Part shown: positions 1-64,000 of the stretch, piece after piece | How the letters are laid out: the number at the start of each line of letters is the position of its first letter | Position numbering within the stretch: the stretch's first letter is position 1 | Assembly: GCF_000006765.1 (NCBI RefSeq) | Contig: NC_002516.2 | Reading direction: 5' to 3' (one strand) | Origin: Pseudomonas aeruginosa PAO1 | Lineage (GTDB): Bacteria > Pseudomonadota > Gammaproteobacteria > Pseudomonadales > Pseudomonadaceae | Length of the DNA stretch: 64,000 nt | The notes under the pieces: model-generated | The model's input: only the letters and a program-made list of their open reading frames with translations | Told to the model about the DNA's origin: nothing | Databases searched by the model: none | Program-made: the position numbers and the translations under genes

Positions 1-241
1 AACGCCGCTGCTCCAGCCAGCGTCGTGCCCGGTAGGCTCCGGGCAGGTTGCGCAGCCAGGGCGACAGACGCGAATAGCCGGGCAGCGCCGCCGCCGGCAG
101 GTCGCCGCTCCAGCCCCAGCCATGGAACAGGGAAAACTCGAAGTCCGCGTGCGCCTGCAACGCGCCCAGCAACTCGACCAGGTAATGCCCGATGCCGGTC
201 CGCGGCGCCTGGAGAATCCGCGCGTTAACCGCAATCCGCAT
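1..241 (-). CDS. wbpY: D-rhamnosyltransferase WbpY, GT4 (5' part only; runs off the window start)
   Basis: ATG at 241 reads MRIAVNARILQAPRTGIGHYLVELL, a typical GT4 N-terminus. It overlaps the end of wbpX and has the expected position in the CPA operon. Confidence 0.85.
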   Translation of the reverse strand, partial: MRIAVNARILQAPRTGIGHYLVELLGALQAHADFEFSLFHGWGWSGDLPAAALPGYSRLSPWLRNLPGAYRARRWLEQRR

Positions 242-1607
242 GTACTGCCTCGCCATGCGCCGGGGCCTTGCCGAGGGCGAGCAGGATCCGCGCGATCAGT
301 TGCCGACTCGCCTCGTGCCAGCCGATCCAGCGCCATTCGCCGACCGGTCGCTCGGCCGGGAACTCGCCCGTGGCTTCGAAGCGGGTGACCAGGTTCGCCA
401 GGGTCTGCGGATCGGCGAGGTCGAAGTAGGCCATGAATTCGCCGCCGATCTCGCGGAACACCGGGATGTCGCTGCCCATCGCCGGCAGGCCGCGCTGCAT
501 GGCCTCCACCAGCGGCAGGCCGAAACCTTCCACATAGGACGGGAAGACCAGCGATGCGGCATGGGAGTATGCGTACTCCAGGCTCTTGTCGGAGAGGTCG
601 TTGAACATGAACAGGCGCTTGTTCAGCTCCGGATGCTGCCGCACCCGTTCCACCAGCGCCTCGCACTTCCAGCCGATGCGTCCGGCGATGCACAACCGCG
701 CCTGCGAACCCTGGGCCCAGGCACGCTCGAAGGCATCCAGCAGGTAACCGTGGTTCTTCCGCGGCTCGATGGTGCTGACCATCAGGAATACCGGCGCCTT
801 GGCCTTGAACATGCGCAGCAGATCGGGCTCGACGGAGGCGCCGTCCTCCACCAGGTCCAGCTCCGAACCCAGGTGGAAATAATCGAACCAGCGTTGCGCG
901 ACCTTCTCCGGGCCGATGCGCCGCAGCATCTCCGCGCGCACTTCGTCGCGGATGGTCTCGGAAATCGCGACGTAGCCGTCGGCGGTGGCCGCGATCCAGT
1001 CGAACCAGTGGTTGAACACCTTGACCAGTCCGGCATCGCAGAATTGCGGATGGGTCAGGGGAATCAGGTCGTAGATCACCGAGACGATGCCCACGCCCTC
1101 GCTCTTGAGGCGTTCCGCCAGCGGGAAGAAATCGGCGTGCCAGGAGGAGTCCAGCAAGACCAGTTGGTCGCCGGCCCGATGTTCGAGCGGGGTCGCGCGC
1201 ACGGGTGCAGGCTGCTGCTTGCCGAGGATGCGGTCGAGCAGGCGCAGCGGAATGCTGAGGAAGGCGAAGGCGAACAGGCGGCAGGCTACATAGAGAAGGC
1301 GCCGGGCCCACGGCGAGGAACGGAACGGGCGGCGCTTTTCCAGGGTGCGCTGGCCCAGCCAGAAGTAGTTGGCGGCTCGCTCCACCAGGATGCGCAGGCG
1401 TACCAGCGGCGAATGCGGCCGCGGGTCCAGCGGCGCCAGGCTGTGGACCTGATACAGGGTGCCGTCGAGCATTGCCACCGGGATGCACTCCACCGTCTCG
1501 TCGGCTTCCGGCAACTCGCGGATGACGTTGCGCACCACCCGCTGAATACCAGAATTGACCTTGGGATGCTCGAACACATAGGTGCATTCGACCAACAGAC
1601 GCGTCAT
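225..1607 (-). CDS. wbpX: D-rhamnosyltransferase WbpX (GT4, 460 aa)
   Basis: Starts MTRLLVECTYV with an ATGA overlap on the wzt stop. Has GT4 motifs TIEPRKNH and FPSYVEGFGLPLVEAM. Confidence 0.92.
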   Translation of the reverse strand: MTRLLVECTYVFEHPKVNSGIQRVVRNVIRELPEADETVECIPVAMLDGTLYQVHSLAPLDPRPHSPLVRLRILVERAANYFWLGQRTLEKRRPFRSSPWARRLLYVACRLFAFAFLSIPLRLLDRILGKQQPAPVRATPLEHRAGDQLVLLDSSWHADFFPLAERLKSEGVGIVSVIYDLIPLTHPQFCDAGLVKVFNHWFDWIAATADGYVAISETIRDEVRAEMLRRIGPEKVAQRWFDYFHLGSELDLVEDGASVEPDLLRMFKAKAPVFLMVSTIEPRKNHGYLLDAFERAWAQGSQARLCIAGRIGWKCEALVERVRQHPELNKRLFMFNDLSDKSLEYAYSHAASLVFPSYVEGFGLPLVEAMQRGLPAMGSDIPVFREIGGEFMAYFDLADPQTLANLVTRFEATGEFPAERPVGEWRWIGWHEASRQLIARILLALGKAPAHGEAVHADCG

Positions 1608-2869
1608 GGAGTGCTCTCCGCGGAAGTGGGGTCCAGAGCCGCCTCGCCGGAGCGGCTGATATGGGTTTCGGCGCCCAGCCAGGAGCAACCGACGAAGTCT
1701 TCCTGGCGGTTGTTGATGACATGGAAGACCAGGCCGTAGTCGCGCCATTCGAAGTTGCGGTCCAGGTGCGAGTCCAGCCGCGACAGGCTCAGCGCCACCG
1801 AGTAGTGCCCCTTGCCCAGGCGCATGTCGAAGGCGAAGCGGTAGGTGATGCGCTCGCCGGCCTTCAGGTCGGTGAGGGCCTTGTCCAGGCGGTGGGTATT
1901 GATCCCGTACATCGGCTGGCCGAGGCGGTCCTTGATCATGAAGCCGAGGATCAGCCGCTCGATGTCCTGGCGAACCTCGACCTCGACTTCCAGCGTCACC
2001 GCCTGGCCTACCTCGACCACCTCCAGCGCGCGCTGCCGCTGGTCGACCATCCGTACGTCGAGGATCGCTGCCTCGCCGGTGCCGGAAATCGTCCGCACCT
2101 GGCCGTCGGCGAGCATTTCCTGGCGCACGGTCTGCCCCTCGCGCTCGGCGAGCAGGGCGTTGTAGTAGTCCATCACTTCTTCCGGCCGCCCGCGCATGGC
2201 CATCCGTCCCTGCTCCAGGAGGATCGCGGAGTCGCAGATGGACTGGATCGCCGAGCGGTCGTGGGAAACGATCAGCAGGGTGGTGCCGGCCTTGCGGAAA
2301 CTGCGGATGCGCTCGAAGCTCTTGTGCTGGAAATAGGCATCGCCGACCGACAGGGCCTCGTCGACGATCAGGATGTCCGGCCGCCGGGCAGTCGCCACGC
2401 TGAACGCCAGGCGCATCTGCATGCCGCTGGAGTATGTGCGCACCGGTTGCTCGATGGCCTCGCCGATTTCGGCGAAGGCCTCGATATCCGGCATCAGCGC
2501 CTGGATTTCCTCGACCTGCATGCCCAGCAGTTGCCCGGCCATGAAGACGTTCTGCCGGCCGGTGAAGTCCGGGTGGAAGCCCATGCCCAGCTCGAGCAGC
2601 GCGGCGACCCGGCCGGCCACGCGGATCTCGCCGCAGGTCGGCTGGGTGGTGCCGGCGATCATCTTCAGCAGGGTGCTCTTGCCGGCGCCGTTGACCCCGA
2701 CGATGCCGACCGCTTCGCCCGGCTCGATGGTGAACTCGACCTCGCGCAGGATCCAGTGCAGGTGGTGGCGCGGAGGGCTGAAAGGCACCAGCCATTCGAA
2801 CAACCGGCTCCAGCGATTGGGATACTGCTTGTAGGCCTTGCCGAGGCCGGATACGCGTATCTGTCCCAT
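1604..2869 (-). CDS. wzt: O-antigen ABC transporter ATP-binding subunit with C-terminal Wzt_C domain
   Basis: Walker A GVNGAGKST, signature YSSGMQMRLAF, Walker B ILIVDE, plus a C-terminal beta-rich extension. Confidence 0.95.
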   Translation of the reverse strand: MGQIRVSGLGKAYKQYPNRWSRLFEWLVPFSPPRHHLHWILREVEFTIEPGEAVGIVGVNGAGKSTLLKMIAGTTQPTCGEIRVAGRVAALLELGMGFHPDFTGRQNVFMAGQLLGMQVEEIQALMPDIEAFAEIGEAIEQPVRTYSSGMQMRLAFSVATARRPDILIVDEALSVGDAYFQHKSFERIRSFRKAGTTLLIVSHDRSAIQSICDSAILLEQGRMAMRGRPEEVMDYYNALLAEREGQTVRQEMLADGQVRTISGTGEAAILDVRMVDQRQRALEVVEVGQAVTLEVEVEVRQDIERLILGFMIKDRLGQPMYGINTHRLDKALTDLKAGERITYRFAFDMRLGKGHYSVALSLSRLDSHLDRNFEWRDYGLVFHVINNRQEDFVGCSWLGAETHISRSGEAALDPTSAESTP

Positions 2870-3666
2870 CAGAGTTCATCCACCATTTCGCCGACCCGCT
2901 GGCGGAACAGACGCAGGCCGAGCGCGCACAGCAGCAGCGCCAGCAGGGTGATCGGCAGCAATGAAGGCCAGTCCGGCCATTGCCCGTGGAGGAACAGCTG
3001 CTGGTAGCTGCGCATCAGCGCGGTCATCGGGTTGAGTTCGATCAGCGAGCGGATACCCTCGGGCAGGATGCCGATCGGATAGACGATCGGCGTCAGCCAG
3101 AACCAGAACTGCAGGCAGATGCCGAACAACTGGCCGACGTCGCGGAAGAACACGTTGAGCACCCCGAGGATCATCCCCAGTCCCGCCGCGAACAGCACCT
3201 GGATCGCCAGCAGCGGCACCAGCGCGAGCAATGCCGCGCCCGGCAGGCGCCCGCTGAGGGCGAGAAAGCCGAGGAACAAGGCGAGGATGATGGCGAAATT
3301 GACCCCGGCGTTGAGCAGTACGATGACCGGCAGGCAGATGCGCGGGAAGCTGATCTTCTTCAGCAGGTTGGCGTTCTCGATGAACATGCTCTGGCTGCGC
3401 GAGGTGATTTCCGCGAACAGGCCCCAGGTCAGCAGGCCGGCGCAGAGATAGACGCTGTAGGCCAGGCCGTCGTCGACCCCCGGCAGGCGCGCGCGCATCA
3501 CCTGGGAGAAGATCACCGTGTAGACGACGATCATCGACAGCGGATTGAGCACCGTCCACAACGCGCCGAACAGCGACCCGCGGTAGCGCGACTGGAACTC
3601 GCGCTTGACGCTGCCGAGAACGAAGCCACGATAGCCCCACAAGGAACGAGACAAGCCAAGAAGCAT
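2869..3666 (-). CDS. wzm: O-antigen ABC transporter permease
   Basis: ABC-2 membrane protein: REFQSRYRGSLFGALW, LTPIVYP, LNPM motifs. Confidence 0.95.
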   Translation of the reverse strand: MLLGLSRSLWGYRGFVLGSVKREFQSRYRGSLFGALWTVLNPLSMIVVYTVIFSQVMRARLPGVDDGLAYSVYLCAGLLTWGLFAEITSRSQSMFIENANLLKKISFPRICLPVIVLLNAGVNFAIILALFLGFLALSGRLPGAALLALVPLLAIQVLFAAGLGMILGVLNVFFRDVGQLFGICLQFWFWLTPIVYPIGILPEGIRSLIELNPMTALMRSYQQLFLHGQWPDWPSLLPITLLALLLCALGLRLFRQRVGEMVDEL

Positions 3667-5105
3667 CAGACCACCCTGCCGTACTGGTCCTCGAAGCGGA
3701 CGATGTCGTCCTCTCCCAGGTATTCGCCGCTCTGCACCTCGATCATCACCAGGTCGATGACCCCCGGGTTTTCCAGGCGATGCCGGTGGCCCGCGGGAAT
3801 GTAGGTCGACTCGTTGCTGTTGACCAGCCGCGCGCCATCGCCATTGGTGACCCTGGCCATGCCTTGCACCACGATCCAGTGCTCGCTGCGGTGATGGTGC
3901 ATCTGCAGCGACAAGCGCTCTCCCGGCCTGACCACGATTCGCTTGATCTTGAAGCGCGGCCCCTCCTCGAGGACGGTATAGCTGCCCCAGGGACGGTTGA
4001 CGGTCCGATGCAGCCGATAGGCCTCGTGCCGCTCGTCCTTCAGCCGCTGCACCACCCTGCGCACCTCCTGGACCCGGTCGGCGCGGGCGATCAGCAGCGC
4101 ATCGGAAGTATCCACCACGACCAGGTCGTCGACCCCGACCGTGGCGACCAGGCGCCCGTCGCTCTGCACGAAGGTGTTACGGGTGTCGACGAACAGGGTG
4201 TCGCCGCTGCCGCGATTGCCCTCTGCGTCCGCGTCGAGCAGCGCGCTCATCGCGCCCCAGGAACCGATATCGCTCCAGTCGAAGGCCGCCGGCACCACGG
4301 CGACCCGCGCGGAGCGCTCCATCAGCGCATAGTCGATGGAAATGTCCGGCAGCGCGGCGAAGGCTTCGCCCGCCAGCTCATGCTGGATGCCATCGGCCAT
4401 CTTCACCGCCGCACTGGCGGCCAGGCAGGCCCTGGCCTGCTCCAGCAGGGCCGGGGCATGCTGCGCCAGCTCGTCGACCAGGGTCGAGGCCGTGAAACAG
4501 AACATCCCGGAGTTCCACAGGAAACCGCCACTTTCCACGTAGCGACGGGCGGTTTCCTCATCGGGTTTCTCGACGAAGCGGCGCACCTTGGCCGCCCCCT
4601 GCTCGTCCAGCCGGTCGCCCAGCTCGATATAGCCGAAACCGGTTTCCGCTGCGTCCGGCACCACGCCGAAGGTAACCAGGTGCCCGGCGACGGCGAGACG
4701 CGCGGCATGCCCTACCGCCTCGCGGAAGGCCTCCTCGTTGCGGATCAGGTGATCCGCCGGCATCACCACCAGTACCGCCGCGTCGCCATGTTCGGCTTGC
4801 AGCGCCAGGGCGGCGACGGCAATCGCCGGAGCGGTGTTGCGCCCGGTCGGCTCGAGGATGAAATGTCCCCGGTGCCGCCCCAGGCGGGCCGCGTGGAACT
4901 GGTCCTTGCTCTGGAAGTAATGCTCGCGGTTGGTCACCGTGACGATTTCGCCATGCCCGGCCAGGAGCCCGGCGGCACGTCGGTAGGTCTTGCCCAGCAG
5001 GGTCTGGCCATCGGGCAGGCGCATGAACGGCTTCGGCTGTCCTTCACGCGACACCGGCCAAAGGCGGGTACCGGCGCCGCCGGAAAGCACCACGGGAATC
5101 AGCAT
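3666..5105 (-). CDS. wbpW: Bifunctional mannose-1-phosphate guanylyltransferase / mannose-6-phosphate isomerase
   Basis: LSGGAGTRLWPVSR, WNSGMF, WSDIGSW and C-terminal cupin RPWGSY...SLQMHHHRSEHW. Confidence 0.95.
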   Translation of the reverse strand: MLIPVVLSGGAGTRLWPVSREGQPKPFMRLPDGQTLLGKTYRRAAGLLAGHGEIVTVTNREHYFQSKDQFHAARLGRHRGHFILEPTGRNTAPAIAVAALALQAEHGDAAVLVVMPADHLIRNEEAFREAVGHAARLAVAGHLVTFGVVPDAAETGFGYIELGDRLDEQGAAKVRRFVEKPDEETARRYVESGGFLWNSGMFCFTASTLVDELAQHAPALLEQARACLAASAAVKMADGIQHELAGEAFAALPDISIDYALMERSARVAVVPAAFDWSDIGSWGAMSALLDADAEGNRGSGDTLFVDTRNTFVQSDGRLVATVGVDDLVVVDTSDALLIARADRVQEVRRVVQRLKDERHEAYRLHRTVNRPWGSYTVLEEGPRFKIKRIVVRPGERLSLQMHHHRSEHWIVVQGMARVTNGDGARLVNSNESTYIPAGHRHRLENPGVIDLVMIEVQSGEYLGEDDIVRFEDQYGRVV

Positions 5106-5108
5106 GGC

Positions 5109-6991
<1,883 letters not shown>

Positions 6992-7398
6992 GGAAGCGGG
7001 CCTTTTATCTGATGCTACGCTCGGCGACGCTCTTCCTAGGAATACGACGTTCCAGAGGTCATGCCGGATAGCGTGTTGTTCTGATTATCGCGCTCCAATC
7101 TGTGCCAAGAATGCGCCGATTTCAACCGCTTATTCGTGACCGGTAGGTTCTCATTCGAACGGCATGACGTTTTCTCCGTCAGCCTTCACGTTTTTGCGAA
7201 AGGTATGTTTAGAATGCCTCTCGATTTCGTGCTTGACTGCCTCCTGTTCTATTGATCGAACAGGTCGCGGTCGCGATAACAGAACAAGAACACGATGGGT
7301 CGACCAGTCCGCCGGGAAGGCTTCCGGACAACGAAGCAGCGCCTGGCCTCGCTCATCACCACCAAGCTGTCGAACGGGCAGTTTCATCACGAGATGCC

Positions 7399-9027
7399 AT
7401 GAATTTCATCCTTTACTCGGATATCAACGAGCGCTCGATCGGCCACAACCTCGGTCGCCCCGAATACAGCTACTACTTCGTCCTCAAGGCCTACCGGCCA
7501 ATCCTCGAATCGCTGGGACAGGTCCACCTGGTACAGAGCACGGACGAAGTCGACCCGCTCTACCGGCAACTGCATGAACAGGGCGAAGACTGCCTGTTCC
7601 TCTCCTTCACCCCGCCGCACAAGGCGGCGCGGGGCCTGCAATGCCCGATGCTGTGCGTGGTCGCCTGGGAGTTCGAGACGATTCCCGACGTGGCGTGGGA
7701 CGGCGATCCGGCGCAGGACTGGAGCCAGGTCCTGGCCGGCCATGGCGCAGCCATCACCCTCTCCGAGCAGACTGCCCGCGCGGTTCGCCGGGTGCTGGGC
7801 GAAGATTTTCCGGTACTGGCGCTGCCGACGCCGATCTGGGAGGACTTCGCCGCGATCCGCCAGCAAGGCGAACGGAATCCGGTCAAGTCCGGCGAGACCC
7901 TGCAACTCAAGGGCTGCGTCATCGACAGCCGCCTGCTGGGCCTTTCCGCCGACGGCCTCATCGCACCGATCAGGGAAGAGACCGAGGACGAGATCCTCGA
8001 GGTCCTCCCCGAGACGCCCGCCGAGCCCGAGCCCGAACCGGTCCCTGAGCCAGAACCAGAGCCAGAGCCGGTTCCTCTCGACTGGAGGCGCCGACTGGTC
8101 ATCAGCAAGCACTACCTGCTGCTGTGGTACCGGGAAGCCGTCAGCGACCTGGTACCCATACCGGTACGCCGCTGGCTGTTCCGTCACCTGCGCCGGCCGC
8201 TGCCGCCCCCGCCAACGGCGCTGGAAACGCTGCCGGAGCCATTGCCCCAGGCCATCGAGCCGATGCCGCCCGCCGAGCCCGAGCATCCGCCGGCGCTGTT
8301 GCCGGCCGTCGACCAGCACCAGCAGGTCGTCGTGGACGGGGTGGTCTACGTCTCGGTGTTCAATCCGCTGGACGGGCGCAAGAACTGGCATCAGCTGATC
8401 ACCGCCTTCTGCTGGGCATTCCGCGACACCAGCGATGCCACGCTGGTGCTGAAGATGACCCAGAGCGACCTGACGACCTACCACGTCGAACTGCTCACCC
8501 TGCTTTCCCAACTGTCGCCATTCGCCTGCCGGGTCATCGCCCTGCACGGCTATCTCGATGCCGCGGAGTACGCCCGCCTGTACGGAGCCGCCAGCTACTA
8601 CGTGAACGCCTCGCGCTGCGAGGGCCTGTGCCTGCCGCTGATGGAATTCATGTCCTGCGGCACCCCGGCGATCGCTCCGGACCATTCGGCGATGGCCGAC
8701 TACATGGACGCCCAGGTGGGCTTCGTGGTCCGCTCCAGCCAGGAGCCCGCGGCCTGGCCGCAGGATTCGCGCCGGTTGTACAGCACCCGGCGCTACCGGC
8801 CGAGCTGGGAGTCCCTGAAGGAGGCCTACCTGGAGAGCTACCGGGTAGCCCGGGAACAGCCGGAGCGCTATCGGCAACTGTCCGCCGCGGCCAACCAACG
8901 CATGCGCGGCTACTGCGCCGGCGACGTGGTCCGCCAGCGCCTGGAACCCTTCCTTTCCGCCCGCAAGGCAACCCCTGCGCCCGGCGTCGAACTGGCGGCC
9001 ACCGCCACAGGCAACGTTCCATGCTGA
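7399..9027 (+). CDS. Glycosyltransferase (GT4-like), CPA modification cluster (PA5455-like)
   Basis: Start MNFILYSD chosen by alignment with the paralog downstream. Motif SRCEGLCLPLMEFMSCG. Confidence 0.85.
   Translation: MNFILYSDINERSIGHNLGRPEYSYYFVLKAYRPILESLGQVHLVQSTDEVDPLYRQLHEQGEDCLFLSFTPPHKAARGLQCPMLCVVAWEFETIPDVAWDGDPAQDWSQVLAGHGAAITLSEQTARAVRRVLGEDFPVLALPTPIWEDFAAIRQQGERNPVKSGETLQLKGCVIDSRLLGLSADGLIAPIREETEDEILEVLPETPAEPEPEPVPEPEPEPEPVPLDWRRRLVISKHYLLLWYREAVSDLVPIPVRRWLFRHLRRPLPPPPTALETLPEPLPQAIEPMPPAEPEHPPALLPAVDQHQQVVVDGVVYVSVFNPLDGRKNWHQLITAFCWAFRDTSDATLVLKMTQSDLTTYHVELLTLLSQLSPFACRVIALHGYLDAAEYARLYGAASYYVNASRCEGLCLPLMEFMSCGTPAIAPDHSAMADYMDAQVGFVVRSSQEPAAWPQDSRRLYSTRRYRPSWESLKEAYLESYRVAREQPERYRQLSAAANQRMRGYCAGDVVRQRLEPFLSARKATPAPGVELAATATGNVPC
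8021..8074 (+). repeat. Pro-Glu low-complexity coding repeat (AEPEPEPVPEPEPEPEPV)
   Basis: Degenerate 6-bp units GAGCCC/GAACCG/GAGCCA read directly in the sequence. Confidence 0.8.
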
Positions 9028-10322
9028 TCATCATCCACTCCGAGACCAACAAGACCACCATCCGGCAGAACCTCGGGCGCCCGGAGTACAGCTATTACTT
9101 CGTCCTCAAGGAATTCCGTCCGCTGCTGGAAGAGATCGGCCAGGTGGTCGAAGTCAGCGATCCCGACGAACTGGTGGACCGCCTCTACCACGACTGCCGC
9201 AAGCGCGGCGAACCCTGTGTCTTCCTCTCCTTCTCGCCGCCCCATCGCACGCCGATCCACCATGCCTGCCCGACCATCCCGGTGTTCGCCTGGGAGTTCA
9301 GCACCCTCCCCAGCGAAACCTGGCACGGCGAACCGCGCCACGACTGGCGACATGTGCTGCGCCACAGCGGACGGGCCATCACCCACTCCAGCTTCACGGT
9401 CGACGTGGTGCGCGCCGCCATGGGTCGCGACTACCCGGTACTGAGCGTGCCGGCGCCGGTCTGGGATCGCTTCGCCAACCGCGCCTCGCAGCAGGCGGGC
9501 CGTCCCGAAGCCCGGGATGTGCGCCTGCGCCTGGACGGCCTGCTGGTGGACAGCCGCCAGCTGGACCTGGCCGTCCATGCCGACCCCGAGCCGTCGGCGG
9601 AGGTCCTGGCCCTGCCGGACCGCGCGGCGAAACAGGTCGAGCTGAGCCTCGACGGGGTCATCTACACCTCGGTGTTCAACCCCTACGACGGGCGCAAGAA
9701 CTGGCAGGACATGATCAGCGCGTTCTGCGCCACCTTCCGCGACGAGCCCGACGCCACCCTGGTGCTGAAACTGACCCACCACAACGTCGGCGAAGCGCTG
9801 GCCGACATGCTTCACCACCTGTACAAGAACCAGTCCTACCGCTGCCGCATCGTGCTGATCCACGGCTACCTCGCCGACCCGGACTACGAGCGGCTGGTCG
9901 AGGCCACCAGCTACGTGGTGAACACCTCCTACGGCGAAGGCCAATGCCTGCCGCTGATGGAATTCATGTCCAGCGGCAAGCCGGCCGTGGCTCCGCGCAA
10001 TACCGCGATGATCGACTACATCGACGCCGACAACGCCTTCATCGTCGACTCCTCGGAAGAAGCCACCGCCTGGCCCCACGACCCGCGCGCGGCCTACCGC
10101 ACGCTGCGCTACATCACCGACTGGGAGTCGCTGTGCCGGGCCTACCGGGCCAGTTTCGAGGTCGCTCGCCAGGAGCCGGAGCGCTACGCACGCATGTCCG
10201 CGCATGCCAGCGCCAGCCTCGAACGCTTCTGCAGCCGCAAGCTGGCCGTGGAGCGCCTGCGTCGCTTCTTCGACGAAGCGGCACAAGGCGACCCCTCCGC
10301 CTTGCAAAGCATCCCGGCATGA
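9021..10322 (+). CDS. Glycosyltransferase (GT4-like), paralog of the upstream gene (PA5456-like)
   Basis: MLIIIHSET start. Shares LGRPEYSYYFVLK, SVFNPxDGRKNW and EGxCLPLMEFMS with 7399-9027. Confidence 0.87.
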   Translation: MLIIIHSETNKTTIRQNLGRPEYSYYFVLKEFRPLLEEIGQVVEVSDPDELVDRLYHDCRKRGEPCVFLSFSPPHRTPIHHACPTIPVFAWEFSTLPSETWHGEPRHDWRHVLRHSGRAITHSSFTVDVVRAAMGRDYPVLSVPAPVWDRFANRASQQAGRPEARDVRLRLDGLLVDSRQLDLAVHADPEPSAEVLALPDRAAKQVELSLDGVIYTSVFNPYDGRKNWQDMISAFCATFRDEPDATLVLKLTHHNVGEALADMLHHLYKNQSYRCRIVLIHGYLADPDYERLVEATSYVVNTSYGEGQCLPLMEFMSSGKPAVAPRNTAMIDYIDADNAFIVDSSEEATAWPHDPRAAYRTLRYITDWESLCRAYRASFEVARQEPERYARMSAHASASLERFCSRKLAVERLRRFFDEAAQGDPSALQSIPA

Positions 10323-11182
10323 TCCGCGCCCTGCTCCAACGCTGGCGTTCCCGTCCCGCTGCGGCGAGCGAACCGGTGTCGCCACGCATGTGCGGTCTGC
10401 GCGATGCGGTGCTGGATGGCTGGTTCCGCAGCGAAACCGGCGAACTGCTCGCCGGCTTCGCCATCGGCGCCCAGGACACCCTGCTCGATCTCGGCTGCGG
10501 CGAAGGCGTCGCCACCCTCTTCGCCGCCCGCCAGGGCGCTTCGGTGATCTTCACCGACAGCGAGGAGGACAAGGTGCGGAGCCTGGCGCAGCAGGTCGAG
10601 GCGGTGGCCCGGCGGCCCTTCACCGGCCTGGTCAGCGACAGCGACCCGCTGCCGCTGCGCGACGCCTGCGCCGACAAGCTGGTGTGCATGGAAGTGCTCG
10701 AACACGTGGCCAACCCAGCGCGGGTGATGGCCGAACTCGTGCGTCTCGGCCGCCCTGGCGCGCAGTACCTGCTGAGCGTGCCGGACCCGGTCGGCGAACA
10801 CCTGCAGCAGGGCATCGCCCCGGCCGACTACTTCCGGGCGCCCAACCACATCCACATCTTTTCCCGTGACGACTTCGCGCGCTTGGTGCAGGACGCCGGG
10901 CTGGTCATCGAGCACCGCCAGGCCAGCGGCTTCTTCTGGGTGATGGGCATGATCTTCTTCTGGGCCAGCGAAAGGGCCGCCGGCCGTGAGCTCGGCGGCG
11001 CCGTCCGCGACCGTATCCAGCCGCCCTACCCGGCGCTGATGGAAGACTGGGCACGGCTCTGGGAAAACCTCCTGGCCCGTCCCGACGGCCTGGAGATCAA
11101 GCACCTGCTCGACCATTTCATGCCCAAGAGCCAGGTGATCATCGCGCGCAAGCCGCTCGACCCCGGATCGTCGCGGACATGA
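10319..11182 (+). CDS. SAM-dependent methyltransferase (PA5457-like)
   Basis: Motif I LLDLGCGEG and CMEVLEHV; ATGA overlap with the upstream gene. Confidence 0.88.
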   Translation: MIRALLQRWRSRPAAASEPVSPRMCGLRDAVLDGWFRSETGELLAGFAIGAQDTLLDLGCGEGVATLFAARQGASVIFTDSEEDKVRSLAQQVEAVARRPFTGLVSDSDPLPLRDACADKLVCMEVLEHVANPARVMAELVRLGRPGAQYLLSVPDPVGEHLQQGIAPADYFRAPNHIHIFSRDDFARLVQDAGLVIEHRQASGFFWVMGMIFFWASERAAGRELGGAVRDRIQPPYPALMEDWARLWENLLARPDGLEIKHLLDHFMPKSQVIIARKPLDPGSSRT

Positions 11183-12321
11183 GCGGCAAACGCATCCTCG
11201 ACATCGAACTGTTGCGCGGGCTGGCCGTGCTCGGCGTGGTATTCCACCATCTGCACGGCAACCTGTTCAGCGGCTCCCCGGCACTGCTGGACGGCATCAA
11301 CCAGCGCGTCCAGTTCTGGTGGGGCGTGGACCTGTTCTTCGCCATCTCCGGCTTCGTCATCGCCCGCACCCTCATCCCGCAACTGCGCGAGGCGCCCACA
11401 CGCCAGGCATTCTGGGAACAGGCGCGGTACTTCTGGATTCGCCGCGCCTTCCGCCTGCTGCCCTCGGCCTGGCTGTGGCTGGCGCTGATCCTGGCCTGTT
11501 GCCTGCTGCTGAACCGCTCCGGAGCCTTCGGCAGCCTGTCGGCCAACCTCGCGGCGAGCCTCGCCGGTTTCCTCCAGGTCGCCAACTTCCGCTTCGCCGA
11601 CAGTTTCTACCGCTACGAATACGGTGCCAGCTTCGTCTACTGGAGCCTTTCCCTGGAGGAACAGTTCTACCTCCTGCTGCCGCTGCTGATCCTCTGCCTG
11701 CGTCGCTACCTGGGCTGGGCCCTCCTGGCGCTGGTGCTGGTCCAGTTCTTCAGCCTGCGCACGCCGCTGCTGATGGTATTGCGCACCGACGCCCTGGCCA
11801 TCGGCGTACTGCTCGCCCTCGCCTCCCTGCAGCCTGGCTATGCCCGCTGGAACCCCACCCTGCTGGGCCGCGCCTGGAGCGGGCCGTTGCTGCTGGCCGC
11901 CGTGGCCGCGGCCCTGGGCGTGCTGGCCAGCGAAGCGTACAGCCTGGTCGCCGTGCGGATCGGCGCCATCGCGCTATTGTGCGGACTGCTGGTGTGGATA
12001 GCCTCCTACGACCGCGACTACCTGCTCTCCAACGGGCCGCTGAAGCGCTTGCTGGTCTGGGTCGGCGCGCGCTCCTATGCGATCTACCTGATCCACATCC
12101 CGGCGTTCTATCTCAGTCGCGAACTCTGCTTCCGCCTGGGCTGGGACGCCGGCGAGCGGCCCCTGTCGCTGCTCGGCACCAGCCTGGTCCTGATCGTCGT
12201 ACTCAGCGAGCTCAACTACCGCTTCGTCGAGAGCCCCTGCCGCGACCTGGGCTCCCGCCTGGTCAAGCGCCTGAGCGCCGCCCGCCGCGTCGCCACCACT
12301 TCCGGAGCCACCTCATGCTGA
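11179..12321 (+). CDS. OafA-like membrane acyltransferase (Acyl_transf_3)
   Basis: IELLRGLAVLGVV, GVDLFFAISGFVI, WSLSLEEQFY and SYAIYLIH motifs; multi-TM. Confidence 0.9.
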   Translation: MSGKRILDIELLRGLAVLGVVFHHLHGNLFSGSPALLDGINQRVQFWWGVDLFFAISGFVIARTLIPQLREAPTRQAFWEQARYFWIRRAFRLLPSAWLWLALILACCLLLNRSGAFGSLSANLAASLAGFLQVANFRFADSFYRYEYGASFVYWSLSLEEQFYLLLPLLILCLRRYLGWALLALVLVQFFSLRTPLLMVLRTDALAIGVLLALASLQPGYARWNPTLLGRAWSGPLLLAAVAAALGVLASEAYSLVAVRIGAIALLCGLLVWIASYDRDYLLSNGPLKRLLVWVGARSYAIYLIHIPAFYLSRELCFRLGWDAGERPLSLLGTSLVLIVVLSELNYRFVESPCRDLGSRLVKRLSAARRVATTSGATSC

Positions 12322-13151
12322 ACTTCCTCAAGAAGATCGTCTCGCCGCCCAGCCCCGCCACCGAGCCCGTCGCCGCGCCACCCGCCCCCGCGCCGGTCGA
12401 CCCGTACATGCTCGGGTTGCGCGACGCGGTGCTCAGCGGCTGGTTCAACCAGGAGACCGACGAGCTGTTCAGCGGCTTTCCGATTTCCGCCGAGGACACC
12501 GTGCTCGACGTGGGGTGCGGCGACGGCGGCAACGTTCATTTCTGCGCCATGCGCGGCGCTCGCATCATCATCGCCGACATCGACGCGGAAAAGATCGCCA
12601 GGACCCGCGAGCGCCTGGCCGATACCCCGGCCCGCGAACTGGAATGCCTGGTCAGCGACTGCGACCCGCTGCCCCTGGCTGACGCCACGGCCACCCGGGT
12701 GGTCTCCACCGAGGTCATCGAGCACGTCGACGATCCGCGGCAGTTCCTCGCCGAGCTGGTGCGGGTCGGCCAGCCCGGCGCACTCTATCTGCTCAGCGTG
12801 CCGCATCCCACGTCGGAAGACCTGCAGAAAGACTTCGCCGCCGACGAATACTTCCGCAAACCCAACCACATCCGCGTGCTCGGCGAGGAGCAGTTCGCCG
12901 CACTGGTGCGCGAAGCCGGGCTGGAAATCCTCAGCCACAGCCGCTACGGCTTCTACTGGTCGCTGTGGATGCTGCTGTTCTGGGAGGCCAAGGTCGATTT
13001 CGGCAATCCCGACCATCCCCTCCTCGAACACTGGGCCAGGACCTGGCAGGCGCTGCTCGACTCGCCGCGCGGCCCGGCCATCAAGCAGGCCCTGGACGCC
13101 GTGGTCGCCAAGAGCCAGGTGATCATCGCGCGCAAGCCCGCCCAGGCGTAG
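12315..13151 (+). CDS. SAM-dependent methyltransferase (PA5459-like), paralog of 10319-11182
   Basis: VLDVGCGDG, STEVIEHV; shares GLRDAVLxGWF and KSQVIIARKP with its paralog. Confidence 0.88.
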   Translation: MLNFLKKIVSPPSPATEPVAAPPAPAPVDPYMLGLRDAVLSGWFNQETDELFSGFPISAEDTVLDVGCGDGGNVHFCAMRGARIIIADIDAEKIARTRERLADTPARELECLVSDCDPLPLADATATRVVSTEVIEHVDDPRQFLAELVRVGQPGALYLLSVPHPTSEDLQKDFAADEYFRKPNHIRVLGEEQFAALVREAGLEILSHSRYGFYWSLWMLLFWEAKVDFGNPDHPLLEHWARTWQALLDSPRGPAIKQALDAVVAKSQVIIARKPAQA

Positions 13152-13157
13152 AGCCAC

Positions 13158-13214
13158 CGGAACAGTTCCGCTACAGCCGGGCGGAACAGTTGCCGGGGCC
13201 ACCGAACTGTTCCG
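13158..13214. promoter_or_regulatory. Three copies of CGGAACAGTT (two direct, one inverted); candidate operator
   Basis: Copies at 13158-13167 (+), 13182-13191 (+) and 13205-13214 (-), upstream of the DUF1127 gene. Confidence 0.5.
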
Positions 13215-13313
13215 TCCAACTCCCGCGTGGTTGCCCCTGAGCAAGCCAGCGGTCCCGGCGCATCATGAGGTTCCACACCCCGCCCCCATCCCCGGGATGG
13301 GAAGGAACGCACG

Positions 13314-13526
13314 ATGAGGACATCCCCGCACCCGCACGCCGGGAGCTCCAGCGGTCTCCCGGCTGCCCATCCACATCTCGCCGCCCTGCTGGAAAAATTG
13401 AATTCCTGGCGACAAAACGCTCGATCGCGCAAGCATCTTGCGCAAATGTCCGAACACGACCTCGCCGACCTGGCGATCAGCCCGAGCGAACGCTACGTAG
13501 AGATTTCGAAACCTTTCTGGCGCTGA
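13314..13526 (+). CDS. DUF1127 (YjiS-like) small protein, 70 aa
   Basis: AAGGA RBS; family hallmark W-R-x4-RSRKHLAQMSEHDLADLAI...KPFWR. Confidence 0.85.
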   Translation: MRTSPHPHAGSSSGLPAAHPHLAALLEKLNSWRQNARSRKHLAQMSEHDLADLAISPSERYVEISKPFWR

Positions 13527-13621
13527 GCCGCTGGTGACGTGGCGCACAGTTGGTTAGTCTCAGCGTTGACACGGCCGCGCGGATGCGGCCGTCTACGCTG
13601 ACTTCGTTCGGAGCAACTCAC

Positions 13622-13939
13622 ATGAAACGTCTGCGCCTGATCGGTGCCGCTGCCCTGCTCGCCTGCGCCTCCAGCGCGTTCGCCAGCAGCTTCGTGGTCA
13701 CCACGGATACCCTGGTCCGCGCCACCGGCATGACCTCCAATGCCACTTCGGACATCACCAATTCCTTCCGCGACGACAAGATCGTCCTCGAAGCGCGCGA
13801 CGACGCCGCCAGCTTCGTCGCCAGCCAGGGCGACATCCGCGGTTCGCACCTGGAAGCCGCACTGCGCCACATCCGTGGCAAGCTGCCGAGCCTGGCCGCC
13901 AACGACATGCAACTGGCCCAGGCGATCCTGACCATCTGA
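13622..13939 (+). CDS. Secreted DUF2388-family protein (copy 1)
   Basis: Signal peptide ending AFA; motif ARDDAASFVASQGDIRGSHLEAAL. Confidence 0.85.
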   Translation: MKRLRLIGAAALLACASSAFASSFVVTTDTLVRATGMTSNATSDITNSFRDDKIVLEARDDAASFVASQGDIRGSHLEAALRHIRGKLPSLAANDMQLAQAILTI

Positions 13940-14063
13940 GTCGCCCGCCCCGCCGCCGCAGCCGCCCGGCTGCGGCGATGACCTGGCCGACCGGCCACAC
14001 TGGCTCCGCGCCGCACATTCCGTTAGCCTTGACGGCTGTTCCAGTCCTATTCCGCCCAACCCC

Positions 14064-14357
14064 ATGCGTTACCGGTTCTCGTTGCTCTTCTGTTGCCTGC
14101 TGGCGCCCGCTGCGCACGCCTTCGATACCACGACGGCGTTCACCGCGAAGTCCCTTTACGTCACCAGCAAGCTGACCAGCACGCCGTTCGAGAACAAATT
14201 GTTACGCGATGCCCGGGGCGATGCGGCCAGCTTCGTCGCCAGCGATGGCAGCATCCGTGGTGCGCGCCTGGAAGCGGCGCTGCGCTGGTTGCGTGTCGCG
14301 CACCCCGAGCTGGCGGCCAGCGATCAGGAACTGGCCGAAGCAATTCTTGCCCAATAG
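14064..14357 (+). CDS. Secreted DUF2388-family protein (copy 2)
   Basis: Signal peptide ending AHA; motif ARGDAASFVASDGSIRGARLEAAL. Confidence 0.85.
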   Translation: MRYRFSLLFCCLLAPAAHAFDTTTAFTAKSLYVTSKLTSTPFENKLLRDARGDAASFVASDGSIRGARLEAALRWLRVAHPELAASDQELAEAILAQ

Positions 14358-14385
14358 GCGATCACCACCGTTCCGGAGAACCTCC

Positions 14386-14721
14386 ATGCGCCGTAGCTCC
14401 ATGCGTCATAGCCCCCTGTTCGCCGCCCTGCTGCTGGCGCTCTGCGCCACGGCCGCGGAAGCACGCTCGGTGGTCGCGACCAGCAATATCATCGTCCGCG
14501 CCCTCGACCGCAGCATCGACTTCACTTCCGACACCACCACTTCCGTGCGCGACATGAAAGTGGTCACCGAGGCGCGCGACGACGCCGCCAGTTTCGTCGC
14601 CAGCGACGGCGCCATTCGCGGCGCCCAGCTGGAAGCCGCGATGCGGACCCTGCGCAGCCGTCTGCCGGAAGCCCGGGAAGCCTCCGACCAGGTACTTGCC
14701 GAAGCCATTCTCGCCCTGTGA
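14386..14721 (+). CDS. Secreted DUF2388-family protein (copy 3)
   Basis: GGAGA RBS; signal peptide ending AEA; motif ARDDAASFVASDGAIRGAQLEAAM. Alternative start at 14401. Confidence 0.85.
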   Translation: MRRSSMRHSPLFAALLLALCATAAEARSVVATSNIIVRALDRSIDFTSDTTTSVRDMKVVTEARDDAASFVASDGAIRGAQLEAAMRTLRSRLPEAREASDQVLAEAILAL

Positions 14722-16676
14722 GGAAGGCCTGCGCCTGGCTGCTGGCGCTGGCCCTCTGCGGAGCCGGCAACGCGACGGCGGCCCTGCGCCTGAAACTCGA
14801 CGCGCCTGGGCTGGACCCTGCGCAGCGCGAGGCCAGCCAGCAACTCTTGGACGAAGCCGCGGACAAGTTGCCGCCGGCCTTCCGCGAACGCCTGGACCGC
14901 GAGATCGAGGTCGAGTGGCGCGACGACCTGCCCGCCAACGGCATGGGCCAGGCCCGTGGCCCGCAGCGCATCGCGCTGAACCGCAAGTACCTGGCCGATC
15001 TCACCGACGGCAGCGCCGCCAGCCGCCAGACCGGGCGCGTGCACGGCACCGAGCGGCGCGAGCTGCTGGCGACCCTGCTGCACGAGCTGACCCACGTCTA
15101 CGATCGCGCGCGCCTGTGGTCGGCGGAGGAAAAACGCGAGATCCGCCGCTGCACGCGCCAGGAAGAAACCCTCGGCCGGATCGCCCAGCCCACCGATTGC
15201 CGCGGGCAGAGCGGTCGCCGCTTCACGCTCTCCGACGACCCGCGCCTGCTCGATCTCGCCGGCTGGCCGCAGCGCACCGGCCAGCGCGGGCGGCGCGAGG
15301 CGCACAATGGCTTCGTACTGCGCAGCCCGGACGTCTACGAGCTGAGCAATCCGCGCGAGTTCGTCGCGGTGAACATGGAGTACTTCCTCCTCGATCCCAG
15401 CTACGCCTGCCGCCGCCCGGCGCTCTACCGCTACTACCAGCAACGCTTCGGCTGGGCGCCGGAACACAGTGCCTGTGCGCAGAGCTTCGCCTACCTCAAC
15501 GCCGGCCGCGACTTCGGCCAGCAGCCGCTGGGCCAGCTCGACCCCGAGCGGGTCTACGAGGTCGACTACCTGCTGGCCGAGGCCAACGACAACCTGGTCA
15601 GCCGCTGGGGCCACACCATGCTCCGCCTGGTGATCTGCGCCCCCGGCCGGCCGCGTGGGCCGGACTGCCGGCTGGACCTCGACCAGCATCTGGTGCTGTC
15701 CTACCGCGCCTTCGTCGGCGACCTGCAATTGTCCAGCTGGGACGGCCTGACCGGCGCCTATCCGTCGCGCCTGTTCGTCCTGCCGCTGTCGCAGGTGATC
15801 GAGGAATACACCAAGGTCGAGCTGCGCAGCCTCGCCTCGGTGCCGCTGAAGCTGGACCGCGAGGAGGTCGCCAGCCTGGTCGAGCGCGCCGCGCAGAGTC
15901 ACTGGAGCTACGACGGTCAGTACTACTTCATCTCCAACAATTGCGCGGTGGAAACCCTCAAGCTGCTGCGCAGCGGCATCCCCCGGCGACCGCTGCAAAG
16001 CCTGGACAGCATCACCCCCTACGGCGTGCTCGAGATGCTGGAGAACCGCAAGCTGGCCGATCCCAGTGTGCTCGACGACCCCAAGGAAGCCCTGCGCCTG
16101 GGCTACCGCTTCGACTCCTTCCGCGACCGCTACCAGGCGATGTTCGACGTGCTCAAGCAGCGCCTGCACATTCCCCAGGACAAGGTCGAGGACTGGCTGG
16201 CGCTGCCGGCCAGGGAGCGCCAGCCCTGGTTCGCCAAGGCCGACCTGCGCGCCAGCGCGGCGCTGCTGCTGCTCGAGCAGGCCTCGCTGCGGCGCCAGCT
16301 GCTGCTCGCCCAGGACGAGTTGAAGCGCCTGTACCTCGGCCATCTGGACAAGCCGGCCGGCGACCAGCGCCTGGAAGTGGCCGGCAAGACCTTCCAGCAG
16401 ATCCTCGACGACAGCGGCTTCCTCAGTCGTCCGGCGGAACTCCTGGAGGGCGGCTACGGCCTGCCGCAGGCCGCCGAGTGGAAGCACCTGGAAGAGCAGA
16501 CCCGCGAACGCCAGGCGCGCCTGCGCCGGCTCAGCGACGACCTCGACCGCGAGGTCCGCGCCCTGCTCGATCCCGAGCGCCGCGCCGAGCTGGAAGCCAA
16601 CGAGGCCAACATCAAGGAGGTCGGCGCGCACCTGCGCGAGCTGCACAAGGCGGCCGGCGGGCTGATGCTGCCCTGA
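14718..16676 (+). CDS. Exported DUF4105 (Lnb_N-like) domain protein with N-terminal HExxH zincin-like domain, 652 aa
   Basis: GTGA overlap with DUF2388 copy 3; signal peptide; HELTH, WGHTMLR and YYFISNNCAVE motifs. Confidence 0.8.
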   Translation: MRKACAWLLALALCGAGNATAALRLKLDAPGLDPAQREASQQLLDEAADKLPPAFRERLDREIEVEWRDDLPANGMGQARGPQRIALNRKYLADLTDGSAASRQTGRVHGTERRELLATLLHELTHVYDRARLWSAEEKREIRRCTRQEETLGRIAQPTDCRGQSGRRFTLSDDPRLLDLAGWPQRTGQRGRREAHNGFVLRSPDVYELSNPREFVAVNMEYFLLDPSYACRRPALYRYYQQRFGWAPEHSACAQSFAYLNAGRDFGQQPLGQLDPERVYEVDYLLAEANDNLVSRWGHTMLRLVICAPGRPRGPDCRLDLDQHLVLSYRAFVGDLQLSSWDGLTGAYPSRLFVLPLSQVIEEYTKVELRSLASVPLKLDREEVASLVERAAQSHWSYDGQYYFISNNCAVETLKLLRSGIPRRPLQSLDSITPYGVLEMLENRKLADPSVLDDPKEALRLGYRFDSFRDRYQAMFDVLKQRLHIPQDKVEDWLALPARERQPWFAKADLRASAALLLLEQASLRRQLLLAQDELKRLYLGHLDKPAGDQRLEVAGKTFQQILDDSGFLSRPAELLEGGYGLPQAAEWKHLEEQTRERQARLRRLSDDLDREVRALLDPERRAELEANEANIKEVGAHLRELHKAAGGLMLP

Positions 16677-16730
16677 GGGAGGCGCCTGCAGGACGCATGG
16701 TCCCGAGCGCTCTTCCAGCGCCTCGCAGAC

Positions 16731-16761
16731 GGCGGATAACGCTCTGCGTTATTCGCCCTAC
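16731..16761 (-). repeat. GTAG-type REP palindrome
   Basis: Minus strand GTAG-GGCGAATAACGC-AGA-GCGTTATCCGCC, between convergent genes. Confidence 0.75.
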
Positions 16762-16783
16762 AGGTGCCACCTCCGGTCTTCGC

Positions 16784-17203
16784 TCACGGGTCGTCCGCTC
16801 CGGCGATGAACTCCTCGTCCTCTTCGGGCAACTGCGGGTCGAGGTGTAGCCATGGCAGGCGGCTGCCGACCCAGATGTGCCGGTTGGCGGGGGCGCGCTC
16901 GGGATGGTCGAGGCTGGCCACGGTGAAGTCCAGGGTATCGGCGCTGAGCCGGGTGAACAACGCCAGGTTGGCCCCGCAACGCGGACAGAAGTAGCGCGTG
17001 CAGCTGGCCGACGAGGCATATTCCGCCGGTTCGCCCGCCAGCCAGCGGAACGCCGCGCGCGGCACCGTGGCCCAGGTGGTGACGATGCCGCCTGTGGTGC
17101 GCCGGCAGATCGAGCAGTGGCAGTGAGCGACATCGTCCAGCGGCGCGGCGACGGCGTAGCGCAGATAGCCGCAATGGCAACCGCCGGTATGGGTCTCGGG
17201 CAT
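16784..17203 (-). CDS. GFA/CENP-V family zinc-binding protein
   Basis: GGCHCG...HCHCSICRR...YFCPRCG cysteine pattern. Confidence 0.88.
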   Translation of the reverse strand: MPETHTGGCHCGYLRYAVAAPLDDVAHCHCSICRRTTGGIVTTWATVPRAAFRWLAGEPAEYASSASCTRYFCPRCGANLALFTRLSADTLDFTVASLDHPERAPANRHIWVGSRLPWLHLDPQLPEEDEEFIAGADDP

Positions 17204-17270
17204 GGCGAATCCTCCTCGCGGGAGTGCCAGCATAAGCCGGACTTGCCCTGTGCCGCAGCCACCTCGCAAG

Positions 17271-18215
17271 ATGAGCGGATTCCACTATCCGGGGGTGCCC
17301 GTGACCGCTCTGCTCTACTCCCTCTGGCCGCTGTTCGCCCTCATCGTCGGCGGTTACGCCCTGCGCCGCTGGGACTTTCCCGGCGAAGCCTTCTGGCCTG
17401 CCGCAGAACGCCTGAACTACTTCATCCTGTTTCCCGCGCTGCTGTTCAGCAACCTGGCGACCGCGCCGCTGGACGACCCCGGCCTGGCCCGCCAGGCCCT
17501 GGCCGTACTGCTCGGGCTCGGCGTCGCCTGGCTCGCCCTGCTGCTCTGCAAGCGCTGGCGCGGCTGGGACGCCGGGCGCTTCGGCGCCATCGCCCAGGGC
17601 GTATTGCGCTTCAACACCTATCTCGGCCTGGCCGCGGTCGGCAGCCTGTACGGCAAGCCGGGCCTGACCCTGGCCGCGCTGATGCTGGCGCTGATGGTGC
17701 CGACGGTGAACGTGATGTCGGTCTGGGCGCTGACCGCCGAGCGCGGCATCAGCCTGCGCGCGCTGCTGCTGCCGATCCTGAAGAACCCGCTGATCCTCGC
17801 CTGCCTCGCCGGCGCACTGGTCAACCTGGCCGGCGTCGGCCTGCCCGGCGGCAGCGATCGCCTGCTCAACCTGCTGGCGGTGGCCAGCCTGCCGCTGGGC
17901 CTGCTGTGCGTCGGCGCGGCGCTGAAACCCCAGGAACTCGGCGGCGAAGTCGCGGCCCTTGGCTGGAACTGCGCGGCGCGGCTGCTGGCGATGCCCCTGC
18001 TGGCCTTCGCCATCGCTCGCGGGCTGGGCCTGCCGAGCATGGAAAGCGCCGTGCTGGTACTGTTCTTCGCCCTGCCGACGGCGCCCACCGCCTATGTGCT
18101 GACCCGCCAACTGGGCGGCGACGGCCACCTGATGGCGGGCATCATTACCTTGCAAACGCTGCTTTCCGGCGCCACTCTGGTCGGCGTACTCCTCGTGCTG
18201 CAAGGAAGCCCATGA
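17271..18215 (+). CDS. AEC (auxin efflux carrier) family transporter
   Basis: About 10 TM segments; LNYFILFPALLF, KNPLILA, LPTAPTAY. Start may be the GTG at 17301. Confidence 0.85.
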   Translation: MSGFHYPGVPVTALLYSLWPLFALIVGGYALRRWDFPGEAFWPAAERLNYFILFPALLFSNLATAPLDDPGLARQALAVLLGLGVAWLALLLCKRWRGWDAGRFGAIAQGVLRFNTYLGLAAVGSLYGKPGLTLAALMLALMVPTVNVMSVWALTAERGISLRALLLPILKNPLILACLAGALVNLAGVGLPGGSDRLLNLLAVASLPLGLLCVGAALKPQELGGEVAALGWNCAARLLAMPLLAFAIARGLGLPSMESAVLVLFFALPTAPTAYVLTRQLGGDGHLMAGIITLQTLLSGATLVGVLLVLQGSP

Positions 18216-18574
18216 CGACAGGACGCGTCGCCGCCGCCCTCACGGCGCTCTGCCTGCTCTGCCAACCGGCCTTCGGTTTCATCAAGGTGTTTCCCGAATT
18301 CGACGACGAACCCGGCGCCGCCACCTTCTTCTGGGCGGCCGTCACCACCGTCGGCCCGTTCATCGGCAGCACCGTCAGCGCACAGGAGTCCAGCGCTGAC
18401 GAGGGCGACAAGCTCGTCCAGGCGCGGGACGACGCCGCCAGCTTCGTCGCCAGCGACGGTGCGATCCGTGGCGCGTACCTCCAGGCAGCCTTGCAGGTCC
18501 TGCGCCAGGCCCCGGAATACGCCGGGTACAGCGACCTGCAACTGGCCGCGGCGCTCCTCGCGCGGCAGCCCTGA
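18212..18574 (+). CDS. Secreted DUF2388-family protein (copy 4)
   Basis: ATGA overlap with the AEC gene; motif ARDDAASFVASDGAIRGAYLQAAL. Confidence 0.85.
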   Translation: MTTGRVAAALTALCLLCQPAFGFIKVFPEFDDEPGAATFFWAAVTTVGPFIGSTVSAQESSADEGDKLVQARDDAASFVASDGAIRGAYLQAALQVLRQAPEYAGYSDLQLAAALLARQP

Positions 18575-18716
18575 TCGACCACATATCCGAAATTACCCGC
18601 ACGTTTCCCGCCGTTATCCAGCGAAAGCTGCCTGAAAGCTTCCCGCCGTAGCATCCGCCCACCACCGGCAGAAGACCGGACACGACGGCGCGCCCACGAG
18701 ACGCCCGCTTACCCGT

Positions 18717-18729
18717 ACAAAAACAACAA
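18717..18729 (+). promoter_or_regulatory. A-rich catabolite-activity (Hfq/Crc) motif candidate
   Basis: ACAAAAACAACAA fits AAnAAnAA in the leader of an organic-acid transporter. Confidence 0.45.
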
Positions 18730-18853
18730 TGGTGATTGCCATGCCCCGTTCCGCACACGCCTACAGCCGCACTCCGTCCGCGCGACGCCACCCGCCCGCC
18801 GCCTGCTGACCGCACGCCGCACGCCCGTCCGCCGTCTTCCCCGGAGTGAACCC

Positions 18854-20158
18854 ATGCTGACCCTGCTCGCCTTCGCCATGGTGGCGACCTTCATGTTCCT
18901 GATCATGACCAAGCGCCTGTCCGCGCTGATCGCGCTGATCCTGGTCCCGATCGCCTTCGCCCTGATCGGCGGTTTCGCCGCCGGCCTCGGCCCGATGATG
19001 CTCGACGGCATCCGCACCCTGGCGCCGACCGGCGTGATGCTGATGTTCGCGATCCTCTACTTCGCCATCATGATCGACTCCGGGCTGTTCGACCCGGCGG
19101 TGCGCAAGATCCTCCGGCTGGTCAAGGGCGACCCGCTGAAGGTCTCGCTGGGCACCGCGGCGCTGGCGATGATCGTCTCCCTCGACGGCGACGGCTCGAC
19201 CACCTACATGATCTGCGTGGCCGCCGTACTGCCGTTGTACAGCCGCCTGGGCATGAGCCCGCTGGTGATGGCCTGCCTGATCATGCTCTCCAGCGGCGTG
19301 CTCAACATGACCCCCTGGGGTGGCCCCACCGCCCGCGCGGCGAGTGCCCTGCACGTCGACCCGGCGGATATCTTCGTGCCGATGATCCCGGCGATGATCG
19401 CCGGGCTGCTGGCGATCTTCGCCATCGCCTGGATCTACGGCAAGCGCGAGCGCGCCCGCCTCGGCGAGCTGCACCTGCCCACCGACCATGAGGACCTGGC
19501 GGAGATCAGCGTGTCGCAGTATCCGGAGGCGCGCCGGCCCAAGCTGCTGTGGTTCAACGCTATTCTCACCGTGGTCCTGATGGCGACCCTGATCGCCGGC
19601 CTGCTGCCGATGCCGGTGCTGTTCATGATCGCCTTCGGCATCGCCATGATCGTCAACTACCCGTGCATCCAGGAGCAGAAGAAGCGCATCGGCGCACACG
19701 CCGAGAACATTCTCGCAGTGGTCTCGCTGATCTTCGCCGCCGGGGTGTTCACCGGCATCCTCTCCGGCACCGGGATGGTCGACGCCATGTCCAAGAGCCT
19801 GCTGGCGGTGATCCCGCCGGCGCTGGGCCCATACCTGGCGACCATCACCGCGCTGGTGAGCATGCCGTTCACCTTCTTCATGTCCAACGACGCCTTCTAC
19901 TACGGCGTCCTGCCGATCCTCACCCAGGCCGCCGCCGAATACGGCATCACCCCGGTGGAAATGGCCCGCGCCTCGATCGTCGGCCAGCCGGTGCACCTGC
20001 TCAGCCCGCTGGTGCCCTCCACCTACCTGCTGGTGGGGCTGGCCAAGATCGACTTCGGCGACCACCAGCGCTTCACCCTGAAATGGGCCGTGCTGGTGTG
20101 CCTGGCAATCCTCGCCATGGCCCTGCTGCTGGGCCTGTTCCCCCTGTTCAGTAACTGA
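18854..20158 (+). CDS. CitMHS family citrate/metal-citrate:H+ symporter
   Basis: DSGLFDP, LDGDGSTTY, NMTPWGGPTARAA, SNDAFYYGVLP motifs. Confidence 0.9.
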   Translation: MLTLLAFAMVATFMFLIMTKRLSALIALILVPIAFALIGGFAAGLGPMMLDGIRTLAPTGVMLMFAILYFAIMIDSGLFDPAVRKILRLVKGDPLKVSLGTAALAMIVSLDGDGSTTYMICVAAVLPLYSRLGMSPLVMACLIMLSSGVLNMTPWGGPTARAASALHVDPADIFVPMIPAMIAGLLAIFAIAWIYGKRERARLGELHLPTDHEDLAEISVSQYPEARRPKLLWFNAILTVVLMATLIAGLLPMPVLFMIAFGIAMIVNYPCIQEQKKRIGAHAENILAVVSLIFAAGVFTGILSGTGMVDAMSKSLLAVIPPALGPYLATITALVSMPFTFFMSNDAFYYGVLPILTQAAAEYGITPVEMARASIVGQPVHLLSPLVPSTYLLVGLAKIDFGDHQRFTLKWAVLVCLAILAMALLLGLFPLFSN

Positions 20159-20178
20159 CCGAGACGAGTGACCGCTTC

Positions 20179-20943
20179 ATGGAATGGCTGACCAGCCCGG
20201 AAATCTGGATTGCGTTCTTCACCCTGACCGCCCTGGAGATCGTCCTCGGCATCGACAACATCATCATGATCTCGATCCTGGTCGGGCGCATGCCGAAGCA
20301 CCTGCAGCCACGCACCCGCTTCTTCGGCCTGGCCCTGGCGATGGTGACGCGGATCCTGCTGTTGCTGTCGATCACCTGGGTCATGCGCCTGACCGCCGAC
20401 CTCTTCCACCTGTTCGGCCAGGGCATCTCCGGACGCGACCTGATCCTGTTCTTCGGCGGCCTGTTCCTGCTCTGGAAAAGCAGCTCGGAGATCTACCAGG
20501 GCCTGGAAGGCGAGGAAGAAAGCGGCGATGAACCGAAGGGGTCGGCGGGCGGCTTCATCGGCACCATCATCCAGATCGCGATCATCGACATCGTCTTTTC
20601 CCTGGACTCGGTGATCACCGCCGTCGGCATGGTCTCCCACGTGCCGGTGATGGTCGCGGCGATCATCGTCGCGGTACTGGTGATGATGCTCTGCGCCGGC
20701 GCCATCAGCGACTTCATCGACAAGCACCCGTCGCTGAAGATGCTCGCCCTGTCGTTCCTCATCGTGGTCGGCACGGTGCTGATCGCCGAAGCCTTCGAAG
20801 TCCATGTGCCGAAGGGCTACGTCTACTTCGCCATGGCCTTCTCCCTGGCCGTGGAGGCGCTGAACATCCGCATGCGCGGCGCTGCCGCGCGCAAGCGGGG
20901 CGAAGAGCCAGTGAAGCTGCGCAAGGAAGTGCTCGGCGACTGA
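20179..20943 (+). CDS. TerC family membrane protein
   Basis: LEIVLGIDNI, DIVFSLDSVITAVG, HPSLKMLALSFL. Confidence 0.92.
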   Translation: MEWLTSPEIWIAFFTLTALEIVLGIDNIIMISILVGRMPKHLQPRTRFFGLALAMVTRILLLLSITWVMRLTADLFHLFGQGISGRDLILFFGGLFLLWKSSSEIYQGLEGEEESGDEPKGSAGGFIGTIIQIAIIDIVFSLDSVITAVGMVSHVPVMVAAIIVAVLVMMLCAGAISDFIDKHPSLKMLALSFLIVVGTVLIAEAFEVHVPKGYVYFAMAFSLAVEALNIRMRGAAARKRGEEPVKLRKEVLGD

Positions 20944-20948
20944 GCCGC

Positions 20949-21563
20949 TCAGGCCGGCTCGAAACGCTCGCCGCGGAATACCCGGCGAGCCGCGCCGCGA
21001 CTGATCCGACCGTGGGCCCGGCGGCGCTCCGCGCGCAGCGCGTCGGCCGCGCTGCTCGCCTGGTCCGCGAGGCGCCGGGCGATCAGCAGGATCGCCAGGC
21101 GTTTGTTGGCGTGCTGGCTACGCTGGCTCTGCACCCTGACGCTGATGCCGCTGGCCAGGTGGGTGGCGCGCACCGCCGAGTCGGTGGTGTTGACATGCTG
21201 GCCGCCGGGGCCGGAAGAGCGCAGGGTCTCGAAACGGATCTCGCCCTCCAGACTGGCCGGCGGCGCGGCGAAGCGCTCCGCGCCGATGAACCAGTTCTTG
21301 CGCGCATGCCTTGCCCGGTAGGGGCTGGGGCAGATCCACTGGATACCGCCGCACCAGCGCTCGGCGAGCGCTTCGGCGGCAGTGCCGCGCAGCCCCAGGA
21401 GCAGCGAACGCCAGGTGCGCGGACGCTCGCCGGCCACCTCCTCGATTACCTCGACCTCGACGCCGGCTTGCGCCGCCTCGAGGCACAGCCGCTCGAACGC
21501 CTTCGCCACCGCCAGGCAGCATTCCGCCGGCCCCTGGGCCGCGGAGAGTTGCAGCAGGATCAT
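20949..21563 (-). CDS. prfH: Peptide chain release factor homolog PrfH
   Basis: [15 protein letters not shown] start; RKNWFIG and [17 protein letters not shown] (GGQ); ATGA overlap with the upstream rtcB-like gene. Confidence 0.93.
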
Positions 21564-22699
21564 CGGCAGCACTCCCCACGGGTCTTGTAGGTCAGCACCG
21601 GCTTCAGGCGGGCGACCAGGCGCAGCAGGCCGGCTTCGAGCAGCGCGCCGACCACCGAGTCGATACCCTTGTAGGCTTCCGGCGCTTCCTCGTAGATCAG
21701 CTGGCGGTCGCCACAGATCACCCGGCTGCCAAGGCGCGTACGGCCCAACTGGTCGACGCTGAAGCGCGCCGCCAGACGCTCCCGACACTCGCCGCGCTGC
21801 CATTTGCGACCGGCGCCGTGGGCCAGGGAGAACAGGCTCTGCGCGCTCGGCACAGGCTCCACCAGGTAGCTGTAGTCGCCGCGCGAACCGGGGATCACCA
21901 GCACGCCCTGGTCGGCCGGGGTGGCGCCCTTGCGGTGCAGCCAGCCGTCGACGCCATCGACCTGTGCCGGCACCACCAGGTTGTGGTTGATGTCGAGCAG
22001 TTCCAGGCCGTCGCAGCGCAAGCGTTCGAGAATGCGCCGGGCGATGAGCTGGCGGTTACCCTCGGCGAAGCGCAGCGCATCGGCGTGGCGCGCCAGGTAG
22101 GCGGAAGCTTCCAGGCTGCCGTCGAGCAGGCCGGCGTGGCCGTGCAGGCTGACATGCTCTTGCAGGATCGCCTGGCCGAGCCCGCGCGAGCCGCTGTGCA
22201 CCAGCAGTTGCAGGCGATCGGCATCGAGGCCGAGGGCGTGCAGGGCAGCCTGGTCGAACACCGTCTCGACCTGCTGTAGCTCGGCGAAGTGGTTGCCGCC
22301 ACCGATCGTGCCGAGCGCGCGCCAGTGCTCGCGGGCCGGTAGATCCAGGGCTTCGATGCAGTCGCTCCAGGTCTCGTCCAGCGGCAGGTCGAGATTGCCC
22401 AGGCGCTTTTCCAGTTTGTCCGCCGACAGCTTGCCGAGGGCCAGGCCGGTTTCCCACAGGGCCATGCCACAGCCGATGTCGTTGCCGACCAGCGCCGGAT
22501 AGAAGCGACCGACGGAGAAGAACGCCGCGCCGACCGGATAGCCGCGGCCGGGATGCAGGTCCGGGAGACCGACGACGCGGCACATGCCGTCCAGTTCGGC
22601 GGTGGTTTGCAGTTGCTGGATCGCCTTGCCTTCGATCCAGGTGCTGTCCGAGGCGATCAGTGCGACGCCCGCGGACAAAGGCTTGATGTAGTTGCCCAT
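21560..22699 (-). CDS. armZ: RtcB-family RNA ligase homolog; MexZ anti-repressor ArmZ (PA5471)
   Basis: [41 protein letters not shown] motifs; 379 aa. Confidence 0.9.
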
Positions 22700-22911
22700 A
22701 ATCCAATCCATGTGATTGAAACGGTAGATCCGGGGGGCAGACCGAAGCCGAGCGGGCACTCGCGGAAGGGCGAAGGGCGTCTAACGGAGAAGTGAAAACC
22801 TGGGGAGCGGTGACCGCGGCAGCCGATGACCTCTCGCCGGAAGCTTGCGCGGACGCAAGGGCGGGAATCGTTCAGCGGTGCAGGGGGTCGAGCGGTAGGT
22901 TTCGGTGGCCG

Positions 22912-22953
22912 TTAGGCCAGGCGCAGCCTGCAAAGGGTAGAGAACTGAATCAT
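22912..22953 (-). CDS. 13-aa attenuator leader peptide MIQFSTLCRLRLA (PA5471.1)
   Basis: ATG at 22953 with GGAGG RBS, TAA at 22912-22914, about 210 nt upstream of armZ; matches the described leader peptide as I recall it. Confidence 0.85.
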   Translation of the reverse strand: MIQFSTLCRLRLA

Positions 22954-23066
22954 CGATGTAACCTCCTTTGCGGTGCGTAAGTGGGGGAAATGAAGGGCGA
23001 ATCCTAGGCGTTTCATTCCCACCGCGCAAGCCCCGGAAAGGCTTCGCGATGGAAATGAGCGGCGCA

Positions 23067-23861
23067 TCACTGCGCCGAAAGAGCCTGCACGGCGCCGGGC
23101 ACCTCGCTGTTCCAGCGCTGGTAGAGCGCCCGCAGCTCGCCGGACGCCGCCATCTGCCGTACCCGCGCGTCGTAGACCTCGCGCAGGAGCCGGCCGCTGG
23201 CGCTGTCGGCGAAGGTCATGAAGGACTCCTTGCCGGGCGGCAGTTGCGCGATCGGGTAGGCGTCGGCCGGCAGATGCGCTTCGCTGCGCTGCTTTTCCAG
23301 TTCGTCCGGCTCGTCGAGGAAGAAATCCAGCTCGCCGTTCTGGACCTGCTCGGTGCAACGCTCGGGGCGGACGCACTCGACCAGGGTGAAGTCGCGCTGC
23401 TCCGCGGGGATCAGGTTGTAGCTGTGGCGCCAGCCGACGCGCTTGCCGGTGAGGCTGGCGCGGCCGGAAAAGGGCGTCTTCGCCGCATGCATCACGCCGT
23501 GGTACTCGATGTCGATCGGCAACTGGGCGTACAGCTTGCCCTCAACGCCGGGGATCTCGCCCGGCACGCCATCGACCATGGAGCCCGCGGTCATCAGCTT
23601 GTTGGCGCGGTTCCAGGGCATGTTGATGAATTTCACGTCGAGCCCGTAGGGCGCATAGACCTGCTTCAGCAGGTCCCAGTACAGACCGCTGCCGTCGGCG
23701 TTGGTATAGCCTTCCCAGGCCGGCGCGGCGAAGGTCGCCTTGCGGATGTGCGCCTGCTCCAGGCTATCGCCCAGCGCATCGGCCTGAACCACCGGCGCTC
23801 CCCCTACCCCGAGCGCCAACACCGCTGCCGAGAGGCAGCCACTGATCCCCGAAAATCGCAT
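23067..23861 (-). CDS. Periplasmic substrate-binding (SBP family 3-like) protein
   Basis: Signal peptide; APAWEGYT...GLYWDLLKQVY...MPWNRA pattern. Start approximate. Confidence 0.75.
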   Translation of the reverse strand: MRFSGISGCLSAAVLALGVGGAPVVQADALGDSLEQAHIRKATFAAPAWEGYTNADGSGLYWDLLKQVYAPYGLDVKFINMPWNRANKLMTAGSMVDGVPGEIPGVEGKLYAQLPIDIEYHGVMHAAKTPFSGRASLTGKRVGWRHSYNLIPAEQRDFTLVECVRPERCTEQVQNGELDFFLDEPDELEKQRSEAHLPADAYPIAQLPPGKESFMTFADSASGRLLREVYDARVRQMAASGELRALYQRWNSEVPGAVQALSAQ

Positions 23862-24220
23862 CCGCACCACTCCTCTGTATCCCTCTAGACCGGGGCTTTT
23901 TAAAAGGTGCAAAGGATACCCTTCCTGTCGGCTAATTCCATGGCCTGTGGCGCAAACGCATGCATCGAACGGAAGGCGAAAAAATCCTCGCCGTTTCCCG
24001 GCGCGCACGCTTGAATGAAGGGTAGGCGCCCTGCCGCTCGGGCTGCCGAGACGAACTCCCGCGGGGGGCGCCTGTCCAAATATGACGTTCGTGTTACAAC
24101 TCGCCTGAACGCTGCCTTTCCATCGTGGCCGTTGGCGCCGTTGTCCGGGCTCCGCGGCGCAACGCACGCGGAACCTGGCGCGAGGTTGGCCATTCGTCGT
24201 AGTGCCAGGGGGGCCACGCC

Positions 24221-25969
24221 ATGCTGAAACTGCTCGACCTGCTCTCTGCCGTCGCCCTGCTGGTGTGGGGCACGCATATCGTCCGCACCGGAATCCTCCG
24301 GGTCTACGGCGCCGACCTGCGGCGCATCCTCAGTCGCAGCGTGGAAAAACGCCCGCTGGCGTTCGCCGCCGGCATCGGCGTCACCGCCCTGGTGCAAAGC
24401 AGCAACGCCACCGCCCTGCTGGCCACCTCCTTCGTCGCCCAGGGCCTGATGGCACTGGCGCCGGCCCTGGCGATCATGCTCGGCGCCGATGTCGGCACCG
24501 CGCTGATGGCGCGGGTGCTGACCCTCGACCTGTCGTGGCTTTCGCCATTGCTGATCTTCTTCGGCGTGATTTTCTTCCTCAGCCGCAAACAGACCCGCCT
24601 CGGCCAGCTCGGCCGGGTATTCATCGGCCTCGGCCTGATCATCCTGGCGCTCCAGCTGATCGTCGCCGCCGCCGAGCCGATGACCCAAGCCAAGGGCGTC
24701 AAGGTACTGTTCTCCAGCCTGACCGGCGACATCATGCTCGACGCGCTGACCGGCGCGTTGTTCGCCATGATTTCCTATTCCAGCCTGGCCGCCGTGCTGC
24801 TTACCGCGACCCTCGCCGCATCCAAGGTGATCTCGCTGAAAGTCGCGCTGTGCCTGGTGGTCGGCGCCAACCTCGGCAGCGGCATCCTGGCCATGCTCAG
24901 CGCCACCGCGCAAAACGCCGCCGGTCGCCGGGTGGCCCTCGGCAGCCTGTTGTTCAAGGTCGCCGGCTGCCTGCTGGTGCTGCCCCTGGTGGGGCCGCTG
25001 GCGGACTGGATGGATCACTGGCAGTTCAGCACAGCCGAACTGGTGATCGCCTTCCACGTGCTCTACAACGCCGCGCGCTGCCTCGCCTGCCTGCCGCTGA
25101 CCAACGCCATGGCCAGCTTCTGCACCCGTGTGATGCCCGACCGTGCCCTTCCCGACGACGTCGCCCGGCCGCGCCATCTCGACCCCGCCGCCCTCGACAC
25201 GCCGAGCCTGGCGCTGGCCAACGCGGTGCGCGAGACCCTGCGCATGGGCGACACCGTCGAGCAGATGCTGAACAATCTGATGCAGATCATCCGCGGCGGC
25301 GATCCGCTGCTCGGCAAGGACATCCGCAAGCTCGACGACGACGTCGACGCCCTCTACACCGCGATCAAGCTGTATCTGGCAAGGATGCCGCGCGAGGACC
25401 TGTCCGAACGCGACAGCCGGCGCTGGGCGGAGATCATCGAGCTGGCGATCAACCTGGAGCAGGCCGGCGACATCATCGAGCACATGCTCGCCGCCGTGCA
25501 GGACAAGAAGACCTCGCGCAGCCGCTCGTTCTCCGACACCGGCCTGGAAGAGATCGGCACCTTGTACCAGCAGTTGGTCTCCAACCTGCGCCTGGGTCTC
25601 TCGGTGTTCCTCAACGGCGACCTCGACAGCGCCAAGCGCCTGCGCCGGGCCAAGCAGCGCTTCCGTCTGCAGGAACGGCGCTACGCCCATGCCCATGTCG
25701 ACCGCCTGCACCAGCAGGTGGTACAGAGCATCGAGACCAGCTCGCTGCACCTGGACCTGATCAGCGACATGAAGCGTCTCAACTCGCTGTTCTGCGCCAT
25801 CGCCTACGCCGTGCTGGACAATCCAGACGCGCCGAGCAGCGCGGCCGACGAGGGCACTCGGCGGGACGAGGACGACTGGGCCGACGAAGTCGACGACATG
25901 ACCTCGGCGCCGCTGGCCGAGCCAGCGCTCGCCGAGGAGCGAGCGGAAACGCGCCGTTCGCGACATTAG
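24221..25969 (+). CDS. Na/Pi cotransporter family protein with C-terminal PhoU-like domain
   Basis: LVQSSNATA, GADVGT, GANLGS repeats; helical C-terminal domain. Confidence 0.88.
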   Translation: MLKLLDLLSAVALLVWGTHIVRTGILRVYGADLRRILSRSVEKRPLAFAAGIGVTALVQSSNATALLATSFVAQGLMALAPALAIMLGADVGTALMARVLTLDLSWLSPLLIFFGVIFFLSRKQTRLGQLGRVFIGLGLIILALQLIVAAAEPMTQAKGVKVLFSSLTGDIMLDALTGALFAMISYSSLAAVLLTATLAASKVISLKVALCLVVGANLGSGILAMLSATAQNAAGRRVALGSLLFKVAGCLLVLPLVGPLADWMDHWQFSTAELVIAFHVLYNAARCLACLPLTNAMASFCTRVMPDRALPDDVARPRHLDPAALDTPSLALANAVRETLRMGDTVEQMLNNLMQIIRGGDPLLGKDIRKLDDDVDALYTAIKLYLARMPREDLSERDSRRWAEIIELAINLEQAGDIIEHMLAAVQDKKTSRSRSFSDTGLEEIGTLYQQLVSNLRLGLSVFLNGDLDSAKRLRRAKQRFRLQERRYAHAHVDRLHQQVVQSIETSSLHLDLISDMKRLNSLFCAIAYAVLDNPDAPSSAADEGTRRDEDDWADEVDDMTSAPLAEPALAEERAETRRSRH

Positions 25970-26037
25970 CCGTTCTGCGGGTAGGTTCGTCATGAAGCAT
26001 CCGCTATTCTCGGTATTTTCAGTTCCAGGCTCGGCCC

Positions 26038-27411
26038 ATGCGTTCGTTGTCCACCCTGCTGCTGTTCTGCCTGCTCTGCCCCTGGTCGTACGCCGACCAG
26101 CGCAGCGAGGTCGAAGCCTTCCAGCTGGAAAACGGCATGGGCGTGCTGCTCAAGCCCACCGAGCAGCACCGGCACGTCTCGATCCGGCTGGTGGTGGGGG
26201 TCGGTTTCGCCGACTTCTCGTGCCGTGAAAAGCAGCTGCCGCACCTGCTCGAGCACCTTTTCTTCAGCGGCCTGGACGGCGGCGACGAGGCCGACCTGGA
26301 AGCCCGCATGCAGGCCCTCGGCGGACAATGGAACGCCTACACCAGCGAAGGCGACACCACCTTCGTCATCGAGGCACCTGCCGCCACCCAGCGGCAGGTC
26401 CTCGACCTGCTGCTGGACACCATCACCCGCACCGAACTGGACGAGCCGCGCATCGCCGCCGCCAAGCGAGTGATCGAGCGCGAAGGCGGCGGCCATTACT
26501 CGCACCTGCAGCGCTGGCTCGACCGCGAGAACCTGGGCCGTGGCGCCATGGACCAACTGGCGGTGGAACTGGGCCTGGCCTGCTCCCAGCGCGCGCCGCT
26601 GGCGCCGCTTGGCGCGGAGCAGCTGGAGCGGCTGCGCAGCGACTGGTACGTACCGGGCAACATGACCCTGATCCTGGTCGGTGACCTCGATCCGCGCCTG
26701 CCGGCCTATCTGACCCGGACCTTCGGCACCCTGGAAGACCACGAGCTCCCCGAGCGCCGCGAGCTGCCGGCGGCCAACGGGCATGCCGAGGCCAGGCGCA
26801 CCCTGATCACCCGGCCATTCGGCGAGGGTGCGATGCTGCACTGGATCTATCCGGAGCCGGACGACGCCGCCCCGGACGCCATGGTCCTGCTCCAGGCCTA
26901 TATGAACGACGCGCTGTACGCCGACCTGCGTGTGCGTCGCGGACTCACCTACGGGCCATCGACCGATCGCCAGGTGTTCGCCAACCAGGGCTTCTTCAGC
27001 CTCGACGCGGATGTCGAGCGCAGCGACCTACCCGCCACCGAGGCCGCCCTGCGCGAGTTGCTCGACGGCATCCGCCAGCATGGCCTGGACCCGGGGCGTT
27101 TCAAGCGGGTGCAATTCGCCGAGCGCGCCAGGCTGGCCTGGAGCACCCAGGGCAACGCGGCGCTGGCGGACTATTACTGGGGCTCGCTGGCCGACTACGA
27201 GGACGGCCATTTCCCCAATGAGGAGCGCCGCCTGGCGAAGGTCAGCCTGCAACAGGCGAACGCGCTGGCGAAGCGGCTGTTCGACGGCGAAGGCTACCTG
27301 CGCATCGAAAAGCCGCTATTCGACGACGACATGCTCTACCCATTGCTGCTCGCCGCCGGTCTCCTGGCCAGCGGCCTGCTCTGGTTCGGCCTGCGCCGCC
27401 GGCGCGCCTGA
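26038..27411 (+). CDS. M16 (pitrilysin/insulinase) zinc peptidase with C-terminal membrane anchor
   Basis: Signal peptide, inverted zinc motif HLLEH, WNAYTS, C-terminal hydrophobic helix plus RRRR. Confidence 0.87.
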   Translation: MRSLSTLLLFCLLCPWSYADQRSEVEAFQLENGMGVLLKPTEQHRHVSIRLVVGVGFADFSCREKQLPHLLEHLFFSGLDGGDEADLEARMQALGGQWNAYTSEGDTTFVIEAPAATQRQVLDLLLDTITRTELDEPRIAAAKRVIEREGGGHYSHLQRWLDRENLGRGAMDQLAVELGLACSQRAPLAPLGAEQLERLRSDWYVPGNMTLILVGDLDPRLPAYLTRTFGTLEDHELPERRELPAANGHAEARRTLITRPFGEGAMLHWIYPEPDDAAPDAMVLLQAYMNDALYADLRVRRGLTYGPSTDRQVFANQGFFSLDADVERSDLPATEAALRELLDGIRQHGLDPGRFKRVQFAERARLAWSTQGNAALADYYWGSLADYEDGHFPNEERRLAKVSLQQANALAKRLFDGEGYLRIEKPLFDDDMLYPLLLAAGLLASGLLWFGLRRRRA

Positions 27412-27416
27412 CCGGG

Positions 27417-27977
27417 CTACAGGGCCAGGCGGTGGATGACCTGGGTCGAGTCGTCCGGGTCGCGCTGGCCGACGAAGCCCAGTGCGCAACAAAGGTCGCG
27501 CATCGCCCGGTTGGCCGCCGAGTCCACCGAATACATCTGGCGGAAGCCGTTGCGCCGCGCCACGTCGATCAGATGGCGCATCAGCACGGCGTCGAGGCCC
27601 AGACCCTGGTAGTCGTCGGCGATGGTTACCGCGCATTCGCACTGCCCTTCCTCGCAGCAGGCGGCGTAGCGGCTGATACCGACCTCGCGCAGCTCACCGT
27701 CCTCGTGCACCAGGGCAACGAAGGCCATGCTCTGCTGGTAGTCGATGTCCATCAGTTGATCGAGCAGCGCCGGGCTGGCTTCCTTGATCTCGCCGAGGAA
27801 GCGGAAGTGGCGGGTCGCCGGGGACAGCCGGTTGATGAACTGGCGTTCGCGCTCCCGGTCCTCCTCGCGCAGGGGACGGATCAGCACGTGGCGGCCATCG
27901 TCGAGGGACTCGACCCAATGGTCGCCCTCTACCGCCGCGAACGCGGAAGACCGGCTGGCATTTTGTACATTGGACAT
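27417..27977 (-). CDS. GNAT family acetyltransferase
   Basis: LIRPLREED, RHFRFLG, ECAVTIADDYQGLGL motifs. Confidence 0.85.
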   Translation of the reverse strand: MSNVQNASRSSAFAAVEGDHWVESLDDGRHVLIRPLREEDRERERQFINRLSPATRHFRFLGEIKEASPALLDQLMDIDYQQSMAFVALVHEDGELREVGISRYAACCEEGQCECAVTIADDYQGLGLDAVLMRHLIDVARRNGFRQMYSVDSAANRAMRDLCCALGFVGQRDPDDSTQVIHRLAL

Positions 27978-28119
27978 GATGCGATCTCCAGGAAGGGAAG
28001 GAAGTCGGTACAACCACTTCCTTCCTGTCTACGCGGTTTGGCGCAGCTCCGGTTGATCGACATCAACGCCGCCGCCGCAGCCCCGGCGGGAGCCGACGCA
28101 CGGCATGCGGCGAAACGCC

Positions 28120-29409
28120 TCAGGCGTTGGCCAGCTCGGCCTCGGCGATCTCCTTGCCGCGCCGGCGGAACAGCACCAGGGTGGCGAGCAGCCCCAGCAG
28201 CGCCGCGCCACTGAGCCAGATGCCCGGGGCCGCGCGGTTGTCCAGGGTGTGGATCAGCCAGGTGCAGACCGCCGGGGTGAAACCACCGAAGGTCGCCGTA
28301 GCCAGGCTGTAGGCGAGGGAGAAACCGGTAGTGCGCACGTCCGCCGGCATCACCTCGGTCAACGCCACCACCATCGCGCCGTTGTAGCTGCTGTAGAGGA
28401 ACGACAGCCACAACTCGACGCCGAGCAGGCCGGCGAAACTCGGCTCGCGGACCAGCCAGGACAGCGCCGGGTAGGCGGTCAGCAGTGCCAGCGCGGAGGC
28501 ACCCAGCAACAATGGCTTGCGCCCGATGCGGTCGGAGAACGCGCCCATCACCGGCAGCCAGATGAAGTTGGACAGGCCGATGCACATGGTCACCAGCAGG
28601 CTGTCGAGGTCCGACAGTTGCAGTTCGTTCTTGCCGAAGGTCGGCGTGTAGGCGGTGATCAGGTAGAACGATACGGTGGTCATCACCACCATCGCGGTAC
28701 CGGCCAGCACTACGCCGAAGTTCTGCCCGATGGAGCGCAGCACCTGCGACAGCGACGGTCGGTGGGTGCGCGCCTCGAACTCCGGCGTTTCCTCCAGCGA
28801 GCGACGGATGACGAACAGCGCCGGAACGATCAGGCAGCCGATGAAGAACGGCACGCGCCAGCCCCATTCGCCCATGTCCTGCGGGCTCAGCCACTGGTTG
28901 AGGAGCACGCCGAGCAGGCCGGCGAAGACCACCGCGACCTGCTGGCTGGCCGACTGCCAACTGACGAAGAAGCCTTTGCGTCCTGGCGTGGCGATCTCCG
29001 ACAGGTAGACCGAAACCCCTCCCAGCTCGACGCCGGCGGAAAAACCCTGCAGGAGCCGGCCGAACAGCACCAGCAACGGCGCCGCCACGCCCAGCGTGGC
29101 ATAGCCGGGAACGAAGGCGATCAGCAGGGTGCCCATGGCCATCAGGCCGAGGGTGATGATCAGGCCCTGGCGGCGGCCGTGGCGATCGATGTAGGCGCCC
29201 AGGAACACCGCACCCAGCGGCCGCATCAGGAAGCCGGCGCCAAAGGTGGCGAGGGACAGCATCAGGGAGGCGAACGGGTTGTCGCCGGGGAAGAAGGTCT
29301 TGGCGATGGCGGTGGCGTAGAAGCCATACACCATGAAGTCGTACATCTCGAGGAAGTTGCCACTGACCACACGGAAAATGGCGACACCTTTGGATTTATT
29401 AGAGGCCAT
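28120..29409 (-). CDS. citA: MFS citrate:H+ symporter
   Basis: [36 protein letters not shown]. Confidence 0.9.
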
Positions 29410-29782
29410 GGGACACACACTCAGGCAGACACGGGGAAGCGGTCCATGGCGGCGTCGATGGCCACGCAGGCGGGTACGTCATCCATCGACCGAGTTGTAA
29501 CCATATGTGTAAAAACTGCTGTCGAACAATCTAAAATTGCCCGAAAGGTGCGAATTGAAGGGGTTTGAAAGGCTGTCGAAAGCTTCGCGACCATCGGTCG
29601 GGAAAGCGACGCTTTTTTCCCTGGTCGACCTCCAGAAAGGAGAGCGGAGCCTCTGTCGGGCGAAGGAAACATTCGCCACGCGGCAGCTGTCCTTCGTTCA
29701 TACCCAGGAAACCCGGCCGGGGTTATGCTGCGCGCCCCGGCCGGCTGGCCGAGCAGCTCCGATCGAGAACCCGCTGGTCCCC

Positions 29783-30823
29783 ATGCCCAACCAACAACGC
29801 CCCGTCCTCAAGGCCCGCCTGGAGCAACTGATCGCCCTGGTCGGCGGCCTGATGGCCCGCTATCCGCGCACCATCGCCCTGTTCGGCTTCTGTTCGGGCG
29901 TGTTCAGTTTCATCATGGTCGACCGGCAGAAGGGCTTCGCCCAGGTGCTGGCGATCATCATGCTGGTCAGCTGGGTCTGGTTGATCCTCGAGAACCTCCT
30001 GCGGGAGACCTTCGCCCGCCGCTTCGGCTGGGAGATCCCGGCGCCGCTGCTGCGCTACGCGACCCAACTGATCCACCAGGAAAGCCTGTTCTTCGTCCTC
30101 CCGTTCTTTCTCATCACCACCACCTGGAACAGCGGCCAGGCGCTGTTCACAGGGACGCTGGCCGCCGCGGCACTGATCTCCATCACCGATCCGCTCTACT
30201 ATCGCTGGCTGTCCAGGCGTCGCTGGGTGTTCCTCGCCTACCACACCCTGACCCTGTTCGCGGTGTTGCTGACCTCGCTGCCGATCCTGCTGCACCTGAC
30301 CACCCCGGAAAGCTACCGGTTGTCGCTGGGCATCGCCGTCGTGCTGTCCTTCCCCAGCCTGCTCGTGACCTTCCCGCTACAGCACTGGTGGCGCGGCTTC
30401 CTGCTTCTCGGCCTGACCCTGGCGGTGGGCCTGGCCGGATGGTTCGGCCGCACCTGGGTACCGCCGGCCACCCTGTGGCTGACCGAAGTGGCGGTGAGCA
30501 GCCAGTTCGACGACCAGAGCCGCACGCCCGGCGACAGCCTGGAGCAGGTCGGCGCCGCCCAGTTGCGCAGCCAGGGCCTGTTCGCCTATACCGCGATCAA
30601 CGCGCCGCGCGGCCTCGACGAGCGCATCTATCACGTGTGGATGTTCAACGGGAAGGAGTTCGACCGCATCGCCCTGGATATCCACGGCGGCCGCAAGGAG
30701 GGCTACCGGGCCTGGACCCACAAGCAGAACTTCCCCGGCGACCCGGTCGGCCACTGGCAGGTGAAGGTACTCACCGAGGCCGGACAGATGATCGGCACCC
30801 TGCGCTTCGACGTCACCCAGTGA
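29783..30823 (+). CDS. Membrane protein with C-terminal DUF2914-like domain
   Basis: N-terminal TM helices; C-terminal AYTAINAPRGL...HVW...GYRAWTHK...W beta domain. Start inferred. Confidence 0.7.
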   Translation: MPNQQRPVLKARLEQLIALVGGLMARYPRTIALFGFCSGVFSFIMVDRQKGFAQVLAIIMLVSWVWLILENLLRETFARRFGWEIPAPLLRYATQLIHQESLFFVLPFFLITTTWNSGQALFTGTLAAAALISITDPLYYRWLSRRRWVFLAYHTLTLFAVLLTSLPILLHLTTPESYRLSLGIAVVLSFPSLLVTFPLQHWWRGFLLLGLTLAVGLAGWFGRTWVPPATLWLTEVAVSSQFDDQSRTPGDSLEQVGAAQLRSQGLFAYTAINAPRGLDERIYHVWMFNGKEFDRIALDIHGGRKEGYRAWTHKQNFPGDPVGHWQVKVLTEAGQMIGTLRFDVTQ

Positions 30824-30841
30824 CGTCGAAGCCTGGCGACC

Positions 30842-32071
30842 TCAGGCGAAGAACCAGTAGCACACGGCGATGGAGGCGATGACCCCGGCCAGGTCCGCGG
30901 TCAGCGCGCAGCCCACCGCGTGGCGCGCGCGCTGCAGGCCGACCGAGCCAAAATAGACGGCGAGCACGTAGAAGGTGGTCTCGGTACTGCCCTGCACGGT
31001 GGCGGCGACCAGCGCCGGGAAACTGTCGACGCCGTGGGTCTGCATGGTCTCCAGCAGCATCGCCCGCGCCGCGCTGCCGGAGAACGGCTTGACCAGCGCG
31101 GTGGGCAGCGCTTCGACGAAGCGGCTGTCCCAACCCAGCCCCTCGACCGCCCAGCGTATCCCGCCGAGTACCACTTCCAGCGCCCCGGAGGCGCGCAACA
31201 CGCCAACCGCGCAAAGCATTGCGACCAGGTACGGCAACAGGTTCCTGGCGACGTCGAAACCTTCCTTCGCCCCCTCCACGAAGCTCTCGTAGACCGGCAC
31301 CTTCTTCAGCGCGCCGACGATCAGGAACAGCACGATCAGGCTGAACAGCGTCAGGTTGCCCAGCAGCGAGGACAGCTGCGCCAGCGCGGTGGCCGAGAGC
31401 GTGCCGAGCACCGCCATGAAGCCGGCCAGCAGCAACGCGCCAGGGATCAGGTAGGCCAGCACCACCGGGTCCCACAAGCGCAGGCGCTGCATCAGCGCCA
31501 CCGACAGCAGGCCGGCCAGGGTCGAGGCGCTGGTGGCCAGGAGGATCGGCAGGAATACCAGGGTCGGATCGGCCGCGCCCTGCTGCGCGCGGTACATGAA
31601 GATAGTCACCGGCAGCAGGGTCAGGGACGAGGCGTTGAGCACCAGGAAGAGGATCTGCGCATTGCTCGCGGTGGTGCTGCTGGGATTGAGCTCCTGCAAC
31701 GCCTTCATCGCCTTCAGGCCGATCGGCGTGGCGGCGTTGTCCAGACCCAGGCCATTGGCGGCGAAGTTCAGGGTGATCAGGCCGATCGCCGGATGCCCCG
31801 GCGGCACTTCCGGCATCAGCCGGCGGAACAGCGGACCGAGCAGCACCGCCAGGCGCTCCACCAGCCCGGCCTTCTCGGCGATGCGCAGGAAACCGAGCCA
31901 GAGCGTCAGGGTGCCGAACAGCAGGACCATCACCTCGACCGCCAGCTTGGCCATGGCGAACAGGCTCTCCACCATCGCCGCGAACACCGTCGCATCGCCG
32001 CCGATCAACCAGCGCGCCAGCGCACTCGCCGCCGCCACCAGGAAAAAACCCAACCACAAGCCGTTCAGCAT
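30842..32071 (-). CDS. Nucleoside-recognition (Gate) domain membrane protein, SpmA/SpmB fusion type
   Basis: NFAANGLGLDNAATPIGLKAM, KPFSGS, GSTETTFYVLAVYFG. Confidence 0.85.
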   Translation of the reverse strand: MLNGLWLGFFLVAAASALARWLIGGDATVFAAMVESLFAMAKLAVEVMVLLFGTLTLWLGFLRIAEKAGLVERLAVLLGPLFRRLMPEVPPGHPAIGLITLNFAANGLGLDNAATPIGLKAMKALQELNPSSTTASNAQILFLVLNASSLTLLPVTIFMYRAQQGAADPTLVFLPILLATSASTLAGLLSVALMQRLRLWDPVVLAYLIPGALLLAGFMAVLGTLSATALAQLSSLLGNLTLFSLIVLFLIVGALKKVPVYESFVEGAKEGFDVARNLLPYLVAMLCAVGVLRASGALEVVLGGIRWAVEGLGWDSRFVEALPTALVKPFSGSAARAMLLETMQTHGVDSFPALVAATVQGSTETTFYVLAVYFGSVGLQRARHAVGCALTADLAGVIASIAVCYWFFA

Positions 32072-32175
32072 TCAGAATCCCCCGCGTTGCGCGGATGATA
32101 GCGGCGCAGGCGGTGCCGGCGCCAGAAACGCCGAGGCCCCGGACGATGCCGGGGCCTCCTGGGCGGGAAGCCGCC

Positions 32176-33510
32176 TTATTCGAGGGTGGCCTGCTTGCCC
32201 TTGGCTTCGCCGACCGCCTGCCGCAGGTGCGGCAGCGAATCCCAGTAGCGCTGGCCCTTGGCCGCGTCGTACATGCCTTCCCACTTGGAGATGACCAGCA
32301 CCGCGAGGGCATTGCCGATCACGTTGAGGGCGGTGCGCGCCATGTCCATGATGCGGTCCACGCCGGCGATGAAGGCCAGGCCCTCGAGCGGGATGCCGAC
32401 GCTGCCCAGGGTGGCGAGCAGCACCACGAAGGATACGCCCGGCACGCCGGCGATACCCTTGGAGGTCACCATCAGGGTCAGCACCAGCATGATCTGCTGG
32501 CCGATGGACAGGTCGATGCCGTAAAGCTGCGCGATGAAGATCGCCGCGATGCTCTGGTACAGGGTCGAGCCATCGAGGTTGAAGGAGTAGCCGGTGGGCA
32601 CCACGAAGCTGCTGATCGCCTTCGGCGCGCCGTAGGCTTCCATTTTCTCGATGATGCGCGGCAGCACGGTTTCCGAGCTGGCGGTGGAATAGGCGAGGAC
32701 CAGGTCGTCCTTGAAGATGCGGATCAGGCGCATGATCGAGAAGCCGAACATCCGCGCGATCAGGCCCAGCACCACCAGGGCGAAGAAGACGATGGCCACG
32801 TAGACCAGGATCACCAGCTTGGCCAGCGGCAGCAGCGAGGCGAAGCCGAAGTTGGCGACGGTCACCGCGATCAGGGCGAAGACACCGATAGGGGCGTACT
32901 TCATGATCATGTGGGTGACCTTGAACATGGTCTCGGAAACGCCCTGGAACACCTTCACCAGCGGCTCGCGCAGATCGTTGGGCAGGCTCGACAGGCCGAG
33001 GCCGAACATCACCGAGAAGAAGATGATCGGCAGCATCTCGCCACGGGCGATGGCGGCGAAGACGTTGGAGGGAATCAGGTTGAGGATGGTCGCGATGAAC
33101 GCATGGTCATGCTGCACTTCCTGGGTGGTCTTCTGGTACTGGGAAATGTCCACGGTACCCAGGGTGCTCATGTCGATGCCGGTGCCGGGCTGGAACAGGT
33201 TGGCCAGCAGCAGGCCGACGACGATGGCGACGGTGGTGACGATCTCGAAGTAGATGATGGTCTTCAGGCCGATGCGGCCAAGCTTCTTCGCGTCGCCGAC
33301 GCCGGCGATGCCGACCACCAGCGAGGAAATCACGATCGGCACCACGATCATCTTGATCAGACGGATGAAGATGTCGCCGGCCGGTTGCAGCACGTTGGCG
33401 ATCCACCAGGCCTTTTCGGCGCTGAAATGGTTGAGCACTGCGCCGACGGCGATACCGAGTGCCAGACCGATCACGATCTGCCAGGCGAGGCTTAGCTTGG
33501 CTTTACCCAT
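32176..33510 (-). CDS. gltP: Glutamate/aspartate:H+ symporter
   Basis: DAACS motifs TASSETVLP, GYSFNLDGS, TSKGIAGVPG, DRIMDMARTALN. Confidence 0.95.
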   Translation of the reverse strand: MGKAKLSLAWQIVIGLALGIAVGAVLNHFSAEKAWWIANVLQPAGDIFIRLIKMIVVPIVISSLVVGIAGVGDAKKLGRIGLKTIIYFEIVTTVAIVVGLLLANLFQPGTGIDMSTLGTVDISQYQKTTQEVQHDHAFIATILNLIPSNVFAAIARGEMLPIIFFSVMFGLGLSSLPNDLREPLVKVFQGVSETMFKVTHMIMKYAPIGVFALIAVTVANFGFASLLPLAKLVILVYVAIVFFALVVLGLIARMFGFSIMRLIRIFKDDLVLAYSTASSETVLPRIIEKMEAYGAPKAISSFVVPTGYSFNLDGSTLYQSIAAIFIAQLYGIDLSIGQQIMLVLTLMVTSKGIAGVPGVSFVVLLATLGSVGIPLEGLAFIAGVDRIMDMARTALNVIGNALAVLVISKWEGMYDAAKGQRYWDSLPHLRQAVGEAKGKQATLE

Positions 33511-33842
33511 GTTTCGTCACCCTTAATTCTTGTGGAAGTCGGGAGTCGCTCCAACGGGAGAGTCGCTCCCGACAGGCGAAAGGGCGCAATGATTCATGCG
33601 CTCCCCTACCCCGTCTAATGCCGTAAGTGACTGCCCCATGCCGAATCGGCATGAGAAATCACTAATGAAACGTCCGTCCCACAGGAAATTGCCCTTGATT
33701 TTCGTACAAGAACAGGGAGCGGAAGGCACTCCGTGCAAGGCCCGGGAGCCTCGTGCCCATCCTGGGAAGTTGAAAGTCGCTCATCATCGCTGCGATGCAT
33801 GGTCGCAGGACACGCAAGGCCGTCCGGCACGCCATCGCCGGC

Positions 33843-33869
33843 TGTGGATAAGCGGCATTCTGTGGATAA
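33843..33869. promoter_or_regulatory. Tandem pair of perfect DnaA boxes
   Basis: TGTGGATAA (reverse complement TTATCCACA) at 33843-33851 and 33861-33869. Confidence 0.65.
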
Positions 33870-34222
33870 CCGCGCGGTAAAGCCCTTCTGGGAGGGCGCC
33901 TCGGAACGCGCGGGCGGTCGATTGTAAAACGACTCCGCCATCCACAGGCATTGATCGATATCAGGGAAGTTCGCGGAGTATCGCTGCGGAAGCCGACGCT
34001 CCGCCGGACGGCGGAGCATCGTACCCCTTCTATATATAGAAGCGCGCCGGAAGGCAGCGAGACATCGGTGGCTCCCCTCCGGCGCGTTTTCGCCTGGCCC
34101 GACCCCGAAGGAGGTACTCCCTGTACCCCTGGAACCCGCCGGATCGACCTCACCCAGCGCATCCCGGTCCCCTGGCCATGCCCCGCTGCGGGCGGGGCGG
34201 TGTCACGCAAGCCCGTTCCGCC

Positions 34223-34690
34223 TCAGTACCAGTTCGGATCGGCCTTGAGTTGTTCGTCGAGGATCTTCTGTACCGCCGGTTCCGGCTTGCCCAGCCAGCG
34301 GAAGCTGGCGTGCTTGCTCGGCGACTTGTCCTGCGGCAGCCCTTCGGGCACCTGCACGTAGAGCCCGTAGGCATGACTCTTGTCCCAATCGAAGGCGACC
34401 AGCAGGCGCTGGCCCTTGCAATCGGACTTCTCGCAGAGACCGCCAACCAGATACTTGTCGCCCTGGTCGTCGACGGCATGCATCGGCGTAGCGGTTCCCG
34501 AGAGATTCATCACCCAGTCGGGCAAGCGGCTCTCGTCTTCCACCAGGTTCTGCCAGGCCTTGCGGTATCCGGCATCGGTGCTCTGCAGTTCGTTCAAGCG
34601 GTATTCGCCGTCCCTGTCGGCCGCCACCGCCAGCGAACTGGCGGCGGCACCGAGCAGCAGTGCGTTCATCAGGTTACGCATGAGTCGCAT
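34223..34690 (-). CDS. Ivy-family protein (IvyP2-like), periplasmic
   Basis: AAGGAGA RBS; signal peptide; Ivy-like core LPDWV...CEKSDC. Confidence 0.8.
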   Translation of the reverse strand: MRLMRNLMNALLLGAAASSLAVAADRDGEYRLNELQSTDAGYRKAWQNLVEDESRLPDWVMNLSGTATPMHAVDDQGDKYLVGGLCEKSDCKGQRLLVAFDWDKSHAYGLYVQVPEGLPQDKSPSKHASFRWLGKPEPAVQKILDEQLKADPNWY

Positions 34691-34711
34691 CGCTTTCTCC
34701 TTGGCATCCGG

Positions 34712-34984
<273 letters not shown>

Positions 34985-34988
34985 TCAT

Positions 34989-35005
34989 TGCACGCCGCAT
35001 GCCAG
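34989..35005 (-). promoter_or_regulatory. sigma54 (-24/-12) promoter candidate for the DUF1328-ivy operon
   Basis: Minus strand CTGGCATGCGGCGTGCA; GG and GC are separated by exactly 10 nt. Confidence 0.6.
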
Positions 35006-35032
35006 CCTTTCTGAAAAATAAAAACACTTTTA

Positions 35033-35045
35033 ATTCAATAAGTTA
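35033..35045 (+). promoter_or_regulatory. IHF binding site candidate
   Basis: ATTCAATAAGTTA is one mismatch from WATCAANNNNTTR, with an A-tract upstream. IHF involvement at algB is reported in the literature (recalled). Confidence 0.6.
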
Positions 35046-35272
35046 TAAAACAACCCAGGTAGTCTGCGCAGTTCATCCTGCACGACGCGACAAATTATTC
35101 CGGGCGTTTTGCACGATCGGCGCGGTACGCTGTCACATGCAACAGGGAAGCGACCCGGCACCTGCTACCCGGAGCCATCCGTGGAGCCGCCACGGCTTCC
35201 CGAAAACCCAAGAACAGACATCGGCAGGTTGCACGCCGCCCTGGCCGCCCGGATGGGCGGCGGGGCGCTCTG

Positions 35273-35300
35273 CAACTTGCATGGGCTTTCCGGGGACTAA
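35273..35300 (+). promoter_or_regulatory. sigma22 (AlgU)-like promoter candidate of algB
   Basis: CAACTT-N17-ACTAA against consensus GAACTT-N16/17-TCnnA; degenerate. Confidence 0.4.
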
Positions 35301-35347
35301 CCCAGAAGCCGAATGGCAGTGAATTCCCTAGAGGATAAAAAGCAACG

Positions 35348-36693
<1,346 letters not shown>

Positions 36694-36697
<4 letters not shown>

Positions 36698-38481
36698 GCA
36701 TGCCGCTGCCGATGAAGCTCCGGACCCGGTTGTTCCTCAGCATTTCCGCGCTGATCACCGTCTCGCTGTTCGGCCTGCTGCTCGGGCTGTTCAGCGTGAT
36801 GCAGCTCGGCCGCGCCCAGGAACAACGGATGTCGCACCACTACGCGACCATCGAGGTGAGCCAGCAACTGCGCCAGTTGCTCGGCGACCAGCTGGTCATA
36901 CTGCTCCGCGAAACCCCCGACGGGCAGGCCCTGGAGCGCTCGCAAAACGACTTCCGACGAGTCCTGGAACAGGGCCGGGCGAATACCGTCGACAGCGCCG
37001 AGCAGGCCGCCCTGGATGGCGTCCGCGACGCCTACCTGCAACTGCAGGCGCACACCCCGGCCCTGCTCGAGGCGCCCATGGCCGACAACGACGGCTTCAG
37101 CGAAGCCTTCAATGGCCTGCGCCTGCGTTTGCAGGACCTGCAGCAACTGGCGCTGGCCGGCATCAGCGAAGCCGAGACCAGCGCCCGCCATCGTGCCTAC
37201 CTGGTCGCCGGCCTGCTTGGCCTGGTGGGCGTCGCCATCCTGCTGATCGGTTTCGTCACCGCCCACAGCATCGCCCGGCGCTTCGGCGCGCCGATCGAAA
37301 CCCTGGCGCGGGCGGCGGACAGGATCGGCGAAGGCGATTTCGACGTGACCCTGCCGATGACCAACGTCGCCGAGGTCGGCCAGTTGACCCGGCGTTTCGG
37401 CCTGATGGCCGAGGCCCTGCGGCAGTATCGCAAGACCAGCGTCGAAGAGGTGCTTTCCGGCGAGCGGCGCCTGCAGGCGGTACTCGACAGCATCGACGAC
37501 GGCCTGGTGATCTTCGACAACCAGGGACGCATCGAACACGCCAACCCGGTCGCGATCCGCCAGCTGTTCGTCTCCAACGACCCCCATGGCAAGCGGATCG
37601 ACGAAATACTCAGCGATGTCGATGTCCAGGAGGCGGTGGAAAAGGCCCTGCTCGGCGAAGTCCAGGACGAGGCGATGCCCGACCTGGTGGTGGACGTCGC
37701 CGGCGAGTCGCGCCTGCTGGCCTGGTCGCTGTATCCGGTCACCCATCCCGGCGGGCATAGCGTCGGCGCGGTGCTGGTGGTCCGCGACGTGACCGAGCAG
37801 CGCGCCTTCGAACGGGTCCGCAGCGAATTCGTCCTGCGCGCCTCCCACGAACTGCGTACGCCGGTGACCGGCATGCAGATGGCCTTCAGCCTGCTCCGCG
37901 AACGCCTGGACTTCCCCGCGGAGTCACGGGAAGCGGACCTGATCCAGACGGTGGACGAAGAGATGTCGCGGCTGGTCCTGCTGATCAACGACCTGTTGAA
38001 CTTCTCGCGCTACCAGACCGGCATGCAGAAGCTCGAACTGGCTTCCTGCGACCTCGTCGACCTGCTCACCCAGGCGCAGCAGCGTTTCATTCCCAAGGGC
38101 GAGGCCCGCCGGGTCTCGCTGCAACTGGAGCTGGGCGATGAACTGCCGCGCCTGCAGCTCGATCGCCTGCAGATCGAGCGGGTGATCGACAACCTGCTGG
38201 AAAACGCCCTGCGCCATAGCAGCGAAGGCGGGCAGATCCACCTGCAGGCCCGGCGCCAGGGCGACCGGGTGCTGATCGCGGTGGAAGACAATGGCGAAGG
38301 CATTCCCTTCAGCCAGCAAGGACGGATCTTCGAGCCTTTCGTCCAGGTCGGACGCAAGAAGGGCGGCGCCGGCCTCGGCCTGGCGCTGTGCAAGGAAATC
38401 ATCCAGCTGCATGGCGGGCGCATCGCGGTGCGCTCGCAACCGGGCCAGGGCGCGCGCTTCTACATGCTGCTGCCGGTGTGA
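36694..38481 (+). CDS. kinB: Sensor histidine kinase/phosphatase KinB
   Basis: Two TM, HAMP, PAS, H-box SHELRTP, N/G boxes; overlaps algB. Confidence 0.95.
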
Positions 38482-38515
38482 CCGGGCCCGCTCCCGGCAG
38501 GCTTTTCCACAGGCC

Positions 38516-39295
38516 TCAGGAAGTCGGCACCGCCAGCAGCAGGGCGGCGGTTTCCAGGTCCGGCTCGCCATCGAAGCGGGCCGGACGGTATTTCATCTGG
38601 AAAGCGCCGATGACGTCGCGGGTGTCCTTCTCCAGCTCGCCGGTCTGCGGCACCAGGTAACCGTGCCGCGCCAACTGCTGCTGGAACCAGCGCACATCCG
38701 GCAGCTGGCCGTTCAGTTCGGCGAGCCGGCGCGCCAATTCGCCGGGCTTCGGCCAGGGCACCAGGCCGGCGTCGGCGAGGCGCTTCCAGGGGAACAGCGG
38801 ACCCGGATCGACCTTGCGGCCCGGCGCGATATCGCTGTGTCCGATGATCCGGTCCGGGGTGATGCCGTGGCGCTTGGCGATGTCCTTCAGCAGGGGGATC
38901 AGCGCCTGGATCTGTGCTTCGCTGAACGGATACCAGACCCGCCCCTGGGGTGTATCGCGATAGCCCTGGTTGACGATCTCGATGCCGATCGAGGTGGCGT
39001 TCAGCCAGGTCCGGCCCTGCCATTCACTGACCCCGGCGTGCCAGGCGCGGCGGTTCTCATCCACCAGGCGGTAGACGGTGGCCGGCTCGTCGTCGCCGAT
39101 CAGGTAGTGCGCGCTGACGCCGCCGTGGGTGAGGATGCCCAGCGAATGCGGCAGATCGGTGGAGGTGTAGTGGAGGACGATGAACTGGACGCGGCTGTCC
39201 TGGTTCGCCGAGGTGTAGTCGGTGTTCAGGCGCGGGCCGCTGGAGCAGCCGGCCAGCAGCGACAGGGTGAAAGCCAGTAGAACGAACGAACGCAT
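38516..39295 (-). CDS. ampDh2: N-acetylmuramoyl-L-alanine amidase lipoprotein
   Basis: Lipobox LAGC; VLHYT, SAHYLI, AWHAG, IGIEIVN, GHSDIAPGRKVDPG; C-terminal PG-binding domain. Confidence 0.9.
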   Translation of the reverse strand: MRSFVLLAFTLSLLAGCSSGPRLNTDYTSANQDSRVQFIVLHYTSTDLPHSLGILTHGGVSAHYLIGDDEPATVYRLVDENRRAWHAGVSEWQGRTWLNATSIGIEIVNQGYRDTPQGRVWYPFSEAQIQALIPLLKDIAKRHGITPDRIIGHSDIAPGRKVDPGPLFPWKRLADAGLVPWPKPGELARRLAELNGQLPDVRWFQQQLARHGYLVPQTGELEKDTRDVIGAFQMKYRPARFDGEPDLETAALLLAVPTS

Positions 39296-39324
39296 GATGA
39301 CTCCGAAAAAAATGGGCAGCGCGG

Positions 39325-39918
39325 TCAGGCGGCGATGTGCAACACGCTGCGCAGGTTGTCCAACAGCATATCGACGCTGAGCATGATCAGCAGCATGCCG
39401 GCCAGGCGCTCGATAGCGGTCAGCCCGCGCGGGCCGAGGAAACGCTGGAGGAACGCCGCCTGCAGCAGGATCAGCGCAGTAGCGGCCCAGGCCAGCACCA
39501 CCGCCAGGTAAAGCTCCCACAGCGGACCGTCGAAGGTGGTGCGCAGGGTGATCAGCATCGCCAGCGCCGAGGGCCCGGCCACCGCCGGGGTGGCCAGGGG
39601 TACCAGCAGCGGCTCGCCGTCGGGCACTTCGCCGAGCAGCCCTTGGGGCGACGGGAAGATCAGGCGCATGGCGATCACGAACAGGATGATGCCACCCGCG
39701 ATCCCGGTCGCCTCGCGGGACAGGCCGAGGCCGCTGAGGATGTGCTCGCCGAGGGTGAGGAAGAGCAGCAGCAGGCCCAGGGCGAAGGCCAGCTCGCGAA
39801 ACGCCACGCGCAAGCGGCGCCCGGGGGCGACGCCTTTCAGCGCGGCGAGGAACACGGCGATGTTGCCGAAGGGGTCGGTGACCAGAAAGATCAGGACGGC
39901 GACGCCGAACATATCCAT
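39325..39918 (-). CDS. MarC family membrane protein
   Basis: DPFGNIAVF, PLATPAVAGP, IERLAGMLL. Confidence 0.88.
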   Translation of the reverse strand: MDMFGVAVLIFLVTDPFGNIAVFLAALKGVAPGRRLRVAFRELAFALGLLLLFLTLGEHILSGLGLSREATGIAGGIILFVIAMRLIFPSPQGLLGEVPDGEPLLVPLATPAVAGPSALAMLITLRTTFDGPLWELYLAVVLAWAATALILLQAAFLQRFLGPRGLTAIERLAGMLLIMLSVDMLLDNLRSVLHIAA

Positions 39919-40035
39919 GGGAGTTTCCAGAGCGGGACAGCCGGTCATTCTACCGGGCGGGACCATTCTAGCGAGCCGCGGCAACACCTGCAGGCGAGCC
40001 CGTCCCGAGTCGTCGGAATGTGCGCTGGTCGCCCT

Positions 40036-42051
40036 TCAGGCCACTTCCAGGCGGTCCCGGCCGGCGCGCTTGGCTCGATACAGCGCCTGGTCGGCACGCT
40101 CGAAAACCGCTTCGCCGGCCTCGTTGCCTTCGAACGCGGTGATGCCGGCGGAACAGGTGATGCTCAGGGGCTCGCCCTTGAAATGGAACGGACAGGCGGC
40201 GATCGCCGCGCGCAGCCGTTCGAGCAGTTGCCGGCCGGCTTCCAGGGACGTGGCCGGGAGCAGGACGACGAACTCCTCGCCGCCGAAACGGGCGATGAAA
40301 TCGGCCTGCCGCAACCGTTTGCGCAATTCGCCGGCAATGATCTTCAGCACCTTGTCCCCGGCCAGGTGGCCGAAGTCGTCGTTGATCCGCTTGAAGTGGT
40401 CGATGTCCAGCACCGCCAGCAGCAGATCGCCGCCGTCCCGGTGCCGGCGCGCCACTTCCTGTTCCAGGCGCTCGCTGAGCGCCGCGCGGTTGGGCAGGCC
40501 GGTCAGCGGATCGGTCAGGGCTTTCTGTCGCTGGTCCTCCAGGTGGCTGTGGAACGCCTTGGCATCCTGCTCCATGCTGTTGACCCGCTCCATCAGCGCC
40601 TGCAGGCGGCCGGACACCTCCTGTTCGTGCTCGGCCTGTTCGCGCTGGTGTTCGTCCATGGAGGCAAGCAGGCCGTTCAGCCGGCTGTCCACCGCCAGCT
40701 TGAGGCTGTTCAGGTCGGTCGCCTGCTGCACGCTGGCCTGCAGGCCACTGACCTGCTCACGCAGCGATTGGTCGAAGCCGCGCGCGTTGTCCAGCACGTC
40801 GGTATAGCCGGCGTGGGCGTCGCCCAGGTGGCCGAGGAAGCTTTCCAGGCGCTCGTTGAGTTGCCGCAGGTATTCCTCGAAGTCGCGCTGGCCACTGTCC
40901 GCCAGGGACAGCACCAGCACCGCCAGGTCGTCGAGTACCGGCACCAGCTCATACCAGTTCAGGCTGCCATCGATCCGCTCCCGCAGCGCCTCGGCCTGGG
41001 GCTGGTGGCTGCTCGGCAGGGACAGGCCGTCGAGCAGCCGCAGCAGGCTGGCCTCGATGTGCGGCGCCACCGCGCTGTAGCCGGGCTCCGGTATCGGCGG
41101 CGGCAGTTCGTAGGCCTCGTCTACCGCCTGCCCGTCGAGGTTATCCACAGGAGTGGCCGGAGCTTCGGGCGCGCTTTCAACGTCCGCCGGCATTGCGGGC
41201 GACGGCTCCGCACCCGCTTCTTCCAGCGTCTCGCTAAAGCTCAGGCCGGCCGGTAGCGGCAGGCTGTCGAGCCAGATTTCCCGGGGCTCATCCAGCAGGA
41301 TCTGGTTCGGCTCGCCACGCTCGGCGACCCCGACCCAACCCGCTGGCGCGCTTTCGATGGCGGCGACCGTGCGGGCGGGCAACGGCTGCGGCGGACCGCC
41401 TGGCGCCTCGTCGTGCTCGGCGACCGGCAGGGACGGCGCGGCCGCCGCCGGTTGGATCGGTGTATTGCTTGCCGCCACAACGGACGGCACCGATGCGCTC
41501 GGCTCCGCGGTGGTTTCCGACTCCTTGCCGCCGAACAGGCGTTGCAACAGGCTCGGGCGACCGTCTTCGGCATCGCCGCCCTTGCGCTCGGCCAGCGCCT
41601 GGCGTTGCAGCCTGCTCAGCTCGCTGAGCAGGATCGGAATCTCGCGCGACTGCCGGGCGCGCTCCTCGATATCGCGGGCGAACTGCTTCAGCGGCTTGCG
41701 CAGTTCCCGCGGCAGGTCCAGGGCCAGCAACTGCTGGGCCAGTTCGCCGAGAGCATCGATGTTCTGCTGGGTGCGTTGCTGGCGGCGCTGTTCGGAGTCG
41801 AGCACGGCCTTTTCCAGGCGCGGAATCAGGCCCGACAGGCCGGCGTCCATGTCGTCGCGACGGAGGATCTCGCGCAGCTCCTTCATGCACTGGTCGACCG
41901 CCTTGTCGCTGCCTTCGGCCGCCAGACTGCTACGCACCAGGCCGCGGCGCAGCAGGTCGATCCGGGCATCCCAGCGCCGTTGCAGGCGCTCCTGCTGCTC
42001 GATGTTCTCCAGGTACTTGTCTTTCCAGCGCTGGACGTCGTCGCGACTCAT
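40036..42051 (-). CDS. dgcH: Diguanylate cyclase with coiled-coil N-terminus (PA5487)
   Basis: [34 protein letters not shown]; start MSRDDVQRW overlaps the upstream stop. Confidence 0.9.
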
Positions 42052-42926
42052 GGCGGACTCCCGGCATCCCCGCGCACGACCAAGGCCTTGTCGCGCAGGT
42101 TGTCCGGCAGGCGAATCTCCACCGATACCGGCAGATGGTCGGAGATCGGCTGGTCGAGCACGTCGACCCGCTCGAGAGCGAGATCGGAACTGAGCAGGAT
42201 GTGGTCGAGATTGCGCTGCGGCCGCCAGCTGGGAAACGTCGCCTCGACCTGCGGCGCCATCAGGCCGAGGTCGCGCAGGGGCGAGTTTTCCAGAAGATCG
42301 ACGGCATGGGTGTTCATGTCGCCCATCAGCACCTGGTGGCGGTAGTCGCCGATCAGCTCGCGGATATAGGCGAGCTGGCGGGTGCGGGTGCGAGCGCCGA
42401 GAGCGAGATGCATCATCACTACCACCAGCGCGTCGGCGCCTTCGCCAAAACGCACGAAGATCGCGCCGCGCCCCGGCGGACCGGGCAACGGATGATCTTC
42501 CAGCAGGGTCGGCCGCCAGCGGCTGAGCAGGCCGTTGCTGTGCTGGGCGATACGCCCGAGGTTGCGGTTGAGCTGCTGGTACCAGTAGGGGAACGCCCCC
42601 AACTGGGCCAGGTGCTCGACCTGGTTGACGTAGCCGGAACGCAGGCTGCCGCCGTCGGCTTCCTGGAGGGCGACGAGATCGTAGTCGGCGAGCAGTTCGC
42701 CGATCCGCTTCAGGTTGGTCGCCCGCCCCGCGTGGGGCAGCAGGTGCTGCCAACCGCGGGTCAGGTAGTGGCGGTAGCGCTCGGTGCTGATACCGACCTG
42801 GATGTTGAAGCTGAGAAGGCGCAGGCGGCCGTCGTCGGGCAGCTCCCGCGAATCGTCACAGGAGGGGTTCACTCGCGGGTCGCAGCTGCCTGCGACCCGA
42901 GGTTCACGCTGCCAGCGGCGCAACAT
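42048..42926 (-). CDS. Endonuclease/exonuclease/phosphatase (EEP) family protein
   Basis: SFNIQ, VALQEAD, MGDMN, LDHIL, SDHLPV. Start uncertain. Confidence 0.88.
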
Positions 42927-42941
42927 GCCGAATCACCTTGC

Positions 42942-43577
42942 CTACTTCTTGGCCGCTGCGCGCTCTTTCTCGATCAGGTAGTCGGCCAGCTTGAGGGTTT
43001 CCTCCGGACCACCGGCGGAGCCGATGTCGAAGCGATATTTGCCATTGACCACCATGGTCGGTACGCCGGTGACCTGGTAGGCCATCGCCAGCTTCTTGGC
43101 CTTTTCCATCTGGCCCTTGATGGCAAAGGAATTATAGGTGCTCAGGAATTTTTCCTTGTCCACGCCCTTGCCGGCGAGGAAATCGGCCATTTCTTCCGGA
43201 GTGGCGAGCTTCTTGTGCTCCTTGTGGATCGCCTCGAACACGGCGTTGTGTACGTCATGCTCGACACCCATGCTTTCCAGGGTCAGGAACATCTGCCCAT
43301 GGACGTTCCAGATACCGCCGAACAGGGCAGGCAGGCGCACGAAATGGACATCTGCCGGCAGCTTCTCGCTCCACGGCACGATGGTCGGCTCGAACGCGTA
43401 GCAATGCGGGCAGCCATACCAGAACAGTTCCACCACTTCGATCTTGCCCGGCTGGGACACCGGCACCGGGCTGCTCAGCTCGACGTATTCCTTGCCGGCG
43501 GTATAGTCGTCGGCCTGGGCGGCCATGCCGAACAGGCTGGCCATGGCCAGCATGGCGGTGAGAATCAGGTTACGCAT
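42942..43577 (-). CDS. dsbA: Thiol:disulfide oxidoreductase DsbA
   Basis: CPHC active site, cis-Pro GVPT, signal peptide. Confidence 0.97.
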   Translation of the reverse strand: MRNLILTAMLAMASLFGMAAQADDYTAGKEYVELSSPVPVSQPGKIEVVELFWYGCPHCYAFEPTIVPWSEKLPADVHFVRLPALFGGIWNVHGQMFLTLESMGVEHDVHNAVFEAIHKEHKKLATPEEMADFLAGKGVDKEKFLSTYNSFAIKGQMEKAKKLAMAYQVTGVPTMVVNGKYRFDIGSAGGPEETLKLADYLIEKERAAAKK

Positions 43578-43684
43578 CGTTCACTCCTAGGCGAGGTCAG
43601 TGCCGCTCTCCGGCCGGGTTCGGCCCGGTCAGTTCGACCGGGGGGAGCGGTCACGGGTTCCAGCATTGTAGCGATGGCGGACGC

Positions 43685-43713
43685 AAAAAAGGGCAGCCGA
43701 GGCCACCCTTTTT
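43685..43713 (-). terminator. Intrinsic terminator after cc4
   Basis: Minus strand AAAAAGGGTGGC-CTCG-GCTGCCCTTTTTT. Confidence 0.7.
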
Positions 43714-43744
43714 CATACATCTTTTTTGCCGTGCTACGCAGCGA

Positions 43745-44350
43745 TCAGTGCAGACCCTGGATGTAGCTGGAAATCGCGGCGATGTCCTTGTTCGACAGCT
43801 TGGCGGCGATGGACTGCATGATCTTGGTGTCGCCGTCGTTGGTGCGGGTGCCTTCGCGGAAGTCGGTCAGCTGCTTGGCCACGTAGGTCGCGTGCTGGCC
43901 GCCCAGGTGCGGGAAACCGGCGGTTGCGATGCCGACGCCGCTCGGGGAATGGCAACCGGTGCAGGCCGGCATGCCTTCGGCGATCTTGCCGCCGCGGAAC
44001 AGCGCTTCGCCCTGGGCCACCAGGTTCGGATCGGCCATGCCGACGCTCATCTTCTGGCTGGCGAAGTAGGCGGCGATGTCGGCCAGGTCCTGGTCGCTGA
44101 GGTTGGTCAGCAGGCCGGTCATTTCCAGCACGGTACGCTTGCCGTCCTTGATGTCATGCATCTGCTTGAGCAGGTAACGCTCGCCCTGGCCGGCCAGTTT
44201 CGGGAAGTTCGGCGCCGGGCTGTTGCCATCCGCACCGTGACAGGCGCCGCATACCGCGGCTTTCGCCTGGCCCGCGGCGGCATCGCCAGCGGCATGGGCA
44301 AGGCCGGTCAGACCCAGGGTCAACAGCAGACTCACGAGAAGTTTGTTCAT
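43745..44350 (-). CDS. cc4: Dihaem cytochrome c4
   Basis: Two CxxCH motifs (CGACH, CTGCH), signal peptide. Confidence 0.93.
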   Translation of the reverse strand: MNKLLVSLLLTLGLTGLAHAAGDAAAGQAKAAVCGACHGADGNSPAPNFPKLAGQGERYLLKQMHDIKDGKRTVLEMTGLLTNLSDQDLADIAAYFASQKMSVGMADPNLVAQGEALFRGGKIAEGMPACTGCHSPSGVGIATAGFPHLGGQHATYVAKQLTDFREGTRTNDGDTKIMQSIAAKLSNKDIAAISSYIQGLH

Positions 44351-44395
44351 CAGCTAATCCAATTACGGCTAAGGGTGAAAGATAGTGGGCTTCGG

Positions 44396-44689
44396 CTACT
44401 TCTTCACCATCCACTGGATGGTTGCCTGGTAGTCTTCGGCACTGCAGTCGGTGCACAGGCCGCGGGGCGGCATGGCGTTGAATCCGTTGGTCACATGCTG
44501 GACCAGGGTCGGCATGCCCTTGGCCAGCCGCGGCTCCCAGGCGGCATGGTCGCCCTTTTTCGGCGCCATCGGCAGCTGGCCGTCGTGACACGCGCCACAG
44601 GTCCGGTTGAACACTGCTTCCGGGTCCTGCGCCGCCTGCGCCGTAACGGCCACCGCAACGACTGTCGCTGCGAGCAGCAGTTTCTTCAT
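44396..44689 (-). CDS. Cytochrome c5-like monohaem cytochrome
   Basis: CGACH, W..R..KG, MPPRGLC. Confidence 0.9.
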   Translation of the reverse strand: MKKLLLAATVVAVAVTAQAAQDPEAVFNRTCGACHDGQLPMAPKKGDHAAWEPRLAKGMPTLVQHVTNGFNAMPPRGLCTDCSAEDYQATIQWMVKK

Positions 44690-44860
44690 GATCGTCCTCA
44701 TCAGGGGGAACGCCCGCGTTCTACCGCGCGGAAAATGCTCTGTCCGTTCCCGCGCGCGCTCGACCCTGGGGGATAAAGCGCACACAAAATCCGCGGCATT
44801 ATATACTTCCGATACCGAAACGGAAACGAAACAGCCCCCCGCGACACCGAGTCGCACCCC

Positions 44861-44869
44861 TGTGGATAA
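44861..44869. promoter_or_regulatory. Perfect DnaA box immediately before the engB start
   Basis: TGTGGATAA ends 3 nt before the ATG at 44873. Confidence 0.55.
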
Positions 44870-44872
44870 CCC

Positions 44873-45520
44873 ATGTCAGAGAAGAACCCCATCGTCGGCC
44901 TGTGCCAGAAGGCCAGCTTTCTCATCAGTGCCGCCCAGGTCGACCAGTGCCCCCCCGACGAGGGCCTGGAAGTCGCTTTCGCCGGGCGCTCCAATGCCGG
45001 CAAGTCGAGCGCGCTGAACACCCTCACCCACGCCAACCTGGCGCGCACCTCGAAAACCCCGGGACGTACCCAACTGCTCAATTTCTTCGCCCTGGACGAC
45101 TCGCGGCGCCTGGTGGACCTGCCCGGCTACGGCTACGCGAAGGTGCCGATCCCCCTGAAGCAGCACTGGCAGCGCCACCTGGAAGCCTACCTGAGCAGCC
45201 GCGCAAGCCTGGCCGGGGTGTTCCTGATGATGGACATCCGCCACCCGCTGACCGACTTCGACCGACTGATGCTGGATTGGGCACAGGCCAGCCAGTTGCC
45301 GATCCATGTGCTGATGACCAAGGCCGACAAGCTGGCCTTCGGCGCGGCCAAGAACGCCCTGCTCAAGGTACGCCGGGAAGTCCAGCAAGGCTGGGGCGAC
45401 GTCGCCACCCTGCAACTGTTCTCCGCGCCCAAGCGCCAGGGCGTCGACGAGGCGCAAATGGTCCTGGCGCAATGGCTGGGCCTGCTGGACGAGGAACAAG
45501 AAGCGTTCGAGGAAGCCTGA
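44873..45520 (+). CDS. engB: Ribosome biogenesis GTPase EngB/YihA
   Basis: [27 protein letters not shown]. Confidence 0.95.
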
Positions 45521-45529
45521 ATTCCAGGC

Positions 45530-45660
45530 AAAAAAAACCCCGAGCTTCGTATGGGGAGGGGGAAGTTCGGGGTTCAAGTCCGGACCGCTAGGGCGGGGTC
45601 CAGGAATCTGCCAACACTAAACACTGCAAAGGAGCATCGAAGGGCTCAAGAAGCCATTCG
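45530..45660 (-). ncRNA. ersA: ErsA (Spot42-syntenic, sigma22-dependent sRNA), about 130 nt
   Basis: Lies between polA and engB, bounded by a sigma22 promoter and a terminator AACCCCGAACTTC...GAAGCTCGGGGTTTTTTTT. Size and location match ErsA as recalled. Confidence 0.8.
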
Positions 45661-45665
45661 TGTGT

Positions 45666-45693
45666 TCTGACTGTCGGCAAAACGGGAAAGTTC
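45666..45693 (-). promoter_or_regulatory. sigma22 (AlgU) promoter of ersA
   Basis: GAACTT-N17-TCAGA on the minus strand. Confidence 0.8.
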
Positions 45694-45783
45694 AGCGCGC
45701 CGCGAAAAACTTTTCCACGGCACCCTCCCCGGGCCCTCCGGACCTGGTCGCAAGGCCCGCCATACGGGCCTCGCAACCGTTCA

Positions 45784-48525
45784 TCAGTGGGCTTCGTCCC
45801 AGTTCGAACCGACACCCGCCTCGACCACCAGCGGTACGTCCAGGGTCGCCGCTCCGCTCATCAGCGGGCGGATTCCCTCGCACACCTGCTCGACCAGGTC
45901 CTCGCGCACTTCCAGCACCAGTTCGTCGTGCACCTGGAGGATCACCCGGGCATCGAGGCCGCTTTCCTGCAGCCAGTTATCCACAGCGACCATGGCGCGC
46001 TTCATGATGTCCGCCGCGGTGCCCTGCATCGGCGCGTTGATCGCGGTGCGCTCGGCGGCCTTGCGCATGGCACCGTTCTTCGAATGGATCTCCGGCAGGT
46101 ACAGGCGACGGCCGAACAGGGTTTCGACGAAGCCCTGCTCCGCGGCCTGGGCGCGGGTCCGCTCCATGTACGCCAGGACGCCGGGGTAGCGGGCGAAGTA
46201 ACGGTCGATGTAGGCCTGGGCCTCCTTGCGCTCGACGCCGATCTGCTTGGCCAGGCCGAAGGCGCTCATGCCGTAGATCAATCCGAAGTTGATCGCCTTG
46301 GCGCTGCGTCGCTGGTCGCCGCTGACGTCTTCCAGCGGCACGCCGAAGACTTCCGCCGCGGTGGCGCGGTGTACGTCCAGGTCGTGGCGGAAGGCATCCA
46401 GCAGGCCATCGTCCTTGGCCAGGTGGGCCATGATCCGCAGCTCGATCTGCGAGTAGTCCGCGGCCAATAGCTTGTAGCCCTGCGGCGCGACGAACGCCTG
46501 GCGGATGCGCCGGCCCTCCGCGGTACGGATCGGGATGTTCTGCAGGTTCGGGTCGCTCGACGACAGCCGCCCGGTAGCCGCCACCGCCTGGTGGTATGAG
46601 GTATGGATGCGTCCGGTACGCGGGTTGATCTGCTCGGGCAGGCGGTCGGTGTAGGTGCTCTTGAGCTTGCTCATGGAGCGGTACTGCATGATCACCTTGG
46701 GCAGCTCGAAGTCCTGCTCGGCCAGTTCGGCGAGCACTGCCTCGGCGGTGGACGGCTGGCCGGTCGCGGTCTTGCTCAGAACCGGCAGGCCGAGCTTGTC
46801 GTAGAGGATCGCGCCGAGCTGCTTGGGCGAGCCGAGGTTGAATTCCTGCCCTGCCAGGTCGTATGCCTGGCGCTCCAGGGCGACCATCTTCTCGCCCAGT
46901 TCGCGGCTCTGGATGCCCAGCAGGTTGGCGTCGACCAGCGCGCCGTTGCGCTCGATCCGCGCCAGCACCGGTACCAGCGGCATCTCGATGTCGGTCAGGA
47001 CCCTGGCCAGGGACGGGATCGCCTCCAGCTTCTGCCACAGGGCCTGGTGCAGGCGCAGGGTCACGTCGGCGTCCTCCGCCGCATAGGGCCCGGCCTGTTC
47101 GATGGCGATCTGGTCGAAGGTCAGTTGCTTGGCGCCCTTGCCGGCGATGTCCTCGAAACGGATGGTGCTGTGGCCGAGGTACTTCAGGGCCAGGCTGTCC
47201 ATGTCGTGGCGAGTGGCGGTGGAGTCCAGCACATAGGACTCGAGCATGGTGTCGTAGGCTACGCCCCGCAGCGCGATGGGGGTGCTGGCATTGGCCAGGA
47301 CATTGATGTCGTACTTGGCATGCTGGCCGACCTTGAGCTTCTTCGGATCCTCCAGCAGCGGTTTCAACGCACGCAGCACCGCGTCACGATCCAGTTGCTC
47401 CGGAACGCCCATGTAGCTGTGGGCCAGCGGCACGTAGGCGGCCTCGCCCTCCTTCACGGCGAAGGACACCCCCACCACCTGCGCCTGCTGGGCGTCGATG
47501 CTGGTGGTCTCGGTATCGAAGGCGATCAGCTCGGCCTCCTCCAGCTTCTTCAGCCAGGCGTCGAATCCGGCCTGGTCGAGCACCACGTCGTAGTCGACCT
47601 CGGCCTGGATAGGCGTTTCCGCCTCGCCGTTCTCGCCGGCCTCCTTGGCCTCGCGCAGGAGGTCGTCCAGCCAGTTCTTGAACTCCAGCTCGCGGTACAG
47701 GGCGATCAGCGCTTCGCGCTGCGGCTCGCCGGGATACAGCTTGTCGATCTCCACGTCCAGTTCGACGTCGGTCTTGATGGTCGCCAGTTGATAGGACAGG
47801 AACGCCTGCTCGCGATTTTCCTCGAGCTTCGCCGGCAAGCCCTTGGCGCCGCGGATCGGTAGCTCGGGCACCTTGTCCAGGCTGGCGTAGAGCACCTCCA
47901 GGCCGCCACCGACACCGGTCAGCAGGCCCAGCGCGGTTTTCTCGCCGACACCCGGAACGCCGGGGATGTTGTCGACCTTGTCGCCCATCAGGGCGAGGAA
48001 ATCGATGATCAGCTCAGGACCGACGCCGAATTTCTCTTTCACGCCATCCACGTCGAGGCGGCTACCGGTCATGGTGTTGACCAGCGTAATGTGCCCGTCG
48101 ACCAGTTGCGCCATGTCCTTGTCGCCGGTGGAAATCACCACCGGGCGGTCAGCCGCGGCGCTGCTGCGCGCCAGGGTGCCGATCACGTCGTCGGCCTCGA
48201 CCCCCTCCACGCACAGCAGCGGCAGGCCGAGGGCGCGGACGCTGGCATGCAGCGGCTCGACCTGGACCCGCAGGTCGTCGGGCATCGACGGCCGGTTGGC
48301 CTTGTACTCGGCGAACAGCTCGTCGCGGAAGGTCGGGCCCTTGGCGTCGAAGACCACCGCGAACGGGCTGTCCGGGTACTGCTTGCGCAGGCTCAGGAGC
48401 ATGTTCAGCACGCCCTTCACCGCACCGGTGGGCTTGCCGGTCGAGGTGGTCAGCGGCGGCAGGGCATGGAAGGCGCGGTACAGGTACGAGGAACCGTCCA
48501 CCAGGACGAGGGGCGCTTGGCTCAT
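45784..48525 (-). CDS. polA: DNA polymerase I
   Basis: [44 protein letters not shown]; 913 aa. Confidence 0.98.
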
Positions 48526-48602
48526 GAGGGGAATCAACCTTTTCCGGAGACCAGGGCGTGTAGAATGAACCCTGGACGATTCGATAAAGGAGCAAGGTTA
48601 CC

Positions 48603-48893
48603 ATGCGTACGCTGAACCGCTTGATGCTCGCCGGACTGCTGGCGTTCGCCCCGCTCGTCGCGATGGCGGCGGACGACGACGCGCCCTCCGGCGAGCCCGA
48701 CGTAACCATCCGCCAGGAGGGCGACAAGACCATCCAGGAATACCGCGTGAATGGCTTCCTCTACGCCATCAAGGTGGTTCCCAAGCATGGCAAACCCTAT
48801 TTCCTGGTCCGCGCCGACGGCAGCGATGGCAACTTCATTCGCTCCGACCAGCCGGACAAGCTGATTCCACAATGGGAGATCTTCAGCTGGTGA
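48603..48893 (+). CDS. DUF2782-like small exported protein
   Basis: Signal peptide; IQEYRVNG..YAIKVVPKHGKPYFL...PQWEIFSW. Confidence 0.8.
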   Translation: MRTLNRLMLAGLLAFAPLVAMAADDDAPSGEPDVTIRQEGDKTIQEYRVNGFLYAIKVVPKHGKPYFLVRADGSDGNFIRSDQPDKLIPQWEIFSW

Positions 48894-48926
48894 TGTGCAT
48901 TTCCAACCTGGCGAGGCCGCGCTGAC

Positions 48927-49877
48927 ATGTCGGTGTTCACCCCACTCGAACGCTCGACCCTGGAAGCCTTCCTCGCCCCCTACGACCTGGGCCGCCTGCG
49001 GGATTTCCGTGGCATCGCCGAAGGCTCCGAGAACAGCAACTTCTTCGTCAGCCTGGAACACGGCGAGTTCGTCCTGACCCTGGTCGAGCGCGGCCCGGTG
49101 CAGGACCTGCCGTTCTTCATCGAACTGCTCGACGTGCTCCACGAGGACGGCCTGCCGGTGCCCTACGCCCTGCGCACCCGCGACGGCGAGGCCCTGCGCC
49201 GTCTCGAAGGCAAGCCGGCGCTGCTGCAACCGCGCCTGGCCGGCCGCCACGAGCGGCAGCCGAACGCCCACCACTGCCAGGAAGTGGGCGATCTGCTCGG
49301 CCACCTTCACGCCGCCACCCGCGGGCGCATCCTCGAACGCCCGAGCGACCGTGGCCTGCCCTGGATGCTGGAACAAGGTGCCAACCTCGCCCCGCGACTA
49401 CCGGAACAGGCCCGCGCCCTGCTCGCCCCGGCCCTGGCGGAGATCGCCGCGCTGGATGCCGAGCGTCCAGCGCTGCCGCGCGCCAACCTGCATGCCGACC
49501 TGTTCCGCGACAACGTGCTGTTCGACGGCCCGCACCTGGCCGGCCTGATCGACTTCTACAACGCCTGCTCCGGCTGGATGCTCTACGACCTGGCGATCAC
49601 CCTGAACGACTGGTGCTCCAATACCGACGGCAGCCTGGACCCGGCCCGCGCCCGCGCCCTGCTCGCCGCCTACGCCAACCGCCGGCCGTTCACCGCGCTG
49701 GAAGCCGAGCACTGGCCGAGCATGCTGCGGGTCGCCTGCGTGCGCTTCTGGCTGTCGCGACTGATCGCCGCCGAGGCGTTCGCCGGACAGGACGTGCTGA
49801 TCCATGATCCGGCGGAGTTCGAGATACGCCTGGCGCAACGGCAGAACGTGGAGATTCATTTGCCGTTTGCGTTGTAG
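48927..49877 (+). CDS. thrB: Homoserine kinase (Pseudomonas/APH type)
   Basis: MSVFT, GIAEGSENSNF, HADLFRDNVLF, IDFYNAC. Confidence 0.93.
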   Translation: MSVFTPLERSTLEAFLAPYDLGRLRDFRGIAEGSENSNFFVSLEHGEFVLTLVERGPVQDLPFFIELLDVLHEDGLPVPYALRTRDGEALRRLEGKPALLQPRLAGRHERQPNAHHCQEVGDLLGHLHAATRGRILERPSDRGLPWMLEQGANLAPRLPEQARALLAPALAEIAALDAERPALPRANLHADLFRDNVLFDGPHLAGLIDFYNACSGWMLYDLAITLNDWCSNTDGSLDPARARALLAAYANRRPFTALEAEHWPSMLRVACVRFWLSRLIAAEAFAGQDVLIHDPAEFEIRLAQRQNVEIHLPFAL

Positions 49878-49896
49878 GCAGGAACCACAGGAGCAC

Positions 49897-50165
49897 GGCC
49901 GTCCTGCGGCCGTTCGCCCTTCAAAAACCATGCGGTTCGGCGTCTCGGAGTGAGGCCGAGCCGACATCCTGTCGAGGCCTCGTCGTTCAGCCCACCCCCA
50001 GCCCGGCCATCCTGGCCGGTCGTTCGCATTGAAAAACCCATGCGGTTCGGCGTCTGGGGTGAGGCCGAGCCGACATCCTGTCGAGGCCTCGTCGTTCAGC
50101 CCACCCCCGGCCCGGCCATCCTGGCCGGTCGTTCGCCCTTCAAAACGCATCCGTTTTGAACGGGC
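49897..50165. repeat. About 2.3 copies of a 109-110 bp tandem repeat with internal hairpins
   Basis: CCATGCGGTTCGG starts at 49928 and 50038; a partial copy precedes at 49897. From memory this is where the MLVA marker ms217 lies (unverified). Confidence 0.9.
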
Positions 50166-50855
50166 TCACCCACATTTCGAGTGTCCGCAGTTGAGGCAGG
50201 TGGCGCAGCCGTCCATCTGTACCACCGCCATGCTGTTGCACTTGCCGCACAGTTGCGCGCCGGCGGGGAAGCCTTCGCCCGGCTCGACCTTGCTGGTGCC
50301 CTGGGCGGCCTCGTAGGCGGCGCGTTTTTCCGCGAGGAAAAGACGCTGTTCCTCGTCCAGTTCAGGGCCACGCAACAGGCCGATGGCCGTCAGGTGGCGC
50401 TCCAGCACGCCGCCGATCTCGGCGACGATGGAAGGCATGTAGATGCCGCCTTTCTTCAGGTAGCCCCCGCGCGGGTCGAATACCGCCTTGAGTTCCTCGA
50501 CAAGGAAGGTGCAGTCGCCGCCCTTGCGGAAAACCGCGGACATGATGCGGGTAAGTGCGACGATCCACTGGAAATGATCCATGTTCTTCGAGTTGATGAA
50601 GATCTCGAAGGGACGCCGCTGCTCGTGCGCCGTGCCCGCGTTGAGGACCATGTCGTTGATGGTCACGTAGAGCGCGTGCTCGAACAGCGGCGACTTGATC
50701 TTGTAGGTGGCGCCGATCAGGGTATCCGGGCGCTCCAGGGTCTCGTCCATCTGCACCACCGACGCGGCTTCCGCGGCGGCGGCAAGGGCCTGCTCCTCGG
50801 CTTCGTTGACGACCTTGAAGCCCTTGATCTTCTGCGTGATCTTGACTGCTGACAT
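50166..50855 (-). CDS. nrdJb: Class II ribonucleotide reductase, small (C-terminal) subunit
   Basis: TSCPD-like domain (RPFEIFINSK) and C-terminal Cys cluster CGKC...CATCLNCGHSKCG. Confidence 0.92.
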   Translation of the reverse strand: MSAVKITQKIKGFKVVNEAEEQALAAAAEAASVVQMDETLERPDTLIGATYKIKSPLFEHALYVTINDMVLNAGTAHEQRRPFEIFINSKNMDHFQWIVALTRIMSAVFRKGGDCTFLVEELKAVFDPRGGYLKKGGIYMPSIVAEIGGVLERHLTAIGLLRGPELDEEQRLFLAEKRAAYEAAQGTSKVEPGEGFPAGAQLCGKCNSMAVVQMDGCATCLNCGHSKCG

Positions 50856-50871
50856 ATCGATTCCCCCGGCC

Positions 50872-53016
50872 TCAGTACTTGCCGTAATAGCCTTCTTTCA
50901 AGGCGTCGAAGAGGTTGGCGGCGGTATGGATCTCACCGTCGTACTCGACCTGCTCGTTGCCCTTGAACTCCACCACGCTGCCGTCCTCCAGTTCGAAGCG
51001 GTAGCGGGTCTTCTCCAGGTCGGACTCCTTGACCAGCACGCCCTGGAACGCCTCGGGATTGAAGCGGAAGGTGGTGCAGCCCTTGAGTCCCTGGTGCCAG
51101 GCGTAGCGGTAGATGTCCTTGAAGTCCTCGAACGGGTAGTCGGTGGGCACGTTGGCGGTCTTGGAGATCGACGAATCGACCCACTTCTGCGCCGCCGCCT
51201 GGATGTCCATGTGCTGCGCCGGGGTGACGCTGTCGGCGGTGATGAAGTAGTCCGGCAGGCGTCGCGCCGGGTCGTCGCTGTCCGGCAGGGCCTGGGCGTT
51301 GACCAGGGTCCGGTATGCCAGCAGCTCGTAGCTGTAGACCTCGACCTTTTCCTTGGTCTTGCGGCCTTCGCGGATAAGGTTGCGCGAATAATGGTGGGCG
51401 AAGCTCGGCTCGATACCGTTGGAGGCATTGTTGGCCAGGCTCAGGCTGATGGTCCCGGTCGGCGCGATGGAGCTGTGGTGAGTGAAGCGCGCGCCGGTTT
51501 CAGCCAACGCCTCGATCAGTTCCGGAGCATGTTCGGCGACCCGCTGCATGTAGCGGGAATACTTGGCGTGAAGCACGCTGCCGCGGATGCGGTCGCCGGC
51601 CTTATAGCCATCGGCGGCCATTTCCGGACGCTTGCGAAGCATTTCCGCAGTGACTTCGTAGTCCTGCGCCAGGATCGGCGCCGGGCCCTTCTCCCTGGCC
51701 AGCTCCAGGGCCACTTCCCAGCCCACCAGGGCCATTTCCCGCGCCACTTCCTCGGTGAATACGCAGGCCTCGGGACTGCCGTAGCGCAGCTTGAGCAGGG
51801 TCAGGGTCGAGCCCAGGCCGAGGAAGCCCATGCCATGCCGGCGCTTGCCAAGGATTTCCTGGCGTTGCTGTTCCAGCGGCAGGCCGTTGATTTCCACCAC
51901 GTTGTCGAGCATCCGGGTAAACACCCGCACCACTTCGCGGAAACGGTCCCAGTCGAAGCGCGCCTCGTCGCCAAATGGCTGCTCGACGAAGCAGGTGAGG
52001 TTGACCGAGCCGAGCAGACACGAGCCGTACGGCGGCAGAGGCTGCTCGCCGCAGGGGTTGGTGGCGCGAATCGCCTCGCACCACCAGTTGTTGTTCAGTT
52101 CGTTGACCCGGTCGATGAGGATGAAGCCCGGCTCCGCATAGTCGTAGGTGGAGACCATGATCATGTCCCACAGGTGGCGGGCGCGGACCTGGCCGTAGAC
52201 CTTGCAGGCGACCAGCCCGTCGGCGCGCTGGACGTAGTCGTCCTGGATCGGCCATTCGCGCCAGACCACCGCGTTGGGGTCGTCGAGGTCGATCTCGTCG
52301 CGCTCCTTCACGTGCACCGGGAATACCAGCGGCCAGTCGGCGTCCTGTTCCACCGCCTGCATGAACTGGTCGGTGATCAGCAGGCTCAGGTTGAACTGGC
52401 GCAAGCGCCCGTCCTCGCGCTTGGCGCGGATGAATTCGCGGACGTCCGGGTGGCTGACATCGAAGGTGCCCATCTGCGCGCCGCGGCGGCCGCCGGCGGA
52501 GCTGACGGTGAAGCACATCTTGTCGTAGATGTCCATGAACGACAGCGGCCCGCTGGTGTAGGCACCGGCACCGGAAACGTAGGCGCCGCGCGGGCGCAGG
52601 GTGCTGAACTCATAGCCGATGCCGCAGCCGGCCTTGAGCGTCAGGCCGGCCTCGTGGACTTTCTCGAGGATGTTGTCCATGGAGTCCTGGATGGTCCCGG
52701 ACACGGTGCAGTTGATGGTCGAGGTGGCCGGCTTGTGCCCCAGGGCGCCGGCATTGGAAATGATCCGGCCGGCCGGGATGGCGCCGTTGCGCAGGGCCCA
52801 GAGGAAGCGCCCGTACCAGTGTTCGCGGGAGGCCTTGTCCTCGACATCGGCAAGGGCGCGGGCGACGCGTTGCCAGGTACCGTCGACGCTGGCATCCACC
52901 GGCGTACCGTCCTTGCTCTTGAGCCGGTACTTCTTGTCCCAGATATCCTGCGACGCGTCCTGCAGGGCGATGGTCCCGCGTTCGGTGCGGGGACTGCGTG
53001 CGTCTGTCTTGGCCAT
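50872..53016 (-). CDS. nrdJa: Class II (B12-dependent) ribonucleotide reductase, catalytic subunit
   Basis: PAGRI, STINC, ATNPCGEQ, APTGTIS. Start placed at MAKTD (GGGAGG RBS); the ORF is open to 53076. Confidence 0.93.
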   Translation of the reverse strand: MAKTDARSPRTERGTIALQDASQDIWDKKYRLKSKDGTPVDASVDGTWQRVARALADVEDKASREHWYGRFLWALRNGAIPAGRIISNAGALGHKPATSTINCTVSGTIQDSMDNILEKVHEAGLTLKAGCGIGYEFSTLRPRGAYVSGAGAYTSGPLSFMDIYDKMCFTVSSAGGRRGAQMGTFDVSHPDVREFIRAKREDGRLRQFNLSLLITDQFMQAVEQDADWPLVFPVHVKERDEIDLDDPNAVVWREWPIQDDYVQRADGLVACKVYGQVRARHLWDMIMVSTYDYAEPGFILIDRVNELNNNWWCEAIRATNPCGEQPLPPYGSCLLGSVNLTCFVEQPFGDEARFDWDRFREVVRVFTRMLDNVVEINGLPLEQQRQEILGKRRHGMGFLGLGSTLTLLKLRYGSPEACVFTEEVAREMALVGWEVALELAREKGPAPILAQDYEVTAEMLRKRPEMAADGYKAGDRIRGSVLHAKYSRYMQRVAEHAPELIEALAETGARFTHHSSIAPTGTISLSLANNASNGIEPSFAHHYSRNLIREGRKTKEKVEVYSYELLAYRTLVNAQALPDSDDPARRLPDYFITADSVTPAQHMDIQAAAQKWVDSSISKTANVPTDYPFEDFKDIYRYAWHQGLKGCTTFRFNPEAFQGVLVKESDLEKTRYRFELEDGSVVEFKGNEQVEYDGEIHTAANLFDALKEGYYGKY

Positions 53017-53068
53017 CCGCTGATTAACCTCCCGATGGTTGTTGGGGCGTCCGAAGCCGGCCACCGTA

Positions 53069-53114
53069 CGCAACATCTAGTTATCCGTACCTGACGGGAA
53101 TCAATATCTTGTGT
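53069..53114 (-). promoter_or_regulatory. Two NrdR boxes 31 bp apart, with an overlapping Anr/Dnr-like site
   Basis: Minus strand ACACAAGATATTGATT and ATAACTAGATGTTGCG; TTGAT-TCCC-GTCAG at 53091-53104. Confidence 0.7.
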
Positions 53115-53185
53115 CAGGCAGCAACAGACAACCTTAGTCATCGGGACGCCGCGCGCAAGAGGGCGCGGCCATCAGTCACGGGTTT

Positions 53186-54109
53186 TCAGAGCTTTTCCAG
53201 ACAGCCGGCAAATTCGCCTGCCAGGTTGTTCAGAAGATTCTCATAGCCGTTAGCGTCCACGCTCACGTTCACGCCCAGGTCGTCCAGTTCGGCCAGGCGC
53301 ACCGGCAGGCCTTCGCTGAGGGTGTCGGCCAGCCGCGGTCGAAGCGGCGGCTCGCTGAAGATGCAGGCCGGACCGGCGGCCTTCAGCTGGGCGCGCATGG
53401 CGGCGACATGGCGTGCTCCCGGCTGGACCTCCGCGGATACCGCGAACACGCCGGTATGGCGCAACCCGTAGGCCTCCTCGAAATAGTCGAAGGCTTCGTG
53501 GAAGACGAAGAAAGGCTTGCCGGCAAGCTTGCCCAGGCGTTCGCGGAGTTTCCCGTCGAGCCCGCCGAGGCGCTCATCGAAGGCCTTCAGGTTGGCCCGG
53601 TAGCGCCCGGCGTTGGCCGGGTCGACCTGGGCCAGGTCCTCGGCCATCCGCGCGGCGATGGTGCGGGCGTTGGCCGGCAACAGCCAGAGGTGGGCGTCGA
53701 GCATGCCGGGACGATGGTCATGGTCGTGCTCGTCGTGCCCGGCATGCTCCTCTTCCTCGAAATTGACGAACTTGCGCAGGTGCATGCCCGGCAGGTCCTG
53801 CACCGCGACGCTGGTGCCCTGGCGGCCGGCGAGCACCTTGGGCAGGAAGTTCTCCAGGTCCGGGCCGATCCAGTAGAACAATTGCACCTCGCGCAGCCGC
53901 CGTACGTCGGAAGGACGCAGGGCGTACTGGTGCGGCGAGGCGCCCGGCGGCAGCAGTACGTCCGGCTGGCCGACGCCGTCCTGGATGGCCGCGGCGACCA
54001 GTTGCAGCGGTTTGATGCTGGTCAGCACGCTGACCTCGGCGCGCGCCGGCGAAGCCAGCAGGAACAGGGCGAAGCAGGTGGACAGCAGGGCAAAGGGACG
54101 CAGGGTCAC
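53186..54109 (-). CDS. znuA: Zinc ABC transporter substrate-binding protein ZnuA
   Basis: GTG start; SIKPLQL, GASPHQY, His-rich loop, DAHLWL, FHEAFDYFE. Confidence 0.92.
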   Translation of the reverse strand: MTLRPFALLSTCFALFLLASPARAEVSVLTSIKPLQLVAAAIQDGVGQPDVLLPPGASPHQYALRPSDVRRLREVQLFYWIGPDLENFLPKVLAGRQGTSVAVQDLPGMHLRKFVNFEEEEHAGHDEHDHDHRPGMLDAHLWLLPANARTIAARMAEDLAQVDPANAGRYRANLKAFDERLGGLDGKLRERLGKLAGKPFFVFHEAFDYFEEAYGLRHTGVFAVSAEVQPGARHVAAMRAQLKAAGPACIFSEPPLRPRLADTLSEGLPVRLAELDDLGVNVSVDANGYENLLNNLAGEFAGCLEKL

Positions 54110-54139
54110 GGCGGCACTCACATGAAAGGTGGTTAGCGG

Positions 54140-54152
54140 GTAATATAATAAC
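54140..54152. promoter_or_regulatory. Zur box candidate between divergent znuA and zur
   Basis: GTAATATAATAAC, a near-palindrome of the GTTAT-N3-ATAAC type. Confidence 0.65.
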
Positions 54153-54178
54153 GTCTCTACCCTCGAGCGTCGCAGCCC

Positions 54179-54682
54179 ATGTACAAGATTGCGCCCAAGA
54201 CCCCGCTGGCCTGCCAGCCCCATGACCACAGCCAGTGCGTCAGCACCGCGCTGGCCGAGGCCGATGCGCTGTGCGCGCGCCAGGGCGTGCGCCTGACCGA
54301 ACTGCGGCGGCGCGTGCTGGAACTGGTCTGGCAGAGCCACAAGCCGCTGGGGGCCTACGATATCCTCGCGGTGCTCAGCGAAACCGACGGCCGCCGCGCC
54401 GCGCCGCCGACCGTCTACCGCGCGCTGGACTTCCTCCAGGAGAACGGCCTGGTGCACCGCATCGCCTCGCTCAACGCGTTCGTCGGCTGCAACAACCCGG
54501 AGCACAGCCACCAGGGCCAGTTCCTCATCTGCCGCACCTGCCACACCGCGATCGAGCTGGAACAGCCGGATATCAGCCGGGCCATCGTCGCCGGAGCGAA
54601 CAGCGTCGGCTTCGCCGTGGAAAGCCAGACCGTCGAGGTGGTCGGCCTCTGCGGCACCTGCCGGGACCAGAAGGACGCCTGA
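54179..54682 (+). CDS. zur: Zinc uptake regulator Zur (Np20)
   Basis: Fur fold; [15 protein letters not shown] and CGTC zinc sites. Confidence 0.95.
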
Positions 54683-55491
54683 TGGACAACGCGCTGGTGC
54701 GGCTGACCCAGGTCGGCGTGTCCTTCAACGGCCAGGCAGTGCTGAGCGATGTCGACCTGGCCATCGAGCCCGGCCAGATCGTCACCCTGATCGGCCCCAA
54801 CGGCGCCGGCAAGACCACCCTGGTACGCAGCGTGCTCGGCCTGCTCAAGCCGCACGTCGGCGAGGTCTGGCGACGGCCGCGGCTGACCATCGGCTACATG
54901 CCGCAGAAACTCCACGTCGACGCCACCCTGCCGCTCAGCGTACTGCGCTTCCTCCGCCTGGTACCCGGGGTCAAGCGCGAGCAGGCGCTGGCGGCGTTGC
55001 GCGAGGTCGGCGCGGCGCACGTGCTGGAGCGCCCGCTGCAAAGCATTTCCGGCGGCGAACTGCAACGCGTGCTGCTGGCCCGCGCCCTGCTGCGCAAGCC
55101 CGAGCTGCTGGTGCTCGACGAGCCGGTGCAGGGCGTCGACGTCGCCGGCCAGGCTGAACTCTACCGCCTCATCGGCAAACTGCGCGACCGCTACGGCTGC
55201 GGTGTGCTGATGGTCTCCCACGACCTGCACCTGGTGATGAGCGCCACCGACCAGGTGGTCTGCCTGAACCGCCACGTCTGCTGCTCCGGGCACCCCGAGC
55301 AGGTCAGCGGCGACCCGGCGTTCGTCGAGCTGTTCGGCCAGGACGCTCGCAGCCTGGCGATCTACCACCACCATCACGACCACGCCCACGACCTCCACGG
55401 CGAGGTGGTCAAGGCCGGTCCCGGCGCCTTGCCTCCAGGCACCCGCTTCACTCCTGTCCACAAGCACGGCCCCGACTGCAACCATGGCTGA
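54682..55491 (+). CDS. znuC: Zinc ABC transporter ATPase with His-rich tail
   Basis: [23 protein letters not shown]-terminal HHHHDHAH. Confidence 0.95.
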
Positions 55492-56272
55492 CTTCCTGCT
55501 CAACGCCCTCCTCGCCGGCCTCGCCCTGGCCCTGGTGGCCGGCCCCCTGGGCTCCTTCGTGGTCTGGCGACGGATGGCCTATTTCGGCGATACCCTGTCC
55601 CACGCCGCACTGCTCGGGGTAGCCCTGGGTTTCCTCCTCGATGTCAGCCCGACCCTGGCTGTGACCGTCGGCTGCGTGCTGCTCGCGGTGCTGCTGGTGA
55701 CCCTGCAGCAGCGCCAGCCGCTGGCCGCCGACACCCTGCTGGGCATCCTCGCCCACAGCACCCTGTCGCTGGGCCTGGTCACCCTGAGCTTCATGAAGGA
55801 AGTGCGGGTCGACCTGATGGCCTACCTGTTCGGCGATCTGCTGGCGGTGAGCGCCAGCGACCTGCTGTGGATAATCGCCGGCAGCGCGCTGGTCCTGGCA
55901 CTGATCTGCTTCCTCTGGCGGCCGCTGCTGGCGATCACCGTGCACGAGGAACTGGCGAAGGTGGAAGGCCTGCCGGTCGGAGCGATCCGCCTGGCGCTGA
56001 TGTTGCTGATCGCCATCGTCATCGCCGTGGCGATGAAGATCGTCGGCGTACTGCTGATCACCTCGCTGCTGATCATTCCCGCCGCCGCCGCCCAGCGCCA
56101 TGCCCGCAGTCCCGAGCAGATGGCGGTCGGTGCCAGCCTGCTGGGACTGGTCGCGGTGTGCGCCGGCCTGGCCCTGTCCTGGTTCAAGGATACCCCCGCC
56201 GGCCCCTCGATCGTGGTCAGCGCCGCCGGCCTGTTCCTGCTGAGTTTTGTCCTGCCCCGCCGCACGGTGTAG
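55484..56272 (+). CDS. znuB: Zinc ABC transporter permease
   Basis: [39 protein letters not shown]. Confidence 0.95.
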
Positions 56273-56310
56273 AATCTGGCGATTTTTTGACCAAACGAGA
56301 ACCCGCAGGA

Positions 56311-57102
56311 ATGATGTCGTCCTTCTTTCGCCTGCTGTCCGTCCTGGCGGCGGCGCTGCTGGTCAGCGCCTGCCAGGGCAATGCGTCGTCGCAACCGACG
56401 CCGGTGGTCGCGCCCCAGGCGCAGCCCGCCGATCCCTATGCCGAACTGCAGGAAACCCTGGCCGCCGGCAAGCTCGAACAGGCCGAGCAACAATGGCTGG
56501 CCCTGCGCAGCGCCGCCGCCGGCGACGAGCGCGTCGAAGCATTCCGCCGCCAGTTGGCCGAGGCCTACATGCAGCGCGGGGAAACCGCGCTGCGTCAAGG
56601 AGACCTCAACACCGCCACCAGCGCCCTCGGCCATGCCCGCGGACTGATGCCCAAGGCGCCGGCGCTGACCGCCGGGCTGGACGGTGCGATCAACCGCGCC
56701 AAGGTCGATCCCGCCCGCGCCGAGCAGGCCCGACGCATGCAGCAGGCGGCCCAGCAGCAGATGCAGCAGATCATCCAGACGCCGCCCGACGGCGAACTGA
56801 AGCCGCTGCCCGGCGCTCCCCACCTGATCGATCCGCAAGCGGCCAGCAGCGCCGTGCCCCTGCCGATGCTCGACGGCACCGGCCAGGGCGGCCTCGGTGC
56901 GGTGCTCGACGCGGTGGCCGCGGATGTTGTCGCCTACCGTTGCAGGGTGCATATCGAAGTGCGCCGGGACAGCGACTATCCGCTGGTTTCCGACCAGCTC
57001 CTGGCGCGGGTGAAGAAGCTCTCACCCGATTTCGACCTGCATCTCAGCCATGTCGTACAGGCCGACAAGCCGACCCGATTGATACTTACCCCCCGGAATT
57101 GA
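56311..57102 (+). CDS. Lipoprotein with TPR-like helices (PA5502-like)
   Basis: Lipobox LVSAC; helical Ala/Gln-rich body. Confidence 0.8.
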   Translation: MMSSFFRLLSVLAAALLVSACQGNASSQPTPVVAPQAQPADPYAELQETLAAGKLEQAEQQWLALRSAAAGDERVEAFRRQLAEAYMQRGETALRQGDLNTATSALGHARGLMPKAPALTAGLDGAINRAKVDPARAEQARRMQQAAQQQMQQIIQTPPDGELKPLPGAPHLIDPQAASSAVPLPMLDGTGQGGLGAVLDAVAADVVAYRCRVHIEVRRDSDYPLVSDQLLARVKKLSPDFDLHLSHVVQADKPTRLILTPRN

Positions 57103-57308
57103 GGCCGGTCCAGCCCCGGCCGCAGCAGAAAGCGCTTGTCGGGAGCGAACCAGACGCTTATTCCATTTCAATGATTTTTCATCACCAATAAATATTAATA
57201 ATGCATAAGAAAGCAAGGTAAAATGCTCGGTTTAGCTGACCGCCCATGCTTCCCGCCAAGCCCGTGCTCCAGCCGTAACAGCATCGCCGCACCCACAAGG
57301 TTCGCCCA

Positions 57309-58316
57309 GTGATCGAATTCCACGACGTCCACAAGACCTATCGAGTTGCCGGTCGGGAAATCCCCGCCTTGCAACCGACCCGCCTGAACATCCAGGCCGG
57401 GCAGATTTTCGGCCTGATCGGCCATTCCGGTGCCGGCAAGAGCACCCTGCTGCGCCTGATCAACCGCCTCGAGGAGCCCAGCGGCGGCCGCATCCTGGTC
57501 GAGGGCGAAGACGTCACCGCCCTCGACGCCGAAGGCCTGCGCCGTTTCCGCCAGCGCGTCGGGATGATCTTCCAGCACTTCAACCTGCTGTCCTCGAAGA
57601 CCGTCGCCGACAACATCGCCATGCCTCTGCGCCTGGCCGGCGGCTTCAGCCGTGCCGAAGTCGATGCGCGGGTTTCCGAGCTGCTCGCGCGGGTCGGCCT
57701 GTCCGACCACGCGCGCAAGTATCCGGCCCAGCTCTCCGGCGGACAGAAACAGCGCGTCGGCATCGCTCGCGCCCTGGCCTGCCGGCCGAGCATCCTGCTC
57801 TGCGACGAGGCCACCAGCGCCCTCGATCCGCAGACCACCGCCTCGGTCCTGCAACTGCTGGCGGAAATCAATCGCGAGCTGAAGCTGACCATCGTCCTCA
57901 TCACCCACGAGATGGACGTGATCCGTCGTGTCTGCGACCAGGTCGCGGTCATGGACGGCGGCGCCATCGTCGAGCAGGGCGATGTCGCCGATGTCTTCCT
58001 CCATCCGCAGCACCCGACCACCCGCCGCTTCGTGTTCGAGGCCGAACGGGTCGACGAGGACGAGCGCCACGACGATTTCGCCCACGTGCCGGGTCTCATC
58101 CTGCGCCTGACCTTCCGCGGCGAAGCCACCTATGCGCCGCTGCTGGGCACCGTGGCGCGGCAGACCGGGGTCGACTACAGCATCCTTTCCGGACGCATCG
58201 ACCGCATCAAGGACACGCCCTACGGCCAGTTGACCCTGGCCCTGGTCGGCGGTGACCTGGAAGCCGCCATGAGCCAGTTGAACGCCGCTGACGTACATGT
58301 GGAGGTACTGCGCTGA
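57309..58316 (+). CDS. metN: Methionine ABC transporter ATPase with NIL domain
   Basis: [35 protein letters not shown]; GTG start. Confidence 0.93.
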
Positions 58317-58993
58317 TGGACTTCTTCGAAACCATGAGCTTCGCCAACATCGACTGGTACGAAATCTGGCTGGCCAGCGTCGACACCTTCTGGATGCTCG
58401 GCGGTTCGCTGCTGTTCACAGTGGTCCTCGGCCTGCCCCTCGGCGTCCTGCTGTTCCTTACCGGGCCACGGCAGATGTTCGAGCAGAAGGCGGTCTACAC
58501 CCTGCTCTCGCTAGTGGTGAACATCCTCCGTTCGTTGCCGTTCATCATCCTGCTGATCGTGATGATCCCGCTGACCGTACTGATCACCGGTACCTCGCTG
58601 GGCGTCGCCGGGGCCATCCCGCCGCTGGTGGTGGGCGCCACGCCGTTCTTCGCGCGCCTGGTGGAAACCGCGCTGCGCGAGGTCGACAAGGGCATCATCG
58701 AGGCAACCCAGGCGATGGGCGCCAGCACCCGGCAGATCATCTGGAACGCCCTGCTGCCGGAAGCCCGGCCGGGCATCATCGCCGCCATCACCGTCACCGC
58801 CATCACCCTGGTCTCGTACACCGCGATGGCCGGAGTGGTCGGCGCCGGCGGGCTGGGCGACCTGGCGATCCGCTTCGGCTATCAGCGCTTCCAGACCGAC
58901 GTGATGGTGGTCACGGTGGTGATGCTGCTGATCCTCGTCCAGATTCTGCAAACCGTGGGCGACAAGCTGGTGGTGCACTTCTCGCGCAAGTAA
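58316..58993 (+). CDS. metI: Methionine ABC transporter permease
   Basis: RSLPFIILL, SYTAMAGVVGAGGLGDLAIRFGYQRF. Confidence 0.93.
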   Translation: MDFFETMSFANIDWYEIWLASVDTFWMLGGSLLFTVVLGLPLGVLLFLTGPRQMFEQKAVYTLLSLVVNILRSLPFIILLIVMIPLTVLITGTSLGVAGAIPPLVVGATPFFARLVETALREVDKGIIEATQAMGASTRQIIWNALLPEARPGIIAAITVTAITLVSYTAMAGVVGAGGLGDLAIRFGYQRFQTDVMVVTVVMLLILVQILQTVGDKLVVHFSRK

Positions 58994-59069
58994 GCTTGCC
59001 GGCCAAGCCCAAAACCCTGAGCGCCGCGGTTATCCACAGCCGCCAGGAACACCTCGAAAGGAGTTGAAG

Positions 59070-59852
59070 ATGAAAAAACTGCTTGCTGCTTTCTCCGCTG
59101 TCGCGGCGCTCGGCCTCACCGCCGCCCAGGCCGCCGAGTCCCTCACCGTCGCGGCCACCCCGGTGCCGCACGCGGAGATCCTCAACGTGGTCAAGCCGCT
59201 GCTGGCCAAGGAAGGCGTGGACCTGAAGATCAAGGAGTTCACCGACTACGTGCAGCCGAACGTGCAGGTCTCGGAAAAGCGCCTGGACGCCAACTTCTTC
59301 CAGCACCAGCCGTACCTCGATGAGTTCAACAAGGCCAAGGGCACCGACCTGGTCGCCGTGACCGGCGTACACATCGAGCCGCTGGGCGCCTACTCGAGCA
59401 AGTACAAGAAGCTCGACGAACTGCCTTCCGGCGCTACCGTGGTGATTCCCAACGACGCCACCAACGGCGGCCGCGCCCTGCTCCTGCTGGACAAGGCCGG
59501 GGTGATCAAGCTCAAGGACAACAAGAGCATCACCGCCACGCCGAAGGACATCGTCGACAATCCGAAGAACATCAAGATCCGCGAACTGGAAGCCGCGACC
59601 CTGCCGCGCGTGCTGACCCAGGTCGACATGGCGCTGATCAATACCAACTACGCCCTGGAAGCCAAGCTGAACCCAACCAAGGATGCGCTGGCCATCGAAG
59701 GCAGCGACTCGCCCTACGTGAACATCCTCGTCGCGCGGCCGGACAACAAGGACAGCGACGCCATGCAGAAGCTGGCCAAGGCCCTGCACAGCGCCGAGAT
59801 CAAGCAGTTCATCCAGGAGAAGTACAAAGGCGCGGTGGTACCGGCGTTCTGA
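59070..59852 (+). CDS. metQ: MetQ/NlpA family substrate-binding protein
   Basis: AGGAG RBS; TPVPHAEIL, FTDYVQPN, NFFQHQPYL, PNDATNGGRAL. Confidence 0.92.
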   Translation: MKKLLAAFSAVAALGLTAAQAAESLTVAATPVPHAEILNVVKPLLAKEGVDLKIKEFTDYVQPNVQVSEKRLDANFFQHQPYLDEFNKAKGTDLVAVTGVHIEPLGAYSSKYKKLDELPSGATVVIPNDATNGGRALLLLDKAGVIKLKDNKSITATPKDIVDNPKNIKIRELEAATLPRVLTQVDMALINTNYALEAKLNPTKDALAIEGSDSPYVNILVARPDNKDSDAMQKLAKALHSAEIKQFIQEKYKGAVVPAF

Positions 59853-59876
59853 GCCAAGCCGCGTAACCGCCCCTGG

Positions 59877-59905
59877 AAAAAGCCCGGTCTTCGACCGGGC
59901 TTTTT
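59877..59905. terminator. Symmetric (potentially bidirectional) intrinsic terminator after metQ
   Basis: AAAAAGCCCGGTC-TTC-GACCGGGCTTTTT. Confidence 0.9.
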
Positions 59906-59973
59906 CTTTTCCGTCCCGGCCGTACGTCTGCCTGCCGTGCCACGACAGAGGTCATTCGGCCGTTTGCGGGAAA

Positions 59974-60027
59974 TGTAGTGAAAAAAACATTCCGTCACAT
60001 ATTGAACAATCTGAAAAATTCACTACA
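59974..60027. promoter_or_regulatory. Inverted repeat upstream of qapR; candidate operator
   Basis: TGTAGTGAA (59974-59982) and TTCACTACA (60019-60027) in an AT-rich promoter region. Confidence 0.5.
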
Positions 60028-60054
60028 CAATCGACCCACCTTCGAGGATGCCCC

Positions 60055-60912
60055 ATGCAAGAACTAAAACAACGCCTGGCCTCCCCGCCCGCCGAACTGA
60101 CGCCCGCGGAGCGCAAGGTGGTGCGTGCCCTGCTCGATGACTACCCGCGCCTCGGCCTCGGTCCGATGACGCGCCTGGCCCGGCACGCCGGAGTCAGCGA
60201 CCCGACGATCATGCGCCTGGTGAAAAAGCTCGGCTTCGCCGGCTACGGCGACTTCCAGGAAGCGCTGCTGGCCGACGTCGACGACCGCCTGCGCTCGCCG
60301 CGCACCCTGCTCGCCGAACGCCGCGAGCGGATGGGCCGCGACGACACCTGGGCGCGCTACCTCGACCAGGCTGGCCAGAGCCTGCAACAGACCCTCGGCC
60401 TGACCCGCCCCGATGACATCCAGCGCCTCGCCGACTGGCTGCTCGACAGCCGCCTGCGCGTGCACTGCCACGGCGGACGCTTCAGCCGTTTCCTCGCCGG
60501 CTACCTGGTCACCCATCTGCGCCTGCTGCGCCCGCAGTGCCGATTGCTCGACGACGGCGCCCTGCTCCCCGACCAGCTCTACGACCTCGGCCGCCAGGAC
60601 CTGCTGGTCCTGTTCGACTATCGCCGCTACCAGAGCCAGGCCCAGCACGTGGCCCAAGCCGCCAAGGCACGCGGCACACGGCTGGTGCTGTTCACCGACA
60701 TCTACGCCTCGCCGCTGCGCGAACACGCCGACCTGATCGTCAGTTCGCCAGTGGAATCCGCCTCGCCCTTCGACTCGCTGGTGCCGGCCATGGCCCAGGT
60801 CGAAGCACTGGTAGCGACCCTGGTGGCGCGCATGGGCGCGCCGCTCGACGAACGCCTGGAGGGCATCGACCAGCTCCGCAACGCGTTCAGCAGTCATATT
60901 CTGGAGGAATGA
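60055..60912 (+). CDS. qapR: RpiR/MurR family regulator QapR
   Basis: HTH (LTPAERKV...VSDPTIMRLVKKLGFAGY) plus SIS domain. Confidence 0.85.
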   Translation: MQELKQRLASPPAELTPAERKVVRALLDDYPRLGLGPMTRLARHAGVSDPTIMRLVKKLGFAGYGDFQEALLADVDDRLRSPRTLLAERRERMGRDDTWARYLDQAGQSLQQTLGLTRPDDIQRLADWLLDSRLRVHCHGGRFSRFLAGYLVTHLRLLRPQCRLLDDGALLPDQLYDLGRQDLLVLFDYRRYQSQAQHVAQAAKARGTRLVLFTDIYASPLREHADLIVSSPVESASPFDSLVPAMAQVEALVATLVARMGAPLDERLEGIDQLRNAFSSHILEE

Positions 60913-60916
60913 CCCG

Positions 60917-61570
60917 ATGTTCAGCCTGCCCCACCACTCGCCGCGCGACCTGCCATTCGGCCGCCGGCAGACCGCCATCCTGTTCGTCGACATGCAGCGT
61001 GCCTGGGTCGAGCCGGGGCGCGACCCGCACGTCGATCCGCAGGCAGCCGGTTACTTCTACGAGCGCGTGCAGAACCAGGTGATCCCCAACCAGCAGCGCC
61101 TGCTCAGGGCCATGCGCGCAGTGGACGAGAACGTCCTGCACACCGTCATCGAGAGCCTCACCGCCGATGGTCGCGACCGCTCGCTGGATCACAAGCTGTC
61201 GGAGATGCACCTGCCCAAGGGCAGCCCGGACGCCAGGGTGATCGACGCCCTGGAGCCGACCGCCAACGAGATCGTGCTGCCGAAGACTTCTTCCGGCGTT
61301 TTCAACTCCACCGCCATCGACTACGTACTGCGCAACCTCGGCACCCGCCACCTGATCGTCTGCGGGGTGGTCACCGACCAGTGCGTGGACATGGCCGTGC
61401 GCGATGCCGCCGACCGCGGTTACCTGGTCACCCTGGTCGAGGATGCCTGCGCCACCCATACCCCGGAACGCCACCAGGCCTGCCTGGAAGCGATCAAGGG
61501 CTACTGCTGGATCAGCGACACCGAGACCGTCCTGCAACGCATCGCCGCCCTCGGCCGGAGCAACCTGTGA
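60917..61570 (+). CDS. Isochorismatase-like cysteine hydrolase
   Basis: FVDMQ, LPKTSS, GVVTDQCV (D-K-C triad), AADRGY. Confidence 0.88.
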   Translation: MFSLPHHSPRDLPFGRRQTAILFVDMQRAWVEPGRDPHVDPQAAGYFYERVQNQVIPNQQRLLRAMRAVDENVLHTVIESLTADGRDRSLDHKLSEMHLPKGSPDARVIDALEPTANEIVLPKTSSGVFNSTAIDYVLRNLGTRHLIVCGVVTDQCVDMAVRDAADRGYLVTLVEDACATHTPERHQACLEAIKGYCWISDTETVLQRIAALGRSNL

Positions 61571-62898
61571 ACCGCCTGCAGCCGGTACGCCTGGTCAGCT
61601 TCGTCACCACCGACCTGGCCGGCATCACCCGCGGGCGTTCGCTGCCCCTGGCGACCCTGGAGGAGCAATTGGCCAGCGGTTGCGGCTGGGTACCGGCGAA
61701 CAGCTCGCTGACCCCGCAGGACCTGATCGACGAGAGCAGCCCCTGGGGCAGCCACGGCGACCTGCGCCTGCTGCCCGACCCGAACAGCCGGGTGCGCGTC
61801 GAGCAGGGTCCCGACGCCGCTGCGCCGGCGCTCGACTACCTGCACGGCAACCTGGTGGAAACCGACGGCACGCCGTGGCCGGCCTGCCCGCGCAGCCTGC
61901 TGCGGGCCGAGGTGGAACGCTATCGCGACAGCGGCCTGCAGGTCATCGCGGCGTTCGAACACGAATTCAGCCTGCTCGGCCTGCCCGGCGAGCGTCCGGC
62001 CGCGGCGTTTTCGCTGCAGGCCCAGCGTGCCGCCGGGCAGTTCCCCGGCTGGCTGGTCAGCGCCCTGGCCCAGGCTGGCACCGAGCCGGAGATGTTCCTC
62101 CCCGAATACGGCCAGCGCCAGTACGAGGTCACCTGCCGCCCGGCGCAGGGCGTGGCCGCCGCCGACCGCGCGGTGAACGTCCGCGAGGTCACTCGCGAAG
62201 TGGCGCGGCAGATGGGCCTGCGTACCTGCTTCGCACCGCTGCCGGCACCCGGCGCGGTGACCAACGGGGTGCACCTGCACCTGAGCCTGCAACATGCCGA
62301 CGGCAGCCCGCTGCTGTACGAGCCCGGTCGACCCAACGATCTCTCCGAACTCGGCGAGCACTGGGCCGCCGGCGTGCTCGCGCACCTGCCAGCGCTGTGC
62401 GCGCTGACCGCGCCTACCGCCGCCTCCTACCTGCGCCTGAAACCCCACCACTGGAGCGCCGCCTACGCCTGCCTGGGACTGCGCAACCGCGAAGCGGCGC
62501 TGCGCATCTGCCCGGTGGTGAGCGTCGGCGGCAAGCCGCTGGGCAAGCAGTACAACCTGGAATTCCGGCCGATGGACGCCACCACCTGTCCGCACCTGGC
62601 GATGGCCGCGGTGCTGATCGCCGGCCGCCTGGGCATCGAACGACGCCTGCCGCTGCGCGCCCTGGCCGATGTCGATCCGCACGGCCTCAGCGACGAAGAG
62701 CGCCAGGCCCGCGGCATCCAGGCCCTGCCGGCGACCCTCGGCGATGCGCTCGACTGCCTGCAACGCGACGAGGCGCTCTGTGCCGAGCTGCCAAAGCCGC
62801 TGCTGGACACCTACCTCGCCATGAAGCGCCACGAACTGGCGCTGACGGCGGGCCTTTCCGACGACGACCTGTGCCGCCACTATGCCGAGCTCTACTGA
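61567..62898 (+). CDS. pauA7: Glutamine synthetase-like gamma-glutamyl ligase
   Basis: GTGA overlap; FEHEF, PEYGQRQYEV, NGVHLHLS, RNREAALR, LEFRPMD. Confidence 0.85.
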   Translation: MNRLQPVRLVSFVTTDLAGITRGRSLPLATLEEQLASGCGWVPANSSLTPQDLIDESSPWGSHGDLRLLPDPNSRVRVEQGPDAAAPALDYLHGNLVETDGTPWPACPRSLLRAEVERYRDSGLQVIAAFEHEFSLLGLPGERPAAAFSLQAQRAAGQFPGWLVSALAQAGTEPEMFLPEYGQRQYEVTCRPAQGVAAADRAVNVREVTREVARQMGLRTCFAPLPAPGAVTNGVHLHLSLQHADGSPLLYEPGRPNDLSELGEHWAAGVLAHLPALCALTAPTAASYLRLKPHHWSAAYACLGLRNREAALRICPVVSVGGKPLGKQYNLEFRPMDATTCPHLAMAAVLIAGRLGIERRLPLRALADVDPHGLSDEERQARGIQALPATLGDALDCLQRDEALCAELPKPLLDTYLAMKRHELALTAGLSDDDLCRHYAELY

Positions 62899-63634
62899 CA
62901 ACCCCGAACTCGGCATCTACCAGCTGCCGCCCTACCACCTGCTCAATCCCCAAGGGCGCAGCCCGGTGGTCCTGGTCTGCGAGCATGCCAGCCGGCACAT
63001 TCCGCTGGAGTTGCAGCGCCTCGGCCTGGACCAGGCCGCGGCGGAAGAACACATCGCCTGGGATATCGGCGCCCTGGCGCTGGCCGAAGAGCTTTCCCGG
63101 CGACTCGACGCGCCATTGCTGGCGGCCGGCTACTCGCGTCTGCTGATCGACCTGAACCGACCGCTGGAGGCCCCCGACAGCATTCCGCCACACAGCGAGG
63201 TCTACCCCGTTCCCGGCAACCGCGAGCTGTCCGAGACGGTGCGCCGCTATCGCCAGGATTGCCTGTTCCATCCGTTCCACCAGCGCCTGACGCAACTGCT
63301 CGACGAGCGCCAGGCCGCCGGCGTGCCGACCCGTGTGGTCGGCGTGCACAGTTTTACCCCGGTGTACCACGGCAGACCCCGCCCGCTGGTTGCCGGGGTG
63401 CTTTATCGCAACGCCGGCGCCTACGCCAGGCGCATCCTCGACGGTTTGCGCCGGCACGGCCTGGAAGTCGCCGGCAACCAGCCCTATGCGATCGACCCGG
63501 CGGAAGACACTACCGTTCCGGTGCATGGCGACGCACGCGGTCTGGAAGCGGTGCTGCTGGAGATCCGCAACGATGGATTGCGCACGCCGGATGCGGTGTA
63601 CGCCTGGGCCGAGCGTCTGTATCCCTGGCTCTGA
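62882..63634 (+). CDS. N-formylglutamate amidohydrolase family protein
   Basis: CEHAS, WDIGA, SRLLIDLNR, VHSFTP, EIRND. Confidence 0.88.
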   Translation: MPSSTDNPELGIYQLPPYHLLNPQGRSPVVLVCEHASRHIPLELQRLGLDQAAAEEHIAWDIGALALAEELSRRLDAPLLAAGYSRLLIDLNRPLEAPDSIPPHSEVYPVPGNRELSETVRRYRQDCLFHPFHQRLTQLLDERQAAGVPTRVVGVHSFTPVYHGRPRPLVAGVLYRNAGAYARRILDGLRRHGLEVAGNQPYAIDPAEDTTVPVHGDARGLEAVLLEIRNDGLRTPDAVYAWAERLYPWL

Positions 63635-63735
63635 TGCGATGACCGGCACCGCCGGTCGCCAATAACGAGAAAGAGGCCCGCTTCGCGTGCGGCGCCGATA
63701 ACGACAATACGCTGCCTTTTCCCGAGGAGCCCGTC

Positions 63736-64000
63736 ATGGCCATCGAACAGTTCGGATACCGGCAACAGCTGCGCCGCAGCCTGTCCCTGAGCGACCTGAT
63801 CATCTACGGGATGATCTTCATGATCCCCATCGCCCCGTTCGGGGTCTACGGCTGGGTCCATGCCGATGCCCACGGCATGGTGCCGATGGCCTACCTGGTG
63901 GGCATGCTGGCGATGCTCTTCACCGCCCTCAGCTACGGAGCCATGGCCAAGGCCTTTCCGATTGCCGGCTCGGTGTATTCCTACGCCCAGCGCGGCATCC
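63736..64000 (+). CDS. APC family amino acid/polyamine permease (5' part; runs off the window end)
   Basis: GAGGAG RBS; MAIEQFGYRQQLRRSLSL...IPIAPFGVYG...AGSVYSYA. Confidence 0.85.
   Translation, partial: MAIEQFGYRQQLRRSLSLSDLIIYGMIFMIPIAPFGVYGWVHADAHGMVPMAYLVGMLAMLFTALSYGAMAKAFPIAGSVYSYAQRGI

Follow-up and report, generated by a model that had tools for sequence, protein, structure and literature searches.

Tandem DUF2388 genes and a predicted two-site exported enzyme: a likely cell-envelope module of Pseudomonas

MtfA, a single-domain protein of the cytoplasm, binds the repressor Mlc and has aminopeptidase activity. Lnb is a lipoprotein N-acyltransferase of Bacteroides with an Lnb_N catalytic domain, a fold to which a function was assigned only in 2024 (bioRxiv 10.1101/2024.05.31.596883). 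The Lnb paper also mentions "the well-studied Lnt of ... Pseudomonas aeruginosa" (bioRxiv 10.1101/2024.05.31.596883), and therefore P. aeruginosa has no missing N-acyltransferase to fill. Here we describe a P. aeruginosa locus in which three small DUF2388 genes precede the gene of an exported 652-aa protein that joins two catalytic folds whose known targets are protein N-termini or membrane lipids. Because the pairing of DUF2388 with this enzyme recurs in several distant bacterial groups, the three tandem genes and the enzyme gene very likely encode one uncharacterised cell-envelope system. Virtually all sampled Pseudomonas species have the module, among them the opportunistic pathogen P. aeruginosa and species that live with plants, and so do Lysobacterales and other lineages. 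Its function is not addressed in the literature: in the searchable literature DUF2388 receives no more than passing mentions, in three papers, the probable locus tags appear in a single gene-list entry, and none of the module's five proteins has a described function.

Layout of the locus and its recurrence across genomes

A six-frame HMM scan of the window (the whole 64-kb stretch of P. aeruginosa DNA analysed) found four DUF2388 copies in all and a single enzyme gene (Table 1). An earlier note on this DNA had described four small secreted DUF2388 paralogs, three in tandem and the third coupled to the exported protein, and we found this description to be correct. All four score above the curated family cut-offs (Pfam DUF2388, 74-112 bits against a cut-off of 25, E between 9.8e-21 and 1.9e-32; TIGR02448, 69-141 bits against 53.85). 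Paralogs 1-3 form a tandem array directly 5' of the 652-aa gene, and the TGA that ends paralog 3 shares the sequence GTGA with the GTG at which the large ORF starts. The fourth paralog, which the note had grouped with the enzyme, instead lies outside the tandem operon, its start overlapping the stop of an AEC transporter gene as ATGA. The PA5466-PA5467 operon, including an "AEC family transporter", is named in PMC12606150. Counting back from PA5466-PA5468, paralog 1 is probably PA5461; the enzyme is probably PA5464, and the true start of the AEC transporter is probably the ATG at 17271.

Table 1. Positions of genes, domains, predicted active-site residues and the hairpin in the 64-kb window
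Feature	Position	Strand	Details
DUF2388 paralog 1	13622..13939	+	105 aa; Pfam PF09498 E 1.9e-32; TIGR02448 E 9.6e-42
Hairpin	13955..13976	+	perfect 9-bp GC stem, 4-nt loop, no U-tract; 16 nt past paralog 1 stop
DUF2388 paralog 2	14064..14357	+	97 aa; Pfam E 1e-31; TIGR02448 E 3.9e-38
DUF2388 paralog 3	14386..14721	+	111 aa, or 106 aa from ATG at 14401; Pfam E 1.6e-31
652-aa enzyme gene	14718..16676	+	GTG start; signal peptide, DUF7844, Lnb_N, helical tail
DUF7844 domain	14787..15473	+	aa 24-252; Pfam E 2e-113
HExxH of DUF7844 (H122-E123-x-x-H126)	15081..15095	+	third predicted zinc ligand E214
Lnb_N/DUF4105 domain	15528..16043	+	aa 271-442; Pfam Lnb_N E 1.3e-27; permuted NlpC/P60
Predicted catalytic His299	15612..15614	+
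Asn408-Cys409 (Cys predicted catalytic)	15942..15944 (Cys)	+
C-terminal tail	16044..16673	+	aa 443-652, 210 aa; long helices; conserved Y580-G581-x-P583
AEC-family transporter (PA5466)	17202..18215	+	Pfam Mem_trans E 1e-14
DUF2388 paralog 4 (PA5467)	18212..18574	+	120 aa; ATG at 18212; Pfam E 9.8e-21

The earlier note had also tied DUF2388 to the DUF4105 enzyme, a tie that it held would fail if the two families did not co-occur in other genomes and showed no interaction, modification or co-transcription. We found that they do co-occur. The best 80 loci of a genome scan were all from Pseudomonas; 79 of these 80 species loci carry two or three DUF2388 genes directly upstream of the enzyme gene on the same strand, the identical GTGA overlap is present in 77 of the 79, and the enzyme is a syntenic core gene with 67-79% identity across the 80 species. 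Distant lineages were sampled by ten single look-ups. Luteimonas and a marine Pseudomonadales genome, whose neighbourhoods are unrelated, each have one DUF2388 gene that ends 0-6 nt short of a DUF7844+Lnb_N gene or overlaps it by 4 nt. In two low-GC genomes the arrangement of the pair has changed but the adjacency is kept: CP030082.1 has a single DUF2388 gene 190 nt upstream of the enzyme, and in CP178621.1 a single DUF2388 gene adjoins the enzyme on its downstream side in convergent orientation. The pairing was also present in 39 of 61 informative metagenome loci, with the enzyme directly downstream in 39 of the 44 non-orphan-type loci with enough flank.

It is highly improbable, in our judgement, that this adjacency is inherited gene order only and that the small proteins act independently of the enzyme. 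Orphan DUF2388 copies away from the enzyme do exist, and these, like the coupling of paralog 4 to a transporter, would fit independent action. Against this, the adjacency persists amid entirely different neighbours, even after inversion of the small gene, and the 4-nt overlap is fixed across the genus Pseudomonas. Five DUF2388 loci of the SSFAGT type had no enzyme within the available downstream sequence (1.2 to 6 kb), and two of these had no enzyme match within 6 kb on either side. With 1285 clusters at 50% identity, the enzyme family extends well beyond detectable DUF2388, and some of its members have no DUF2388 nearby; thus the enzyme must also work without DUF2388. Three proteins found beside the enzyme in other lineages (L174, 135 aa; L176, 140 aa; L175, 111 aa) are speculative candidates for remote DUF2388 homologs; their core pattern resembles that of DUF2388 by eye, but hhalign probabilities are below 5%. 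No DUF2388-enzyme fusion was found among 270 enzyme homologs.

The N-terminal part of paralog 4 is longer and, as judged by hydropathy, includes a moderately hydrophobic stretch. Close orthologs of paralog 4 were found in P. aeruginosa and P. paraeruginosa only, and at the best 80 loci, from 80 other Pseudomonas species, the enzyme has no such ortholog within 10 kb. Paralog 4 is specific to the P. aeruginosa lineage.

The region around the hairpin that follows paralog 1 (13938-13995) folds with -31.6 kcal/mol (z -2.7), and comparable GC hairpins are found 3' of paralog 1 in other Pseudomonas species. The hairpin is a possible attenuator or transcript-stabilising element and might allow more paralog 1 than enzyme to be expressed. 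A promoter and terminator scan of 13200-18900 found no sigma-70-like promoter, and its sole terminator-like site is downstream of paralog 4, within the start of the citrate-transporter gene. An alignment of upstream regions from 73 species revealed two conserved blocks, ACGTGGCG...GTCT[GC]A in many species and TTAG[CGT]CT. We assigned no sigma factor to these blocks because their spacing is not constant, differing between P. aeruginosa and the P. fluorescens group.

Domains and predicted active sites of the exported enzyme

The 652-aa protein is 100% identical to a "DUF4105 domain-containing protein [P. aeruginosa]". Its hydrophobic part is confined to residues 1-27; after residue 27 no 19-residue window exceeds a Kyte-Doolittle value of 1.0, and there are no membrane helices. 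The AF2 model is that of a soluble multi-domain protein (pLDDT 94.6, pTM 0.92). Judged from the sequence, six conserved cysteines besides the lone Cys409, together with the single N-terminal hydrophobic segment, fit a soluble periplasmic protein. The view that the large protein is a DUF4105 enzyme captured only part of it: the Lnb_N/DUF4105 domain is present, and so are a DUF7844 zincin domain and a 210-aa tail.

Sequence and model suggest that the DUF7844 domain is an MtfA/M90-like gluzincin with predicted peptidase activity. In 125 sequences with identities as low as 28%, H122, E123, H126 and E214 are each conserved to 90% or more. A profile of the enzyme matched two MtfA chains, 9srw_E with E 0.0036 and 3dl1 with E 0.02; the matches cover both motifs, the HExxH helix and a downstream E..FAV..EYF motif aligning with MtfA; the enzyme as a single sequence gave no match to solved structures. 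The best Foldseek matches of the model were 3dl1 (prob 0.97), 3khi (0.90) and Wss1 (0.90). In Pfam the zincin region has weak matches to Peptidase_M90, SprT-like and M76, and the Peptidase_M90 match scores 17.7 bits against a cut-off of 26.2 and is limited to the C-terminal 40 positions. The domain has the HExxH and downstream Glu of M90 but stays below the Pfam gathering threshold; its fold is related to M90, but the domain is a separate family (DUF7844).

In the Lnb_N domain, G298, H299, N408 and C409 are invariant and H324, D320 and E412 at least 90% conserved among the same 125 sequences, and His299 and Cys409 are 110 residues apart. With the whole enzyme model as one query, NlpC/P60 structures such as TseH were absent from the Foldseek top 50. 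The C-terminal tail (aa 443-652) has no Pfam match. Its helices in the AF2 model span residues 510-544, 550-570, 585-614 and 619-645, and Foldseek returned weak BAR/F-BAR-like matches only, with E > 2.

Neighbours of the enzyme gene include methyltransferases, an acyltransferase, DUF1127, GFA, and AEC and citrate transporters, and the window flanks hold LPS-modification, transporter and ribosome-rescue genes, with secretion-system genes not among them. Tandem genes for small periplasmic partners resemble immunity arrays. An interbacterial toxin-immunity module, with the NlpC/P60-type enzyme as lipid-targeting effector and the small periplasmic proteins conferring immunity, also draws on the position of DUF4105 as sister to the T6SS effector clade Tox-Act1 (PMC12994826). 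This reading is already disfavoured, and we give it very little chance of being right. The enzyme has its own Sec signal peptide and lacks T6SS, Rhs or PAAR neighbours, which sets it apart from T6SS effectors; it is a syntenic core gene in the best 80 Pseudomonas loci, its flanks are of the kinds just listed, and the small genes are upstream of it, not downstream.

The DUF2388 proteins and their possible relation to the enzyme

The four paralogs are 97-120 aa long, and each has one N-terminal hydrophobic segment and an AxA-type site. A basic region is followed by a hydrophobic stretch and then a cleavage motif (AFA-S, AHA-F, AEA-R and AFG-F in paralogs 1-4, cut at the hyphen); these signal peptides were called by eye and by hydropathy rather than with a signal-peptide predictor. 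The same layout, a small protein with a signal peptide, was seen in 97 aligned DUF2388 relatives. We rejected a lipoprotein reading of the small proteins: no typical lipobox precedes the cysteines of the signal peptides, where paralogs 3 and 4 have Leu at -1, and the AxA sites lie downstream.

Identity between paralogs is 57-73% over the core, which runs from ARDDAAS to the C-terminus, and only 8-44% over the mature N-terminal segment. The earlier picture of variable N-termini on a constant scaffold therefore describes differences between paralogs but not within an orthologous group, where the N-termini are conserved. The tail of each paralog is kept among its own orthologs across Pseudomonas and is under purifying selection. 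Because the tails are kept within the genus and paralogs 1 and 3 share the pattern TSD.T.S.RD.K.V, paralogs 1-3 are three old, specialised paralogs and not a hypervariable cassette. The mature N-terminus of paralog 1 is SSFVVTTD..., its orthologs have the consensus [ST]SF[IV]VTTD, and they occupy the equivalent position in 74 three-copy Pseudomonas loci. Depending on the paralog group, the mature N-terminal residue is S/T, F or Q/R. Paralog 2 is the least conserved, and in five two-copy species it is missing and the group-1-like and group-3-like copies are kept, as judged from E-values and score pattern. The motif at the cleavage site reads [ST]SF in group 1 of Pseudomonas; in Lysobacterales it reads [SG]SFAGT, and the tail there is low-complexity Ser/Gly/Thr/Ala.

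The near-invariant stretch of the ~55-residue helical domain is ARDDAASFVASDGAIRG, and a stretch of 17 residues is nearly invariant in all DUF2388 paralog types. In the AF2 model of paralog 3, residues 55-111 form this domain (pLDDT about 90) and the mature N-terminal part has low confidence. The domain is modelled as a small all-helical bundle that is Ala-rich, fairly polar and without disulfides. A fold search of the PDB gave no match below E = 4 and hence no fold assignment, and a four-paralog profile gave low-complexity matches only among solved structures. Several paralogs for one enzyme recalls multi-activator systems. A small helical bundle without a PDB match might act as saposin-type proteins do for soluble lipid hydrolases, as an activator or carrier that brings membrane lipid or another substrate to an enzyme that is soluble, yet whose Lnb_N relatives use membrane lipids; the real substrates would then be envelope lipids or lipoproteins. 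We regard this as very doubtful, since the domain is fairly polar, Ala-rich and free of disulfides and the conserved motif at the mature N-terminus would be left unexplained.

We propose, tentatively and at somewhat less than even likelihood, that the DUF2388 proteins are dedicated clients whose helical domain docks on the enzyme and whose tail the enzyme cleaves and/or acylates. The proposal takes up the observed anatomy, the conservation of the predicted catalytic residues and the gene linkage across lineages. The three tandem genes and the 652-aa gene would form one conserved periplasmic module. The large protein would be exported by Sec and remain soluble, with one predicted site resembling the MtfA zinc peptidase (HExxH and Glu214) and a second, LRAT/Lnb-like, at which Cys409 is predicted to carry the acyl group as a thioester and His299 to act as base. 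In each DUF2388 protein, removal of the signal peptide would leave a flexible tail, starting at the signal-peptidase cut, in front of the helical domain. Here we infer the docking, the part acted on, the chemistry and the acyl donor: the docked domain would present the tail to the catalytic sites, the peptidase may trim it and/or the Cys-His domain acylate it, three paralogs would supply three distinct tails, and the donor, by analogy with Lnb and LRAT-type enzymes, may be a membrane phospholipid.

Several observations are consistent with clients. A conserved motif directly at the cleavage site starts the tail, and in the AF2 model the tail has low confidence and the C-terminal domain is confident. 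Orphan paralogs elsewhere fit clients more easily than obligate subunits, and the hairpin after paralog 1 might raise its expression above that of the enzyme. Other observations argue against clients: the tails are kept among orthologs, unlike typical precursor-peptide cores; no common acceptor residue is evident at the mature N-terminus; many enzyme-family members lack DUF2388 and the five SSFAGT-type loci lack the enzyme; and the M90 score is below its cut-off, the peptidase activity being predicted only. A more specific version seems distinctly unlikely. It would be a lipobox-independent pathway of protein lipidation and maturation in the Gram-negative periplasm, in which DUF2388 docks after the signal-peptidase cut through its invariant helical domain, its free N-terminus or Ser/Thr-rich tail is acylated by the Cys409 acyl-enzyme from a membrane phospholipid, and the zincin then trims or releases the tail. 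If true, membrane-anchored small proteins or lipopeptides would be present in every Pseudomonas genome, unseen until now.

Tight translational coupling also counts against clients, being more typical of stoichiometric partners such as subunits or inhibitors. The DUF2388 proteins could be regulatory or inhibitory subunits, a reading that is possible although on the unlikely side. With the domain docked, the flexible tail would occupy one of the two sites, peptidase or acyl-transfer, as a pseudo-substrate, and a potentially membrane-damaging periplasmic enzyme would stay silent until a signal removes the small proteins. In several lineages the small gene precedes the enzyme gene and overlaps its start, as for a partner made first and in step, and the near-invariant 17-residue stretch is as expected for one shared interface. 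MtfA, the closest structural relative of the zincin domain, is named for binding a partner protein, Mlc, and lipid-targeting toxins that depend on protective partner proteins occur in the sister clade of DUF4105 (PMC12994826). Inhibition leaves unexplained why one enzyme should have three non-redundant, genus-wide paralogs, and it sits poorly with orphan paralogs far from the enzyme and with the many enzyme homologs without detectable DUF2388.

If the small proteins are clients, as we tentatively propose, the module would add a new protein-modification route to the cell envelope; were they inhibitors, the enzyme would be a regulated one that remodels lipid or protein in the periplasm. Five "hypothetical" core genes become a testable system, and point mutants at E123 and C409 follow from the sequence.

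Comparison with described systems

The locus resembles RiPP-type precursor arrays in having tandem small genes directly upstream of a protease/transferase gene, a constant recognition-like part beside a differing part, and a hairpin after the first small gene. However, what is constant here is a folded C-terminal domain, what differs is kept among orthologs, and the proteins are exported by Sec, with no dedicated transporter or other tailoring genes. The permuted NlpC/P60 T6SS effectors Tox-Act1/TseH belong to the same superfamily, in a sister clade to DUF4105, and have a catalytic His and Cys and lipid-directed activity (PMC12994826). They are delivered by a T6SS from conflict loci with immunity genes, whereas the enzyme described here is Sec-exported and encoded in the core genome in a housekeeping context.

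MtfA (Mlc titration factor A; MEROPS M90; PDB 3dl1, 3khi, 9srw) shares the HExxH and the downstream Glu motif and is the best structural match (prob 0.97). In contrast to MtfA, the zincin domain is here exported and disulfide-rich, misses the Pfam M90 cut-off and shares its chain with an acyltransferase-type domain. With Lnb the protein shares the Lnb_N domain and its conserved His...Cys pair, spaced 110 residues here and 99 in Lnb; both domains face the periplasm, and the substrate of Lnb is a protein N-terminus. The membrane architecture of Lnb is not shared: the P. aeruginosa protein, of 652 aa, is soluble save for its signal peptide and has an extra zincin domain and a helical tail.

The DUF2388 genes and their surroundings

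The earlier note had described four small exported DUF2388 paralogs, and we found that all four exceed the curated cut-offs of both family HMMs, Pfam DUF2388 and NCBIfam TIGR02448; a six-frame HMM scan of the 64 kb found no fifth copy. Each has the N-terminal signal sequence claimed for it, a basic and then a hydrophobic stretch followed by an AxA-type site. The near-invariant core was likewise recovered, its fixed residues gathering in ARDDAASFVAS.G.IRG and, at the C-terminus, LA.A.L. Divergence between paralogs is indeed greater in the mature N-terminal segment (8-44% identity, versus 57-73% for the C-terminal core). The proposed coupling of paralog 3 to the enzyme gene also held: paralog 3 ends ...CTG TGA, and the G of the CTG with the following TG forms the GTG start of the 652-aa ORF (GTGA). 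One part of the description did not stand, the grouping of paralog 4 with the enzyme. The ATG of paralog 4 overlaps the TGA of an AEC transporter gene (ATGA), so the coupling is with the transporter rather than the enzyme. Between its signal peptide and DUF2388 core, this paralog carries an additional stretch of moderate hydrophobicity (GAATFFWAAVTTVGPFIGSTV, Kyte-Doolittle 1.26), and its close orthologs are confined to P. aeruginosa and P. paraeruginosa.

Coordinates of the genes and hairpins discussed
Feature	Position	Strand	Remarks
ORFs of wzm/wzt/gmd/rmd size	1604..6991	-	
Two class-I methyltransferase genes, Acyl_transf_3 acyltransferase gene between	9944..13151	+	paralogous methyltransferases; directly upstream of cluster
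DUF1127 protein, 70 aa	13314..13526	+	Pfam E 2e-12; about 95 nt upstream of paralog 1
DUF2388 paralog 1	13622..13939	+	Pfam DUF2388, TIGR02448
9-bp GC hairpin	13955..13976		
DUF2388 paralog 2	14064..14357	+	Pfam DUF2388, TIGR02448
DUF2388 paralog 3	14386..14721	+	Pfam DUF2388, TIGR02448
Enzyme, 652 aa	14718..16676	+	DUF7844, Lnb_N/DUF4105
12-bp hairpin	about 16731..16757		
AEC transporter and paralog 4 pair	17202..18574	+	ATGA overlap
DUF2388 paralog 4	18212..18574	+	Pfam DUF2388, TIGR02448
RF-1-domain (PrfH-like) and RtcB-domain proteins, tandem	20949..22759	-	domain matches

The 125 nt separating paralogs 1 and 2 contain a perfect 9-bp GC hairpin (-31.6 kcal/mol, z -2.7), and a GC-rich hairpin also follows the paralog 1 stop in many other Pseudomonas species (intergenic regions of comparison loci L001-L013). 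At these loci the motif TTAG[CGT]CT, which could serve as a -10 element, turns up repeatedly ahead of both paralog 1 and paralog 2. Together, hairpin and motif suggest that paralog 1 may be expressed separately or in a graded manner. A strong 12-bp hairpin (GGCGGAUAACGC / GCGUUAUUCGCC) lies between the enzyme gene and the convergent, opposite-strand gene for a GFA-family protein; the 121-nt region containing it folds at -59.4 kcal/mol (z -3.4), and the hairpin probably represents either a bidirectional terminator or a REP-like element.

The window, P. aeruginosa chromosome, has a G+C content of about 0.67. The methyltransferase and acyltransferase genes probably close the LPS locus for the common polysaccharide antigen; ORFs of wzm, wzt, gmd and rmd size lie further upstream. 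The coding end '...ISKPFWR stop' of the DUF1127 gene also precedes paralog 1 in ten loci of the P. nitroreducens group (L001-L010), so the DUF1127 gene travels with the cluster there. Beyond the GFA gene lie genes for the AEC-family transporter, a CitMHS citrate transporter, a TerC protein and the RF-1-domain/RtcB pair. PA5466-PA5467 is described as an operon whose first gene is an 'AEC family transporter' (PMC12606150), and the published gene order continues with PA5468 (citrate transporter), PA5469, PA5470 (peptide chain release factor) and PA5471. From this order the RF-1-domain and RtcB-domain genes are PA5470 and PA5471, the latter having been picked out as the aminoglycoside-resistance determinant by genomic-library selection (PMC2771283). 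Counting back from there probably assigns PA5461-PA5463 to the three small genes in tandem and PA5464 to the enzyme.

Predicted domains of the enzyme

The enzyme matches a cluster of 1236 sequences from P. aeruginosa at 100% identity. Pfam divides it into DUF7844 (aa 24-252, E 2e-113) and Lnb_N/DUF4105 (aa 271-442, E 1e-27), and leaves a 210-aa C-terminal tail unassigned; this tail consists of long helices, and its BAR-like fold matches were weak. We aligned 125 homologs (28-78% identity, from 1285 clusters in a library of 50%-identity representatives) and found G298, H299, N408, C409, C307 and C317 to be invariant and H122, E123, H126, E214, E221, C231, C253 and H324 at least 90% conserved; C145 and C161 are at least 90% conserved in a 30-sequence alignment. 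H122-E123-L-T-H126 forms an HExxH motif. The family profile matched chains of MtfA (9srw_E, E 0.0036; 3dl1, E 0.02), and since this alignment spans the HExxH helix and an 'E.FAV..EYF' segment, E214 lines up with the third zinc ligand. The AF2 model was very confident (pLDDT 94.6, pTM 0.92); in the PDB it matched best to two crystal structures of MtfA (prob 0.97, 0.90) and to Wss1, a protease of the SprT type (0.90). Peptidase_M90, SprT-like and M76 scored below the Pfam threshold, and membership of the M90 family was ruled out on that basis. The profile and fold matches, with these sub-threshold Pfam scores, identify DUF7844 as a predicted gluzincin of MtfA type, yet a separate family.

The Lnb_N domain has a permuted NlpC/P60 fold with a His...Cys pair, H299...C409. 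We take the N-C-A-x-E context of C409 to recall the NCEHF motif of LRAT/PLAAT acyltransferases. Hydropathy limits the hydrophobic part of the enzyme to residues 1-27, and the mature protein has six conserved cysteines besides the lone Cys409, a content that suits an oxidising compartment. Both features argue for a predicted soluble periplasmic enzyme and not a membrane protein.

Linkage of the two families

Co-occurrence of DUF2388 with DUF4105 was borne out in other genomes. When one genome per species was scanned, the 80 best loci were all from Pseudomonas (enzyme orthologs at 67-79% identity), and DUF2388 genes lay immediately upstream on the same strand in 79 of them; the sole exception has its enzyme gene at a contig edge. 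Three matches were present in 73 of the 79 loci, three ORFs in one more (scored as four owing to a duplicate domain match) and two in five. The last small gene overlaps the enzyme GTG by an identical GTGA in 77/79 loci. Downstream of the enzyme, DUF2388 genes are absent from the first 10 kb in all 80.

Outside Pseudomonas, a single DUF2388 gene in Luteimonas stops 0-6 nt before a 604-606-aa DUF7844+Lnb_N gene. In marine Pseudomonadales, represented by the genome CP087705.1 and related marine contigs, the end of the DUF2388 gene either shares 4 nt with the enzyme gene or stops 6 nt short of it. The flanks in these two lineages share nothing with each other or with the window. Two low-GC genomes encode enzymes only 39-40% identical with a divergent DUF2388 gene nearby, convergent and downstream in CP178621.1 and 190 nt upstream in CP030082.1. 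Since the adjacency survives different neighbourhoods and a change of orientation, and the 4-nt overlap is fixed genus-wide, the two families very probably work together. The same evidence makes it highly improbable, far more so than a client or inhibitor relationship, that the adjacency is merely inherited.

Metagenome contigs were scanned with a non-Pseudomonas DUF2388 alignment. Of the 61 loci whose contigs extend 500 nt or more downstream, the enzyme gene directly follows DUF2388 in 39, an SSFAGT-type DUF2388 has no enzyme nearby in 5, and 17 (among L120-L169) hold an orphan subfamily with the mature N-terminus DVDA.DVATSAGVSASLYSTFKD (pattern ADVDA.DVATSAGVSASLYSTFKDDKLMIPARDDASSFVAS). 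The locus of this subfamily is a conserved one in Pseudomonas, with DinB-like and ICMT/PEMT-like genes on either side (also L090/L091, 6001..6300), and is never next to the enzyme. Beside some distant homologs of the enzyme no DUF2388 gene can be recognised, and several adjoin unannotated genes for other secreted or lipoprotein-like proteins of small or medium size. These include a gene for a 354-aa papain-like protein (QWCYAFSA motif) that overlaps the homolog's start (L093, 3940..5004), one for a 292-aa lipoprotein-like protein (L081, 1321..2199) and nearby genes for secreted proteins of 111-140 aa (L174, 5956..6363; L176, 2044..2466; L175, 3435..3770). The C-terminal halves of the last three resemble the DUF2388 core by eye, with profile comparison not significant. 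No DUF2388-enzyme fusion was found among 270 enzyme homologs.

A possible partnership and its known relatives

An AF2 model of paralog 3, built from 97 aligned relatives, has a helical domain at residues about 55-111 (pLDDT about 90) and a low-confidence mature N-terminal 30 residues; no PDB fold match to it was found. Two retrieved DUF2388 proteins (P0477, P0480) are named 'Holliday junction resolvasome, helicase subunit' in some public records, which looks like a propagated misannotation, since neither sequence nor model supports the name. Across 74 three-copy Pseudomonas loci the tails read A|[ST]SF[IV]VTTD...ATSD.TSSFRDDKIV (orthologs of paralog 1), A|FD.ST...YATS.VTSAPFD.KL (paralog 2) and A|.[TS]LVATSNIIVRA..R.IDFTSDTTTSIRD.KIV (paralog 3). 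Because each keeps its own tail, the paralogs are old and individually constrained. In Lysobacterales the tail is a low-complexity stretch of Ser, Gly, Thr and Ala that opens, right after the signal-peptide site, with a conserved [SG]SFAGT and closes with GDDK[VI]V.

DUF2388 proteins combine an almost invariant folded domain with a flexible tail running from where signal peptidase cuts. The enzyme has two predicted sites, one of peptidase type and one for acyl transfer, and its closest characterised relative modifies a protein N-terminus. On these grounds we propose that the helical domain, by its ARDDAASFVASDGAIRG region, would dock on the enzyme and offer the tail to the HExxH and Cys409 active sites. 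The kind of partnership we infer is tentative: we favour small proteins that are clients, their tails being trimmed and/or acylated. Clients fit better than obligate subunits because of the orphan paralogs, the three specialised tails per enzyme and the hairpin after paralog 1. Translational coupling favours pseudo-substrate inhibitors of the enzyme, nearly as good an account and itself somewhat doubtful. Lipid-presenting activators are less likely than either, and improbable.

Lnb_N/DUF4105 is a sister of Tox-Act1, a lipid-targeting T6SS effector domain (PMC12994826). The enzyme locus lacks a conflict-system context, and a toxin-immunity pair is accordingly a most improbable reading beside clients or inhibitors.

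In the searchable literature DUF2388 appears in three papers, solely within gene lists, and of PA5461-PA5464 only PA5463 is mentioned, once, in a microarray list. The domain folds of the enzyme are already known; the DUF7844/Lnb_N fusion, its soluble periplasmic setting and a dedicated DUF2388 partner are undescribed in that literature. The DUF2388-enzyme pair is a robust, genus-wide, uncharacterised envelope module in which clear point-mutant tests are possible. The nearest known counterpart of the enzyme is the Bacteroides lipoprotein N-acyltransferase Lnb, of which Lnb_N is the catalytic periplasmic domain, with catalytic Cys148 and a proposed Asn66-His49-Cys148 triad (bioRxiv 10.1101/2024.05.31.596883). 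Whereas Lnb is a membrane protein, the 652-aa enzyme has no membrane helices, which rules it out as an Lnb orthologue, and P. aeruginosa has an Lnt of its own, 'the well-studied Lnt of ... Pseudomonas aeruginosa' (bioRxiv 10.1101/2024.05.31.596883).

Follow-up and report, generated by a model that had tools for sequence, protein, structure and literature searches.

Lnb, the lipoprotein N-acyltransferase of Bacteroides, consists of a DUF4105/Lnb_N domain followed by five transmembrane (TM) helices (PMC11573676), and the soluble permuted NlpC/P60 enzymes Tox-Act1, TseH and YiiX are toxins delivered by the T6SS or single-domain proteins (PMC12994826). On the peptidase side, the closest described systems are MtfA (M90), anthrax lethal factor (LF) and the Pro-Pro endopeptidases (M34). 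Pro-Pro endopeptidases are secreted LF-like peptidases whose genes neighbour those of small secreted or surface proteins, which are possible substrates.

The window analysed here, a stretch of 64,000 nucleotides of Pseudomonas aeruginosa PAO1 (NC_002516.2), contains an open frame on the plus strand (14718-16676, stop codon included) for a 652-aa protein in which domains from both of these known enzyme superfamilies are joined. No function has been described for the fusion, for its predicted soluble periplasmic site or for its partner family, DUF2388. In a literature search, the N-terminal domain family, DUF7844, was nowhere mentioned, and DUF2388 appeared only in expression tables. The enzyme gene was found in 11 of 11 sampled genomes of Pseudomonadaceae, a set that includes an important opportunistic pathogen; among predatory Bdellovibrionota, too, the gene is widespread.

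Export signal, domains and putative catalytic residues

Judging from its signal peptide and the lack of any TM segment, the 652-aa protein is predicted to be soluble, Sec-exported and periplasmic. Hydrophobic 19-residue (KD-19) windows occurred at the N-terminus only, and thus the protein does not carry an Lnb-like transmembrane bundle, which agrees with the first-pass annotation of a DUF4105 domain lacking the C-terminal TM bundle of Lnb. SPase-I signals were general across the family, and three Cys pairs were kept. We rejected the possibility that the protein is a lipoprotein, as the lipobox is absent here and a lipobox-like motif was present in 1 of 100 homologs. The features of the protein are as follows.

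14718..14780, plus strand: signal peptide (residues 1-21), Sec-type, with an A-T-A cleavage motif read by eye and no lipobox
14787..15473, plus strand: DUF7844 domain (residues 24-252), with a zinc-peptidase fold like that of lethal factor, MtfA and Pro-Pro endopeptidases
15081..15095, plus strand: HELTH (residues 122-126; H122, E123, H126), putative pair of zinc ligands and catalytic Glu, in a helix
15336..15359, plus strand: Y207 to E214, putative Tyr and third zinc ligand Glu
15528..16043, plus strand: Lnb_N/DUF4105 domain (residues 271-442), with a permuted NlpC/P60 fold
15612..15614, plus strand: His299, putative general base, 99% conserved, at the start of a beta-strand (model residues 37-44)
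15942..15944, plus strand: Cys409, putative acyl-accepting nucleophile, 99% conserved, first residue of a helix (model residues 147-158)
16044..16673, plus strand: C-terminal helical region (residues 443-652), no Pfam family, predicted docking surface for DUF2388

Pfam DUF7844 (PF25226) matched residues 24-252 with 378.1 bits (E 1.9e-113; profile positions 1-229 of 230), far above its gathering cut-off of 27 bits. A direct search of the whole 652-aa sequence against the PDB gave no match, MtfA being reached only by the family profile. Neither domain model gave a Foldseek match against the PDB at E <= 0.001, and a VIA-align wide search was needed, which found the likeness of the DUF7844 fold to solved gluzincins of the M90 (MtfA) and LF type. 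HELTH falls in a helix (model residues 91-109) and aligned with HEVAH of MtfA, and the downstream segment aligned with the Tyr...Glu segment of MtfA, the spacing of Y207 and E214 being that of Y205 and E212. In an alignment of 100 full-length homologs, with identities of 25-58% and a mean column identity of 23%, H122 and E214 were conserved in 100%, E123 and H126 in 98%, and Y207 in 93%. Peptidase_M90 (PF06167) matched residues 205-244 with 14.6 bits (E 0.025), below its gathering score of 26.2 bits, and the NCBIfam MtfA equivalog scored 11.7 bits against a threshold of 400; DUF7844 is therefore a related family and not M90 proper. We propose that the N-terminal domain is a gluzincin of the lethal factor, MtfA (M90) and Pro-Pro endopeptidase type, in which H122, H126 and E214 would bind zinc, E123 would act as the base and Y207 would stabilise the transition state. 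Unlike the cytoplasmic MtfA, the 652-aa protein is predicted to be exported and has conserved Cys pairs. It also differs from this group of gluzincins by an insert of about 35 residues, bracketed by C145 and C161, between HExxH and the Glu helix, which is missing from about 9% of homologs, by its fusion to a second enzyme domain and by its lack of toxin-delivery domains.

The second domain was matched by Pfam Lnb_N/DUF4105 (PF13387) at residues 271-442 with 97 bits (E 1.3e-27; gathering cut-off 22.2 bits), compared to 206 bits for the other DUF4105 protein of the genome. Its fold resembles those of TseH and YiiX, and TseH is the best structural match for both Lnb and this domain. As in Lnb, which has the same Pfam domain, a His and a Cys are conserved in the same order, and N408, just before Cys409, was invariant in the 100 homologs. 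The third residue of the triad is Asn66 in Lnb and Glu81 in TseH; candidates here are H324 (91% conserved), D320 (94%) and the acidic position 316 (77% D/E). C409, activated by H299, would accept a fatty acyl group from a phospholipid, as in the related Lnb, Tox-Act1, TseH and LRAT, and the group would then move from C409 to an acceptor or to water. Unlike Lnb, the protein has the zinc-peptidase domain added at its N-terminus and a soluble helical tail in place of the TM helices. This tail was modelled as charged helical hairpins free of TM helices and carries an invariant Y580-G581 and a conserved E520. Unlike Tox-Act1, TseH and YiiX, the 652-aa protein is a core-genome product with predicted Sec export, which has a peptidase domain fused to it and a small partner protein of its own.

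The first-pass annotation had likened HELTH and the downstream Tyr and Glu to the zinc motif of MtfA and anthrax lethal factor, and the His and Cys to the pair of a permuted NlpC/P60-like fold. The motif positions agree with those of that annotation. Both motif sets turned out to be nearly invariant in the 100 homologs, and its suggestion of a soluble periplasmic protein with two predicted catalytic centres is supported by the domain matches, the conserved residues and the signal peptide. We consider it very probable that both catalytic domains are functional.

DUF2388 neighbours and their predicted docking

Three tandem DUF2388 (PF09498) genes lie directly upstream of the enzyme gene, with Pfam scores of 108.6-111.6 bits, above the cut-off.

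13622..13939, plus strand: DUF2388 gene 1, small secreted protein of 105 aa (Pfam PF09498, E 1.9e-32)
14064..14357, plus strand: DUF2388 gene 2, 97 aa (Pfam PF09498, E 1e-31)
14386..14721, plus strand: DUF2388 gene 3, 111 aa, predicted binding partner (Pfam PF09498, E 1.6e-31), with a TGA stop codon that shares bases with the GTG start codon of the enzyme gene (GTGA)

Of 50 gammaproteobacterial loci, which cover two distant families, 49 had a DUF2388 gene as the next gene upstream in the same orientation, the exception being one Pseudomonas locus; in Bdellovibrionota, the same was seen in 11 of 30 loci. In the remaining 19 Bdellovibrionota loci, a DUF2388 homolog was not demonstrable; small secreted neighbours there were considered as remote DUF2388 members, but homology was not supported (one weak Pfam hit with E 0.02; hhalign probabilities of 0.1-62%). 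Among 401 sampled genomes, the 15 in which DUF2388 exceeded its Pfam cut-off were also the 15 in which DUF7844 did so. There were 3-7 DUF2388 copies per genome for one enzyme gene, with several of the copies unlinked to it. The N-terminal tail of DUF2388 (residues 27-52) is rich in Ser/Thr and is conserved within orthologous groups. A search of solved structures with the DUF2388 family profile found no relative.

The complex of the enzyme and the product of DUF2388 gene 3 was modelled with an ipSAE of 0.84 (0.85, 0.83 and 0.84 in three runs), compared to 0.00-0.01 for the controls, the best of which reached 0.01. Of 80 solved complexes and 110 mismatched pairs, 58 and 2, respectively, scored as high as the mark that this model passed; this calibration holds only roughly here because our own, unpaired alignments were used. 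The three runs had 72% or more of their contacts in common, and the pLDDT of the partner was at least 73. In the model, the folded C-terminal domain of DUF2388 docks on the helical tail of the enzyme and on a loop of the NlpC/P60 domain (residues 319-322, including the conserved D320), through about 190 contacts, roughly 100 of them confident. Neither H299 nor C409 was among the confident contacts, and the DUF2388 tail lay outside the confident interface. The interface residues on the enzyme were no more conserved than the rest of its tail (permutation p 0.63). Taken with the gene linkage, the model suggests that DUF2388 probably associates physically with the enzyme.

Possible roles of the enzyme and its partner

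The fusion and its almost constant DUF2388 neighbour suggest that the cell envelope hosts a step of protein processing or lipid transfer that has not been described before. As the best explanation, which we put at a little short of an even chance, we propose a soluble periplasmic bifunctional enzyme to which DUF2388 proteins bind and by which they are cleaved and/or acylated in their N-terminal tail. The folded DUF2388 domain would dock on the helical tail of the enzyme and on the NlpC/P60 loop, leaving the Ser/Thr-rich tail free. In the mechanism that we hold most likely, the peptidase would shorten this tail, the Cys-His domain would acylate it, or both would act. The 3-7 DUF2388 copies for one enzyme gene and the conserved tail outside the confident interface were counted in its favour. 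That the DUF2388 proteins are substrates is by itself a tentative assignment, made with slightly more reserve. The arrangement recalls the Pro-Pro endopeptidases, in which an LF-like peptidase is likewise encoded beside small secreted proteins that may be its substrates; in the present system, however, DUF2388 has no evident Pro-Pro site, and the enzyme has both a docking tail and a further catalytic domain.

As the main rival explanation, the same anatomy would also allow DUF2388 to be a stoichiometric regulatory, inhibitory or chaperone subunit, which restrains or directs a potentially membrane-damaging peptidase/phospholipase that acts on other molecules of the envelope (phospholipids, lipoproteins or peptide stems). 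Coupled synthesis is suggested by the stop/start overlap, the large confident interface reaches the D320 loop, and the soluble relatives of the Cys-His domain include toxins that act in the periplasm and against which immunity proteins are needed (PMC12994826). A partner that stays bound, as a subunit or an inhibitor, would account for such an interface and for translational coupling no less well than a substrate would. On the other side, there are 3-7 DUF2388 copies per genome, several of them unlinked to the enzyme gene, both H299 and C409 stay outside the confident contacts, and the DUF2388 tail is conserved yet takes no part in docking; we regard a subunit role as possible but doubtful. 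It is unlikely that the enzyme acts on envelope lipids and lipoproteins generally, for example as a phospholipase A/acyltransferase with a peptidase that remodels lipoprotein N-termini, and that DUF2388 is tied to it by regulation or pathway with no direct contact. The contexts of the DUF4105 clade, lipoprotein N-acylation and lipid metabolism (PMC11573676, PMC12994826), would fit such an activity, as would the interface residues that are not specially conserved and the many Bdellovibrionota loci in which DUF2388 is not demonstrable, but the passing complex model with its near-zero controls, the exact co-occurrence in the sampled genomes and the adjacency in two distant families argue for contact.

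Two further explanations concern the catalytic domains. One or both could be catalytically dead binding modules, given that peptidases of the MtfA type can function chiefly through binding (the title of PDB entry 9srw has MtfA titrating Mlc), but in both centres every putative metal ligand and catalytic residue shows 93-100% conservation, with overall identity at about 30%, a pattern unusual for pseudoenzymes, which makes this very improbable. The over-threshold Lnb_N match with its conserved His and Cys might instead indicate that the protein N-acylates lipoproteins as Lnb does, as a second enzyme that supports Lnt or takes its place. With the Lnb transmembrane bundle absent and no membrane anchor whatever, with a canonical and well-studied Lnt in P. 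aeruginosa (PMC11573676), and with the fused peptidase and the DUF2388 link left unexplained, we consider this extremely improbable.

If DUF2388 proteins are indeed clients, they would represent a new post-export protein modification in Gram-negative envelopes, and three domains of unknown function would gain functions together. A bolder and rather unlikely extension is that a protein lipidation/maturation route independent of Lgt, Lsp and Lnt exists in Pseudomonas, in some Xanthomonadales and in many Bdellovibrionota. In it, the folded domain of DUF2388 would dock on the helical tail after Sec export, the peptidase would trim the N-terminal tail, and the Cys-His domain would next transfer an acyl chain derived from a phospholipid to the new amino group or to a Ser/Thr hydroxyl, so that small acylated proteins of a new class would arise in the envelope.

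RNA-seq contigs from four libraries covered the enzyme locus, three of them spanning all of it, which is consistent with transcription and an operon but is not proof of either. DUF2388 gene 1 comes after a GT-GT-MT-AcT-MT gene order, which is also that of the pa5455-pa5459 operon (PMC3560663). By gene order, DUF2388 gene 1 is probably pa5460 and the enzyme gene is probably PA5463 of P. aeruginosa.

Domains and conservation of the enzyme

The product of the enzyme gene had been read in the first-pass annotation as a DUF4105 protein with two different catalytic centres. In the translated frame the HELTH, Tyr/Glu, His and Cys motifs lie exactly where they had been placed, and Pfam bears out the DUF4105 label.

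14718-16676, + strand: enzyme gene, open frame of 652 codons, GTG start
15081-15095, + strand: HELTH, residues 122-126
Y207 to E214, + strand: Tyr-to-Glu segment
15612, + strand: His299
15942, + strand: Cys409
residues 24-252: DUF7844 (Pfam E 1.9e-113)
residues 271-442: Lnb_N/DUF4105 (Pfam E 1.3e-27)

The GTG start and the stop codon TGA of the gene before it overlap as GTGA, and the Pfam scan assigned the C-terminal 210 residues to no family. Since the N-terminal signal peptide (cleavage motif A-T-A) is the sole hydrophobic stretch and a lipobox is absent from the enzyme and present in only 1 of 100 homologs, the enzyme is predicted to be a soluble exported protein that, as already proposed, differs from the Bacteroides lipoprotein N-acyltransferase Lnb in having no membrane bundle. 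A 746-aa antisense open frame (14406-16646, - strand) covers nearly all of the gene, and a second long frame (14696-16849, + strand) overlaps it; we take them to be composition artefacts because the sequence is GC-rich.

The likeness of the first domain to zinc peptidases of the MtfA/anthrax lethal factor (LF) type was borne out by profile and model. The family profile matched the solved MtfA structures 9srw (E 0.0018) and 3dl1/3khi, with the HExxH helix and the Tyr...Glu segment aligned in the correct order, and hhalign of the family against an enteric MtfA from a genome locus gave 95.2% probability (E 2.7e-8, 36% identity, 73 columns). In enterobacterial genomes the DUF7844 profile also gave sub-cut-off matches to frames the size of MtfA. 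A confident AF2 model of residues 22-262 (pLDDT 94.8, pTM 0.92) places H122 and H126 on one helix and E214 on a later helix, which as modelled is the gluzincin arrangement; Foldseek with this model ranked the same families at the top as the structural search against representatives, but weakly. Membership in Peptidase_M90 (MtfA) was ruled out, because the Pfam match on residues 205-244 reached 14.6 bits where the cut-off is 26.2. We place DUF7844 among the LF-like gluzincins as a family sister to M90. MtfA and HtpX matches in the NCBIfam scan of the enzyme were at noise level only.

In the second domain, His299 begins a beta-strand and Cys409 a helix in the model, in agreement with the permuted NlpC/P60 (Lnb_N/DUF4105) fold, so that the His/Cys pair originally suggested, conserved at 99%, sits on the secondary-structure elements expected for it. 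Candidates for the third residue of the triad, taken from the alignment, are H324, D320 and position 316. From about residue 470 onward, the tail was modelled as long helical hairpins with generic structural matches only. In the nearest genome used for comparison, a second DUF4105 protein (L002:1138-3000, 621-aa frame, about 1 Mb from the locus) has the architecture DUF7843 - Lnb_N (206 bits) - DUF7840 and an aromatic-rich C-terminus resembling an outer-membrane beta-barrel signature; it matches the Lnb_N profile more closely than the enzyme does.

A word-index search found 3341 relatives; the best 120 all come from Pseudomonas, carry both Pfam domains and are about 650 aa long. With the N-domain alone as query, full HMMER gave 591 cluster representatives (E <= 0.001), and because most of them are 600-730 aa long, the two-domain architecture is the rule in the DUF7844 family. 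We aligned the enzyme with 99 full-length representatives (25-58% identity) and found the motifs of both centres, whose conservation in homologs was the test named at first, kept at 93-100% compared with a mean column identity of 23%: H122 (100%), E123 (98%), H126 (98%), Y207 (93%) and E214 (100%) for the peptidase, and H299 (99%), N408 (100%) and C409 (99%) for the Cys-His centre. One protein thus very probably houses two catalytic centres, both intact and differing in chemistry. The Cys pairs C145/C161, C231/C253 and C307/C317 are each kept at at least 90%, which fits an oxidising compartment, and E520, Y580, G581 and P583 of the C-terminal region are invariant or near-invariant. Between the two helices that carry HExxH and the Glu lies an insert of about 35 residues (residues 134-168, about 15117-15221), bracketed by C145/C161; homologs from Xanthomonadales (L014-L017) and about 9% of the family members aligned do not have it.

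Linkage with DUF2388 genes

Directly upstream lie three tandem genes. Each product combines a signal peptide with an N-terminal segment rich in Ser/Thr, which is conserved within orthologous groups, and with a helical domain, also conserved, of some 65 residues.

13622-13939, + strand: DUF2388 gene 1, product about 100 aa
14064-14357, + strand: DUF2388 gene 2, product about 100 aa
14386-14721, + strand: DUF2388 gene 3, product about 100 aa, immediately upstream of the enzyme gene

Among 401 genomes of the phylum, DUF7844 exceeded its Pfam cut-off in 15 (11/11 of the window's family and 4/4 of a second gammaproteobacterial family), and DUF2388 did so in the same 15, in adjacent genes; per genome there are 3-7 copies of DUF2388 to a single enzyme gene. 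We also compared 80 loci from species genomes. In the 50 gammaproteobacterial loci (Pseudomonas, Halopseudomonas, Thiopseudomonas; Luteimonas, Lysobacter, Cognatilysobacter, Denitratimonas), a DUF2388 gene was directly upstream of the enzyme in 49, the exception being L063. The two genes adjoined in 11 of the 30 Bdellovibrionota loci (Bdellovibrio, Bacteriovoracaceae, Oligoflexia); similar-sized small secreted neighbours were frequent in the rest, where homology to DUF2388 was sought and not demonstrated.

DUF2388-like neighbours in four Bdellovibrionota loci (L080:5947-6354, L082:5919-6305, L095:3264-3713, L094:3330-3785) carry His/Gly-rich or Cys/His-rich N-terminal segments (HHGGG runs, or CxxxC with an HHH run), which beside a zinc-peptidase gene look like metal-binding tails. 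In one Bdellovibrio clade, the third gene downstream of the enzyme gene, in the same orientation, encodes a PG_binding_1 protein with a weak YkuD (L,D-transpeptidase-like) match (L080:8718-9926; equivalents in L082, L083, L086).

Predicted complex and possible function

In a model of the mature enzyme (residues 22-652) together with the mature protein from DUF2388 gene 3 (residues 27-111), the gene whose stop overlaps the enzyme gene's start, ipSAE came to 0.84 (three runs: 0.85, 0.83, 0.84), whereas the best of three controls scored 0.01. In calibration, 58 of 80 solved complexes and 2 of 110 mismatched pairs cleared the threshold; this calibration applies here only approximately, because the analysis's own alignments were the input. 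At least 72% of contacts were common to the runs, with a partner pLDDT of at least 73. Confident contacts join the DUF2388 folded domain (residues 53-111) to enzyme residues 319-322, 358-366, 456-478, 510-521 and 639-652, which in the model are the helical tail and one NlpC/P60-domain loop. H299 and C409 lie outside these contacts, and the DUF2388 N-terminal tail (residues 27-52) is unplaced. Conservation on the enzyme side of the interface did not exceed that of the remaining tail (p 0.63), which speaks neither for nor against the complex. We consider it probable that the enzyme associates with DUF2388.

Fused enzymes usually work on a single substrate. Because of this, and because there are many DUF2388 proteins per enzyme, their tail is conserved yet free, and relatives of the Cys-His domain transfer phospholipid acyl chains, we tentatively propose that DUF2388 proteins are clients: the enzyme would hold one through its folded domain, and the N-terminal tail would be cut and/or acylated. 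In the main rival reading, which we hold to be somewhat less likely, DUF2388 would instead be a subunit that regulates or inhibits a periplasmic enzyme able to damage membranes; the coupled translation of the two and the large predicted interface fit this. A plain Lnb-like lipoprotein N-acyltransferase is highly improbable, since the enzyme lacks a membrane anchor, a canonical Lnt already exists and the fused peptidase would be left unexplained. Both domains are catalogued in Pfam and their superfamilies are known; the literature searched does not describe the placement of DUF7844 among LF/MtfA-like gluzincins, a soluble peptidase-acyltransferase fusion (activities predicted) or the near-obligate DUF2388 pairing and predicted complex.

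Genomic surroundings and expression

A fourth DUF2388 gene, more divergent than the tandem copies, lies further downstream, with the following neighbours.

17202-18215: Mem_trans/auxin-efflux-carrier-like gene, upstream of the fourth DUF2388 gene
18200-18574, + strand: fourth DUF2388 gene (Pfam E 1.1e-20), the DUF2388 copy itself at about 18374-18571
18854-20158: CitMHS gene, downstream of it
20179-20943: TerC gene, downstream of it

Upstream of the tandem genes, 7252-13151 (+ strand) encodes in order two glycosyltransferases, a methyltransferase, an acyltransferase (Acyl_transf_3) and a methyltransferase, matching the P. aeruginosa pa5455-pa5459 common-polysaccharide-antigen operon (PMC3560663), with which pa5460 was shown not to be co-transcribed (PMC3560663). 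This match places the region in the genome. Gene order would make the three tandem DUF2388 genes pa5460-pa5462 and the enzyme gene product PA5463, as we infer; the literature traces found for them are expression lists only (PMC4412052, PMC2998477).

Contigs of four RNA-seq libraries from different studies cover 13500-16700, three in one piece, which is consistent with an expressed locus, though contigs are not proof of transcription or of an operon. In the fourth library, X20, the contig breaks inside the enzyme gene (about 14981-15009), and mean depth, contig depths being averages only, was 212 for the DUF2388-side contig versus 33 for the contig with the remaining enzyme gene. Expression may therefore be stronger for the DUF2388 genes than for the enzyme gene.

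Follow-up and report, generated by a model that had tools for sequence, protein, structure and literature searches.

The typing locus ms217 of Pseudomonas aeruginosa: tandem copies of a dispersed, structured gene-ending element that may well form a protein-binding 3' UTR of variable dose

What is the tandem repeat that lies behind nrdJb in Pseudomonas aeruginosa PAO1, and could it act at the RNA level? A sequence-only reading of this DNA had described it, on the mRNA strand, as an array of six GGA hairpins resembling a sponge RNA of the CsrB/RsmZ type. We analyzed the whole 64,000-nucleotide stretch of PAO1 DNA in which it lies (the window). Two open reading frames on the minus strand, nrdJa (50872-53076; NCBIfam TIGR02504, 606 bits) and nrdJb (50166-50855; matching the C-terminal part of the NCBIfam B12-dependent RNR model), encode a split class II ribonucleotide reductase, and the whole operon occupies 50166-53076. 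The convergent neighbor, thrB (homoserine kinase; 48927-49877, plus strand; NCBIfam NF003558, 384 bits), is separated from nrdJb by a spacer of 288 bp, and the array is antisense to thrB.

Within this spacer, TRF identified a tandem array on the minus strand (49892-50150) consisting of 2.4 copies of a 109-bp unit (score 420, 88% matches). Primers whose sequences we take to be those of the ms217 typing assay each matched the window at a unique position (49746-49765 and 50332-50351), and the amplicon measures 606 bp in the window. In table 3 of a published typing study, the ms217 unit is given as 109 bp (PMC8322141). The nrdJb-thrB spacer is the MLVA locus ms217, which the typing literature treats as a neutral length marker.

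The nrdJb stop codon UGA (50166-50168) is itself part of the repeat element, lying within a head sequence, GGGUGAGC (50164-50171, minus strand as for all features of the array). The head opens a 5' domain, a long hairpin closed by GU-GA...GA-AC with tandem G.A pairs (50131-50169), which was delineated from folds and from covariation in the wider family; inside it lies the first hairpin, TTCAAAACGGATGCGTTTTGAA (50160-50139). Two further hairpins, here called HA and HB, follow in each unit. HA (CCGGCCAGGATGGCCGG, CCGGCC-AGGAU-GGCCGG) occupies 50112-50128 in unit 1 and 50003-50019 in unit 2 and was identical in every P. aeruginosa unit. In HB of unit 1, an outer stem GAGGCC/GGCCUC (50061-50090) encloses an inner stem-loop CGACAGGATGTCG (CGAC-AGGAU-GUCG, 50071-50083) whose loop is invariant; HB of unit 2 lies at 49952-49981, with the inner stem-loop CGACAGGATGTCG at 49962-49974. 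A diverged HA of a partial third unit (ACGGCCG-CAGGA-CGGCCGU, 49895-49913, containing GGCCGCAGGACGGCC at 49897-49911) is located 18 nt past the convergent thrB stop and occurs as a single copy in each strain.

All six GGA hairpins of the sequence-only reading were confirmed at their positions and proved strand-specific. On the minus strand, the 291-nt stretch 3' of the nrdJb stop contains exactly six GGA, every one of them at a hairpin apex. Partition function calculations gave all six a probability of being unpaired of at least 0.90, except for the first G of hairpin 1, compared with a mean of 0.33 for the stretch. With 5 hairpin-presented GGA in 300 nt, where the background is 1.2 per kb, the array is the densest cluster of this kind on either strand of the window. 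Each 109-bp unit carries one HA and one HB, in agreement with the prediction that two sites are added per unit of about 110 bp. The array folded more stably than shuffled sequences (z = -4.3), and both strands were very stable in this comparison (z = -4.3 and -5.3).

No sigma-70-like promoter was found in 49500-50600. The array likewise contained no convincing intrinsic terminator; one weak candidate with a 5-bp stem (50163-50151) was present only in the PAO1-type sequence, and HA, HB and the terminal hairpin are all without a U tract. Because the element lies flush with the stop codon and no intrinsic terminator precedes the array, co-transcription with the upstream nrdJb mRNA is likely, and the array would be carried as the 3' UTR of the nrdJab mRNA.

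Variation among strains was assessed at ten P. aeruginosa loci encoding an identical NrdJb protein. Their spacers measured 179, 288, 396-398 or 505-508 bp, corresponding to 1, 2, 3 and 4 full units. The locus had been suspected of being a strain-typing VNTR, and this was borne out by ms217 primers flanking the array, the 109-bp unit and the range of 1-4 units in ten strains. When the 14 distinct full units were aligned, 17 of 110 columns varied, none of them in the block formed by the linker and HA (GCGAACGACCGGCCAGGATGGCCGGGC) or in the HB loop (CAGGATGTC). The first hairpin behaved differently. It reads ACGCAUGCG (GCAUGC) at seven of the ten loci, and its GGA (ACGGAUG) was confined to PAO1-type sequences (the window and loci L001 and L004); by this alignment, it is a single-base change specific to one lineage. 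Within the species, two fully compensated versions of this hairpin's stem occur, UUCAAAACG/CGUUUUGAA with GCCC/GGGC and UUGAAAAACG/CGUUUUUCAA with GCA/UGC. As its GGA occurs only in PAO1-type sequences, the conserved number of sites is 2n+1, where n is the number of full units. Hairpin loops of CsrB carry CAGGA(U/C/A)G; CAGGAUG itself occurs four times in the window, together with one CAGGAC, and two to eight times in the other alleles. The description of the locus as an array of six is accurate for the apex GGA of PAO1, but these sites do not represent six independent events, since two of the hairpin types recur with the 2.4 copies of the unit and one hairpin is unique; the independent hairpin types number three, and the first GGA belongs to PAO1-type sequences only.

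Single copies homologous to the P. aeruginosa unit were found 3' of the nrdJb stop in P. citronellolis, P. jinjuensis and three further Pseudomonas spp. (L012, L013 and L020), and these copies are kept behind nrdJb even at loci where thrB is not adjacent. The database record of L020 carries the title 'Enterobacterales bacterium'. In these species the parts are arranged as head GGGUGAGC (its UGA serving as stop codon), hairpin, linker GCGAACGAC, HA, a variable spacer and HB. The 5' hairpin is GCGACG-CAUG-CGUCGC and, with compensating changes, GCGAAG...CUUCGC in P. jinjuensis. HA reads CCGGCC-A[U/G/A]GGAU-GGCCGG, with a compensated CUGGCC...GGCCAG stem in one species, and HB reads (C)G[A/G]C-AGGGAU-G[U/C]C(G), with one stem pair covarying between A-U and G-C. 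The loops of the other species are hexaloops, A-N-GGA-U, whereas that of P. aeruginosa is a pentaloop, AGGAU; by this comparison, the N is lost from both P. aeruginosa loops.

Between P. aeruginosa and the citronellolis-group species, the HA block and the HB loop were approximately 90-100% conserved, compared with only 65-73% identity at third codon positions over the last 300 nt of nrdJb. Measured in this way, the HA and HB cores of the nrdJb copy are under constraint, above the synonymous-site level. The element can nonetheless be lost, as only the head and a few bases remain behind nrdJb in Pseudomonas sp. L011. No element was found near nrdJb in Stutzerimonas, Dyella, Rhodanobacter and others.

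Metagenome contigs were scanned with a pattern taken from the linker and HA. At least 120 matches were obtained in these contigs, and the family was also represented in Xanthomonas sacchari and P. otitidis. Its members are described by a covariance model, R1, that comprises in order the head GGGUGAGC, a covarying 5' hairpin, the linker GCGAACGNC, HA and HB, or alternatively by the pattern GGGTGAGC...GCGAACGNCNGGCCANGGATGGCC. On the minus strand of the window, R1 matched the first unit with its head (50060-50171; 72.3 bits, E 3e-18) and the second unit (49951-50039; 50.1 bits), and no further copy in the 64 kb scored above 12 bits. Scores of 86-98 bits were reached in other Pseudomonas spp. and X. 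sacchari. The family unit measures about 110 nt, and the head GGGUGAGC is invariant throughout. When 17 family loci were scanned at Rfam 15 gathering thresholds, nothing besides a tRNA was returned, and no description was found in the literature searched; the family is apparently undescribed.

Several features that lie outside the search pattern are nevertheless common to the family, namely the head, the 5' hairpin, the second hairpin and the spacing of the GGA motifs. HB was present in 80 of 88 members, with loops of the form A-N-GGA-N (for example AUGGAU, AGGGAU, AGGGAC and AUGGAG) in which GGA is fixed and N is free. The GGA of HA and that of HB were 41-42 nt apart in 54 of these 80 members, despite varying spacer sequence. 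The invariance of HA in the metagenome set proves nothing, since the search pattern itself dictated six of its seven stem pairs; the single unconstrained pair covaries (CG 64, UA 5, AU 2, GC 1).

The arms of the 5' hairpin are wholly different in sequence between copies, and their pairing is always kept. Covariation was assessed in 77 sequences with RNAalifold and a count of pairs. Ninety-nine percent of cells were paired, and changes on both sides of a pair were present in 117 cells, compared with 29.5+-4.1 in shuffled alignments, none of which reached 117 in 500 trials. In a control in which the 3' partner was shifted by 1-3 columns, only 16-42% of cells paired. The head and the linker pair with one another as GU-GA...GA-AC, forming two Watson-Crick pairs around tandem G.A pairs on the sense strand only, and this pairing accounts for the conservation of both segments. 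The 5' domain was more stable in the sense than in the antisense orientation in 71 of the 88 members, with G-U pairs numbering 28 in sense and 11 in antisense. The original proposal withstood the test set for it by these data: the loop GGA was better conserved than the flanking bases among P. aeruginosa units, in other species and in the large family. The stems showed compensated changes across species and family. These alignments and model matches identify ms217 as one member of a widespread family of gene-ending elements, structured and strand-specific, that has been amplified in tandem.

The genomic positions of the family members bear out the gene-ending character of the element. A co-oriented upstream ORF with coding-type GC3 was detectable for 51 arrays, and in 39 of them the head UGA is the stop codon of that ORF. 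In X. sacchari, a PGAP-annotated ABC-permease CDS stops exactly at the head UGA, and about 3.5 units follow it in tandem. Unrelated housekeeping genes lie upstream, among them xerD, rho, sdhB-like, moaD-like and ABC permease genes (the SdhB-like and MoaD-like names were assigned by eye from C-terminal residues only). The XerD encoded upstream of one array is 100% identical to the P. otitidis protein, the rho copy belongs to a Thiodiazotropha/Sedimenticola-like gammaproteobacterium, and the hosts named so far are Gammaproteobacteria only. In species without the element, these genes close with GGC-UGA, GGU-UGA or GGC-UAA, which indicates that the element, ending the gene with GGG-UGA, swaps the native Gly-stop and leaves the protein unchanged. 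An anaerobically induced decoy that would link class II RNR to biofilm control had been proposed for the repeat. That proposal is not sustained and finds no backing other than what is already known of the gene's biology: the same cassette stands behind unrelated housekeeping genes and is decayed at some loci, so that no specific connection with class II RNR, anoxia or biofilm is apparent.

Tandem arrays occur in other hosts as well, with periods from 67 to 120 nt. Their junctions are the same as in P. aeruginosa, the first hairpin being represented in internal units by its 3' half alone. In P. otitidis, xerD is followed by two 101-nt units and then by a hairpin with a U5 run, a terminator that places the array inside the transcript. 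Among relatives of P. otitidis, the xerD gene of M. furukawaii is followed by a decayed copy without HA, and those of M. resinovorans and P. solani by head remnants only. Among the XerD matches listed, which were those of P. otitidis and its relatives, no P. aeruginosa xerD copy was present. XerD cluster P0068 was considered as a P. aeruginosa source and rejected, as it belongs to a different species and is without the element.

Stable hairpins at such positions might simply block 3' exonucleases or stop read-through, so that the array would be a generic, REP-like protector of mRNA 3' ends, or an insulator between the convergent nrdJb and thrB, acting independently of RsmA. The high stability of both strands between convergent genes is consistent with such a role, as are the transcribed P. 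otitidis array, bounded by a stop codon and a terminator, and the long 5' hairpin abutting the stop codon, as with some REPs. Protection would require one hairpin only, however, and neither the invariant A-N-GGA-N loops nor the fixed 41-42-nt spacing would be explained by it; the array also has no convincing intrinsic terminator, only the weak candidate of PAO1-type sequences. We consider this explanation improbable.

Given its occurrence behind unrelated genes and its decay at xerD and at one nrdJb, the cassette behaves as a dispensable repeat. It might be a dispersed repeat of the REP/MITE kind, either selfish or neutral, with hairpins recognized as DNA or ssDNA by a copying machinery for Gly-TGA ends. 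Tandem arrays would then result from replication slippage between hairpins and have no regulatory role, and any likeness to the RsmA motif would be fortuitous or only occasionally exploited. Like REP/BIME and MITE sequences, the family is short, structured and multi-copy, lies at gene 3' ends where it would be co-transcribed with the upstream gene, is amplified locally and decays at some loci. The scatter of upstream genes, the recurrence of tandem arrays in many hosts, the decay to head remnants and the replacement of native GGN-TGA ends with the protein unchanged are all as expected of a selfish repeat. So are the at least three related copies in one metagenome assembly (L118, L133 and L134, two of them on a single contig) and the conservation of the GCC/GGC stem sequence beyond the need of an RsmA site.

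Other properties are less in keeping with such repeats. No GTAG/CGTC-type REP head was seen, and no transposase, terminal inverted repeats or target duplications were noticed in the flank alignments. The present family is strictly co-oriented with the upstream gene, whose stop it supplies, its structure is favored on the sense strand, and its loops carry a protein-binding consensus. There were no matches to the family in viral contigs, and the only match among plasmid records, a 508-kb X. sacchari record, looks chromosomal; a phage or plasmid origin was rejected on these grounds. The constraint on the HA and HB cores of the nrdJb copy, above synonymous-site conservation at the P. aeruginosa/citronellolis divergence, and the pattern of variation, with A and GGA fixed and N free as expected of Csr/Rsm sites, likewise argue against a purely selfish repeat. 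We regard this alternative as unlikely overall, yet it stays alive because of the unrelated genes, the decay at some loci and the unexplained spread of the family.

Four other identities were considered and rejected. A SECIS or read-through signal was discarded because many copies do not have the head UGA in frame and because array periods are not multiples of three, and a tRNA-derived element as only one copy (L106) adjoins a tRNA. The tandem G.A pairs recall a K-turn, but the bulge is absent; a CRISPR-like or ToxI-like array was dropped for want of unique spacers and of the right period.

We compared the hairpins with known RsmA/CsrA sites. RsmA and RsmF(N) recognize CANGGAYG where a stem-loop displays the GGA in its loop, and for RsmF a minimum of two sites is required; an in vivo CLIP-seq preprint gives ANGGA in apical loops. 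In the family, HA is CCA-N-GGAUGG and HB is CCA-N-GGA-N-GG, and in HB the GGA is mostly followed by a pyrimidine. Both match CANGGAYG base for base, and both read CAGGAUG, the CsrB repeat, without the N in P. aeruginosa. Weak matches to Rfam models all fell in the Csr/Rsm clan, CL00106. CsrB/RsmB (RF00018) scored 13.4 bits in the window against a gathering threshold of 71 (E 0.58); RsmX (RF02144) scored 22.2, 19.5 and 17.4 bits against 56, with one match per unit of the four-unit allele L002; and TwoAYGGAY (RF01731) scored 19, 16.9 and 16.9 bits against 43, its matches being confined to individual HA hairpins in the X. sacchari array. Such sub-threshold matches would point to likeness in a possible mode of action, not to family membership. 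The proposed resemblance to CsrB and RsmZ is upheld for the CAGGAUG motif, but does not extend to the Rfam CsrB, RsmX and TwoAYGGAY thresholds, which the element fails, or to a promoter of its own, none having been found.

In common with CsrB/RsmB, RsmX/Y/Z and RsmV, the element presents CAGGAUG or CANGGAYG in several hairpin loops. The 109-nt unit is similar in size to rsmX and aligns end to end with its model, while HB (CGACAGGAUGUCG) is almost identical to the hairpin of the rsmX consensus (cGaCAGGaaGuCg). Unlike the CsrB and RsmX sponges, which have a GacA/UvrY-dependent promoter and a terminator of their own, the ms217 element is not free-standing: it begins where an mRNA has its stop codon, no promoter-like site was found for it, and it belongs to a dispersed repeat family with strain-variable copy number. 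A parallel in location is RsmW, an RsmA-binding RNA reported to derive from a 3' UTR. Literature giving the CANGGAYG consensus names RsmW as an RsmA sponge. The ms217 element would resemble it in being a putative Rsm-binding RNA downstream of a coding gene rather than a GacA-driven free-standing gene; its sequence is unrelated, and unlike RsmW it is tandemly repeated and dispersed across genomes.

At the level of single hairpins, the nearest Rfam motif is TwoAYGGAY, which has two hairpins with A-Y-GGA-Y loops, occurs in Gammaproteobacteria and belongs to the Rfam Csr/Rsm clan (PMC2864571). Matches to this model covered only positions 50-71 of 168. In contrast to TwoAYGGAY, the present family adds the GGGUGAGC head, the position at a stop codon and the long 5' hairpin, and allows any N before GGA. 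Loops of the AYGGAY type might bind a partner other than RsmA/RsmN, either another RNA-binding protein or an RNA. The function of TwoAYGGAY is also not established in the study that described it (PMC2864571), which leaves room for such a partner. An AUCC that could pair with the loop GGAU occurs at a fixed position of the spacer in 18 of 88 members, compared with 5% expected, and would fit an RNA interaction; it is, however, absent from the P. aeruginosa and citronellolis-group copies. No candidate partner is known, and most loops agree with all eight bases of CANGGAYG. We assign a low probability to this explanation.

Published data on RsmA targets were considered with respect to the nrdJ transcript. 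In the portion of a compiled table of published RsmA targets that was available, PA5496 and PA5497 both appear as ChIPPAR-seq targets, and PA5497 also as an RNA-seq target. The ribosome-binding region of nrdJa, GUACGGAUAACUAGAUG (53090-53074), carries ACGGAU and is itself a plausible RsmA site, so the ChIPPAR-seq listing is not assignable to the 3' UTR; it supports RsmA contact with the operon transcript, not specifically with the 3' UTR. The available text of the CLIP-seq preprint mentions neither nrdJ nor PA5496. In the literature searched, no link was found between RsmA and nrdJ, ms217 or VNTRs, between CsrA and REPs, or between ms217 and a repeat family. From the motif, its presentation and its conservation, binding of RsmA/RsmN to the HA and HB hairpins is plausible.

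The reading that we favor for this amplified gene-end element is that its array hairpins are bound by RsmA/RsmN with an effect that scales with repeat number, a proposal whose chances we judge to be evenly balanced. The element supplies the Gly-UGA end of the upstream ORF, then a long hairpin and then HA and HB 40-42 nt apart. Arrays would grow by duplication from the loop of one first hairpin to the next, so that each added unit would bring one HA-HB pair, and the 3' UTR of the nrdJab mRNA would contain 2n+1 hairpin-presented sites of the CAGGAUG type, with n = 1-4 in the strains seen. We infer that these sites are most likely occupied by RsmA/RsmN dimers, each HA-HB pair being bridged by a single dimer. 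Any consequence would chiefly be felt in cis, through the stability or processing of nrdJab mRNA, and we consider this likelier than global sequestration. Titration of RsmA/N, scaling with repeat number upon induction of the operon, might be a secondary effect. Against this reading stand the abundance of the nrdJab mRNA, which is unlikely to rival that of RsmY and RsmZ, the P. aeruginosa loops without the N and the Rfam scores far below gathering thresholds. Taken by its sequence and predicted structure, ms217 may well be a protein-binding 3' UTR of variable dose.

A broader extension of this proposal is more doubtful, and we offer it tentatively: the family could represent a gammaproteobacterial class of portable 3'-end cassettes, each combining a stop codon, a protective hairpin and an optimally spaced pair of CsrA/RsmA sites, with amplification tuning the regulator load per mRNA. 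We know of no described RsmA-sequestering RNA in Xanthomonas-like bacteria, and if this extension is true, the cassettes of these bacteria could be part of the sequestering capacity. The typing VNTR of P. aeruginosa would in that case set the RsmA/RsmN dosage on nrdJab mRNA differently from strain to strain.

Whatever its ligand, the element defines a distinct repeat family that is co-oriented with the upstream gene, replaces Gly-stop ends with GGG-UGA and is tandemly repeated in several hosts. It combines features of two known kinds of sequence, RNAs that bind Csr/Rsm proteins and repeats that resemble REP or MITE sequences. Known Csr/Rsm control operates through 5' leaders and dedicated sponge genes. 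If RsmA/RsmN binds the element, modular 3'-end cassettes common to Pseudomonas, Xanthomonas and sulfur-oxidizer-like Gammaproteobacteria would constitute a new architecture of this control, and a typing marker of P. aeruginosa would be a functional polymorphism, with the number of sites per nrdJab mRNA ranging from 2 to 8 or more by strain.

The genes that carry the element have counterparts in species without it, and these counterparts end in a native glycine codon and stop (GGC-TGA, GGT-TGA or GGC-TAA), as seen at one locus (L213, 2390-2400) and at the nrdJb ends of other species (L014-L032). The GGG-TGA of the element takes the place of this native end and leaves the protein unchanged. Such an exchange hints that a short stretch matching the head of the element may guide its insertion.

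A second Pseudomonas locus with the element is the xerD-dsbC spacer of P. otitidis (L212, 2092-2300), where two 101-nt units lie flush with the xerD stop codon and are followed by a hairpin and U5 terminator. The xerD copy of M. furukawaii, M. resinovorans and P. solani (L216, L218 and L219) is either decayed or reduced to the head alone. In X. sacchari (NZ_CP010410.1; L211, 1501-1900), the UGA of the element is the end of an annotated ABC-permease coding sequence, which is followed by about 3.5 units in tandem array. This replicon is labelled a 508-kb plasmid, yet it contains housekeeping-type genes; it was typed as non-mobilizable.

Among metagenome copies, three members of a short-hairpin subfamily (L118, L133 and L134; contigs JABAHQ010000572.1 and JABAHQ010000148.1, which share one WGS project prefix) also have a common upstream stretch of about 50 nt, and therefore the cassette is part of a longer dispersed repeat in that genome. 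On another contig (Ga0256832_1001072; L106), one copy is preceded by a duplicate of the 5' part of a tRNA gene. The junction falls inside the D-loop (…CAGTTGG|GTGAGC…), and the intact tRNA lies about 120 nt downstream.

The tetranucleotide AUCC, the complement of loop GGAU, occupies a fixed spacer position 10 nt past hairpin HA in 18 of 88 family copies (e.g. L096, L101 and L181). It was found anywhere within 30 nt past HA in 24 of the 88, versus approximately 5% in shuffles, and was absent from the Pseudomonas copies. In the subfamily that bears it, AUCC could possibly enter a kissing or masking interaction with loop GGAU.

Within the window, weak matches to the family model on the minus strand at 55246-55370 (12 bits, E 0.045) and 9558-9682 (10.6 bits, E 0.11) are probably due to chance. 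The GGA of the first hairpin of the nrdJb array (window 50139-50160; ~2195-2225 in the P. aeruginosa loci L001-L010) arises from a one-base change, GCAUGC to GGAUGC, present only in PAO1-type sequences. The stem of this hairpin exists in two versions inside P. aeruginosa, both fully compensated.

The ribosome-binding region of nrdJa (window 53074-53090, minus strand) reads GUACGGAUAACUAGAUG and contains an A-N-GGA-N motif a few bases 5' of the start codon. It gives the operon that carries the array a candidate RsmA site of the conventional kind at its 5' end.
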